Below are positions 1-64,000 of a stretch of 64,000 bases of DNA, in pieces. The notes under the pieces were generated by a model. The model did not search any database. It was not told where the DNA came from and saw nothing but the letters and a program-made list of their open reading frames with translations. Both the position numbers and the translations under genes were made by a program. The DNA is from Eledone cirrhosa (taxonomy: Eukaryota): NCBI GenBank assembly GCA_964016885.1, contig OZ024741.1, forward strand, positions 279,434,001-279,498,000, read 5' to 3'. Every line of letters begins with the position of its first letter. The first letter of the stretch is position 1.

Positions 1-62
<62 letters not shown>
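1..62. repeat. (TA)n microsatellite
   Basis: Pure TA dinucleotide run at the window start. Confidence 0.95.
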
Positions 63-69
<7 letters not shown>

Positions 70-953
70 TAACATAGTACCTGATAAAAATTACACAATG
101 TATAGTAAAAGATATTTAATTTTATAAGGCCTTGATTATAACACACTCTTTGAAGACATTTGAATTGCTGAGTTTCCTTTGACCTTTATAATTTTCAATC
201 TGTCTCTTCCTTCACTTCTTTTTCTTCTTGTCATCCTGACAATCACAATATTTCATTTTATATTTATTTAAATGAATTATAGTAATATTAGCCATTATAT
301 ACACTGTGGTTAACTTACTGCTAGAACAACTATGAATTGTGATAACAATAACATCAACCTTGGAGTTAGAGGCATTCATAGATAAATAGATAGGTAGATA
401 GATAGATGTTGTTTTCCAGCTGCTGTGATTCCCTCAAACCATCTACAGGGTTGTTGTTGTTATTGTTGTCAATGCCTATCATAGATGTTTTTGTTGTTGT
501 TTTAAACAGAAATAGACATGCTCATTCCTATATATTCATAAATACACACACACACACACACACACACATCTCACTATATAAGTATATATTGTTTGCTCCT
601 GTGATCTGGGTATTGGTCTATACACATTAAAGCCTCCAAGATACCAACCAAAAGAATGTCACAGGATCATGAGAGCCTGGAAAGACTCAGACACAGACAC
701 ACACACTGTGGTCCCTCTCCCCCTCACATCACCTTCACCAATCACCCCATCTAAAAAGTTTAATAATAAATTAATTTCTTGTGCTTTTGTGTTCAAATTG
801 TTTGTACAGAAACCTGAAAATATTAACTTTCAGGAAATGTAAATTGTGTTTTGATATCCTCAATAGTTACTAAAATATAAAGTGTTGTAACGTGAGATAT
901 ACTTTTGGAACACCCTGTGTATATTTATTTTTGGAGAGAGTCATGTTCTTATA

Positions 954-1145
954 ATATTGCCAGAAATATATAATAAAACACACTCGCTGTTTGGTTTGGC
1001 TTGTTTTTTATTTCAGTATATTTTTTATATTTTTATAATTAATTCAGCTGGCAATCAATGTTTATCATTGATTGACCAACAGTTAAAAATATAGATATAA
1101 ATATAGTTTCTCTATGTGTGTTTTATTATATATTTCTGGCAATAT
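954..1145. mobile_element. Small MITE-like/foldback element with 30-bp terminal inverted repeats
   Basis: atattgccagaaatatataataaaacacac (954-983) is the reverse complement of 1116-1145; there is also an internal hairpin caatcaatg-tttat-cattgattg. Confidence 0.6.
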
Positions 1146-1532
1146 AACAGGTAAAATAATGATTAACACGGATAAGCGATATAATAGGGTTTTATTCCAA
1201 GCATTAACATATGTTTCATCACTTAATATGCAATTAATTATGTCTTGAAATTGCTATCATCAATAGTTGATTGGTTATTGTGAAATTTGATTTTAAATAC
1301 ACAAAATAATGCAGTCACTAGGCAAATTATCAAAAAAGTATTTTAATAATTTGCCTAGTGACTGCGTTATTTTGTGTATTTAAAATCAAATTTCACAATA
1401 ACCAATCAACTATTGACGATAGCAATTTCAAGACATAATTAATTGCATATTAAGTGATGAAACATATGTTAATGCTTGGAATAAAACCCTATTATATCGC
1501 TTATCCATGTTAATCATTCTTTTACCTGTTAT
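1144..1532. repeat. Long near-perfect inverted repeat (187-bp arms, 15-bp spacer)
   Basis: 1144-1330 is the reverse complement of 1346-1532 with about 4 mismatches by eye. Confidence 0.95.
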
Positions 1533-1850
1533 TAATACTCCAAGAACTACTAACCATGGAACTTTCAGGAATCGACCCTCCGAAAAACCTAACTAAGTAA
1601 GCATCTTATTGAGTCAACTAGCACCACACGTTGAAATATTCCTTGGTACAAATTACTTGTAACCCGACCCTAGATAATCTTAAACGATATCTCATTTACT
1701 TTGATATATATATATATATATATATCCATCCAAACTTTCTATTTCCCAAAGAAGGGCTTGTGTCCGATATTTACTTCTTCCCAACTGTAAAACTAATAAA
1801 ACTTGCGTTTTTGCATCTCTCTGTTTGTCTTGTTTATTCTTGAACTACAG

Positions 1851-1893
<43 letters not shown>

Positions 1894-1921
1894 ATTATAT
1901 ATTTATTTATTTCTTCATTAG

Positions 1922-2342
1922 CATAAAAAAGAAGAATGGTACGAAACCAAGTGACAGAAATGAAGCAAAGGCTAAAAGCGAGTTATCTGGACCTCTTGAG
2001 AGTGTTGATTCCACAGCTAGCCACTCTTGTGAGAGTAACTGTCCCAATGATGAGGAAGGTGCATCTGGAGGACAGATTGAAGATTGTCCAATTTGCCTGT
2101 GTCCAATTAGTGAAGCTAAAACTTTAGACCAATGTGGACATGTGTTCTGCCAGCCATGCATAGAACATAGTTTCTCTGCTATTGGTCAGTATTGTCCAAT
2201 ATGCCTAAAGGTCTATGGCGTGATTACAGGCAATCAGCCAGCTTCCTCTATGTCAGTTCACGAAACATTTACCCACTTGCCTGGCTTTGAGAAATCTCAT
2301 ACGTACCAAATAACATACCACATCCCCAGTGGAGTACAAGGT
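1922..2342 (+). CDS. DTX3: Deltex-family E3 ubiquitin ligase (DTX3/DTX3L-like), exon with RING finger and start of DTC domain; upstream exons not identified
   Basis: AG acceptor at 1920-1921 and GTAAGT donor at 2343. Encodes C3HC4 RING CPIC..CGHVFCQPC..CPIC, then VYGVITGNQP and LPGFE..ITYHIPSGVQG, typical of the Deltex C-terminal domain. The paralog assignment is uncertain. Confidence 0.9.
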
Positions 2343-2493
2343 GTAAGTAATTCTGTTTCATTTCTTCTTCACTCTTCCTCCCTTTCTCTCCAATAATGGC
2401 AGTAAAAAACTCTCAGGAGAGCTGGACAACAGAAGGTCGTCAGAGAAGAACCCCCCCTCCCCTCAAGCAAGTGTTTTGGTCCTTAACTTCTGC

Positions 2494-3016
2494 AGTGATG
2501 ACATAAGTATATATAGTATGTAGTGACGACATAAACATACATAGTATGTAGTGATGACATAAACATGTATAGTATGTAATGATGACATAAACATGTATAG
2601 TATGTAATGATGACATAAACATGTATAGTATGTAGTGATGACATAAACATGTATAGTATGTAGTGACGACATAAACATACATAGTATGTAGTGATAACAT
2701 AAACATGTATAGTATGTAATGATGACATAAACATGTATAGTATGTAGTGATGACATAAACATGTATAGTATGTAGTGATGACATAAACATGTATAGTATG
2801 TAGTGATGACATAAACATGTATAGTATGTAGTGATGACATAAACATGTATAGTATGTAGTGATGACATAAACATGTATAGTATGTAGTGATGACATAAAC
2901 ATGTATAGTATGTAATGATGACATAAACATGTATAGTATGTAGTAATGACATAAACATGTATAGTATGTAGTGATGACATAAACATATATAGTATGTAGT
3001 GATGGCATAAACATGT
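2494..3016. repeat. 28-bp minisatellite (~18 copies) in a Deltex intron
   Basis: Unit atagtatgtagtgatgacataaacatgt, tandem with few variants. Confidence 0.95.
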
Positions 3017-3198
3017 TTAGTACACAGTTTCTATTTGTTTTGTCAGTCTAAGATTGATGACAGATCACTAATCAGTTGTATGAGATAGTGCGATGCCTGT
3101 ATGAGAAATGTTATGTTGCACAGCAGTGAGACAGGTGATAAATGTAGAGGATATACAGGCTTGAGAGAAATGAAGTAAGCATGTTTCGTTGAATGTGT

Positions 3199-3390
3199 AA
3201 TTAATTGTTTCTACTTTTGGCACAAGGCCAGCAATTACTCAGTGTATTACTGGTACTTTATTTTATCGACCTCGTAAGGATGAAAGGCAAAGTTAACCTC
3301 GGCGGGATTTGAACTCAGAATGGCAAGGGCCATAACTCTATGCATCAAAGCATGGCGTCCGACCCTCTATCGATACTGCCAATCCACCGA
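3199..3390 (-). mobile_element. tRNA-derived SINE, family A (core gcctttcatccttacggggtcgataaaataaagtaccag; (ATT)n tail)
   Basis: On - there is a B-box-like gagttcaaatccc followed by the conserved core. At least 15 copies occur in the window. Confidence 0.85.
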
Positions 3391-3404
3391 ATATGTAATT
3401 AATG

Positions 3405-3735
3405 TTAGTGTGAGGCGTTTGAACAGGACATGGATGAACTGGGAGAAAAGCTGGGTATAAGAGGACTCAGATGTAGTATGTAAGAGAGAAGACTGCACTG
3501 GTATGAATATGTGATGTGTATGGATGATGATTGCTGAGTGAAGAAGTGCCAGTGGAAAGACTGTAGTAGAGGAAGACCAAGAAAGACCTGGGCAGGGGTG
3601 GTTTAGAGCTGATCTTAAAATGCTGAATCTCGCAGTGAAGATGGCAAAGGAATACTATGGGTAGAGGGAAGCTGTGCTGGAAAGAACCTGTCCAACCCAT
3701 GCAAGCATGGAAACACAGGCATAAAAATGATGATG
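3405..3735 (+). mobile_element. RTE-clade LINE 3' fragment with (GAT)n tail
   Basis: Degenerate ELREKLGIR..ERRL.WY.HV.RM..RGRPRKTW, similar to the 58749-59186 ORF; ends cccatgcaagcatggaaac..gatgatg. Confidence 0.75.
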
Positions 3736-4122
3736 GCTGAAACAACAATCTATTCATGCTTTTATAAAAAAGAACTTTGTATGTATGGACCCATACTTCT
3801 TGATGGAGTTGCAGGGGCACTGTAGTGATATTACAGCATGTCTTGGGTATTTTAAACCAGGGTATTTTAAGCCCATCTCATCTCCAGGTCTGAACACAGC
3901 TGATTTCTTCCAGAGAAGGAGATAGAGTGATAGAGGAAGTGAGAGACAGATAAAGAGGAAGATTTGAAGCCAGTACTAGATTGGTACTTTATGTATTGAC
4001 CTCAAAAGGTTGAAAGGCAAAGTTGATCTTGTCATCCTTTGAAATCAAAGTGCTGAGAGCTGGAACAAATACCACAAAGCATTCTATCCAACATTCTAAC
4101 AACTGTGCCAATTTACTGCCTC

Positions 4123-4387
4123 TTAACCCTTTAGCATTTAAACTGGCCATATCCTACCAGAATTCTCTCACCTCTTTCTGTTCAAACCAACTGTAACTGG
4201 CTGCACATACCTACATTAAGGTATTGTTCTCAAAATAATAGCATCAAAATCTCATAGATTCAACATTATCTAAGATATCATGTGAGATAAAGCTTTTACT
4301 GTGAAAATACAATAGTATATGTAGAATAATGTAAATGCTAAAGGGTTAAATAGTATATGTAGAATAATGTAAATGCTAAAGGGTTAA
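4123..4387. mobile_element. piggyBac-type MITE (TTAA-CCCTTTAGCATTTA..TAAATGCTAAAGGG-TTAA) with a 38-bp duplicated right end
   Basis: TTAA on both sides of CCC..GGG terminal inverted repeats; the right terminus occurs twice (ending 4349 and 4387). Confidence 0.85.
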
Positions 4388-4774
4388 ACAAAAACTAGGA
4401 AATATGATATTTAAATGTTTCAGACAAATAATACTATATCAGACCTGTCAACTCTCCTCGTCCGACGGAGATCTCTCACCCACTTTGGGGTGGGTGAGAG
4501 ATGTCTTCTCTTGTGAAAATGCGTATAGCTTTCATTATGTAAAATCTCCTGCTGGCCTTGTGTCTAAAGTAGAAACAATTATGTAAAATCTCCACATTTT
4601 GCCTCATTTCTCCAAGTTTTGGGGTACTTCTTTTCATGGTTTCCCATTTTGGTTTTTAGAGGTTGGCAGGTCTGCTATATCTTTTCTAACATATCTCTCG
4701 TACATTTAGAAAAGTAAATCTTTTTATGTACTAACATTGATATTAAGATTTTTTTTTTTTTTTTTTTTTTTAAG

Positions 4775-4992
4775 AAAAATCATCCAAATCCTGGAAAAAA
4801 TTATTACGGTACAGACCGAACAGCTTTTCTTCCTAAAACTGAACAAGGCACTTCAGTATTGAAAATGCTTCAGTTGGCCTTTCAAAGGAGATTGCTGTTC
4901 ACAGTGGGCAAGTCTCGAACTACAAACATGGAAAATATGGTCACATGGAATGATGTTCATCACAAAACCAACCGTACTGGAGGTCCTAGTGG
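4775..4992 (+). CDS. DTX3: Deltex-family E3 ligase, DTC-domain exon
   Basis: Follows polyT-AAG in phase 0: KNHPNPGKNYYGTDRTAFLP..GTSVLKMLQLAFQRRLLFTVGKSRTT..VTWNDVHHKTNRTGGPS(G). GT donor at 4993. Not in the ORF track. Confidence 0.93.
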
Positions 4993-5161
4993 GTAAATAT
5001 TAATTTATTATAGATTTCCAAAGGAAATTGAATTCAAGGGAACTAACTCTTTAAAACTAAACTACATATGTGTATGTATATATTATTAGATGGGTGGTGT
5101 ATCAGATTACCTTTATTTATTGGGAAGGGAGGGGAGATTCTACAATATTGATCATCAATAG

Positions 5162-5540
5162 TGAAGGTGCGTGGCTTAGGGACTAGAGAATTGGATTCAC
5201 AATCGTGAGGTTGTGAGTTCAATTCCTGGGTCGGGTGATGCGTTATATCCTTGAGCAAGACACATAGCTCTTTCTGCTAGAAGTTGCATCCGGGAGGTAG
5301 TATCAGCAATAGAAAGACCAATGGAAACATTGTTTCCTTGGTCCAATTTGACGAGTTCTACCCTACTTGGTAAGCGAGTGAGGTCTGCTAGCTTGTTCAT
5401 TCCTGGATATTGATCATCACAAAAAAGGATATCTTCATTTTTAAAGCGAGGCACAGACTATGTAAGAGGAATATGGTAAACCTGTATTATTGCCAAACTT
5501 AACATTTAACTCGGTGTCGGCGACAATAGAGTAATCTCCC
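5162..5540 (+). mobile_element. tRNA-derived SINE, family B
   Basis: A-box-like gtggcttag and B-box gagttcaattcc. The body (ccaatggaaacattgtttccttggtccaatttga..ggtaagcgagtgagg) is shared with 18830-19057(-) and 55573-55793(+). Confidence 0.75.
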
Positions 5541-5699
5541 CTTAATACATAATGCAGTGTCAAGGGAAGCAATTCGTAAAAGAATTCTGGCTAAATGAAT
5601 ATAAAGGAGACAGAGGTCCAAAAGAATCATTGAGTAGGCCATAGAATATGATGAAAGAACTTTGACAATGAAATAACTATCTAGTTACTAATATATCTA

Positions 5700-6330
5700 A
5701 GGTGGGTAAAATTCCCGAGATCCATGGACGAGTTATTTCCTGCGGTCTCTGCCCTTCATCATCGCTGCCATGTCCTGCATCTACCAGAGACCAGTCTGTC
5801 CTTAGGGCATCAGTATATGTCATCCTTGGTCTCCCTCTTCTAGTGTGTCAGCGTAGGGGCTTCCACAGGATCACTGAGTACAGTGTAAAACACTGAATAT
5901 CAGTGAGCATGTCCAGGTAACCTAAGTCTCCCCTTTGTTACTTTCGAGCTGACTTTTGAGAGGCTCCCGTACAGCTCTAACTTCTTCATCCTTAGTGTAT
6001 ACTGATTAATGTTCAGAGCCATCCTCAGCATTCTCGTGTAGCACCCATCCACCATTTGACTGAGTCTCTTGGTCAGTGTCCAAGTCTCAGACCCATACAG
6101 TAGCACAGACTCCATTGTAGCAACAATGAGATGGATCTTCAGGTCTTTACGAAGGTCCGACTTCCACACCGGCCTCAAACTTTGACACGCCACCCAGGCT
6201 TTGCTCTTCTTCTCCACCACATCATCCACTGTCTTCCCCATCTTTGCGCCCAGATACAGGAAGTCCTCAACCAACTCTAGCTGCTTCCTGCCTACATTCA
6301 TAATCTTCTCTGGTTTCTTAATGTTGAGTT
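5700..6330 (-). mobile_element. RTE-like LINE, degenerate C-terminal RT region
   Basis: LELVEDFLYLG, ESVLLYGSETWTLT and GCYTRMLRMALNI motifs. Confidence 0.85.
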
Positions 6331-6340
6331 ACCAAACTGA

Positions 6341-6532
6341 TAATGGTTTCTTATTTGGGGGAGGGTAAAGTTGATTAAATCGACCTAGTAATTGACTGGT
6401 ACTTTATTTTATCAACCCCGTAAAGATGAAAGGTAAAAGTAACCAGCCTCAGCGGGATTTGAACTCAGAATGTAAAGGGCTGTAACTCTATGTAGTGAAG
6501 CAGGGTGTCCAATGCTCTACCAATACTGACAA
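6341..6532 (-). mobile_element. SINE family A copy
   Basis: Same core as 3199-3390. Confidence 0.8.
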
Positions 6533-6902
6533 ACTAATAATAAAACTGAAGTGAAACAAGTGTGAGTGTGTTTTTATTGGCAGCATGACCCTCCTAAAGT
6601 ATAACAATACCTGTTTCAAATCAAGATTTCACATTAAGTATCTTTTAAAATAAATACAAAAACAAAAACAAAATATTTTAAGTTGTTTTTCATAAAAATA
6701 ATCAATTTGGTTTGCCATGCATGTTACATTAAATTAATATTTTTGTTGTAAGATGGTAAAAGGAGAAGCCATTATTAAGGTTTTTTATGCCTGTTATATT
6801 GTGAGTACATTTTAGATGTACTTATTGAAAAATTGATATTGTCAGAAGTACCAGAATGTACTGGAGATATGTGGACCCTACATGGCTAAATGGTTAAAGA
6901 GT

Positions 6903-7230
6903 TCATCATCATCACTGTTTAACATCCATTTTCCATGTTAGCATGGGTTAAACGGGTTGTTCCATTATGAGAAAAGTCAGATCAGATGACTGTCTTACTC
7001 AGACAGAACTGTTTCTGGCTTGGTTTCTACAGCTGGATGCCCTTCCTAATGCCAACTACATTTAGTGTGAACTGGGTGCTTTCTGCTGTGTCACCAACAC
7101 AACCCCTTTACAGTGTGAACTGGGTACTTTTTATCATAGCACTAACATGACCACTTTACAGTGTGAACTGAGTGCTTTTTATCATTTCACCAAACAACCA
7201 ACTGACAGGTTGGTCTGGGTACTTTTTCAT
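6903..7230 (-). mobile_element. SINE with RTE-type 3' tail (family C; resembles octopus OK-type SINE)
   Basis: tttctacagctggatgcccttcctaatgccaac motif, internal repeated cagtgtgaactgggtgcttt subunits and a (CAT)n end on +. The family name is from recollection. Confidence 0.7.
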
Positions 7231-7691
7231 GTCACTTTGCAATTATTGGGTTCCAGGTTTGATGCCACTATGTGACATCTTGAATAAATGTCATTTAATT
7301 TAGCCTTGTCAATGAAATTGGGTAGAGAGAAATTATTTGGAAGCTCATCAGAATGACTACCTGTATTTGGAGTGGGCTAGGCTTGTCACACTGAAGTGCC
7401 CTGAGAAATACATTAAGTGCACGTGGTTGTGGAATGCTCAGTCACTTACATGTTAATTTCATGAGCAGGCTGTACTGTTGATCAAATAAATGGAAGATTA
7501 ATCATCAAAACTGATTGACTAAAGATATTTGAATCAACTGTGTATCCTTCCCCTCAACTAATCTTTGGCACTCTATCATTAGATTTTATATAATGACACT
7601 CAAAATAAGGAAATGGGTTTTGCTTTTGTATTTTTTTAAACAAATATATTTGGTGTAATAATGAGAAAAAACAAATGTCTTGTTTTCCTAG

Positions 7692-7809
7692 ATTTGGCTA
7701 TCCAGATGTTGATTATTTGAACCGAGTGACTGGTGAGTTAGCAGCTAAAGGTATCACTCCAAAAGATGTAGCAAACAAGAAAATGAAACAGAAAATGAAT
7801 ATAGCTTGA
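7692..7809 (+). CDS. DTX3: Deltex-family E3 ligase, last coding exon
   Basis: cctag acceptor, phase matches the previous exon: (G)FGYPDVDYLNRVTGELAAKGITP..NIA-TGA. GYPD.DYL..V..EL.AKGI is the conserved Deltex C-terminus. Confidence 0.93.
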
Positions 7810-7894
7810 GTCTCTTCATTAAATTTATTACTGAACTCTATTATGGACAAGAATATTACATTGAAACAGTTGAATTTTGTGATTTTATTTTGAA

Positions 7895-7900
7895 AATAAA
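7895..7900 (+). promoter_or_regulatory. Candidate polyadenylation signal of the Deltex gene
   Basis: AATAAA about 85 nt after the stop codon, followed by T-rich sequence. Confidence 0.45.
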
Positions 7901-7979
7901 ATTTATCCAACACTTTTATGATTGCTTGCTTTCCAACATTTTAAATTAAGCTGGGGGGGGGGGCACTATTTTTTAGATT

Positions 7980-8990
7980 ATTAATAATAATAATAATGAA
8001 AATTGTGTACAGTGCTCAGGTGCACTACAACTCATCAAAGGTGCATATAATGTACAAATGTCAAAAAAGTGAACAGTGTGTGAGTCATGATATACACACA
8101 GATAGATGCATGTGTGTGTATGGAGGGGGAATACCAGATGTAGTGTTGGCGAATTTCAGGAAGCATTGAGGTTTTGAATGATACAGTGTCCTTGCAGGTA
8201 GTTTGTTCCATGCTTCAGTAACTCTGAGCATGAAAAAATGTTTCCAAAAGTTATGGGAGCTGTGCATGAAATTCAAAAAGATGCTCAGGGTTGTTGTTGG
8301 CAAGATGATTAATAATTTTGTGGGTGTTTACCAAGTCAGTTGCCAGATGTTCAGAGTAAGGTAGATAGATACCTTATGGAGGATATTCGCTTGCTTGCAC
8401 ATCTGAACAGTTTTCTGAGCAAGATAGGGGTTCCAGACTGGTGATGCATATTCTAAGTATGGCCGCACCATAGCTATATACATCTTTAAATAGATGGCTG
8501 GAGAGCGGCTGACAAAGATATTGCTGAGTGATGCCAAGACACCCTCAGCATTCTTGACAATTTTGAGATGTGCTTTGTCCAATGCAAATCGCTGATGACA
8601 GTAATGCCCAGGTCACATTCACAAGAAGACTTCTTGAGATTAGTGTTGTGGAGAGAATATATGGATGCTAGGTTTTTCCTCCCAAAATGCATGATGGTAC
8701 ACTTGTCCACAGACAGCTTTAGTTGTCAGTCCGTGATCCATTGTTGTATTGTGTCCAGGTCTGATTGCAAGAAAGATCTATAGTGTTCAGGATGTCCTTT
8801 TTATCTCAAGGTACAGCTTGATATCAGTGTATTTCGGCACTGTGGAGTTCTTTAAGTTGGCATCTATGTCATTAATATATGCAACAAACAACCGATCCTG
8901 TGGTACACCAGATGACATCTCATACAGTGAGGAATGCTGTCCTAAACCATGACTACCTCTTTTCGGCTGAAGCTGAAGCATTATTGCCAA
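7980..8990 (-). mobile_element. CR1-clade LINE 3' fragment (degenerate RT to 3' end, (ATT)n tail)
   Basis: SSGVPQ, DKCTIMHFG, MVRPYLEYASPVWNPY and HFFMLRVTEAWNKLP motifs are split over frames. Confidence 0.85.
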
Positions 8991-9125
8991 CATGTAAAAA
9001 TGGTGATGATCCAGCTTTGATTGGGATTTCTGAATTCAGCAGCAGTTTTAGAGAAAGTTCCATATAAAATTTTATAAATAAATGAAAAGAAAACAAATAC
9101 ATTGGAAGGTTAGTATTATTTTCTC

Positions 9126-9131
9126 TTTATT
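9126..9131 (-). promoter_or_regulatory. Candidate distal polyadenylation signal of LST2
   Basis: AATAAA on -, followed about 25 nt later by GU/U-rich gtatttgttttcttttcattt. It lies at the end of a long region that is T-rich on -. Confidence 0.4.
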
Positions 9132-10349
9132 GGGCATTTAGTTTACATGGAATTCATTTGCATAGCTCATGGGGAAATTGGTACAGATAGCTTGGAAGCT
9201 TAAACCTGATTAATTATAATTTTGGATACATTCTCTTATTTTTTTTGCTTTGAAAAGAAAACAACAGCAAAGAAAGAGATTTAGCTTCCAAAAAGATCTT
9301 CACAAAAGGCATTTTTGTTTAGTTATTTTCATCATTTTCATCACTCCTTTATCTATACATGATGTGACTCAAAATTGTCACAAGTAGGAGCTCAGGTTTC
9401 TGGCTATAAACCAAGAAAAAAAAAAAAAAAGAATTTACCAAACAGAATGGCTGTCACAGTTCAACCAACAAACAATGTCTGATGTAGTTCAACCAACAGA
9501 CAATGTCTGATGTAATTCAAATTAGATTGAAAAAAAAATAGAAATTGCATTAAACAATTTTCTCGAGGAAATATTTTAGACTGCAAATATAAAAATAGGT
9601 TCATTTTTAAGAGGAAAAAACATACATATATACTACTAACCTTAAATAAGAAAAACAACTTTGAATATCTCTCTTACATAAATAAGCTTAATCCAATGTT
9701 TAAAAAAGAAAACGTTCTTATGTATTCATATTAAACATAAGCAATGAGGAATGGATTGTTTGATGGACAAAGCTGATTTTGGTGGGTTTGATTCAAATGC
9801 TTTTGTCAAGCTTTACTTTCGTCTGCTGGTAGAATATACTATAAAAAGCAGTGGTGGTGGAGATGGGTGGGTGGTCACCAGTTTCAAATTCTGATGGGTC
9901 ATTTATATAAACAGGAGTAGGAAGTTACCAAGTCCAAAAAGTAGCAATTGAAATCTAAGTTAAGTGATTATTTTAGTGCTTGGATTAATTGTTTCAGAAG
10001 CAATATTGATTCTGTTAGAAAAAAAAGCACAGCCTCACATCTTTGAAATGGTGGAGATGTAAGTTAGTTCAATGTAATATAATATCAATAGGAGATATGT
10101 TTTGGGGGAAAAGAGTTTTGATATAGATATAAGAGCTGAGCAGTAATTTAGAAAAGGAGAAAAAAAAAACAAATACAAAATGGTGAATTAGTTACATATT
10201 TAAGTAAAATGAATTTGGAGTAATCACCAAGATAGAATTTTTATGATTTCTTGCAAAAGTAAGAGAAACATAAAATTATATATAAATACATAAGTTACTA
10301 ATGGCAGGAATTTTTGAAAAAAAAATTTCTCATGCTCTCTCTGACAATA

Positions 10350-10750
10350 ATAATAATAATGGTTTCTGATTTAGGCACAAGGCCAAGAATTTAGGGGGAG
10401 GGGAAAGTTTACTAAATCAATCCGTGCTAAACTGAAGGATGAAAGGCAAAGCTAACCTTGGCGGGTTTTGAACCAAGCTTAACTTTGCCTTTCATTCTTA
10501 TAGGGTCAATATAAGGCAAAGCTAACCTTGGTTCATGATAGTGGTTTCTTATATAGGCACAAGGCCAGGAATTTGAGGGGAGGGGAAAGTCTACTAAATT
10601 GACCCAGTGCCTAAGCAGGTGCTTTATTTTATTGACCCTATAAAAATGAAAGGCAAAGCTAACCATGGCAGGATTTGAACTGAGGTTAGCTTTGCATTTC
10701 ATCCTTATGGGGTCGATAAAAGGCAAAGCTAAACTCAGCTCATAATAATA
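10350..10750. mobile_element. Two tandem rearranged SINE-A fragments, each with an internal fold-back
   Basis: gatgaaaggcaaagctaacc is followed by its reverse complement actttgcctttcat, then by another forward piece. The pattern occurs twice. Confidence 0.75.
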
Positions 10751-11203
10751 ATGAGGATTATTTCTAACATTGTCCTTCCCTAAACTTGGAGTGTGTACCA
10801 ATATTTGATTGCTATATATTCCTCCCCAACCAAGATTTGAACTGAAAATGTAAAAAGGACCACAAGGTTTGTCACTTCAAAACCTGCCAAATCAACCATC
10901 CCTTGTATATTCTCTCTTCCAAGCTTGCATGGGTTGAATGGCTCTTCACCACCACATCATCTCACCCATTTTTGTGGTCCTTTGTCATCCTTTTCATGAG
11001 ATTCAGCAAAAACCACATCACCACACATTGTGCATGGTGGGTGTATTTATTTGGGGGAGGGATAAGAGGGACAATACCATGACCTTTGAAGGTTCTCTCA
11101 GGCTGAATTCAAAACATTCAAAGACAACTAAATACTGTAAAGCCAATCCATTCATGTGTGTGTGTGGAGCCTTGGCTGTTTTTACCAATCCACTGTCCTA
11201 ATA

Positions 11204-11420
11204 TTGGTTTATCATTTAAGCACAAGGCCAGCAATTTTTTTTTATGAGTGGGGGAATCAATTATATCGACCCCAGTACTTGAGAGGTACTTTATTTTATA
11301 ATCCCAGAAAGATGAAAGGCAAAGTTGAGCTGAGAATGTAAAGAACCAGAACAAATGCTGCTAAGCACTTGTCTTGTTCAAAGCTCAGTCGACTCAACCA
11401 ATCCACCAGATACCACTGCC
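11204..11420 (-). mobile_element. SINE family A copy (diverged)
   Basis: cacaaggccagcaat..ggtactttatttt..gatgaaaggcaaagtt on +. Confidence 0.7.
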
Positions 11421-11433
11421 TTAATAATATCTC

Positions 11434-11620
11434 TTAACCCTTTAGCATTTACATTACTCTATATATACTATTGTATTTTCACGGTAAAGGCTTTATCTTA
11501 CATAATTTTGATATTTATTTTGAGAACAATACCTTAACATAAATATGAGTGGCCAGTTTGAACAGAAAGAGGCGAGAGAATTCTGGCTGGATACAGCTGG
11601 TTTAAATTCTAAAGGGTTAA
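11434..11620. mobile_element. piggyBac-type MITE copy
   Basis: TTAACCCTTTAGCATTTA..AAAGGGTTAA; body in the opposite orientation to the 4123 copy. Confidence 0.85.
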
Positions 11621-12124
11621 ACATGAAACCTGAGAAGTTTAGGGAAGGGACAAATAAATGTATGTTGTGATGTTGATGTCTTTTCAAGTAATAGTGGAAA
11701 TGAACTGAATTGGATTCAACTAAGAATAATATAAATTCAAAAAAATCATGGATTCTTTAGTAAGAGCTTACTCTTGCTGTTAATGGGATTATATCAACCA
11801 TTCATGTAAAATTTTGAGGGATTTACTAAAATTATTGATTATTTCATTACTAAGATAATAATGTAAGGTTCTTATATAAAATTACGTTGGAAGATTTTAA
11901 TTTAAATTGGAAACCTTTAAAATGGTTTCATAGAACCAGAGCCAGTTTTGGCTGGGTTGGTAAATAAAGGGTTAAAATGCTGACATACAAATTGAATGAA
12001 GATATAAATATTTAAAAAAAGAGAAGCAATTATATTGTATGATGAAAGAATCAAGAATTCTAGAATGTTTGAAGAAATATATTTAATAGCAGAGAAGGTT
12101 TAGCTGGACAATTTAGCACTTATC

Positions 12125-12388
12125 TCTAAAAGTCTGTCTTGAGCCCAGAGGCTCATCCAGCCAGTGCTTATTCCGGCTTCCATGGTGTTAAGCAACTGAG
12201 AGTACAAGACTCCCCACTAGACAGGATGCAAATCCATCATAGGGTTAAATCCCCAGCTATTGCTGGTACTCATTTTCAGGTGAGTGTTTTTGAGCAACAT
12301 GAAATGAAGTGTTTTGCTCAGGAATCGAACCCACTATATTATGATCTTAAGTTCAACACACTTACCATGAGGACATGCTCCTTCACTT
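12125..12388 (-). mobile_element. tRNA-derived SINE, family D
   Basis: Shares gagtacaagactcccc..ggat..ccagctattgctggtactcattttcag..gaaatgaagtgttttgctca..ggaatcgaac with 13793-14062. Confidence 0.75.
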
Positions 12389-13152
12389 GATCTCTAGGGT
12401 TTGAAAAAAATACTGTGTGTATTGGTGGGAAAGGATGTTAAAAGGTCAAAATAAATACCAATGTAGAAGTGCTTCTCATCCACACAAAATTTCCTGTTAA
12501 AATTTCTGCTTGGTTACTTTACACCAATACACAGTTAAACAAACATGAGCCTACCATTACACATTCAACCTACTAAAAATAGCAGCCAAATATTCCTTAA
12601 ATCACACTCAAGTGTGTTAAAAGGGGGAAGGAGAGGTGGGATAATGTGGTCTTTGACGTTAGAATGTTCAGAGCTGACCTAGAACTAAACAATACTTGGA
12701 AAAATGAAAACTGTTTTCAATGCAAGCAACATGTTGTTCCAAATATGTTAGAACTCCACTTAGACTTTTTAAATTAAACAGGATAAAAAAAAAAAACAGA
12801 GATGAAGAGGCTTAAAGAAAGGCTGCCACAGCAATGAAACAGAATAGGGTCACGGGTGGGGTGGGGATAAAAGTTTATTCAAAAATTTTGGTTTTGCTTA
12901 CAAAGTTGAAGGAATTAAAAAAATAAAGAAGGAAATAATATTTTACAACTGCAAAACAAAAACAGGTATTTTTGGAATCAGCTGTCGGTGGGTTACAAAT
13001 TGCAAAAGAACAGATTCAAATATTGATGACTGGTTTAAAGAATAACTGTATTAGGAAGAAATTGTCCTCTGTCATTCCACAATAACTGTGATAGAAAGAA
13101 ATTGTGTCATCCCACAAATGAGGCAACAATACTGCTGGAACTAAAAATCCCT

Positions 13153-13365
13153 TTAACACTTTAGCATTTACATTACTCTATATAAACTATTGTATTTTCA
13201 TGGTAAAGGCTTTACCTCACATAACATCGAATCTATGAGATTTTGATATTTATTTTGAGAACAATACCTTAACATCAGTATGAGTGGCCAGTTATGGCCA
13301 GTTTGAACAGAAAGAGGTGAGATAATTCTGGCCAGAAATGGCTGGTTTAAATGCTAAAGGGTTGA
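13153..13365. mobile_element. piggyBac-type MITE copy
   Basis: Diverged TIRs ttaacactttagcattta..taaatgctaaagggttga with the same body. Confidence 0.8.
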
Positions 13366-13792
13366 TATAATGATGGTTTCTGATTTCGGTACAAGATCAT
13401 CAATTCTGGGGGAAGGAGAAAGTCAAATCGACCCCAGTGCATTACTGGTACTCTATTTTATCAACCCTTATAAGGATGAAAGGCAAAGTTAATATAATGA
13501 TGTCCTAACAAGATATTCTCATATCTTCAATCAAATATCTGCTTGAAGTAATACAAGGTGTTGCAGACCTAATATGTTACAAACCTGTACCAGATTCTAT
13601 CATGTCTGATAAGAGGATGGCTACCCACACTATAACATCTAAACAAGTATCTTCAAACTCACCTATGAGATCAATATCTCAGACTTAACCCAACTATTTG
13701 TTCTCACTTCTTCCTGGGTCTACTCCACCTGCCCACTAACATTTATCACTTTGCATGTATTACAAGTCCAATACAAATATCTAAAGTTTGTC

Positions 13793-14062
13793 TGTCTTAA
13801 GCCATATAAGGCTTGTTAGGCTGGTGCTTACCCTGGTTTCACGACATGAAGTCAGAGTGAGTACAAGACTCCCCCTTGGACAGGACGCCAGTCTATCGCA
13901 GGATTAAACACCCAGCTATTGCTGGTACTCATTTTCAGCTAGTGTACTGAAGCAACGTGAAATGAAGTGTTTTGCTCAACAACACAACATGCAACCCAGG
14001 AATCGAACCAATAACATTATGATTGTAAGTCCAACATCCTTACCACTAAGCCAGGTGCCTCC
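13793..14062 (-). mobile_element. tRNA-derived SINE, family D
   Basis: On - the head reads ggaggcacctggcttagtggtaagg..ggttcgattcctggg (A/B boxes). Confidence 0.8.
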
Positions 14063-14584
14063 AACCAATACAAATATACTTCGTTAAAATCTTTACTTTT
14101 ACGTTATCTCATTTGATATTGCTAATAGCAAGGGATTGCTAAAATATCCTCCCAACAACATTTCAAAACAAAGTGACAGGGGAGGGGGGAAAGAAAAGAA
14201 ATATAAATGAAAAAGGAAAAAAAGCCCTTTTCTATGATAACCATGTCCATTAAAAATGAATAATTGCTTTATTAATTATCAGTTTTAAAATATTTGAAGT
14301 AAATAAAAAATGTTTGATCTAGTAATAGAAATATTTGTTATTTTCAAATTTTCCAAAGGATTATGATTATAATAGTAAGATATGATTACAGCATCATTCT
14401 GCTGCTATGAAGAGTCAAGAGACAAACCAATTCTACTGTTTGACAATATCAAATTGGAAATCTACCTTAGCGTTTCCATCATCAACGTAGCCATCTTAAA
14501 TCTCATTTGTCCAATTATTTCTTAAGAGCCATTTAACTAAATTTCCAAAATTAAATGACAACTTGAAACATGAACAGTAGTAGA

Positions 14585-15035
14585 AATAATAATAATTGTT
14601 TCTACTATAGGCACAAGGCCAGCAATTTTAGGGGAAGGAGAAAGTCAATTAAATTGACCCCAGTGCATAACTGGTACTTTGTTTTATCGATCCCGTAAGG
14701 ATGAAAGCCAAAGTTGGCCTAGGCAGGATTTGAACTCAGAACGTAGCAAGTTGTAACCAAATACTGCAAAATATTTTGTCCAACACTCTGCCAATCCACC
14801 ACCCCACCAGTAGAATTAGTAATAAAAACAATAATGATTTCTACTTTAGGCACAAGGCCAGAAATTGTTGGAGGGGAAAGTCGATTAAATTGACCCTAGT
14901 GCATTACTGGTGCTTTATTTTTTCGACCCCATAAGGATGAGAGGCAAAGCTAACCTCGGTGGGATTTGGACACAGACCGTAAAGGGCCGTAATTATGGTG
15001 CCGACGCTCTACCAATACTGCCAAACCACCACTCC
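14585..15035 (-). mobile_element. Two tandem SINE-A copies
   Basis: Cores at about 14600-14800 and 14835-15035, separated by AAT-rich spacers. Confidence 0.8.
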
Positions 15036-15302
15036 ACCAGTAGAACTAGTAATAAAAACAATGATGATAATAATAATAGTAATAATTGTTTCTAAACAAT
15101 GAATTTGTTTCATTTCTTTAAGAGAACATAATTTCTTTTTAAATGAGTTTAAAAAAAAAATACATAAAAAAAATATCTGAACTGCAAACAGTTGTAGGAA
15201 ACATCACAGATGTGTTAATGGTTTTGGGGTAAAATATATGCCATGATTTCCACAGATCAGGGGAAATATTGCTACTAATATATATGTGTGTGTGTGTGTG
15301 TG

Positions 15303-15345
<43 letters not shown>

Positions 15346-15887
15346 TGTACAAAAAAAATAGATGCAGCCTCATTATAAATGGATTTTTTTTCTTCCTCAA
15401 AGTCATTTTTTTTCCCCAAAAAATTTCTTTTGTAAGTGAAAATTCTATTAAACATGGATTTTTGAGAGAAAAAAAAAAAAGAATCCAGAAAAGGAGTGTT
15501 CAAGTTTCCAGCTTGGGATGTCCAAGGAATTAGTTTACAGCAATGATGTACCCTAAACTTGATGAGGGACACCCAATGTGGAGATAGGGGAGGGAACTCT
15601 TGTGCTACCACTTTGGGGGGAGGGGAGAAGACGGTTGATTCTGACTTGAATTGGACACCAACTTTTATGCCAAGTCTGGGAAATTCAGATTTAATCCATT
15701 CAGCATCTTCTTCCCAAGTTCCCCAACCGACATACGGCGATGGAGTAGTAGCTAAAACTTTTTATGCTCAACGTCAAAACCAGTTGGTTAAACAATGGAA
15801 GGACCATTTACATGAAAATGGAACCAAACTGATTACGTTTTTATCCTGATAAGCTAATAATTGCAGTCACTTCAGAAGTTTATATGT

Positions 15888-16013
15888 TCACTCTTCTTGC
15901 ACGGTAAAATGTGTCACTTGAAATACAAAACAATGATTGCAGACGCGTACTGGCTTCACGTGTCCATACTGGGGCAATGGGACAGAGTTAGCTGAGCAAC
16001 GAGAACAAAACAC
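15888..16013 (-). CDS. ZFYVE28: Lateral signaling target protein 2 homolog, last coding exon (C-terminal half of FYVE)
   Basis: ttttcag acceptor; [22 protein letters not shown], containing the FYVE RVC motif. Confidence 0.95.
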
Positions 16014-16164
16014 CTGAAAAGATAAAAAGTAAAAAATAAAATAACAAAATAATATATAGTAAACAATGAAATAACAAAATAATATACTTGTGAGATAGTT
16101 CATCCATACTTTATCATCATTTTTATGTCCCCTTTTCTGTACTTAAAAAAATTAATTTTCATCT

Positions 16165-16498
16165 TCATGCTGGTGTCATGACAAAAAGCATCTGGCCCAG
16201 TCTGTAAGGTGTTCATACTTGCACCACCACAAAAACACCCAGTTGCCCCTGTAAGGTAGCAGTGCTGATGACATGACAAAAAGCACCTAATCCACCCTAT
16301 AAGGTAACTAGTGCTGGTGCCATGACAAAAGGCTTCCAATTCATTCTGTAAAGTAGTTGGTGTTAGAAAGAGCATCCAACTGTAGAGAACCAAGCCAAAG
16401 CTGAACCATATGAACAAGATACGAGCACCTGACAAGATTAGACCCATAACACAACAACCCATTTAACATATGCAAACATGAAAAATAAACATGATGAT
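16165..16498 (+). mobile_element. SINE family C (RTE-tailed) in an LST2 intron
   Basis: Repeated gtgctggtgccatgacaaaaagcaccc subunits, gttggtgttagaaagagcatccaactgtag, and a gatgatg tail. Confidence 0.65.
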
Positions 16499-16607
16499 GT
16501 TTTGTTTCCTTTTGTTTATTGTCAATCTGAATGCTTTGAATTGTAATTAAAACAGGGAAATACAAGACATATAACAACAAAATCAATAACCAAAATTTAA
16601 TATTTAC

Positions 16608-16711
16608 CTTGCCACAGTTTCTACAATGATGCCGCCTCTTCACAAATGTGAATGGAGCTTTGCAAGATGAACAGTGAGGACATTGTTCATCGGGAACCCA
16701 AGGAGGTGGTT
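16608..16711 (-). CDS. ZFYVE28: LST2 exon (N-terminal half of FYVE)
   Basis: [35 protein letters not shown] carries the WxxD and RRHHCR signatures; tag/gt junctions are phase-consistent. Confidence 0.96.
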
Positions 16712-16849
16712 CTACAAACAAACAAATCACATTGTTTCAAACAGTTACCAAACAAAAACAAAATATATTTAGCACAAAAAAAAAAAAAAACCTATTAATA
16801 TATAGTATTTATTTTTATTTATATATATATAGCTTATTTATTGTTTCCA

Positions 16850-17200
16850 TGTTTGTATTATCGTAGGCCCCTTCCTTTGGCCACAAACGACCATGGTTTT
16901 GCACCTGGAATGTCCCCTTCTGAGACACAAGCCTGAGAAAGGTGTGTTTGTGGAAAACCAGCAGTAACCCATGCATTCCAGTCTTCCTTCTCTACGCCAC
17001 TGATGTTGTCCAAGGGAAAGGCAATGGCTGATACAACTGGGCACCAGTGACGCAGCAACTCATTTCTACAGCTGAGTGAACTGGGGCAACGTGAAATAAA
17101 GTGTTTTTCCTGAAGAACACAACGCACCGCCCAATCCAGGATTTGAACTCACAACCTTACAATTGTGAGCTCAACACTAACCACTAAGCCATACGCCTTC
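16850..17200 (-). mobile_element. tRNA-derived SINE
   Basis: On - the head reads gaaggcgtatggcttagtggttag..gagttcaaatcctgg..cactttatttcacgttg. Confidence 0.75.
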
Positions 17201-17577
17201 ACCCTGTTTATATTATTGTTCATATATCCAGTAATCTTGGTATATGACATACCAATCCTGGAGTCCAAACATTAACTACATTCAACATTTGTCAATTATT
17301 GGCAGCACTGGTCTACAAGTTTGATATAAGAATCTTTCATTAAGTCATCTTATAAATGCAATCTTTGTAATGAATTGATTCCTGTAAATCACACCAAATT
17401 CTTTATTAAATAATTCAAATATAGTGTATTTCATTAGTAATATGGTAATGAAAAGGTTAAAAAGACACGGCATATTAAAACTTCTGCTTCTGCTACAAGA
17501 ACAGACCCAGCCATGTCTTATGAAACCAACAATTAAATGATTGTGTGACTGGTCGAGTGAATAAATAGAAAACTTAC

Positions 17578-17868
17578 CTTGGAATGTCCTTGAGCGTGCA
17601 TACTGTTCAAGGTGTTGATCGTCATCACTGCTGGCACTACGAGCTAATAATGGAGGAGATGGCAAACCCGTTGAACCAGAAGCAGCAATGTGATGTGGCA
17701 CACCAACACTTCCCATTGTATGATTGGAGCCAGCTGTGTAAAGTTGAGAACCACTCTCAATAGCATTGTCAGCCATTACTAATGGTTCAGAACAGTTAAT
17801 ATCAAAGACTGCCTTGAGGATACTCCGTAGATCACTGGCAAAATTGGTTTGCAATTGATCGGCTACAC
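17578..17868 (-). CDS. ZFYVE28: LST2 exon
   Basis: GVADQLQTNFASDLRSILKAVF is a conserved LST2 block; ctag acceptor and gtaag donor. Confidence 0.95.
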
Positions 17869-18182
17869 CTAGAAAAAGAGGTTCAAGTTTTAACTGTGAT
17901 AAAATCATTCTCTTCTCAAACCAATAATACTAGATCCTTAGAACCAAGAACTAATAAATCTGCTCTTTTAGCATTCTCATATCAAAAAGCACTCTGCCCC
18001 ATTGAAAGGTGGCCATGGTGGTGCCATGACAAAAAGCACCCAATTCACCCTGAAAGGTGGTTGTGCTGATGCCAAGACAAAAAATACTCCTAGTTCATGT
18101 TGCAAAGAAATTAATGATAGGAAGGACATCCAGTTCTAAAGAAAAGAAAGAATCATTGCAGTCACCAAAAAATATCACTTAC

Positions 18183-18343
18183 CTGATATACAAACAAAAA
18201 GTCGATGAATAAGATCACTACTATTTTGAAAACGTGAACGAGCTTCATTACGGGAAGCAAGCTCTGCAGCTTGGATAGCAAGGGCTATCTCCTCATCATC
18301 ATGGCAATCAGAATTATACGAACTTGTTTCACTACTGGCACAA
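18183..18343 (-). CDS. ZFYVE28: LST2 exon
   Basis: [53 protein letters not shown](G); ccag/gtaagt junctions; phases fit both neighbours. Not in the ORF track. Confidence 0.95.
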
Positions 18344-18398
18344 CTGGAAGAGGAGGAAAATAAAACTTAAGTCACTCACAGCCTTACTTTATAGGATA

Positions 18399-18867
18399 AT
18401 TTTTTAATGATCAATAAGTTCTCAGACCTCATTCACTTTCCACTCCACTCGGTAAGCGAATGAGGTCTGGGAACTTATTGATCATTAAAAAATATAAAGT
18501 AACAAAAGGTTCTTGTTTCTAATTATGTTTGAAGATATTAATTTAAACTTTTTCAAATGGATGGTTTTGCTTAAAAAAAAACAACTCAGAAGCAGTTTAG
18601 GGCAGGTTTGTGTTAAACAAGTCAATGTCTTATCATCATCATCATCATCATTATCATCAACGTGATGATGATAAGACATTGACTTGTTTAACACAAACCT
18701 GCCCTACACTGCTTCTGAGTTGTTTTTTTTTAAGCAAAACCATCCATTTGAAAAAGTTTAAATTAATATCTTCAAACATAATTAGAAACAAGAACCTTTT
18801 GTTACTTTATATTTTTTAATGATCACTAAGTTCCCAGACCTCATTCGCTTACCGAGTGGAGTGGAAA
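18399..18867. repeat. Long near-perfect inverted repeat (~205-bp arms) plus a nested short inverted copy
   Basis: 18437-18641 is the reverse complement of 18663-18867, and 18399-18434 is the reverse complement of about 18458-18493. The ORF track shows mirror ORFs 18485-18694(-) and 18610-18819(+). Confidence 0.95.
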
Positions 18868-19057
18868 CTCATCAAATTGGACCAAGGAAACAAAGTTTCC
18901 ATTGGTATTTCCATTGCTGATACTATCTACCAACTGCAACTCCTGGTAGAAAGAGCAACATGATATAAAGGACAAAACGCATCACCTGTTCTGGGAATCG
19001 AACTCACAACCTCATGATTGCAAATCCAACTCTCTAACCACTAAGCCACGTGTCTTC
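18830..19057 (-). mobile_element. SINE family B copy, its 3' part captured in the palindrome
   Basis: On - the head reads gaagacacgtggcttagtggttagagag..gagttcgattccc; the body matches 5162-5540. Confidence 0.8.
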
Positions 19058-19309
19058 AATATCATCTTAATAATGAAATAATGGTTTTAGTAAATCCCTC
19101 CAAATACCTTCATTGATTCACTTGAGTACAGTGCATTTCATTAGAAATATGGTAATGAAGGAGTTTAAGTACACAATGGTAAAAGGACATTTCAAATAAA
19201 CTAAGAAACTAAGTTAACCCTTTTAATAGCAATTCACCTTTTTTAATACCAACTCTCAGTTAAAACAGAAAAAAAAGAAATATAGAAAAAGATGTGGACA
19301 ATAACTAAC

Positions 19310-20962
19310 CTTTCTCGATCCCACTCACAGTCACTACCAACACTACAGCCACTGCGACAACTGGAGCAGGTTGAACTGATGCTCTCTGTATAGCGTAACC
19401 GTTGGATCCTTGGAATTTCCAGACAAGCTTCCGAGTCATCTGGTAACATAGCACCATGGCTCACACTGCTCCCACCACTACCACCAACACTACCTCGACG
19501 GTAAGGATTACCAGCCTTGTGTTGGAATTTTTCAAGGGCACATGCATTCATTGCTGTACTGAACTTCAATGCACCTTTGCAGTCTGGCTCAGTGACGCGA
19601 TTTGAGTGGCACACCTTCCGCTTGTTCTTAATGAGGTCTCCCCCAGTATGGCTAGTTGCTTCCGTGTTGCGACGACAGCTCCCTAAATAGTGACTGGCTG
19701 GCCGGATTGTGGCAGCTGATTCAGTGCATTCTTGTAACAGATGATCATGGCTTGAGTTATGTGTTGGGTGAAGTTGTTGTTTAGGATTAATCTGTTGTTG
19801 TTGTTGCTGCTGCTGCTGCTGCTGCGGTTGTTGCTGCTGCTGCTGTTGTGACTGCTGTTGTGACAGTGATGATGATGAAGATGAGGAGTTTTCTTGCACA
19901 TCCTCCTGCTGCTGCTGTAGTCCTGCTTCATGTATAGCATCAATATCTTCAACAGAACTTGATGGCTGTATCGATATACGAGGAATTTCAAATTGGATAT
20001 CATACTGCCAGCTTTGGGTCATTGCGGCTGGTATTTCCGCAGTGGATGGGAGTTGGGGTGACAGAGATGAAAGGGGTGTGAATGAGGGCATCGACAGGTT
20101 CTGGCTTACTAAAAGGTCAGTTATATCATGTGTAGTCAAAATGTCTGTGGATTTGTTGGGGCTTTCGCAAGCCTCCTGTTTGTGTCGAACTTGTTTTGGG
20201 GATGGAGTAGATGATGGTGAGGATGGGTAGGAGTGTTGGTGTTGATAGCTTAATGAATGTGACTCTTGTTGAGGCTGTGATGGTGACTGGCTAGATGGGG
20301 TTGATGGTAATCTTGCTGTGTCATAAAGTTCAGCCCCACAACTAGCTTGGGCAGCACCAACTCTGTCATTTGGAATGTTGTTGTTGTTGTTGTTAATATT
20401 ATTATTGGTACTACTACTACTATTGCTACTAGTGTCCATGGCACAATCGGCAGAACTGTGGTGGTCATCATCATCATATGATGACACCGGATTATTGCTT
20501 AAACTCCCACTGGAGCCAATATTCTCACTAGAAAAGCCTGAGTCTTTACTGGCACATTTATTCAAAGAAGAAATCTCTACACTTTCAACAGTTCGGTGGT
20601 CACTGGCTGGTGACCCTTTGAGTATTATGGTGACCACAGATGGAGAATGACTCATCTGTCCAATACTAAATTCACCCTCACTGTCAGGAGTGACCGGGCT
20701 ACCTGAGCTGGGAGAATGGACCAAAATATCTTCCTGACAAGTAGCAGAGTCTTGGTATAGGGCAGGAGTTAAGGGAGAGATGGTTAAAAACCGGGCATCC
20801 ATAGCTGCAACCTTTTCTGTTTGACATGACACTTGTGACTGGCTGTCCATATCAGATTGATTAATCAACGTGGAAGACAGGTCTATTTCTGGCTCATCTG
20901 CACTGCATAGGGCCTTCTCTAATGTAAATAATTCATCCCGGCTGAGAGTGTAAAGAAGTTCT
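19310..20962 (-). CDS. ZFYVE28: LST2 large exon (1653 bp): end of conserved N-terminal region plus long Ser/Gln/Asn/His-rich disordered linker
   Basis: Open for about 551 codons; starts (R)ELLYTLSRDELFTLEKALC; ttttcag acceptor and AG|gttagt donor; contains polyQ and polyN tracts. Confidence 0.92.
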
Positions 20963-21063
20963 CTGAAAACAGATGCAAAAGAAAGAAAATGCTTTACAAA
21001 TTTCCTGATGATTTCTTTTGAATGAAACAGTTCTAGTCCTGTAGAAGCCATTTCTATATTAAA

Positions 21064-21110
<47 letters not shown>

Positions 21111-21113
21111 CAT

Positions 21114-21146
<33 letters not shown>

Positions 21147-21288
21147 AAACGGTATTTATTTACACATCCAAACAGTATTTCAACAACTTATAGTTTACTT
21201 ATTTAGTCATGTGTGCATGTGGTGTTATCTTTTATGTTGGAGGGTCTTTTACTAAACACACACATACATAAACAAATACACATAATCA

Positions 21289-21482
21289 AATAATTGTTTC
21301 TACTTTTGGCACAAGGCCAGCAATTACCCAGTGTATTACTGGTACTTTATTTTATCGACCCCCTAAGGATGAAAGGCAAAGTTAACCTCGGCAGGATTTG
21401 AACTCAGAATGGCAAGGGCCGTAACTCTATGCGTCAAAGCATGGCGTTCGACCCTCTACCGATACTGCCAATTCACCGCCCT
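21289..21482 (-). mobile_element. SINE family A copy, near-identical to 3199-3390
   Basis: Direct visual match. Confidence 0.85.
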
Positions 21483-22001
21483 AATATAATCAAATAATGA
21501 AATGACAGAAGTAAAGAGAAACAACTCGTCTGTGAAAAACCAAGATCATATTCTGCAGGGGGGGGGGGTTAAAACTTCAGCTTTTCTTGCAAAAAAGCTT
21601 CGTTAGTGAAACTTGTATCATGTCCATGAGATATCCAGGGAACATAGATGTAATTTGCTAAATGTCACATCCCACGGTATGATGGGAAATTGCTGAAACC
21701 CTTTCATTGAAGTAACAGCAGAAAAGGGGACAAACTAACAAAGTAGTTAGGGTGACAAAAGGACCTCATCTCTTCATCACACATTTGGTTTGGCATGCTT
21801 TCAAAAGAAGACAGCATGTGTTTGGAAGGAACCCACACAAAAACAGAAATACAATAGAGCTTCAGGAAATTAGAGTTGTTTTGAATGGTAGAATGAGTCC
21901 ACCTTTATTGTTACAACCCTGACAATATATGTTATAGGCATCTCCCCTCAAATCAGGTGTAAATTTAAAACCCGAAAGTCACTCCAAACAAGGAAACTCT
22001 T

Positions 22002-22217
22002 TTAACCCTTTAGCATTTAAACCGGCCGTATCTGGCCAGAATTCTCTCACAACTTTCTGTTCAAACCGGGTACTCATTTAGACATTAAGGTATTGTTCTC
22101 AAAATAAATATCAAAATCTCATAGATATGATATTATATGGGATAATCATGTGAGGTAAAGCCTTTACCATGGAAATATATTAGTATTTATAGAGTAATGT
22201 AAATGCTAAAGGGTTAA
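22002..22217. mobile_element. piggyBac-type MITE copy
   Basis: Intact TTAA-CCCTTTAGCATTTA / TAAATGCTAAAGGG-TTAA. Confidence 0.88.
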
Positions 22218-22339
22218 AGTAGTCCTATTGATAGACAATGTACTCACACTAAAAGACATCAGATGAAATAAAGTCTTTGGTTAATGATAATATAACCATG
22301 AGCTTAGAAACATGTAAAAGGCCCGCAGACAGGTTTTTG

Positions 22340-22660
22340 AGAGGGTCCTGTCAGGAGCAACAGTCACCAAATGACTAAGTTGGATCCCCAGGTGAGACCA
22401 AGCTCATGGATGTTATCAAAGTATCTTGCTCGTAATCTACCCTTGGCTCTCCTGCCAGTGGGTTTTGGGCTGTAACATCTGTCTTGCAATTCTTTCCATA
22501 GACATTCTAACCACATGCCTGTAGTATCAAAGCTGTGATCTCTCGGATGTTTGTATTCATAATTGTATTCTTTAAGCCACTACCCAAGATTCATGACCAT
22601 AGGAAAGGGTAGACACATATACCAAACTGAAGTCATCATCATCATCATTTTACGTCCGCT
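22340..22660 (-). mobile_element. Degenerate RTE-like LINE 3' fragment
   Basis: Similar to 51040-51420 and 53750-54150 (gtcctgtcag.agcaac..gacattctaaccacatgcc..gctgtgatctctc). Confidence 0.6.
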
Positions 22661-22915
22661 TTTCCCTACTTGCAATGGTGGGAGTATAGATTTAATTGAT
22701 ATAAAGGATGATGACGATGGTGGTGCTTGTGTTCATCTCATTTCCCCCACCACCATCATCACACTTTATTTCAATCATCTTCACCCCCCCCCCCCCCACC
22801 CCACCCACACACACAGAGTAAATGTTATGTTTAGTTGATTGATTGAAATAACCCTAAACAAAAATTTACTTTTGTTTAGTTGATGGAGTTGCATTTTAGA
22901 ACAGATTTCTGTGGT

Positions 22916-23336
22916 TTAACCCTTTAGTATTTAAACTGGCCATATCCAGCCAGAATTCTCTCACCTCTTTCTATTCAAACCGGCTATAACCAGCTGCTCA
23001 TACTGACAAGTGTTTTCCGTGAAAATACAATAGTAAATATAGAGTGACTAGAATTTTTTTCCATACGCTGACGTGCATGTGTATATGTATGTGCCTATGC
23101 ATACATTTATATATATGAGTATATAAATATAAACGCACAAACACAGACACACAAACACACACACTGACACACAGCGTAGTTTCACCATCCCTTTCTTTCC
23201 TTTCGCAAACATATACATTCACGCAGGCAACAGACGTAAAGAGAGAGTAGTATGAGGTAGTCAAACTACTCCTCTCTTTAAGTGTTCTAACAGAATTGCA
23301 GACATTTATATATAGTTGTAAATGCTAAAGGGTTAA
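22916..23336. mobile_element. Longer (~420 bp) member of the piggyBac-type MITE family
   Basis: Same TIRs and TTAA; about 250 bp of extra internal sequence including CA repeats. Confidence 0.75.
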
Positions 23337-23388
23337 AATCTTTTTAGTAATCAAATTGTCTCAGCAATGCATTACATGAAAACTGTAC

Positions 23389-23490
23389 CTTATTTTATAA
23401 AGGAGGGGCTGAAAAGGACGGAACATCTCCGACATATTGCTAGTTTCCATGTCTGGATTTAATGGACCTTCAGGGTATACCAGAAGACCG
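23389..23490 (-). CDS. ZFYVE28: LST2 exon
   Basis: [34 protein letters not shown]; tttcag/gtacag junctions. Confidence 0.95.
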
Positions 23491-23944
23491 CTGAAACAAT
23501 AAAAGGAGATTGATTTTAAACATTTGTACATTATAATGCCATGAGAGAGAGGAAGGAGGTCACCTACAGGTAACCTCATGTGTACTTACAAAACTATAGA
23601 CAGCCTAGGGATGCATGTGTGAGAGAAGTAGAGAGAGGGCAGGAGAGAGAAAGGGTGAGATAGGGAGGAAGAAAGAGAGAAAGGGTGAGGAGGGAGGAAG
23701 AAAGAGAAAGGGTGAGGAGGGAGGAAGATAGAAAGAGAAATAGTCAGAGACGGTGGTAGAAAGAAGGGATGAAAGAAGGAGTAGCCTTACAGGTAATTTC
23801 AGGTGTCAAGGTACTTACCAAACTATAGACAGCACAAAGAGAGAGAGAAAGAGAGAATAAGGGAGAGGGAGCGAGTAAGAGAGGGGAGAGAGAGAGAGTG
23901 GGAGCAGCCTTCCAGGTAATCACAGGTGTGTCAAGGTAACTTAC

Positions 23945-24034
23945 CAAACAATAGCCAATCGTGGGATAGTGAACATTAATGCAGGGTCATAGTCATCAAT
24001 CATCTCCTGAGTAAGAAGACCCAACTTTAGGGAT
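23945..24034 (-). CDS. ZFYVE28: LST2 exon
   Basis: (R)[29 protein letters not shown](C); ttgcag/gtaagt junctions. Confidence 0.95.
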
Positions 24035-24129
24035 CTGCAAAATAAGACAGAATAACTCATAAATTAATTCTTTCTACAATTATAACTTTTAGATTAATTC
24101 TTTTTACAAAGAGGGGTGGAGTGATTATA

Positions 24130-24630
24130 TTGGCTTCTGATTCAGGCACAAGGCCAGTAATTGGGAAAGTCTATTAAACAGACCCCAATGAGTTACTGGT
24201 ACTTTATTTTATTGACCCCTTAAGGATGAAAGGCATATCTAACCTTAGCAGGAACTCAGAATGTAAATGCATGTAAATATATGCCGCAAAGCATGGTGTC
24301 CGACGCTCTACCGATACTGTCAATCTGATTGATTATATTGACCCCAGAAGGATGAAAGGCAAAGTTGACCTCAGCAGGATTTGAACTCAGAACAAAGAAA
24401 AGCATTTTGTCTGACACTCTACCAACACTGGTTTTTAATTTAGGCACAAGGCCAGCAAATATGGTTAATGGGTAACGTAGATCAAATATACCCCACCAGT
24501 TAACTGGTACTTTATTTCATCAACCCTGGAAGGATAAATGATTAAGTTAACCTCAGAATATTAAAAGTCATAACTAAATAGTGCAAAGCATTTTGTCCGA
24601 CATTCTACCGATTCTGCCAATCTACCTCCC
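24130..24630 (-). mobile_element. Cluster of 2-3 diverged SINE-A copies
   Basis: Repeated ggcacaaggccag, ggatgaaaggcaaag and gatttgaactcagaa blocks. Confidence 0.7.
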
Positions 24631-24772
24631 TGAGTATGATTCATAAATGAATAAGAATTGATTTTTGTTTCTATAAAAATCAATGCTTACAATACACATG
24701 CTATGAGTGACAGGTCTTCTGAAGTTGAAATCCATTCTTTTTAAATTCACCTATTTTAACTGTTGTCTGAGA

Positions 24773-25481
24773 ATCATCACCACCACCACCCTCACCACCA
24801 ATAGTACCACTGCCACCATCATCACCACCAATAGTACCACTGCCACCATCAGCACCAACATTACCATCATCACCACCACCACCCTCACCACCAATAGTAC
24901 CACTGCCACCATCATCACCACCACCACCCTCACCACCAATAGTACCACTGCCACCATCATCACCACCACCACCCTCACCACCAATAGTACCACTGCCACC
25001 ATCATCACCACCACCACCCTCACCACCAATAGTACCACTGCCACCATCAGCACCAACATTACCATCATCACCACCACCACCCTCACCACCAATAGTACCA
25101 CTGCCACCATCAGCACCAACATTACCATCATCTCCACCACCACCCTCACCACCAATAGTACCACTGCCACCATCAGCACCAACATTACCATCATCACCAC
25201 CACCACCCTCACCACCAATAGTACCACTGCCACCATCAGCACCAACATTACCATCATCACCACCACCACCATCACCACCAATAGTACCACTGCCACCATC
25301 AGCACCAACATTACCATCATCACCACCACCACCCTCACCACCAATAGTACCACTGCCACCATCAGCACCAACATTACTATCATCACCACCACCACCCTCA
25401 CCACCAATAGTACCACTGCCACCATCAGCACCAACATTACTATCATCACCACCACCACCCTCACTAATATCATCATCATCA
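24773..25481. repeat. (ACC/ATC)-rich compound minisatellite with 63-bp and 45-bp units
   Basis: Unit accaccaccaccctcaccaccaatagtaccactgccaccatc[agcaccaacattaccatc]atc. Confidence 0.93.
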
Positions 25482-25892
25482 CTGTTTTATGTATTTCCCA
25501 TGCTTGGATGCATTAGACAGAATGTCACATTCTGAGGCTAGACTACTTAGGTGACATCTTGCTAGGAAATCTAGACATTAAACTGTGAGAGAGAGAGGGA
25601 GAGAGAGGGGAGTTAAAAATTAGTCCCCACAAAAATAGAGACAGGTACATTTATGTGAATTAGTGTATGCAGACATATGGCTGAACATAAAAAGTATATT
25701 TAATAAAAACCGAAGAGAAAATGTTTGGAAATATATGAGGCCCAATGGTTGAGATATGAAGTGAGTCAATTACTGAGTACATAGTCATCTTGCACAGCAC
25801 ATGTTGTTCATTTGGCCTTCTGAATGGCACACCTAGCACAAACTTGCCTTGAGTTTTTTTTGTAGAGCTGCCTGCCTTATGATGAGTCATAT

Positions 25893-26110
25893 GTCATGTA
25901 GCCTACTGCTCATCTCTAGTTTACACTATACTACTACAGTCATATCTCATGCAACCCACTGCTCATAAAAGGTAGCCCATGTCTGGTTTACACTATACTA
26001 CTACAGCAATATCTCATGTAGCCTACTGCTTGTAAAAGGTAGCCCATGTCTGTTTTAAACTATACTACTATACCCATATCTCAAGTAGCTCAGTGCTCAC
26101 AAAAGGTAGC
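25893..26110. repeat. Degenerate 67-bp tandem units ancestral to the 46-bp array
   Basis: cccatgtctg recurs at 25976, 26043 and 26110 (period 67). Confidence 0.85.
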
Positions 26111-29100
26111 CCATGTCTGGTTTACACCATACTACTACAGCCATGTCTCATGTAGCCCAGGTTTGGTTTACACCATACTACTACAGCCATGTCTCATGCA
26201 GCCCATGTCTGGTTTACACCATACTACTACAGCCATGTCTCATGCAGTCCATGTCTGGTTTACACCATACTACTACAGCCATGTCTCATGTAGCCCATGT
26301 CTGGTTTACACCATACTACAACAGCCATGTCTCATGTAGCCCAGGTTTGGTTTACACCATACTACTACAGCCATGTCTCATGTAGTCCATGTCTGGTTTA
26401 CACCATACTACTACAGCCATGTCTCATGCAGCCCATGTCTGGTTTACACCATACTACTACAGCCATGTCTCATGTAGCCCATGTCTGGTTTACACCATAC
26501 TACTACAGCCATGTCTCATGTAGTCCATGTCTGGTTTACACCATACTACTACAGCCATGTCTCATGTAGCCCATGTCTGGTTTACACCATACTACTACAG
26601 CCATGTCTCATGTAGCCCATGTCTGGTTTACACCATACTACTACAGCCATGTCTCATGCAGCCCATGTCTGGTTTACACCATACTACTACAGCCATGTCT
26701 CATGTAGCCCATGTCTGGTTTACACCATACTACTACAGCCATGTCTCATGTAGTCCATGTCTGGTTTACACCATACTACTACAGCCATGTCTCATGCAGC
26801 CCATGTCTGGTTTACACCATACTACTACAGCCATGTCTCATGTAGCCCATGTCTGGTTTACACCATACTACTACAGCCATGTCTCATGTAGTCCATGTCT
26901 GGTTTACACCATACTACTACAGCCATGTCTCATGTAGCCCATGTCTGGTTTACACCATACTACTACAGCCATGTCTCATGTAGCCCATGTCTGGTTTACA
27001 CCATACTACTACAGCCATGTCTCATGTAGCCCATGTCTGGTTTACACCATACTACTACAGCCATGTCTCATGTAGCCCATGTCTGGTTTACACCATACTA
27101 CTACAGCCATGTCTCATGTAGCCCATGTCTGGTTTACACCATACTACTACAGCCATGTCTCATGTAGCCCATGTCTGGTTTACACCATACTACTACAGCC
27201 ATGTCTCATGTAGCCCATGTCTGGTTTACACCATACTACTACAGCCATGTCTCATGTAGCCCATGTCTGGTTTACACCATACTACTACAGCCATGTCTCA
27301 TGTAGTCCATGTCTGGTTTACACCATACTACTACAGCCATGTCTCATGCAGTCCATGTCTGGTTTACACCATACTACTACAGCCATGTCTCATGTAGCCC
27401 ATGTCTGGTTTACACCATACTACTACAGCCATGTCTCATGTAGCCCAGGTCTGGTTTACACCATACTACTACAGCCATGTCTCATGCAGCCCATGTCTGG
27501 TTTACACCATACTACTACAGGCATGTCTCATGTAGCCCATGTCTGGTTTACACCATACTACTACAGCCATGTCTCATGTAGCCCAGGTCTGGTTTACACC
27601 ATACTACTACAGCCATGTCTCATGTAGCCCAGGTCTGGTTTACACCATACTACTACAGCCATGTCTCATGTAGCCCATGTCTGGTTTACACCATACTACT
27701 ACAGCCATGTCTCATGTAGCCCATGTCTGGTTTACACCATACTACTACAGCCATGTCTCATGTAGCCCATGTCTGGTTTACACCATACTACTACAGGCAT
27801 GTCTCATGCAGCCCATGTCTGGTTTACACCATACTACTACAGCCATGTCTCATGCAGTCCATGTCTGGTTTACACCATACTACTACAGCCATGTCTCATG
27901 CAGTCCATGTCTGGTTTACACCATACTACTACAGCCATGTCTCATGCAGTCCATGTCTGGTTTACACCATACTACTACAGCCATGTCTCATGCAGCCCAT
28001 GTCTGGTTTACACCATACTACTACAGCCATGTCTCATGTAGCCCATGTCTGGTTTACACCATACTACTACAGCCATGTCTCATGCAGCCCATGTCTGGTT
28101 TACACCATACTACTACAGCCATGTCTCATGTAGCCCATGTCTGGTTTACACCATACTACTACAGCCATGTCTCATGTAGTCCATGTCTGGTTTACACCAT
28201 ACTACTACAGCCATGTCTCATGTAGCCCATGTCTGGTTTACACGATACTACTACAGCCATGTCTCATGCAGCCCATGTCTGGTTTACACCATACTACTAC
28301 AGCCATGTCTCATGTAGCCCATGTCTGGTTTACACCATACTACTACAGCCATGTCTCATGTAGTCCATGTCTGGTTTACACCATACTACTACAGCCATGT
28401 CTCATGTAGCCCATGTCTGGTTTACACCATACTACTACAGCCATGTCTCATGCAGCCCATGTCTGGTTTACACCATACTACTACAGCCATGTCTCATGTA
28501 GCCCATGTCTGGTTTACACCATACTACTACAGCCATGTCTCATGTAGTCCATGTCTGGTTTACACCATACTACTACAGCCATGTCTCATGTAGCCCATGT
28601 CTGGTTTACACCATACTACTACAGCCATGTCTCATGCAGCCCATGTCTGGTTTACACCATACTACTACAGCCATGTCTCATGTAGCCCATGTCTGGTTTA
28701 CACCATACTACTACAGCCATGTCTCATGCAGTCCATGTCTGGTTTACACCATACTACTACAGCCATGTCTCATGTAGCCCATGTCTGGTTTACACCATAC
28801 TACTACAGCCATGTCTCATGTAGCCCATGTCTGGTTTACACCATACTACTACAGCCATGTCTCATGTAGTCCATGTCTGGTTTACACCATACTACTACAG
28901 CCATGTCTCATGCAGTCCATGTCTGGTTTACACCATACTACTACAGCCATGTCTCATGTAGTCCATGTCTGGTTTACACCATACTACTACAGCCATGTCT
29001 CATGTAGTCCATGTCTGGTTTACACCATACTACTACAGCCATGTCTCGTGTAGCCCAGGTCTGGTTTACACCATACTACTACAGCCATGTCTCATGTAGC

Positions 29101-32100
29101 CCATGTCTGGTTTACACCATACTACTACAGCCATGTCTCATGTAGCCCATGTCTGGTTTACACCATACTACTACAGCCATGTCTCATGTAGCCCATGTCT
29201 GGTTTACACCATACTACTACAGCCATGTCTCATGTAGTCCATGTCTGGTTTACACCATACTACTACAGCCATGTCTCATGCAGTCCATGTCTGGTTTACA
29301 CCATACTACTACAGCCATGTCTCATGTAGTCCATGTCTGGTTTACACCATACTACTACAGCCATGTCTCATGTAGTCCATGTCTGGTTTACACCATACTA
29401 CTACAGCCATGTCTCGTGTAGCCCATGTCTGGTTTACACCATACTACTACAGCCATGTCTCATGTAGCCCAGGTCTGGTTTACACCATACTACTACAGCC
29501 ATGTCTCATGTAGCCCAGGTCTGGTTTACACCATACTACTACAGCCATGTCTCGTGTAGCCCAGGTCTGGTTTACACCATACTACTACAGCCATGTCTCA
29601 TGTAGCCCATGTCTGGTTTACACCATACTACTACAGCCATGTCTCGTGTAGCCCAGGTCTGGTTTACACCATACTACTACAGCCATGTCTCATGTAGCCC
29701 AGGTCTGGTTTACACCATACTACTACAGCCATGTCTCGTGTAGCCCAGGTCTGGTTTACACCATACTACTACAGCCATGTCTCATGTAGCCCAGGTCTGG
29801 TTTACACCATACTACTACAGCCATGTCTCGTGTAGCCCAGGTCTGGTTTACACCATACTACTACAGCCATGTCTCATGTAGCCCATGTCTGGTTTACACC
29901 ATACTACTACAGCCATGTCTCGTGTAGCCCATGTCTGGTTTACACCATACTACTACAGCCATGTCTCGTGTAGCCCAGGTCTGGTTTACACCATACTACT
30001 ACAGCCATGTCTCATGTAGCCCATGTCTGGTTTACACCATACTACTACAGCCATGTCTCGTGTAGCCCAGGTCTGGTTTACACCATACTACTACAGCCAT
30101 GTCTCATGTAGTCCATGTCTGGTTTACACCATACTACTACAGCCATGTCTCGTGTAGTCCATGTCTGGTTTACACCATACTACTACAGCCATGTCTCATG
30201 TAGCCCAGGTCTGGTTTACACCATACTACTACAGCCATGTCTCATGTAGCCCAGGTCTGGTTTACACCATACTACTACAGCCATGTCTCGTGTAGCCCAG
30301 GTCTGGTTTACACCATACTACTACAGCCATGTCTCATGTAGCCCATGTCTGGTTTACACCATACTACTACAGCCCATGTCTCATGCAGCCCAGGTCTGGT
30401 TTACACCATACTACTACAGCCATGTCTCATGCAGTCCATGTCTGGTTTACACCATACTACTACAGCCATGTCTCATGTAGCCCATGTCTGGTTTACACCA
30501 TACTACTACAGCCCATGTCTCATGCAGCCCAGGTCTGGTTTACACCATACTACTACAGCCATGTCTCATGCAGTCCATGTCTGGTTTACACCATACTACT
30601 ACAGCCATGTCTCATGTAGTCCATGTCTGGTTTACACCATACTACTACAGCCATGTCTCATGTAGCCCATGTCTGGTTTACACCATACTACTACAGCCAT
30701 GTCTCATGCAGTCCATGTCTGGTTTACACCATACTACTACAGCCATGTCTCATGCAGCCCTTGTCTGGTTTACACCATACTACTACAGCCATGTCTCATG
30801 CAGCCCATGTCTGGTTTACACCATACTACTACAGCCATGTCTCATGTAGCCCATGTCTGGTTTACACCATACTACTACAGCCATGTCTCATGTAGCCCAT
30901 GTCTGGTTTACACCATACTACTACAGGCATGTCTCATGCAGCCCAGGTCTGGTTTACACCATACTACTACAGCCATGTCTCATGTAGCCCATGTCTGGTT
31001 TACACCATACTACTACAGCCATGTCTCATGCAGCCTAGGTCTGGTTTACACCATACTACTACAGCCATGTCTCATGCAGTCCATGTCTGGTTTACACCAT
31101 ACTACTACAGCCATGTCTCATGTAGCCCATGTCTGGTTTACACCATACTACTACAGCCATGTCTCATGCAGCCTAGGTCTGGTTTACACCATACTACTAC
31201 AGCCATGTCTCATGCAGCCCAGGTCTGGTTTACACCATACTACTACAGCCATGTCTCATGTAGCCCATGTCTGGTTTACACCATACTACTACAGCCATGT
31301 CTCATGCAGCCTAGGTCTGGTTTACACCATACTACTACAGCCATGTCTCATGCAGTCCATGTCTGGTTTACACCATACTACTACAGCCATGTCTCATGTA
31401 GCCCATGTCTGGTTTACACCATACTACTACAGCCATGTCTCATGCAGCCTAGGTCTGGTTTACACCATACTACTACAGCCATGTCTCATGCAGCCCAGGT
31501 CTGGTTTACACCATACTACTACAGCCATGTCTCATGTAGCCTAGGTCTGGTTTACACCATACTACTACAGCCATGTCTCATGCAGCCTATGTCTGGTTTA
31601 CACCATACTACTACAGCCATGTCTCATGTAGCCCATGTCTGGTTTACACCATACTACTACAGCCATGTCTCATGTAGCCCATGTCTGGTTTACACCATAC
31701 TACTACAGCCATGTCTCATGCAGCCCAGGTTTGGTTTACACCATACTACTACAGCCATGTCTCATGTAGCCCATGTCTGGTTTACACCATACTACTACAG
31801 CCATGTCTCATGCAGCCTAGGTCTGGTTTACACCATACTACTACAGCCATGTCTCATGCAGCCCATGTCTGGTTTACACCATACTACTACAGCCATGTCT
31901 CATGCAGCCCATGTCTGGTTTACACCATACTACTACAGCCATGTCTCATGTAGCCCATGTCTGGTTAACACCATACTACTACAGCCATGTCTCATGCAGC
32001 CCAGGTCTGGTTTACACCATACTACTACTACAGCCATGTCTCATGTAGCCCATGTCTGGTTTACACCATACTACTACAGCCATGTCTCATGTAGCCCAGG

Positions 32101-35100
32101 TCTGGTTTACACCATACTACTACAGCCATGTCTCATGCAGTCCATGTCTGGTTTACACCATACTACTACAGCCATGTCTCATGTAGCCCATGTCTGGTTT
32201 ACACCATACTACTACAGCCATGTCTCATGTAGCCCATGTCTGGTTTACACCATACTACTACAGCCATGTCTCATGTAGCCCATGTCTGGTTTACACCATA
32301 CTACTACAGCCATGTCTCATGTAGCCCATGTCTGGTTTACACCATACTACTACAGCCATGTCTCATGCAGCCCAGGTTTGGTTTACACCATACTACTACA
32401 GCCATGTCTCATGTAGCCCATGTCTGGTTTACACCATACTACTACAGCCATGTCTCATGCAGCCCAGGTCTGGTTTACACCATACTACTACAGCCATGTC
32501 TCATGCAGCCCAGGTCTGGTTTACACCATACTACTACAGCCATGTCTCATGCAGCCCAGGTCTGGTTTACACCATACTACTACAGCCATGTCTCATGCAG
32601 TCCATGTCTGGTTTACACCATACTACTACAGTCATGTCTCATGTAGCCCATGTCTGGTTTACACCATACTACTACAGCCATGTCTCATGCAGCCCAGGTC
32701 TGGTTTACACCATACTACTACAGCCATGTCTCATGTAGCCCATGTCTGGTTTACACCATACTACTACAGCCATGTCTCATGTAGCCCATGTCTGGTTTAC
32801 ACCATACTACTACAGCCATGTCTCATGCAGCCCAGGTCTGGTTTACACCATACTACTACAGCCATGTCTCATGCAGCCCAGGTCTGGTTTACACCATACT
32901 ACTACAGCCATGTCTCATGCAGCCCAGGTCTGGTTTACACCATACTACTACAGCCATGTCTCATGCAGCCCAGGTCTGGTTTACACCATACTACTACAGC
33001 CATGTCTCATGTAGCCCATGTCTGGTTTACACCATACTACTACAGCCATGTCTCATGTAGCCCATGTCTGGTTTACACCATACTACTACAGCCATGTCTC
33101 ATGTAGTCCATGTCTGGTTTACACCATACTACTACAGCCATGTCTCATGTAGCCCATGTCTGGTTTACACCATACTACTACAGCCATGTCTCATGTAGCC
33201 CATGTCTGGTTTACACCATACTACTACAGCCATGTCTCATGTAGCCCATGTCTGGTTTACACCATACTACTACAGCCATGTCTCATGTAGTCCATGTCTG
33301 GTTTACACCATACTACTACAGCCATGTCTCATGCAGCCCAGGTTTGGTTTACACCATACTACTACTGCCATGTCTCATGCAGCCCAGGTTTGGTTTACAC
33401 CATACTACTACAGCCATGTCTCATGCAGCCCAGGTCTGGTTTACACCATACTACTACAGCCATGTCTCATGTAGCCCATGTTTGGTTTACACCATACTAC
33501 TACAGCCATGTCTCATGTAGCCCATGTTTGGTTTACACCATACTACTACAGCCATGTCTCATGCAGCCTATGTCTGGTTTACACCATACTACTACAGCCA
33601 TGTCTCATGTAGCCCATGTCTGGTTTACACCATACTACTACAGCCATGTCTCATGCAGTCCAGGTTTGGTTTACACCATACTACTACAGCCATGTCTCAT
33701 GCAGCCCATGTCTGGTTTACACCATACTACTACAGCCATGTCTCATGCAGCCCAGGTCTGGTTTACACCATACTACTACAGCCATGTCTCATGTAGCCCA
33801 GGTCTGGTTTACACCATACTACTACAGCCATGTCTCATGCAGCCCAGGTCTGGTTTACACCATACTACTACAGCCATGTCTCATGTAGCCCATGTCTGGT
33901 TTACACCATACTACTACAGCCATGTCTCATGCAGCCCAGGTTTGGTTTACACCATACTACTACAGCCATGTCTCATGTAGCCCATGTTTGGTTTACACCA
34001 TACTACTACAGCCATGTCTCATGTAGCCCATGTTTGGTTTACACCATACTACTACAGCCATGTCTCATGTAGCCCATGTTTGGTTTACACCATACTACTA
34101 CAGCCATGTCTCATGTAGCCCATGTTTGGTTTACACCATACTACTACAGCCATGTCTCATGCAGCCCAGGTCTGGTTTACACCATACTACTACAGCCATG
34201 TCTCATGTAGCCCAGGTCTGGTTTACACCATACTACTACAGCCATGTCTCATGCAGCCCAGGTCTGGTTTACACCATACTACTACAGCCATGTCTCATGT
34301 AGCCCATGTCTGGTTTACACCATACTACTACAGCCATGTCTCATGCAGCCCAGGTTTGGTTTACACCATACTACTACAGCCATGTCTCATGCAGCCCAGG
34401 TCTGGTTTACACCATACTACTACAGCCATGTCTCATGTAGCCCATGTCTGGTTTACACCATACTACTACAGCCATGTCTCATGTAGCCCAGGTCTGGTTT
34501 ACACCATACTACTACAGCCATGTCTCATGCAGCCTAGGTCTGGTTTACACCATACTACTACAGCCATGTCTCATGTAGCCCAGGTCTGGTTTACACCATA
34601 CTACTACAGCCATGTCTCATGTAGCCCATGTTTGGTTTACACCATACTACTACAGCCATGTCTCATGCAGCCCATGTCTGGTTTACACCATACTACTACA
34701 GCCATGTCTCATGTAGCCCATGTTTGGTTTACACCATACTACTACAGCCATGTCTCATGTAGCCCATGTTTGGTTTACACCATACTACTACAGCCATGTC
34801 TCATGTAGCCCAGGTTTGGTTTACACCATACTACTACAGCCATGTCTCATGTAGCCCAGGTCTGGTTTACACCATACTACTACAGCCATGTCTCATGCAG
34901 CCTAGGTCTGGTTTACACCATACTACTACAGCCATGTCTCATGTAGCCCAGGTCTGGTTTACACCATACTACTACAGCCATGTCTCATGTAGCCCAGGTT
35001 TGGTTTACACCATACTACTACAGCCATGTCTCATGTAGTCCATGTCTGGTTTACACCATACTACTACAGCCATGTCTCATGTAGCCCATGTTTGGTTTAC

Positions 35101-38100
35101 ACCATACTACTACAGCCATGTCTCATGCAGCCCATGTCTGGTTTACACCATACTACTACAGCCATGTCTCATGTAGCCCATGTTTGGTTTACACCATACT
35201 ACTACAGCCATGTCTCATGTAGCCCATGTTTGGTTTACACCATACTACTACAGCCATGTCTCATGTAGCCCAGGTTTGGTTTACACCATACTACTACAGC
35301 CATGTCTCATGTAGCCCAGGTCTGGTTTACACCATACTACTACAGCCATGTCTCATGCAGCCTAGGTCTGGTTTACACCATACTACTACAGCCATGTCTC
35401 ATGTAGCCCAGGTCTGGTTTACACCATACTACTACAGCCATGTCTCATGTAGCCCAGGTTTGGTTTACACCATACTACTACAGCCATGTCTCATGTAGTC
35501 CATGTCTGGTTTACACCATACTACTACAGCCATGTCTCATGTAGCCCATGTTTGGTTTACACCATACTACTACAGCCATGTCTCATGCAGCCCATGTCTG
35601 GTTTACACCATACTACTACAGCCATGTCTCATGTAGCCCATGTTTGGTTTACACCATACTACTACAGCCATGTCTCATGTAGCCCATGTTTGGTTTACAC
35701 CATACTACTACAGCCATGTCTCATGTAGCCCAGGTTTGGTTTACACCATACTACTACAGCCATGTCTCATGTAGCCCAGGTCTGGTTTACACCATACTAC
35801 TACAGCCATGTCTCATGCAGCCTAGGTCTGGTTTACACCATACTACTACAGCCATGTCTCATGTAGCCCAGGTCTGGTTTACACCATACTACTACAGCCA
35901 TGTCTCATGTAGCCCAGGTTTGGTTTACACCATACTACTACAGCCATGTCTCATGTAGCCCAGGTCTGGTTTACACCATACTACTACAGCCATGTCTCAT
36001 GCAGCCTAGGTCTGGTTTACACCATACTACTACAGCCATGTCTCATGTAGCCCAGGTCTGGTTTACACCATACTACTACAGCCATGTCTCATGTAGCCCA
36101 GGTTTGGTTTACACCATACTACTACAGCCATGTCTCATGTAGTCCATGTCTGGTTTACACCATACTACTACAGCCATGTCTCATGTAGCCCATGTCTGGT
36201 TTACACCATACTACTACAGCCATGTCTCATGTAGCCCATGTCTGGTTTACACCATACTACTACAGCCATGTCTCATGTAGCCCATGTTTGGTTTACACCA
36301 TACTACTACAGCCATGTCTCATGCAGCCCATGTCTGGTTTACACCATACTACTACAGCCATGTCTCATGTAGCCCATGTTTGGTTTACACCATACTACTA
36401 CAGCCATGTCTCATGTAGCCCATGTTTGGTTTACACCATACTACTACAGCCATGTCTCATGTAGCCCATGTTTGGTTTACACCATACTACTACAGCCATG
36501 TCTCATGTAGCCCATGTTTGGTTTACACCATACTACTACAGCCATGTCTCATGTAGCCCATGTTTGGTTTACACCATACTACTACAGCCATGTCTCATGC
36601 AGCCCAGGTCTGGTTTACACCATACTACTACAGCCATGTCTCATGTAGCCCAGGTCTGGTTTACACCATACTACTACAGCCATGTCTCATGTAGCCCATG
36701 TTTGGTTTACACCATACTACTACAGTCATGTCTCATGCAGCCCAGGTCTGGTTTACACCATACTACTACAGCCATGTCTCATGTAGCCCATGTTTGGTTT
36801 ACACCATACTACTACAGCCATGTCTCATGCAGCCCAGGTCTGGTTTACACCATACTACTACAGCCATGTCTCATGTAGCCCAGGTCTGGTTTACACCATA
36901 CTACTACAGCCATGTCTCATGTAGCCCATGTTTGGTTTACACCATACTACTACAGCCATGTCTCATGCAGCCCAGGTTTGGTTTACACCATACTACTACA
37001 GTCATGTCTCATGCAGCCCAGGTCTGGTTTACACCATACTACTACAGCCATGTCTCATGTAGCCCAGGTCTGGTTTACACCATACTACTACAGCCATGTC
37101 TCATGTAGCCCACGTCTGGTTTACACCATACTACTACAGCCATGTCTCATGTAGCCCATGTCTGGTTTACACCATACTACTACAGCCATGTCTCATGCAG
37201 CCCAGGTTTGGTTTACACCATACTACTACAGCCATGTCTCATGCAGCCCAGGTTTGGTTTACACCATACTACTACAGCCATGTCTCATGTAGACCAGGTT
37301 TGGTTTACACCATACTACTACAGTCATGTCTCATGCAGCCCAGGTCTGGTTTACACCATACTACTACAGCCATGTCTCATGTAGACCAGGTCTGGTTTAC
37401 ACCATACTACTACAGCCATGTCTCATGCAGCCCAGGTCTGGTTTACACCATACTACTACAGCCATGTCTCATGTAGCCTAGGTCTGGTTTACACCATACT
37501 ACTACAGCCATGTCTCATGTAGCCCATGTCTGGTTTACACCATACTACTACAGCCATGTCTCATGCAGTCCATGTCTGGTTTACACCATACTACTACAGC
37601 CATGTCTCATGTAGCCCATGTCTGGTTTACACCATACTACTACAGCCATGTCTCATGTAGCCCATGTCTGGTTTACACCATACTACTACAGGCATGTCTC
37701 ATGCAGTCCATGTCTGGTTTACACCATACTACTACAGCCATGTCTCATGTAGCCCATGTCTGGTTTACACCATACTACTACAGCCATGTCTCATGTAGTC
37801 CATGTCTGGTTTACACCATACTACTACAGCCATGTCTCATGTAGCCCATGTCTGGTTTACACCATACTACTACAGCCATGTCTCATGTAGCCCATGTCTG
37901 GTTTACACCATACTACTACAGCCATGTCTCATGTAGCCCATGTCTGGTTTACACCATACTACTACAGCCATGTCTCATGTAGCCCATGTCTGGTTTACAC
38001 CATACTACTACAGCCATGTCTCATGTAGCCCATGTCTGGTTTACACCATACTACTACAGCCATGTCTCATGCAGCCCAGGTCTGGTTTACACCATACTAC

Positions 38101-41100
38101 TACAGCCATGTCTCATGCAGTCCATGTCTGGTTTACACCATACTACTACAGCCATGTCTCATGTAGCCCATGTCTGGTTTACACCATACTACTACAGCCA
38201 TGTCTCATGTAGCCCATGTCTGGTTTACACCATACTACTACAGCCATGTCTCATGTAGCCCATGTCTGGTTTACACCATACTACTACAGCCATGTCTCAT
38301 GTAGCCCATGTCTGGTTTACACCATACTACTACAGCCATGTCTCATGTAGCCCATGTCTGGTTTACACCATACTACTACAGCCATGTCTCATGCAGCCCA
38401 GGTCTGGTTTACACCATACTACTACAGCCATGTCTCATGCAGCCCATGTCTGGTTTACACCATACTACTACAGCCATGTCTCATGTAGTCCATGTCTGGT
38501 TTACACCATACTACTACAGCCATGTCTCATGCAGTCCATGTCTGGTTTACACCATACTACTACAGCCATGTCTCATGCAGTCCATGTCTGGTTTACACCA
38601 TACTACTACAGCCATGTCTCATGCAGCCCAGGTCTGGTTTACACCATACTACTACAGCCATGTCTCATGTAGCCTAGGTCTGGTTTACACCATACTACTA
38701 CAGCCATGTCTCATGTAGCCCATGTCTGGTTTACACCATACTACTACAGCCATGTCTCATGTAGCCCATGTCTGGTTTACACCATACTACTACAGCCATG
38801 TCTCATGTAGCCCATGTCTGGTTTACACCATACTACTACAGCCATGTCTCATGCAGCCCAGGTCTGGTTTACACCATACTACTACAGTCATGTCTCATGT
38901 AGCCCAGGTTTGGTCTACACCATACTACTACAGCCATGTCTCATGTAGCCCATGTCTGGTTTACACCATACTACTACAGCCATGTCTCATGCAGTCCATG
39001 TCTGGTCTACACCATACTACTACAGTCATGTCTCATGTAGCCCAGGTTTGGTCTACACCATACTACTACAGCCATGTCTCATGTAGCCCAGGTCTGGTTT
39101 ACACCATACTACTACAGCCATGTCTCATGTAGCCCAGGTCTGGTTTACACCATACTACTACAGCCATGTCTCATGTAGCCCATGTCTGGTTTACACCATA
39201 CTACTACAGCCATGTCTCATGTAGCCCATGTCTGGTTTACACCATACTACTACAGCCATGTCTCATGTAGCCCATGTCTGGTTTACACCATACTACTACA
39301 GCCATGTCTCATGCAGCCTAGGTCTGGTTTACACCATACTACTACAGCCATGTCTCATGCAGCCTAGGTCTGGTTTACACCATACTACTACAGCCATGTC
39401 TCATGCAGTCCATGTCTGGTTTACACCATACTACTACAGCCATGTCTCATGTAGCCCATGTCTGGTTTACACCATACTACTACAGCCATGTCTCATGTAG
39501 CCCATGTCTGGTTTACACCATACTACTACAGCCATGTCTCATGTAGCCCATGTCTGGTTTACACCATACTACTACAGCCATGTCTCATGTAGCCCATGTC
39601 TGGTTTACACCATACTACTACAGCCATGTCTCATGTAGCCCATGTCTGGTTTACACCATACTACTACAGCCATGTCTCATGCAGTCCATGTCTGGTTTAC
39701 ACCATACTACTACAGCCATGTCTCATGCAGTCCATGTCTGGTTTACACCATACTACTACAGCCATGTCTCATGCAGTCCATGTCTGGTTTACACCATACT
39801 ACTACAGCCATGTCTCATGTAGCCCAGGTCTGGTTTACACCATACTACTACAGCCATGTCTCATGCAGCCCAGGTCTGGTTTACACCATACTACTACAGC
39901 CATGTCTCATGTAGCCTAGGTCTGGTTTACACCATACTACTACAGCCATGTCTCATGCAGTCCATGTCTGGTTTACACCATACTACTACAGCCATGTCTC
40001 ATGTAGCCCATGTCTGGTTTACACCGTACTACTACAGCCATGTCTCATGTAGCCCATGTCTGGTTTACACCATACTACTACAGCCATGTCTCATGTAGCC
40101 CATGTCTGGTTTACACCATACTACTACAGCCATGTCTCATGTAGCCCATGTCTGGTTTACACCATACTACTACAGCCATGTCTCATGTAGTCCATGTCTG
40201 GTTTACACCATACTACTACAGCCATGTCTCATGTAGCCTAGGTCTGGTTTACACCATACTACTACAGCCATGTCTCATGCAGTCCATGTCTGGTTTACAC
40301 CATACTACTACAGCCATGTCTCATGTAGCCCATGTCTGGTTTACACCATACTACTACAGCCATGTCTCATGTAGCCCATGTCTGGTTTACACCATACTAC
40401 TACAGGCATGTCTCATGCAGTCCATGTCTGGTTTACACCATACTACTACAGCCATGTCTCATGTAGCCCATGTCTGGTTTACACCATACTACTACAGCCA
40501 TGTCTCATGCAGCCCATGTCTGGTTTACACCATACTACTACAGCCATGTCTCATGTAGCCCATGTCTGGTTTACACCATACTACTACAGCCATGTCTCAT
40601 GCAGTCCATGTCTGGTTTACACCGTACTACTACAGCCATGTCTCATGCAGCCCATGTCTGGTTTACACCATACTACTACAGCCATGTCTCATGCAGTCCA
40701 TGTCTGGTTTACACCATACTACTACAGCCATGTCTCATGTAGCCCATGTCTGGTTTACACCATACTACTACAGCCATGTCTCATGCAGTCCATGTCTGGT
40801 TTACACCGTACTACTACAGCCATGTCTCATGCAGCCCAGGTCTGGTTTACACCATACTACTACAGCCATGTCTCATGCAGTCCATGTCTGGTTTACACCA
40901 TACTACTACAGCCATGTCTCATGCAGTCCATGTCTGGTTTACACCATACTACTACAGCCATGTCTCATGCAGCCCATGTCTGGTTTACACCATACTACTA
41001 CAGCCATGTCTCATGTAGCCCATGTCTGGTTTACACCATACTACTACAGCCATGTCTCATGCAGCCTAGGTCTGGTTTACACCATACTACTACAGCCATG

Positions 41101-44100
41101 TCTCATGTAGCCCATGTCTGGTTTACACCATACTACTACAGCCATGTCTCATGCAGTCCATGTCTGGTTTACACCGTACTACTACAGCCATGTCTCATGC
41201 AGCCCAGGTCTGGTTTACACCATACTACTACAGCCATGTCTCATGCAGTCCATGTCTGGTTTACACCATACTACTACAGCCATGTCTCATGCAGTCCATG
41301 TCTGGTTTACACCATACTACTACAGCCATGTCTCATGCAGCCCATGTCTGGTTTACACCATACTACTACAGCCATGTCTCATGTAGCCCATGTCTGGTTT
41401 ACACCATACTACTACAGCCATGTCTCATGCAGCCTAGGTCTGGTTTACACCATACTACTACAGCCATGTCTCATGTAGCCCATGTCTGGTTTACACCATA
41501 CTACTACAGCCATGTCTCATGCAGTCCATGTCTGGTTTACACCGTACTACTACAGCCATGTCTCATGTAGCCCATGTCTGGTTTACACCATACTACTACA
41601 GCCATGTCTCATGCAGCCTAGGTCTGGTTTACACCATACTACTACAGCCATGTCTCATGCAGTCCATGTCTGGTTTACACCATACTACTACAGTCATGTC
41701 TCATGCAGCCCAGGTCTGGTTTACACCATACTACTACAGCCATGTCTCATGCAGCCTAGGTCTGGTTTACACCATACTACTACAGCCATGTCTCATGCAG
41801 CCCAGGTCTGGTTTACACCATACTACTACAGCCATGTCTCATGCAGCCTAGGTCTGGTTTACACCATACTACTACAGCCATGTCTCATGTAGTCCATGTC
41901 TGGTTTACACCATACTACTACAGCCATGTCTCATGTAGCCCATGTCTGGTTTACACCATACTACTACAGCCATGTCTCATGCAGTCCATGTCTGGTTTAC
42001 ACCATACTACTACAGCCATGTCTCATGTAGCCCATGTCTGGTTTACACCATACTACTACAGCCATGTCTCATGCAGCCCATGTCTGGTTTACACCATACT
42101 ACTACAGCCATGTCTCATGTAGCCCATGTCTGGTTTACACCATACTACTACAGCCATGTCTCATGTAGCCCATGTCTGGTTTACACCATACTACTACAGC
42201 CATGTCTCATGCAGCCCATGTCTGGTTTACACCATACTACTACAGCCATGTCTCATGTAGCCCATGTCTGGTTTACACCATACTACTACAGCCATGTCTC
42301 ATGTAGCCCAGGTCTGGTTTACACCATACTACTACAGCCATGTCTCATGCAGCCCATGTCTGGTTTACACCATACTACTACAGCCATGTCTCATGCAGTC
42401 CATGTCTGGTTTACACCATACTACTACAGCCATGTCTCATGTAGCCCAGGTCTGGTTTACACCATACTACTACAGCCATGTCTCATGCAGTCCATGTCTG
42501 GTTTACACCATACTACTACAGCCATGTCTCATGTAGCCCATGTCTGGTTTACACCATACTACTACAGCCATGTCTCATGCAGTCTATGTCTGGTTTACAC
42601 CATACTACTACAGCCATGTCTCATGTAGCCCATGTCTGGTTTACACCATACTACTACGGCCATGTCTCATGTAGCCCATGTCTGGTTTACACCATACTAC
42701 TACAGCCATGTCTCATGTAGCCCAGGTCTGGTTTACACCATACTACTACAGCCATGTCTCATGTAGCCCAGGTCTGGTTTACACCATACTACTACAGCCA
42801 TGTCTCATGTAGCCCAGGTCTGGTTTACACCATACTACTACAGCCATGTCTCATGTAGCCCATGTCTGGTTTACACCATACTACTACAGCCATGTCTCAT
42901 GTAGCCCAGGTCTGGTTTACACCATACTACTACAGCCATGTCTCATGTAGCCCAGGTCTGGTTTACACCATACTACTACAGCCATGTCTCATGTAGCCCA
43001 TGTCTGGTTTACACCATACTACTACAGCCATGTCTCATGTAGCCCATGTCTGGTTTACACCATACTACTACAGTCATGTCTCATGCAGCCCATGTCTGGT
43101 TTACACCATACTACTACAGCCATGTCTCATGTAGCCCATGTCTGGTTTACACCATACTACTACAGTCATGTCTCATGCAGCCCATGTCTGGTTTACACCA
43201 TACTACTACAGCCATGTCTCATGTAGCCCATGTCTGGTTTACACCATACTACTACAGTCATGTCTCATGCAGCCCATGTCTGGTTTACACCATACTACTA
43301 CAGCCATGTCTCATGTAGTCCATGTCTGGTTTACACCATACTACTACAGCCATGTCTCATGTAGCCCATGTCTGGTTTACACCATACTACTACAGCCATG
43401 TCTCATGTAGCCCATGTCTGGTTTACACCATACTACTACAGCCATGTCTCATGTAGCCCATGTCTGGTTTACACCATACTACTACAGTCATGTCTCATGC
43501 AGCCCATGTCTGGTTTACACCATACTACTACAGCCATGTCTCATGTAGTCCATGTCTGGTTTACACCATACTACTACAGCCATGTCTCATGTAGCCCATG
43601 TCTGGTTTACACCATACTACTACAGCCATGTCTCATGTAGCCCATGTCTGGTTTACACCATACTACTACAGCCATGTCTCATGTAGCCCATGTCTGGTTT
43701 ACACCATACTACTACAGCCATGTCTCATGTAGCCCATGTCTGGTTTACACCATACTACTACAGCCATGTCTCATGCAGTCCATGTCTGGTTTACACCATA
43801 CTACTACAGCCATGTCTCATGCAGTCCATGTCTGGTTTACACCATACTACTACAGCCATGTCTCATGCAGTCCATGTCTGGTTTACACCATACTACTACA
43901 GCCATGTCTCATGTAGCCCATGTCTGGTTTACACCATACTACTACAGCCATGTCTCATGCAGTCTATGTCTGGTTTACACCATACTACTACAGCCATGTC
44001 TCATGTAGCCCATGTCTGGTTTACACCATACTACTACGGCCATGTCTCATGTAGCCCATGTCTGGTTTACACCATACTACTACAGCCATGTCTCATGTAG

Positions 44101-47100
44101 CCCAGGTCTGGTTTACACCATACTACTACAGCCATGTCTCATGTAGCCCAGGTCTGGTTTACACCATACTACTACAGCCATGTCTCATGTAGCCCAGGTC
44201 TGGTTTACACCATACTACTACAGCCATGTCTCATGTAGCCCATGTCTGGTTTACACCATACTACTACAGCCATGTCTCATGTAGCCCAGGTCTGGTTTAC
44301 ACCATACTACTACAGCCATGTCTCATGTAGCCCAGGTCTGGTTTACACCATACTACTACAGCCATGTCTCATGTAGCCCATGTCTGGTTTACACCATACT
44401 ACTACAGCCATGTCTCATGTAGTCCATGTCTGGTTTACACCATACTACTACAGCCATGTCTCATGTAGCCCATGTCTGGTTTACACCATACTACTACAGC
44501 CATGTCTCATGCAGTCCAGGTTTGGTTTACACCATACTACTACAGCCATGTCTCATGTAGCCCAGGTTTGGTTTACACCATACTACTACAGCCATGTCTC
44601 ATGCAGTCCATGTCTGGTTTACACCATACTACTACAGCCATGTCTCATGCAGTCCATGTCTGGTTTACACCATACTACTACAGCCATGTCTCATGTAGCC
44701 CATGTCTGGTTTACACCATACTACTACAGCCATGTCTCATGCAGTCTATGTCTGGTTTACACCATACTACTACAGCCATGTCTCATGTAGCCCATGTCTG
44801 GTTTACACCATACTACTACGGCCATGTCTCATGTAGCCCATGTCTGGTTTACACCATACTACTACAGCCATGTCTCATGTAGCCCAGGTCTGGTTTACAC
44901 CATACTACTACAGCCATGTCTCATGTAGCCCAGGTCTGGTTTACACCATACTACTACAGCCATGTCTCATGTAGCCCAGGTCTGGTTTACACCATACTAC
45001 TACAGCCATGTCTCATGTAGCCCATGTCTGGTTTACACCATACTACTACAGCCATGTCTCATGTAGCCCAGGTCTGGTTTACACCATACTACTACAGCCA
45101 TGTCTCATGTAGCCCAGGTCTGGTTTACACCATACTACTACAGCCATGTCTCATGTAGCCCATGTCTGGTTTACACCATACTACTACAGCCATGTCTCAT
45201 GTAGTCCATGTCTGGTTTACACCATACTACTACAGCCATGTCTCATGTAGCCCATGTCTGGTTTACACCATACTACTACAGCCATGTCTCATGCAGTCCA
45301 GGTTTGGTTTACACCATACTACTACAGCCATGTCTCATGTAGCCCAGGTTTGGTTTACACCATACTACTACAGCCATGTCTCATGTAGCCCATGTCTGGT
45401 TTACACCATACTACTACAGCCATGTCTCATGTAGCCCAGGTTTGGTTTACACCATACTACTACAGCCATGTCTCATGTAGCCCATGTCTGGTTTACACCA
45501 TACTACTACAGCCATGTCTCATGCAGTCCATGTCTGGTTTACACCATACTACTACAGCCATGTCTCATGTAGCCCATGTCTGGTTTACACCATACTACTA
45601 CAGCCATGTCTCATGTAGCCCATGTCTGGTTTACACCATACTACTACAGCCATGTCTCATGTAGCCCAGGTCTGGTTTACACCATACTACTACAGCCATG
45701 TCTCATGTAGCCCAGGTTTGGTTTACACCATACTACTACAGCCATGTCTCATGCAGTCCATGTCTGGTTTACACCATACTACTACAGCCATGTCTCATGT
45801 AGTCCATGTCTGGTTTACACCATACTACTACAGCCATGTCTCATGTAGTCCATGTCTGGTTTACACCATACTACTACAGCCATGTCTCATGTAGTCCATG
45901 TCTGGTTTACACCATACTACTACAGCCATGTCTCATGTAGTCCATGTCTGGTTTACACCATACTACTACAGCCATGTCTCATGTAGCCCATGTCTGGTTT
46001 ACACCATACTACTACAGCCATGTCTCATGCAGTCCATGTCTGGTTTACACCATACTACTACAGCCATGTCTCATGTAGTCCATGTCTGGTTTACACCATA
46101 CTACTACAGCCATGTCTCATGTAGCCCATGTCTGGTTTACACCATACTACTACAGCCATGTCTCATGTAGTCCATGTCTGGTTTACACCATACTACTACA
46201 GCCATGTCTCATGTAGTCCATGTCTGGTTTACACCATACTACTACAGCCATGTCTCATGTAGTCCATGTCTGGTTTACACCATACTACTACAGCCATGTC
46301 TCATGCAGCCCAGGTTTGGTTTACACCATACTACTACAGCCATGTCTCATGTAGCCCATGTCTGGTTTACACCATACTACTACAGCCATGTCTCATGTAG
46401 CCCATGTCTGGTTTACACCATACTACTACAGCCATGTCTCATGTAGCCCAGGTTTGGTTTACACCATACTACTACAGCCATGTCTCATGTAGCCCATGTC
46501 TGGTTTACACCATACTACTACAGCCATGTCTCATGTAGCCCATGTCTGGTTTACACCATACTACTACAGCCATGTCTCATGTAGCCCAGGTTTGGTTTAC
46601 ACCATACTACTACAGCCATGTCTCATGTAGCCCATGTCTGGTTTACACCATACTACTACAGCCATGTCTCATGTAGCCCATGTCTGGTTTACACCATACT
46701 ACTACAGCCATGTCTCATGTAGCCCATGTCTGGTTTACACCATACTACTACAGCCATGTCTCATGTAGCCCATGTCTGGTTTACACCATACTACTACAGC
46801 CATGTCTCATGTAGCCCATGTCTGGTTTACACCATACTACTACAGCCATGTCTCATGTAGCCTAGGTCTGGTTTACACCATACTACTACAGCCATGTCTC
46901 ATGTAGCCCATGTCTGGTTTACACCATACTACTACAGCCATGTCTCATGTAGCCCAGGTCTGGTTTACACCATACTACTACAGCCATGTCTCATGTAGCC
47001 CATGTCTGGTTTACACCATACTACTACAGCCATGTCTCATGTAGCCCATGTCTGGTTTACACCATACTACTACAGCCATGTCTCATGCAGTCCATGTCTG

Positions 47101-48431
47101 GTTTACACCATACTACTACAGCCATGTCTCATGTAGCCCAGGTCTGGTTTACACCATACTACTACAGCCATGTCTCATGTAGCCCATGTCTGGTTTACAC
47201 CATACTACTACAGCCATGTCTCATGTAGCCCATGTCTGGTTTACACCATACTACTACAGCCATGTCTCATGTAGCCCAGGTTTGGTTTACACCATACTAC
47301 TACAGCCATGTCTCATGTAGCCCATGTCTGGTTTACACCATACTACTACAGCCATGTCTCATGTAGCCCATGTCTGGTTTACACCATACTACTACAGCCA
47401 TGTCTCATGTAGCCCATGTCTGGTTTACACCATACTACTACAGCCATGTCTCATGTAGCCCATGTCTGGTTTACACCATACTACTACAGCCATGTCTCAT
47501 GTAGCCCAGGTTTGGTTTACACCATACTACTACAGCCATGTCTCATGTAGCCCATGTCTGGTTTACACCATACTACTACAGCCATGTCTCATGCAGCCCA
47601 GGTTTGGTTTACACCATACTACTACAGCCATGTCATGTAGTCCATGTCTGGTTTACACCATACTACTACAGCCATGTCTCATGTAGTCCATGTCTGGTTT
47701 ACACCATACTACTACAGCCATGTCTCATGCAGCCCAGGTTTGGTTTACACCATACTACTACAGCCATGTCTCATGCAGCCTATGTCTGGTTTACACCATA
47801 CTACTACAGCCATGTCTCATGTAGCCCATGTCTGGTTTACACCATACTACTACAGCCATGTCTCATGCAGTCCAGGTTTGGTTTACACCATACTACTACA
47901 GCCATGTCTCATGCAGCCCATGTCTGGTTTACACCATACTACTACAGCCATGTCTCATGCAGCCCAGGTTTGGTTTACACCATACTACTACAGCCATGTC
48001 TCATGTAGTCCATGTCTGGTTTACAACATACTACTACAGCCATGTCTCATGCAGCCTATGTCTGGTTTACACCATACTACTACAGCCATGTCTCATGCAG
48101 CCCAGGTCTGGTTTACACCATACTACTACAGCCATGTCTCATGCAGCCTATGTCTGGTTTACACCATACTACTACAGCCATGTCTCATGTAGCCCATGTC
48201 TGGTTTACACCATACTACTACAGCCATGTCTCATGCAGTCCAGGTTTGGTTTACACCATACTACTACAGCCATGTCTCATGCAGCCCATGTCTGGTTTAC
48301 ACCATACTACTACAGCCATGTCTCATGCAGCCCAGGTTTGGTTTACACCATACTACTACTGCAGTCATATCTCACGCAGCCCAGGTTTGGTTTACACCAT
48401 ACTACTACTGCAGTCATATCTCACGCAGCCC
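26111..48431. repeat. 46-bp minisatellite/satellite array, ~485 copies (~22.3 kb), inside LST2 intron 24035-49634
   Basis: Consensus ccatgtctggtttacaccatactactacagccatgtctcatgtagc; highly homogeneous with a few recurring variant sites. Copy number is estimated from length/46. Confidence 0.99.
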
Positions 48432-49634
48432 ACTGTTCATAACAGGCTGCCCATGCTTTAACACTATACTAATACCACAGCCATTGTTACACCCTTTAGT
48501 AAGGCCCATAACTCTGTAAAGACTCAGTATTTGTCTCATTGATAACTGATTCTACTATTATTTCACAGTAAGATGTCACCTAGGGTGTTTGCACGAGTGT
48601 AAAATAGTGTTTTGAAAATTAAATAAACCAATATTTTTTTAAGATGTATTTTTAACCCTTGATGATTTAGCAGAAAATGTTTAAAAACAGGTTTGTTAAT
48701 TCAAATGTTTATAATAACTTTACAAATTGTTATGGAAATTTGTAATAAACGAAAGCCTTGAATTTTTAATGTGATGCAGTCATAGTGCTGTTACGTACTT
48801 TTCAAGAATATCTTACTAAAGGAGTAGTATGGAGAGAAATTACAACGATAGCCTACTTGAAGATATCTGAGTGAATAGCATGGGAGAGTTCAGAATGTTG
48901 ATGATGGACAGAGATCTTTGGAGTGTATGTTAAGAGTTAAAGAAAACGAGGCAACACAAACTACTTATTACTAGCAGCTATATTACAAAAGTCTGGAGTG
49001 ATGGATTCGTTTTAGCTACATGCCTGGAAAATAATATTTAATAAACCCCTTTAAAGCTTCTATTAACTGCCATTAAGTTGTGTAGGGTATAACAAAAAAA
49101 TAAATAAATAAACAGACAGTGCAAATAAGACATGATAGATATCTTAACTAACAAACACTCATTTGTTAATGTTGACACTTTGGATAGCAACTTACCTGAG
49201 ACTACCTCTGGTTTTATGAAACAAAAGCCATATATATTTAAAATGTTCCTAACAATATTGAAACCTACCATAATAATTTTTTTTTTTTTTTTAAGATCCT
49301 CCTTGTTAGGTTATGTTCCAAACATTATTATTATCATCATCAACATTTTTACATTAACTTTTCCATGCTGGCATGAGTTGAATGGGACTTTCTGATGTCA
49401 TGTTTAACAGCTGGATGCCCTTCTTAATTCCTAACACCAACTCTTTTAGTCACTTCTTACAACCAGCAGGGATATTCTAAACTGATATGTGTATCCAGTT
49501 TAGAATACATACAAAATGAATTTAATCACCCACCACCCCAATTTTTTTTTTTTATATTTTCAAAATTAAATGTACCACATGCAGTATACTTCAGTAGTAA
49601 TATGGTCACGAAAGATTCAAAGGATTTCACTCAC

Positions 49635-49724
49635 CTATGCACAGTTTCGGAAAACAAAACTGTCACCTCTTGCAATATATCATATTCTTTCATAGTCTTT
49701 ACAGGAACCATGGCACTGACATAA
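49635..49724 (-). CDS. ZFYVE28: LST2 exon
   Basis: (S)[29 protein letters not shown](R); ttacag/gtgagt junctions; in phase with exon 23945-24034. Confidence 0.94.
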
Positions 49725-51034
49725 CTGTAACAAAAAACAATTTAGAAAATAAATGATTGTATCATTACACAAAATAAATGATGATGTCTTTCAATATATG
49801 TGTGTTTACATAAATTGATCATTAGATCATATGAGATAAAAACCAAAAGTTTTTCAATGCAACTATTCTCCACTATAGTGTCACTTGTACAATATAGTTT
49901 TAACCCATGAATAAGCAATTGAATGAATCTAACAGAATGGAAATACATGACCGTTTTAAGTTATAACTTCCCCCATCTAATTTACATCATTTCAATAATG
50001 TCTGTATTTACACATATCTATGTATATTTAGGGGTATATAAGGAGTTTTGGGTATTTATCATGTTAAGAGAGAAAGTTTATAATTTTTATATATGTGTAT
50101 CAACACGTACACCCCCCACAGCATTACTTCAAAATAAAAACGCAGTTAATTATTTTTTTTTTTTTTATTTCTGAATGCAACAGGCTTTTTTTTGCACCCT
50201 TTCCCTTCAACTTGTTATCTAATAATTTACCGAAAAAGTGATTTACATCAGAAATCAGTCACCACTACCCTGTCCCCCTAACACACACACACATCTCAAT
50301 TATTTCAATCAAACAACATCTGAAAGCAAACTATCTGTGATATGTTAAGTAGAGAAAGCCAAAGGGCTAAATTAACAACATGATAGTTAAAATATTTAAA
50401 ACATTAACCAGTGCTGATTGCCTGTGGCTGGGTACTTACTGAACTAATAGAGTTACAAAGAACAAAACTAAAACAAAACACACCTTACTAATTTGGTCAA
50501 CAAAATTACAACCTTTCTTCTGTACAGTGTATAGTTGGCAGCAAAATAAAACACCACTTGAGATACATTACTTGGGGGTTGGGGGTGCAGTGATGGGTGT
50601 GTGGCTGATATAAAAATCCTCCAAATGAACTGTACTAACAAGTCCAGTTAGTAATTAAATACTAAGTTTACTTTGTATCTAGTGTGGTAAGTGGAGAGGA
50701 ACACAGCAGTTCTTTATAGGATGGTGAAAAATAATTAAAATAAATAAATATACAAATAAAATATACTAATGTTGAATGTTAGAACAAACCAAAAATAAGC
50801 AATAAAAACAAATATAAACTTATAAAAAGAAAAACGAATCAGAATGAAAAGCAAAATTTCCTGGTTAGGTTACAAGGTATAGTTAATCTGACATAGGAGC
50901 TAATTATGCATGACTTGTGAATTAGTCATCTTGTAGTCTTAATGAGAGATCTGAAAATAACACAGAATCTGCAACATCATCATGGACACATCAATTTCAA
51001 AACATTTCAACTGCCTTCAAAAGAAAATGTTTCT

Positions 51035-51420
51035 TCTTTGCCCGCTTATTCATGAGAGGGTCATGGGGGCAGAGTCCCCAAACACTTCTTCCAGCAGGTT
51101 CTGTCAGAAGCAACTGTTTCCAATTGTTCTGGCTGGATCACCAAGCAAGATCAGCTGATTCTTCTCCAAGACATTCTAACCACATGCCCATAGTATTAGA
51201 GCTGTGATTTCTCAATTCAGAGAAGTGGTGGTTCTACTTGGAGCGACTTTTCGAGCTATAAACACTATTGAGTAACGTTACCCCAAAGACCCTTTGGAAG
51301 AACCCCAAGTGAAGTCAACCAAACTCATGGATGTTATCCAACCATCTTCTGCCTGTTGATTTTGCTCATAAAACCTGTCCAGTGATTCTTTCAGAAAGAA
51401 AATACTAACATTTCCAAATG
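51035..51420 (-). mobile_element. Degenerate RTE-like LINE 3' fragment
   Basis: Similar to 53750-54150. Confidence 0.6.
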
Positions 51421-51639
51421 TAGGTGATCAGATGGTATCATTGATCGGTTGAGACTTCACTTTATCCTGTTGTTGTTGTTGTTGTGGACACATCGTGGAC
51501 AAATTAAGAAGTTTCACTTTGCAATCATTTGGTCCTGAGTTTGAACATGTTGGGTAACTGTCATTTACCATAGCCAAGGGCAAACCCATGCAGTTTGAGT
51601 GGAATTGAGTAGATAGATGCTGTTTAAGTTTAATTCTCA

Positions 51640-52000
51640 CCATGGCCTAATGGTTAGCATGTTAGACTTATGACCATAATGTCATTGGTTGGATTCCTGG
51701 AGAGGGTGTTGTGATGTTCTTGAGCAAAACACTTTATTTCACTCAATATGAGTGTGTACCAGCAGTAGCAGGGGAGTTAATCCTGCAATAGACCGCCATC
51801 CTGTCCAGGGTGAGTCTTGTACTTTCTGTCACTTAATGCCAAGGAAACTGGGGATACTACCAGTCTGATTAGCCTCTGGGCTTGAGATAGACTTTAACCC
51901 TACAATGGACTGCCATCCTGTCCAGAAAGAGTCTTGTACTCTCAGTTACTTAATACCAAAGAAACCAAGGATATACACTGGCACAATGAGCCTTCGATTT
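51640..52000 (+). mobile_element. SINE family D copy with internal duplication
   Basis: tggcctaatggttagc..ggattcctgg..ttgagcaaaacactttatttcac; the block ccatcctgtccag..gagtcttgtact occurs twice. Confidence 0.7.
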
Positions 52001-52532
52001 AGAACTGATTTTATGCAGAGAAATATGTCAGGATTAGGTTGAAGCTCTTTGGGTCTCACTGCATGGAATCACATCCTGATATTAACAACACATTAAGGCA
52101 TCCATAAATTTTTAAAACCAAACTCGCCCCTCTCCTCCCTCTACCTCCATTTTCCCTGTTATATTAACACAAACAAATACATGGCATCTAATTACACATC
52201 AGACAAGCTCATTTACACACTAACAGCTCACATATGTACAAATATTTAGTCATACGAAGGTGAACACACACATGTCTTGCACACACCTGCTCTTATATAC
52301 AAATACACACAAACACATTATCCTCCTTTGTAACACACACCCTTATACCCCTCTCTTTCCCTCCCCCCATATTCCTACTTTCTGTAGATATTCTCTTAAA
52401 TGTCAAGAAGCAAGGTTCAATGTTAAGAACTTGTTAATATTTTTGTGTTTATATCATATCATTATTGAAACCACAGCTTGACACAAAGTTCAAACTACTA
52501 CATGTGTCGTCTAGTGTATATGTATCTATACA

Positions 52533-52534
<2 letters not shown>

Positions 52535-52576
<42 letters not shown>

Positions 52577-52652
52577 TGTGTCTGTGTCTGTGTGTGTGTG
52601 TCTCTGTGTGTCTGTGTGTGTGTGTGTGTGTGTGCGTGTGTGTCTGTCTGTC

Positions 52653-52685
<33 letters not shown>

Positions 52686-52690
52686 TTATA
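52535..52690. repeat. Compound (TG)n/(TCTG)n/(TA)n microsatellite
   Basis: Seen directly. Confidence 0.95.
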
Positions 52691-52744
52691 TTCATGTGCT
52701 GGTGTGTATATATTTATATCCATGTGTGGGTGGGTGTATATTCT

Positions 52745-53085
52745 TCATCATCATCATTTTATTTTACGTTCGCTTTTCCCTGCTTGCAAGGGTGGGACGG
52801 GAACTGATTCTGGCTTGATTTCTACAGCTGGATGCCCTTCCTAACATCAACCTCATTTACAGTGTGGGCTGGGTGCTTTTTTGCCGTGGCGCCTCCACGA
52901 CCACTTTGCAGTGGAATGATATGGACCCCAGTCCCTATCATCTCATTTCTACAGCTGAGTAAACTGGAGCAATGTGAAATAAAGTGTCTTGCTCAAGGAA
53001 ACAACACATTACCCGGTCTCAGAATTGAACTCACAGCCTTTCGATTGCAAGGCCAATGCTCTAACCACTAAGCCATGTGCCTCCT
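52745..53085 (-). mobile_element. tRNA-headed SINE with RTE-type tail
   Basis: Head ggaggcacatggcttagtggttagagc on -; family C motif ttctacagctggatgcccttcc and a (CAT)n end. Confidence 0.7.
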
Positions 53086-53749
53086 TCTTGTATGTATATA
53101 TTTATATTCATGTATGGATATGTATATCTGTATTCTTGTGTGTGTATATATATAATTGTATCTATGTATGCATGTATACAATAAACTACAATTTAGCCCC
53201 CTCTCTCTCTCTCTCGTAAATAGTCACTGACAGTCCTCCACAGGACATCATGTATCAGTTTTAGTCTTTTGTTGAAACAATGCTAATGTCCTTGAAAATA
53301 GACATCATCATTCCTAGTTAAATTTTTTATGCTCACTGTATTATATGTTACAAGTGGTAAATTGGCAGGGTCGTTAAAATGTTTTCCAGTAATTGTTCCA
53401 GCTCTCTGCACTCTGAGTTCAAATCCTAGAAAACATTGTTTCTCAAACTAGCACACAAAAAATTATAAGGCAAGTGAATAGCTGACTAAATTAACCCCAT
53501 CATATATTTTTATCAACTCCATTGGAATAAAAGCAAAATTGATTCCAGCATGCCTTAAAAGTTACAATATAAAAAAGTATAATTAAACACAAGACATATT
53601 TAGTTGTCACAAAGCCACAAATTGGCCCCTGGGCAACAGTGGTGGCATGGAGAGAAGAAACTGATATGTATGGGTGACTGCTGGTCTTCCACAAAACACC
53701 TTGCCTGAGTTTGTGCCTCACAGAATAATTTTCTAGGTTTTACTCTAGT

Positions 53750-54150
53750 TCCTTCTTCTTCGCCCACCTATTCCTGGGAGGGTCGTGGGAGAAGAATCCT
53801 CAAGTACTCCTTCTAGCAGGTCCTGTCAGAAGCAACCATCTCCAATTGATCCAGCTGGATCCCCAAGTGAGACCAGCCAAGCTCAGGATGCTATCCAACC
53901 ATCTTGTTCAGGGTCTACTCCTGGGCCCCCTGCCAGTTGGTTTGCTGATAAAATTTGTCCAGCGATTCTTTCCTGAAGTATTCTAACCAAATTTCCATAG
54001 TATCAGAGCTGTGATCTCTCAATTCAGAGAAGTGGTGGCTCCACCTGGAGTGACTGATCTCCAAGCTACACTCTATTGAGAAACGTTACTCCAAAGACCC
54101 TTTGAAGGAACCCCATTTCAGTTGCTTGTATTCACCATCTTACTCTTTCA
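53750..54150 (-). mobile_element. RTE-like LINE 3' fragment with (GAA)n tail
   Basis: The - strand reads PRSRP..RWLD near the end; cttcttcttc tail on +. Confidence 0.65.
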
Positions 54151-55572
54151 ATTCGGTATTCATGCCAATTACTTTACTCTAGTTCTACTATTATATTTCC
54201 TATTTGTATTTACTGGCTTTCCCAATACATTCTTAATTGTTTAGAAAATAAACAACACAGAGATACTATTTATACAAAAATCAATATTTAAGTTAATGTC
54301 AAGTTAGGGTATTAAAAAAAAATTGCCCACACTGGCATTTTAATTCTACAGCTTATACATTGATCTCGAGCTTTGAATACAACAAATCTGGCCTAATTTT
54401 TACACAACCAAATAATAAGTCTTCAATAATTAAGATAAGTGACTACATAATGTACAAAAAGGAACAGAGAAACTAAGACATAATAATGACTTAGCTATGG
54501 AATTAAAAACAGTGACATTTAACCTGGTTTTGTGATACACAACTGACAATTTTAACATGTTTATCCTTATCTTAAAACATTCCACTGTAATTTTGTATTT
54601 AAGAAATGTTAAATAATGTTCTAAGTATCACCTTATTAATAAAAAAAAGTTATTTTAGTAAATCCTTGATTATTTTCAAAATTAATTGACAGACATAGGC
54701 AATGTATCTGATTAGAAATACAGAGTGGAAGGGTTAAGAAGTGTGTGTGTGTACCTCCCCATCATTCCATTTGTTAACTGAAAGAATAACTAAGTTTTTC
54801 ATTAGTAAACTGATTTTAAGAACAATACTTAAGAAAAATGTGTAAAATGAAATTGTGATGGAAGGTTTTAATATAAATCATTTTAAAATTACCAGTTTTG
54901 TATCATAAATCCAGAGCAATTTGGTATCATGCAAAATGTAGCCTTATGTCAATGTAAGAAATTATTTATTTGGTTTAAGCTGACATTTTATGCTAGTAGG
55001 GGTTCTACAGATGACAGATACTTACATGAATTAGAGAAACAGGTGTTTTCATGGTTGATCGACCATGATACAGAGACGGGTGTTTTCACAGTCGATCGAC
55101 CATGATATAGCTGATAGATAAATATCAAGGTAAATAGAGTAATCTCTGCTTAATCAAAGAAAGACAGATACTACTTTTATGAAGACTGCTCCATGTATTC
55201 AATAAGCCAGTATATCTTTAGAAAACAAATCTAAAGCACAAATAACAACTGATGGTTGATAATTAAGCCTAAAGGTCAAAGATCAATTCATTAAGCTGGA
55301 GTGTAAGAAAACAAAACAGTAAGAATCCATTATTTGTATGGATTGTTGGAGAATATTGATTTCTAATTTATGCACAGACTAACAAATTTAGAGGGAAGGG
55401 AAAATTGATTAAATCAACCCTAGTACTTGACTGGTACTTTATTTTATTGACCTTGGAAGCATGAAATGTAAAGAGCCACAACAAATACTGCAATAGCATT
55501 TTATCTGATGCATCACCAATTCTGCCAATCCACCATCCTTGTTTTTGTTTTTTTTTTAAATATTAAAAACAT

Positions 55573-55793
55573 GAAGGCATATGGCTTAGTGGTTAGGGAA
55601 TTGAATTTTCAATCATGATGTTACGAGATCAATTTCTGGACTGTGTGATCCATTATATCCTTGAACAAGACTATTTCACATTTCTCTTTCTGTCAGGAGT
55701 TGCGACCAGTCGATAGAATCAACAATGAAAAGACCAATGGAAACATTGTTTCCTTGGTCTGATTTGATGAGTTCCACCTCACTTGGTAAGCGA
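55573..55793 (+). mobile_element. SINE family B copy
   Basis: gaaggcatatggcttagtggttagg..ccaatggaaacattgtttccttggtc..ggtaagcga. Confidence 0.75.
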
Positions 55794-56059
55794 AATCAGT
55801 GTAAATAACTTATCAAAGTTACAAGAGTGACCACTTCTTAAAACACATACACTCATACAATTTTACGTCCACTCATTCATGTAGAAAGCCCTGATGTGGT
55901 CATCAAAATTTTCTAAAATTCCCTTAAATCTCATTTCAACCTAATGAGAAGGACATTAAATAATGTACTCCTAGATACTCATAAAAAGATTTCTTTGATT
56001 ATATGGCTGCTCATTCAGAGTTGACCTGAGGTGAAACAACATCTTAATGTTCACTAAAC

Positions 56060-56650
56060 AGTTGCTTGACCATCAAGAAAGATCTGCCAAATCCCCAATA
56101 AATCATGTTGCTGAAACTGAAGAGAAAGATGTGTATGTTACATCTGTGAGAAGTGCCAGATTTATGGGAGACATGGGTGAAGAACATAGAGCAGTAAAGA
56201 AGGATAGAAAGAATGGAAATAAGAGTGGGTGGTGGAGTATTGCTAAGAGAGAGAGGAAGATAGAAATGAATAGCAGAGCATGATTGGAATAGAAACAGTG
56301 ATGAATGTTGTGAAAAGAAACTGAATATGATGGGTTAAGGAAGGATGAAAGTGACTGGGTGAGAGGTGTAGAGCCAGTGATGAATGTTGTGAAGAGAAAT
56401 GGAATGGGATGGTTGGACAATATGTTGAGAAAGGATGAAAGTAATTGGGTGAGAGGAGTGATGGAAATAAATGTGGAAGGAAATAGAGGAAAGATAAGAC
56501 CAAGAAAGGCATAGATAAAAATGATAGAGGAGGAAATGAAAGCCAAGGGTTGTTGAAGGAGAATGCAGATGATAGGTGAAAATGGGGAAACATGTCATGG
56601 ACTCCACAAACATATTCCCTGCCTTACCAAGGAAGATGGCCTTAAACAAG
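56060..56650 (+). mobile_element. Degenerate RTE-like LINE 3' fragment with an internal tandem duplication
   Basis: RRNGMGWLDNMLRKDESNWVRGVMEINVEGNRGK.RPRKA-like remnant; the block gtgatgaatgttgtgaa..aaggatgaaagt..tgggtgagagg occurs twice. Confidence 0.55.
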
Positions 56651-56739
56651 ACAACTATTGCTTGTGACAAATTTACTTAAACGGGAAAGAAAAAGCTAAC
56701 TTCAAAGAACCATGTTTAAAGTGAAGAAACAGCCATTAC

Positions 56740-56792
56740 CTTAATTCAAACTCAGCAAATAATTTGTCAAATATTGTCAATGCTTCTTTAAT
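56740..56792 (-). CDS. ZFYVE28: LST2 exon (most 5' exon found in the window)
   Basis: IKEALTIFDKLFAEFEL(S); tttcag/gtaatg junctions; joins YVSAMVPVK in frame. Confidence 0.92.
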
Positions 56793-57984
56793 CTGAAATA
56801 AAATGACAAAGAGAAAAAAAATATGAAAAATATATAATTACTAAAATAATGTTTTCATTTGCTTTGTATTTAAATCCACCCCCGCCACTTTCCTTTCTTA
56901 ATTTCTGTATGCCCAGTAATCAACAAAAGAAACTTAACAAAAGCCATTATTAACTCTACCTACCAAGTTCAGAAAGAACTAATGTTGGCATAACTGAGAA
57001 GAATCAGCTATTCAACAACAAGCAAAAGAGTTGCCAAAGATATTGTTTTTCAATCTGGCTATAAATTAGCTTGGTCAGGAATATTGTACAGCTTTCTGTG
57101 CATCTTGATACCACTCCAGATTATTTAGCACCAGGGCAGCTTTGATACAAAGTATTTTAGCTGTGACCATTCCATCGTTTATTTCATAGTGTATCTAGGA
57201 CTACAATATCAAATATGTCAGATTTTTTTTTAAAAAGATGGTAGAGTGTGATTTGAAGGAGACTTGGCTGCTAATTCCAAAGGTTCACACAAACTCATAA
57301 GAAGCTCTCTCGTTGGTTCATTCATCCTTCATCTACTGAATGAGGAAGCCTTACAGTAAACCCTTCTGTATTCTTGAAACACTAAATAAAATAAACTATT
57401 ATCTATATTTCTGGAGTTAAAAGAAGGTGGAAAAAAAAAAAATAAGCACATGACCATACACTTTTGTGAAGAGAGAAAGTCGATTAAATCGACCCCAATA
57501 TGTGGTTGGTACTTCATTTTATCAACCCTTGGAAGGATGAAAGGTAAAGTTGGCCTTAGTGGATTTGAACTGAATCTTGTAAGGTGCCTGAAGTAATACA
57601 TCACAGCATTTCTTCTGATGCTCTAACAATTCTGCTAACCGACAAAGGCATCAGATGAAGGAGACAATACAAAGACAAGTTACAACATTACCGTGGAGGT
57701 TTATATAGAAATGAGAAAATGAGTAACAAGTATATGTAGTATACAATTGTATAAGGCTTTCAGTCTTCCTGGTATAGAGAGCTGAATACTTAAGGCTAAT
57801 TGAGGAACCCCACAGATCCATAATCACCCTGACCACCAAAAGTGAGTATAACAAAAACAACAGCAATAATAACCAACAAAATAGAAAGATTTGTGAAAGA
57901 CAGAAGAGTAAGAACAAATGTAGCATTGATCCAAAAGTCTGTCTTAATGGGTACAGCAAGAATCATCAGAAAGGTTCTTGAGCT

Positions 57985-58172
57985 TTAACCCTTTAACATT
58001 TACATTACTCTATATTTACTATTATATTTTCATGGTAAAGTCTTTACCTCACATAATTATCTCACATGATAATGAATGAGATTTTGATATTATCTATTTT
58101 GGTTACAACCGGTTTGAACAGAAAGAGGTGAGAGAATTCTGGCTGGATATGGCCGGTTTAAATGCTAAAGGG
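57985..58172. mobile_element. piggyBac-type MITE copy
   Basis: ttaaccctttaacattta..taaatgctaaaggg; the right TTAA is mutated. Confidence 0.8.
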
Positions 58173-58377
58173 AAACTAGTTGTGACCTGAACTTAAGGTC
58201 AAAAATTCCAACTTCTTTGTGTGAAACAATAAAGCTGATATTTAGCTTCTACTAAGACAGTAATTGTTGTCAAGGGCTGTTTAGCTCCTTGGTACAGGGG
58301 CTCAGTCAGAATTTGAGAATTACAGAGTTCAATTCTTTGTGGCCCCTGCTAGCTAATTTTTCTATTAATATAGGGAT

Positions 58378-58660
58378 ATCATCATCATCGTTTAACGTCC
58401 ATGTTCCACGCTTGCATGGGTTTGGACGGGAGTTTTCCCACTTGAGGCAAGAGTGGTTGTCTTGCTCGCATAGGACTGTCTGGCGGGTTTTCTACAGCTG
58501 GATGCCCTTCCTAACACCAACCACATTTACAGTGTGGACTGGGAGGTTTTTACCGTGTTGCCTACACGGCCACATTACAGCGTGGACTGTGTGTTTTTTT
58601 GTCGTGACACCTACACGATCTCATTTGTTTCGGCCTGGATGTTGTGGCACCAACATAACT
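58378..58660 (-). mobile_element. SINE family C / RTE-type 3' tail abutting the LINE
   Basis: On -: gttggtgttaggaagggcatccagctgtagaaa..cccatgcaagcgtggaacatggacgttaaacgatgatgatg. Confidence 0.7.
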
Positions 58661-58748
58661 TTACATTGAAAGGGGCGGTGTGGATAGGGGGGGGGGGGGT
58701 ATATTTTGTTAGAGATGCCTACTGACTGTAGTAGGTTTTACTTTGTAT

Positions 58749-61590
58749 TTAGGTAAGGCGGGTCTTCTCTATTACTGAGTGCCGCCAAAGATCTCGGTCC
58801 AGTGACATTGTCTTGGAGAGGTGTAAGTGTGTGAGGTCGGAGTTTATCAGGTCGTCCCAGGTTTTTCTGGGTCTGCCTACTCCGTGGCTACCGTCTATCT
58901 TTATTGCCCTGCACTTTTTTATACAGCTGTCGTCTTTCATGCGCATTACGTGACCATACCAACGTAGCCTTCTCTCGAGTAAACAACATCTGATCCCTCT
59001 TATTCCTAATTTTTCCCTTAGTTCGTTTATGCTTTGCCATTCGCGTATATTACTATTACACATCCAGTGGAGCATGCAAGCTTCGTTCCTCTCTAGTCTG
59101 CATATATCCTCTGCACACAATGCCCAGGTCTCACTGCCATGCAACATTGCTGTTCGTATGCAGGCATCATACAGCCTGCCTTTCATTTTTAGAGAGAACC
59201 CTTTAGCGGCTAATAGTGGTATAAGCTCTCTGAACTTTTTCCATCCAGTTCTGACTCTAGCTACTGTACTTTCAGAGCACCCTCACCCACTGCTGATTTT
59301 GTCACCCAGGTAACGGAAGCTGTCCACTATTTCTATAGAACCCTCTGCGCAATTGAAAGAGCTAGTATTTTGTGGGCACTTGCTGCTACTTATTGCACCA
59401 GAGCACCGGCCACATGTAAAATCTATGTTCTTAGTTAGCTTACCTATGATCCCACTACATCTTTTATGCACCCATACTTTGCATTTGGGTCATAAAATGG
59501 AGTTTCTACCTACGCCTTTCCTACACACTGAGCATGGCCATTTCCCGGAAGGGGCCGGCGCCTTATTTTCTTTCCTACAAACTAGAACTTTAGTCTTAGT
59601 CAGGTTAATTTTAAGGCCTTTTGATTCTAGGCCATGCTTCCATGTTTGGAATTTCTTCTCTAGCTCGGCCATTGATTCAGCTATGAGCGTTAGATCATCT
59701 GCGTATAGGAGTTCCCATGGGCAGCCGGTCTTGAACTCCACTGTTATAGCCTGAAGGGCAATAATAAATAGGAGGGGGCTAAGAACAGAGCCCTGATGAA
59801 CAACTTTTACGCTAAACTCTTCACTATATTCGTTGTTAATTCTAACCTTGCTGACTGTTTCTTTATACATGGCTTGTATAGCTCTCACAAGCCATTCATC
59901 AACACCTAGTTTTCTAAGAGCCCACCAGATAATGGAACGGGGGACTCTGTCGAAGGCTTTCTCCAAGTCGACAAAAGCTAAGTATAGCGGTTTACTTTTA
60001 GCTAGGTACTTCTCCTGTAGTTGTCGTACAATGAAAAGAGCGTCTGTGGTACTTTTGCCTGACACAAACCCAAACTGCATTTCATCTAGATCGATTCTCT
60101 CTCTGATTAGTTGCGCTATTACTTTTACCGTGACCTTCATGACCTGGTCGATTAATTTAATCCTCTATAGTTACTCCTATCTAGGGCGTCTCCTTTACCC
60201 TTGTAGCAGTTAATGATGATGCTGCTACGCCAGTCCTTCAGAACAACCCCATTCTGTATGACTTGGTTTATTATCCGGGTGACCATAGTGTGTCCGACCG
60301 TTCCAGAGGCTTTCAGCATCTTAGCAACTATTTCCGAAGGCCCAGCCGCCTTACCCGTCTTCATATTTTTGATTGCCTTACTTATTATACTACCTTCGAC
60401 TAACACAGCTGGTCCCTCTATCGGGTCGATGTGGGGTAGACTGTCTTTCTCCCATTTATTCTCCTCATTTAGTAGCCTTTCGTAGTGACACTTCCAAGCT
60501 ACCTTCTTATCAGCGTCAGTGATGGCAAGTACGCCATAATCACTAAGTACACACTTCTCCCCGACAATATCACGGTTTTCCTTGACACATTGCCTAGCAA
60601 TCCTGAACACCTCACGTTTTTGGTCCTCGCGTTGTAGAACATGCTTGAACTTTCTTTCCTCTGCTTCCCTTCTTGCGAAGTACACTTGTCTCCTAGCTTC
60701 CCTCCTGGCCACTTGATAGTCTTCTCTACTTCCCCCATCCCGCCATACTTTCCAAGCCTGCATTTTGGCCTTAATTGACTCCTCCACCTTACTGTTCCAC
60801 CACCATGTTACTCTCCTCCTACCTACAGGCCTGCTCCAGCCACAGACTTCGTCTGCCGCCATCAGCAGGTTTGCTTTCAGGAATTCCCACTGTTCCTCTA
60901 TATTGTACGACTCTAATTGCTCTTCCTTACTGTCGAAAGCATCAAGTAATATGCTTTTAAATTTATTTCTGGCTGTGGGGTCCTTTAGCTTCCGTATTTT
61001 TCTCCTGAGGATAGTCCTCTTCTGCTGTCGAGTACGTCTCGTCCTGACTATGAGGTCGCTAATTATCAGTCTATGTTGGGAGGTGCATTCTTCATGGGGG
61101 AGGAATTTAGTGTTTACAACAGACACTATGTCACGTCTTCTGGTAAGGATATAATCTACCTGGCTGGTATGTTCCCCTGATCTGTAGGTGATCAAGTGAT
61201 TGTCTCGTTTTTTGAAGTTAGTGTTACAGATAGTTAGGTTATTTGCATCACAGAATTCCAGGATTCTGGAGCCTTCCTCATTTCTAGTACCAAACTCATA
61301 GCCTCCGTGGATTCCGTCATAGCCGTCACAATGTTGACCAACGTGGCCATTTAGGTCGCCAGCAATAATTATATAGTCACTGTCGGTTATTTGGGAGGTA
61401 GTGAGCATCAGTGTCTCATAGAATCTGTCTTTTATAGCGCCAGGCAGTCCGGATTGGGGCGCGTATGCCGATATTACTGTCACAGTAGTTCTATTTAGAA
61501 CAAGTCTTATTTTAATTATTCTGTCATTTACTCTATTTACATCTATTATCTTACCTGATTTTCTAAAGCTATTATCTATAGCAATCAACT
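58749..61590 (-). mobile_element. RTE-clade LINE, 5'-truncated ORF2 pseudogene (APE endonuclease + RT + Cys-rich finger)
   Basis: SAYAPQ, GDLNGHVG and SQVDYIL (APE); QFGF, AFVDLEKAFDRV, QGSVLSPLLF and LLYADDL (RT). One frameshift near 60150 and in-frame stops at 59490 and 59283. Confidence 0.95.
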
Positions 61591-61616
61591 GTGTTCACAG
61601 TTATCTACATTTTCTA

Positions 61617-62265
61617 AGAACAATAATAATAATTGTTTCTACTTTTGGCACAAGGCCAGCAATTACCCAGTGCATTACTGGTGCTTTATTTTACCGATCC
61701 CCATAAGGATGAAAGGCAAAGTTAATCTCGGCAGGCTTTGAACTCAGACCATAAAGGGCCATAACTATGCTGCAAAGCATGGTGTCCGACCCTTATTGAT
61801 ACTGATAATCCACCAGAACAATGATAATAATTGTTTCTACTTTAGGCACAAGGCCAGCAATTCCCCAGTGCATTACTGGTACTTTATTTTATCGACCCCC
61901 GTAAGGATGAAAGGTAAAGTTAACCTCGACGGGATTTTAACTCAGACCGTGAAGGGATGTAACTATGCTGGAAAGCATGGTGTCCAACCCTCTACCGATA
62001 CTGCCAATTCACCAGAACAATAATAATAATGATGGTTTCTTATATAGGCACAAGGCCAGTAATTTGGAGGAGGGGAAAGTCGATTAAATCGACCCCAGTA
62101 CATTACTGGTGCTTTATTTTATAGATCCCGTAAGGATGAAAGGCAAAGCTAAGCTCGGCGGGATTTGAACTCAGACCATAAAGGGCCATAACTATGCTGC
62201 AAAGCATGGCGTCCGACCCTCTATTGATACTACCAATACACCATAATAATAATAATAATAATAAT
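61617..62265 (-). mobile_element. Three head-to-tail SINE-A copies separated by (AAT)n
   Basis: Cores repeat at about 200-bp spacing, each preceded on + by agaacaat(a/g)ataataat. Confidence 0.88.
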
Positions 62266-63703
62266 ACAGGAGAGTACGTGCAGTTCTGAGATCAGAACTA
62301 ACCGCTTGTAACAAAGTGCTAGCCATAAATTCCTTGGCAGTCCCAGTTGTCACTTATAGCTTCGGTGTGTTGAACTGGAATATGAGTGAAATCAAAAGAA
62401 TCGACACCAAAGTCTGTAAGCTACTGACCTGTAATAGAAGCACCACCCAAAAGCAGATGTGGATCGTCTTTACCTTCCTAGAACTCAAAGAGGCCGTGGC
62501 CTGATCCAATTTGAACTTGCTTACAAGACCACCATCATTGGACTGGCCAAATACCTTGAAACAACTAACGACTGTATGCTGAAACTTGTTGAAAAGTGTG
62601 AGAGAAGTAAGAAACTTCATTCTATCTTGAAGGAGAGCAAAAAATATGCTACTGATCTCGTGCTTGATACCCAGGCTGGACAGACTAAAGAAACTGTTGC
62701 AACTGATGCTGCTAGGCACATAAAATCACTGGCAAAAGCAAAACAGCAAGGACAATTAGCATCAAATTGGGAGCAGAAACCTCTGCATGGCAAATATGTG
62801 GCCCATAGCAAACAAGCTAATGTTGACCAAAAGCACACCCATCAGTGGCTACGTAGTTCAGGGCTAACAGCGGAGAGTGAAGGCTTCATCTTAGCTGCCC
62901 AAGATCAAAGCTTCTTGATTCATAATTACCAGGCCAATGTGATGAGAAACGGAATAAACCCAAAGTGCCGATTCTGCAATGCTGAGGTTGAAACAGGCGA
63001 TCACTTAGTCTCTGGATGTAAAGTTTTAGCACCAGTAGAATACAAATATAGACATGACAGAGTTGGCCAATATCTACACTGGGTAATATGTCGGCATTAC
63101 AAAATCAAAGCTGAAGACAAGTGGTACACTCATCACCCTGAGGCTGTAACTGAAGGAAAAGTAACAATTCTCTGGGACTTTCCTGTACATACTGACAGGA
63201 CCATAAAAGCAAATAGACCTGACATCATTGTAAAATATCAACATAAGATCTGTTTAGTGATAGATATGAGCATCCCATGTGATCACAATATCGCGGCAAA
63301 AGGATTTGACAAGCTACGGAAATATAAAGATCTGCTAATTGAAATTGAGAAAATGTGGCACCTCAAGGCCGTTACAATACCAGTGATTGTGGGAGGACTG
63401 GGAATGATCAAGAAAGAAACAGAACAATATTTGCAAATGATTCCTGGTTTACCCTCTCTGCACGAGGTGCAAAATATTGTTTTGACTGGTACTGCACACG
63501 TATTGAGAAGAGCACTATCTCTGTAAGATTGATATCCCTCCTTGTATTTACATATGCACATGTGTATATATGTATACTGTTTTTTTGTTTTTTTTATAAT
63601 CAATGTGCTGTATTAACTGGCTTACCAATGTAAATTTATTTGCCCTAGGTGTCAGAAAGACACTCGGCATATATCGCAAACAATAATGAAAGAAAGTAAA
63701 AAC
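62266..63703 (+). mobile_element. 5'-truncated R4/Dong-like non-LTR retrotransposon with restriction-like endonuclease
   Basis: NKVLAINSLAVPVVTYSFG (RT thumb), CRFC..ETGDHLVSGC (CCHC), RHD, RPDII..D.SIP and K..KY (RLE). Frameshift near 62440, stop at 63526, (AAT)n on both flanks. Confidence 0.9.
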
Positions 63704-63880
63704 AATAATAATAATAATAATAATTGTTTCTACTTTTGGCACAAAGCCAGCAATTACCCAGTACATTATTTTATCGACCCCGTAAGGATGAAAGGCAAAG
63801 TGAACCTCGGCGGGATTTGAACTCAGACCGTAAAGGGACGTATGGCATCCGACTCTCTTCCGATACTGCCAATCCACCGG
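63704..63880 (-). mobile_element. SINE family A copy
   Basis: Same core; its tail is the (AAT)n tract next to the R4 element. Confidence 0.85.
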
Positions 63881-64000
63881 TTAATAATAATAATAATAAA
63901 ATCAAAAATAAAAGACATAACAAATGTTCAAATCACTCACTCGTTCTGTGTAGACATTAATATTCTTTAAACATTGCTCCCGCAATATACTGCGTAAACT

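What the first reader, a model, noticed from the sequence alone, without database searches (positions are those of the whole stretch)
25893..48485. Birth record of a satellite: the 46-mer derives from a 67-mer preserved at both edges
Seen: the left edge has diverged 67-bp units (..catgtagcc-tactgcttgtaaaag-gtagcc-catg..). The right edge (48420-48485) returns to the long form (gcagcc-cactgttcataacag-gctgcc-catg). The 46-mer equals the 67-mer minus 21 bp between two gtagcc microhomologies. Inference: a microhomology-mediated deletion created a unit that expanded about 485-fold in place.
Basis: partly seen in the sequence, partly recalled or inferred. Interest (0 to 1): 0.75.

Follow-up and report, generated by a model that had tools for sequence, protein, structure and literature searches.

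The report
Transposon-end minisatellite with older edge units
A 22-kb block of 46-base repeats fills most of one intron in a likely octopus genome; its older 67-base unit, kept at both edges, is the tail of a small DNA transposon plus 19 neighbouring bases, and likely lost 21 bases between two short repeats before expanding, a clear example of a known route from transposon to tandem repeat.

Summary
Observation confirmed: 484 short units (479 exactly 46 bp) lie between three 67-bp units on the left and one on the right. The 46-mer is the 67-mer minus 21 bp between two GTAGCCCA copies, plus two substitutions.

48 of the 67 bp are the 3' end of a dispersed short transposon (MITE) with hAT/Buster-type 8-bp target duplications; the other 19 bp look like its target site and flank. 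The MITE body abuts the array. That fixes the direction: 67 is ancestral.

The 46-mer junction occurs only here (467 of 467 matches), but the 67-mer also forms a short array 2.27 Mb away. The two MITE bodies and flanks are not close relatives, so the unit likely passed between two independent MITE copies (inferred, about 55%). Both junctions are seen in contigs of one sample. Sister-species test not possible.

Verdict: a transposon-derived minisatellite, new member of a known kind. The scan noted similar arrays elsewhere in this genome (e1-8841468, e1-10326979).

The parts
24035..49634 (-). Host intron (25.6 kb, GT-AG) of a lateral signaling target protein 2 (LST2, FYVE) homolog; the array fills about 22.6 kb of it
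   Evidence: In-frame splice 49635/24034 (a second in-frame acceptor at 24055 is possible); tblastn of P0001 maps residues 173-206 and about 204-232 to either side; P0001 named by NCBI
49635..49724 (-). Exon upstream of the array
23945..24034 (-). Exon downstream of the array
25798..25912 (+). Body of a ~165-bp hAT-type MITE (model positions 30-144), running into the first unit; first 29 bp and left target duplication not recognisable
   Evidence: nhmmer 80.6 bits, E 1.5e-25, model from 17 other copies
25885..25937 (+). 53-bp edge unit: a separate 14-bp deletion, likely between two CTGCTCAT copies; its terminal variant is shared with unit 2 of L001; not amplified
   Evidence: microhomology inferred from the L001 unit
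25938..26138 (+). Three diverged 67-bp units (81-87% alike): 48 bp MITE 3' end + 8 bp target-site-like GTTTACAC + 11 bp flank
25986..26004 (+). 19-bp non-MITE spacer (example copy); found only here and at L001
   Evidence: pattern counts 488=482+6 and 492=485+7, plus one chance-level reverse hit
26106..26113 (+). GTAGCCCA in the terminal inverted repeat of the last left 67-mer: where the 46-bp period starts
26139..48411 (+). Array of 484 short units (46-mer: 27 bp MITE + 19 bp spacer), 2.5% from consensus, five common variant sites, local multi-unit duplications
48314..48411 (+). Two 49-bp edge units; the outer one mixes the start of the right 67-mer with the 46-mer junction
48412..48478 (+). 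Right-edge long-form unit (67 bp; terminal repeat clipped by about 3 bp, spacer 3 bp longer)
   Evidence: nhmmer 24 bits, E 3.5e-8
48479..48484 (+). AGCCAT, in register with the unit start: either the flank microhomology that seeded the 67-bp duplication or the stump of a further unit
   Evidence: sequence; role inferred

Best explanation
The array is a single-locus intronic minisatellite whose 67-bp ancestor is the 3' end of a hAT-type MITE plus 19 bp of likely target site and flank, and whose 46-bp unit likely arose by one slip between two GTAGCCCA copies and then likely expanded in place by unequal exchange. Steps: (1) shown: a ~165-bp MITE body abuts the array and its last 48 bp are the first 48 bp of the 67-mer. 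(2) Inferred, about 60%: the 67-mer was born here by tandem duplication of MITE end plus flank, using AGCCAT inside the MITE and in the flank. (3) Inferred, about 55%: several units were copied by non-allelic gene conversion or template switching into an independent copy of the same MITE 2.27 Mb away (L001). (4) Shown as a sequence relation, inferred as an event, about 90%: a T-to-A change in the terminal repeat lengthened the shared GCCCA to GTAGCCCA, and a slip there (21-bp loss, or the equivalent 46-bp duplication) made adjacent 46-mers. (5) Inferred from known concerted evolution: unequal exchange and conversion amplified and homogenised the centre and left old units at both ends. No function is implied; it is most likely neutral intron filler and probably length-polymorphic (untested).
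For: MITE: 20 of 27 dispersed hits had a 5' inverted repeat, 10 of those 20 had a perfect 8-bp duplication and 17 had at least 6/8; short subfamily 15 of 22 at least 6/8; 195 exact matches to the 3'-end pattern. Single locus: 467 genome-wide junction matches, all in the window. Microhomology: 1 of 1793 possible deletions. The family and L001 have GGTTG or GGCTG in the terminal repeat and keep the 21 bp; the left 67-mers here have GGTAG. Second locus: same spacer and 67-bp period; unit ends of the two loci average about 80% identity against 75% between family members and cluster on a tree (2 changes against 8.2 shuffled, 0 of 500). The MITE bodies are only 63% alike (47 of 75), the lowest of 18 comparisons for each, family mean 76% (binomial P 1.6e-4 against 81%). 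No collinear homology or LST2 paralog in 100 kb around L001. Turnover: 17- and 19-unit exact repeated runs against at most 8 in 30 shuffles; all four allele pairs common at sites 7 bp apart.
Against: The AU test does not reject a shared origin of the two MITE bodies (p 0.088, 91 columns), and no branch in either tree is well supported. The window's 5' inverted repeat and left target duplication are not recognisable, so GTTTACAC is not shown to be this insertion's own target site. L001's left 8-mer matches neither its first nor its last right 8-mer well (3 of 8 each, read). A 9-bp word is shared just left of both MITEs (null 50 of 1699 and 46 of 2974), a weak hint of shared flank. AGCCAT at the right end may be a stump, not a seed. 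No surviving 67-mer has the perfect 8-bp pair. Copies were found with queries that include the 8-mer after the terminal repeat, which biases the TA count. No transposase was found.
Confidence: 0.8

Rival explanations
1. Composite transposition: the MITE end plus 19 bp duplicated once, and the composite (5' repeat to outermost 3' repeat) then transposed as a unit, giving the two loci; the 46-mer arose later here.
For: L001 starts at an intact 5' repeat and ends exactly on a 3' repeat; the loci are on one chromosome, 2.27 Mb apart, in the same orientation; AU p 0.088 does not reject sister bodies.
Against: The bodies are the least similar pair (63%) while spacers match at 18 of 19; 0% of 200 bootstrap trees group them; no matching target duplication around the L001 array; only two loci carry the spacer.
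Confidence: 0.25
2. The two loci are remnants of an old segmental duplication that copied MITE, array and flanks together.
For: A 9-bp word shared left of both MITEs (P about 0.015-0.03).
Against: No similarity in 500-bp flanks or the right flank (850 of 991 null scores as high); only interspersed repeats shared over 100 kb; no LST2 paralog.
Confidence: 0.08
3. The 46-mer was born by a 46-bp duplication, not a 21-bp deletion: slippage between the terminal GTAGCCCA of one unit and the inner copy of the next.
For: The 46-bp period starts exactly at the terminal copy (26106) and ends at the inner copy of the right unit; two positions are fixed or nearly fixed across the 46-mers, as expected from one template.
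Against: Three of the five common 46-mer variants also occur among 67-mers of the two loci, and all five lie within 11 bp at the junction (P 0.007), which hints at more than one template. This is a variant of the best explanation: same junction, same homology.
Confidence: 0.4
4. The long array is an assembly artefact, an over-expanded short repeat.
For: No read or contig laid here spans the array.
Against: Both junctions are in contigs; depth on 46-mers is 900-3700 against 6.85; 41 different 46-bp unit sequences with regional frequency shifts and local duplications.
Confidence: 0.04
5. The array is selected for a function, for example regulating LST2 or acting as a chromatin element.
For: It lies in an intron of a conserved gene.
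Against: No Rfam match at E 0.1 in 25400-26600; only weak predicted folding (no shuffle control); many other minisatellites nearby; the same MITE family throws off other arrays.
Confidence: 0.05

Closest known systems
Maize CRM1TR tandem repeats (Sharma et al. 2013, PMC3648361; passages read)
   Same: Transposon-derived tandem repeat at two loci about 1.4 Mb apart; the authors propose short-homology deletions for the first unit and intrachromosomal gene conversion, possibly into another copy of the element, for the second locus.
   Different: LTR retrotransposon, centromeric, unit internal to the element. Here a DNA-transposon end with non-element bases, a 67/46-bp unit, in an intron.
MITE-derived satellites: Xstir/Xmix and miDNA4 of Xenopus (seen only through review passages, PMC9659126 and PMC12628747)
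   Same: A MITE, including its terminal repeat, supplies the monomer; short direct repeats of 5 bp or more are proposed to drive deletions and expansions.
   Different: Those repeats are internal to the MITE and multi-locus. Here the unit crosses the MITE boundary and the derived 46-mer is single-locus.
TE-derived human minisatellites and the Haber-Louis direct-repeat model (Ahmed and Liang 2012, PMC3389668; section 3.4 and passages read)
   Same: Minisatellite born from part of a TE between 5-20 bp direct repeats; partial-element repeats next to a fuller element.
   Different: Most of the arrays that study could not explain have two units; this one has 484 and keeps two generations of unit.
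Drosophila Responder satellite, homogeneous centre and variant ends (Khost et al. 2017, PMC5411766; passages read)
   Same: Variant units at both ends, high-copy variants in the middle.
   Different: No change of unit length or MITE origin in the passages seen; much larger heterochromatic locus.
Buster-family hAT MITEs such as Drosophila Mar (PMC3517528; passages read)
   Same: Short CAG-starting terminal repeats, 8-bp nnnTAnnn target duplication, no coding capacity.
   Different: No transposase relic was found for this family in the loci examined.

Membership tests
hAT MITE (source element) | Short terminal inverted repeats (5-27 bp) | tested here: met
   5' repeat called in 20 of 27 and 22 of 31 (8 loci shared). 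In the window's own copy only the 3' repeat survives.
hAT MITE (source element) | 8-bp target site duplication | tested here: met
   10 of 20 perfect, 17 of 20 at least 6/8; 6 of 22 perfect, 15 of 22 at least 6/8. Not recognisable for the window copy or L001.
hAT MITE (source element) | Short, non-coding, dispersed | tested here: met
   Forms of about 165, 290, 350 and 450-490 bp; 195 exact 3'-end matches; 1433 first-look candidates.
Buster family of hAT | nnnTAnnn target consensus | tested here: met
   TA at positions 4-5 in 25 of 27 right 8-mers and 25 of 31; queries included a TA-bearing 8-mer, so biased upward; 4 of 5, found by internal sequence. Definition from PMC3517528.
Buster family of hAT | Transposase falls in the Buster clade | tested here: inconclusive
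   No autonomous copy or transposase-like ORF seen in 12 longer loci; no genome-wide transposase search was run.
TE-derived minisatellite | Head-to-tail unit of tens of bp homologous to part of a TE | tested here: met
   48 of 67 and 27 of 46 bp align to the MITE end.
TE-derived minisatellite | Short direct repeats at the birth junction | tested here: met
   GTAGCCCA for the 46-mer; AGCCAT for the 67-mer is suggestive only.
TE-derived minisatellite | Length polymorphism between individuals | not testable with these tools
   RAD runs X5 and X6 do not cover the locus.
Classical satellite DNA | Very long or multi-locus heterochromatic arrays | tested here: not met
   One 22-kb array in a gene intron; chromatin state not testable.
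Satellite carried inside a MITE (miDNA4 or DTC84 type) | Array enclosed by both terminal repeats and one target duplication, and spread by transposition | tested here: not met
   The unit includes the terminal repeat and outside bases; spacer at two loci only; no enclosing duplication. The family's separate 31-bp repeat does lie between the terminal repeats in L138.

The most novel reading that the evidence does not exclude
Two loci keep a near-complete pedigree of one repeat: a MITE end duplicated with 19 bp of host DNA, jumped without transposase into another MITE copy 2.27 Mb away by ectopic conversion, and at one locus a single point change that lengthened a microhomology from 5 to 8 bp triggered a shorter unit that swept to 484 copies, while a second deletion variant (53 bp) did not. 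Dispersed MITE ends would then act as landing pads that let host-derived tandem units spread.
Probability: 0.45. Interest if true: 0.5.

Novelty: new member of a known kind. Interest (0 to 1): 0.3.

Why it matters
It is an unusually legible case of how a tandem repeat starts and changes unit length. The dispersed MITE gives an outgroup that fixes the direction of change, and L001 is a natural control that kept the 67-mer and stayed at eight units. It could serve as a test locus for what decides which unit expands, and it shows one way octopus-type introns swell (88% of this intron). Each step has precedent, and no function is indicated.

Tried and rejected
Segmental duplication: no collinear homology over 100 kb or in 500-bp flanks. 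Third spacer-bearing locus: one reverse 2-mismatch hit at C2:94.46 Mb, equal to the control count and with no MITE end beside it. Other MITE ends followed by a repeat of themselves: 0 matches, but the pattern was too strict to match even the window's units, so it says little. One search had a pattern one base too long (4 hits); one search corrected it. Autonomous element: none in 12 loci. Sister species: the genome search holds no relatives. Contigs of organism A (run X1) cover part of the intron at about 92% identity and the exon, but give no depth on the 46-mer or either junction; an uncovered part proves nothing, so this is at most a weak hint that the array is lineage-specific. RAD runs were uninformative. 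Rfam: no match. Protein atlas: no usable hit for one exon. A left target duplication in the window was looked for by eye; the best candidate matches 5 of 8 and was not accepted. No regular higher-order repeat: the best lags reach 0.25 against a 0.14 baseline. Paper searches listed no report of this locus, this MITE family, or a TE-end-plus-flank unit moved by ectopic conversion. The library lacks most subscription papers, and no supplements were read.
Full report
Observation. The array is as described. TRF finds a 46-bp period at 26106-48408 (484.7 copies, 96%) and a 67-bp period at 25911-26159. Splitting gives 479 units of 46 bp, five of 44-49 bp, and four of 67 bp, three left and one right. 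The leftmost unit (25885-25937) is a 53-mer with its own 14-bp deletion, and the right long unit (48412-48478) is followed in register by AGCCAT. In the majority sequence of the three left 67-mers, removing 21 bp between two GTAGCCCA copies gives the 46-mer except at 2 positions. This is the only one of 1793 possible 5-40 bp deletions with more than 5 bp of homology. No single surviving unit has the perfect pair. Contigs from one sample reproduce both junctions and show depth of 900-3700 on the 46-mer against 6.85 on the flank; that sample may be the assembly's own, and nothing laid spans the array.

Context. The genome is 3.0 Gb. A FYVE exon of the host gene is 97% identical to a protein named lateral signaling target protein 2 homolog of Octopus sinensis, so this is likely an octopus. 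Mapping that protein puts the array in a 25.6-kb intron on the minus strand.

What the 67-mer is. A genome search with the left edge gave 41 matches: three at one locus 2.27 Mb away (L001) and 38 dispersed hits of about 55 bp (39 of 89 candidates scored). In the 27 dispersed loci fetched, the match is the 3' end of a short element. 20 of 27 had a matching 5' inverted repeat; 10 of these 20 had a perfect 8-bp duplication and 17 had at least 6 of 8. TA sits at positions 4-5 in 25 of 27 right-hand 8-mers (the query biases this count). That is the Buster-type hAT signature given in PMC3517528 (passages). A model built from 17 copies of the ~165-bp subfamily aligns to window 25798-25912 (positions 30-144, E 1.5e-25), directly against the array, and its last 48 positions align to each 67-mer. 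So the 67-mer is 48 bp of MITE end plus 19 bp of other sequence, of which the first 8 look like a target site. Because dispersed copies carry the 21 bp, the 67-mer is ancestral. No transposase was found in 12 longer loci, so Buster membership rests on the ends only.

Where the units occur. Whole-genome pattern counts equal the counts in the window plus L001: 467 = 467 + 0 for the 46-mer junction, 488 = 482 + 6 and 492 = 485 + 7 for the spacer, with one reverse hit at control level. The 46-mer is single-locus in this assembly; the spacer is at two loci. L001 is a whole MITE followed by seven more 3' ends, ending on a terminal repeat, with no 46-mers.

How the two loci relate. Units share the spacer (18 of 19), the period, and private variants; for example the terminal variant of the window's 53-mer recurs in L001 unit 2. 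Their 48-bp ends average about 80% identity against 75% within the family and cluster on a tree (0 of 500 shuffles as low). The MITE bodies are 63% alike over 75 columns, the lowest of 18 comparisons for each, against a family mean of 76%. Flanks show no homology beyond one 9-bp word (P about 0.015-0.03), and 100 kb around L001 share only interspersed repeats with the window. The simplest reading is that units were copied from one MITE copy into another through their shared end. Against it: the AU test does not reject sister bodies (p 0.088), no branch is well supported (five short or truncated copies were left out of the body tree and one out of the end tree), and neither locus shows a clean target duplication. 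I put transfer at about 55%, composite transposition at 25%, segmental duplication at 8%. The window is the likelier donor because here the spacer runs on into unique DNA with AGCCAT in register; that is inference.

How the 46-mer arose and grew. The family has GGTTG and L001 has GGCTG or GGTTG in the terminal repeat, leaving 5 bp of homology with the inner GCCCA. The left 67-mers here have GGTAG, giving 8 bp. A slip at this pair makes two adjacent 46-bp segments, whether by losing 21 bp or by duplicating 46 bp; the sequence cannot tell these apart. The units are 2.5% from consensus overall and 0.22% outside five common sites, against 13-19% among the left 67-mers, so amplification or homogenisation is recent. 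The five sites lie within 11 bp at the junction (P 0.007) and occur in many combinations; exact runs of 17 and 19 units recur where 30 shuffles give at most 8. This fits unequal exchange and conversion, which leave variant units at array ends (PMC5411766, passages).

Comparison. MITE ends and terminal repeats as monomer sources are reviewed in PMC9659126 and PMC12628747 (passages). Birth between short direct repeats is covered in PMC3389668 (section 3.4). The closest whole case is maize CRM1TR, two loci 1.4 Mb apart with proposed conversion between element copies (PMC3648361, passages). The same MITE family also carries a separate 31-bp repeat: 84 copies in L138 and 483 exact junction matches, the first 100 listed falling at 16 loci. 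Earlier notes of this scan describe other MITE-derived arrays in this genome; they are unchecked, and I did not confirm that e1-8841468 is this family. My eight paper searches listed nothing on this locus or family; the library is incomplete.

Verdict. Real, well resolved, and of a known kind. Interest 0.3.

Noticed in passing
L138 (C25:10.006-10.009 Mb), L009, and at least 16 loci: The ~290-bp form of the same MITE carries a separate 31-bp tandem repeat from its subterminal region: 2 copies in L009, 84 in L138, 483 exact junction matches genome-wide.
   Followed up: partly
L001:1294-1915 (C2:281.732 Mb): Whole ~150-bp MITE followed by seven more 3' ends at 67-bp spacing; the five middle units are 96-100% alike and the edge units diverged, a small version of the same edge pattern.
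   Followed up: yes
L001:2420-3254: Another minisatellite of roughly 35-45 bp with variable CA runs, about 500 bp from the 67-mer array.
   Followed up: no
window 24773-25464: A 63-bp (also 45/30-bp) CAC-rich minisatellite of about 10 copies in the same intron, some 330 bp left of the MITE.
   Followed up: no
window 2494-3022: 28-bp minisatellite, 19 copies, in an intron of a Deltex-like gene.
   Followed up: no
window 1800-5000 (+): Exons of a RING plus Deltex C-terminal domain gene, tail to tail with the LST2 homolog.
   Followed up: partly
window 58376-61594 (-): Broken LINE-like element with reading frames that look like endonuclease and reverse transcriptase (recognised by eye, not scanned); 2.4 kb of it is 94% identical to a copy at C2:281.771 Mb, 39 kb from L001. 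A second LINE-like frame lies at 62438-63526.
   Followed up: no
window 48662-48819: Fragment of a very high-copy repeat 180 bp right of the array (very high summed contig depth).
   Followed up: no
window 19243-20967 (-): A long LST2 exon with Q, S and N runs, 83% identical to P0001 against 94-100% for most other exons.
   Followed up: no
L146 and L148 (C3:306.3 and 315.2 Mb): Two ~489-bp MITE copies with the same target duplication and shared flank, likely a duplicated segment.
   Followed up: no
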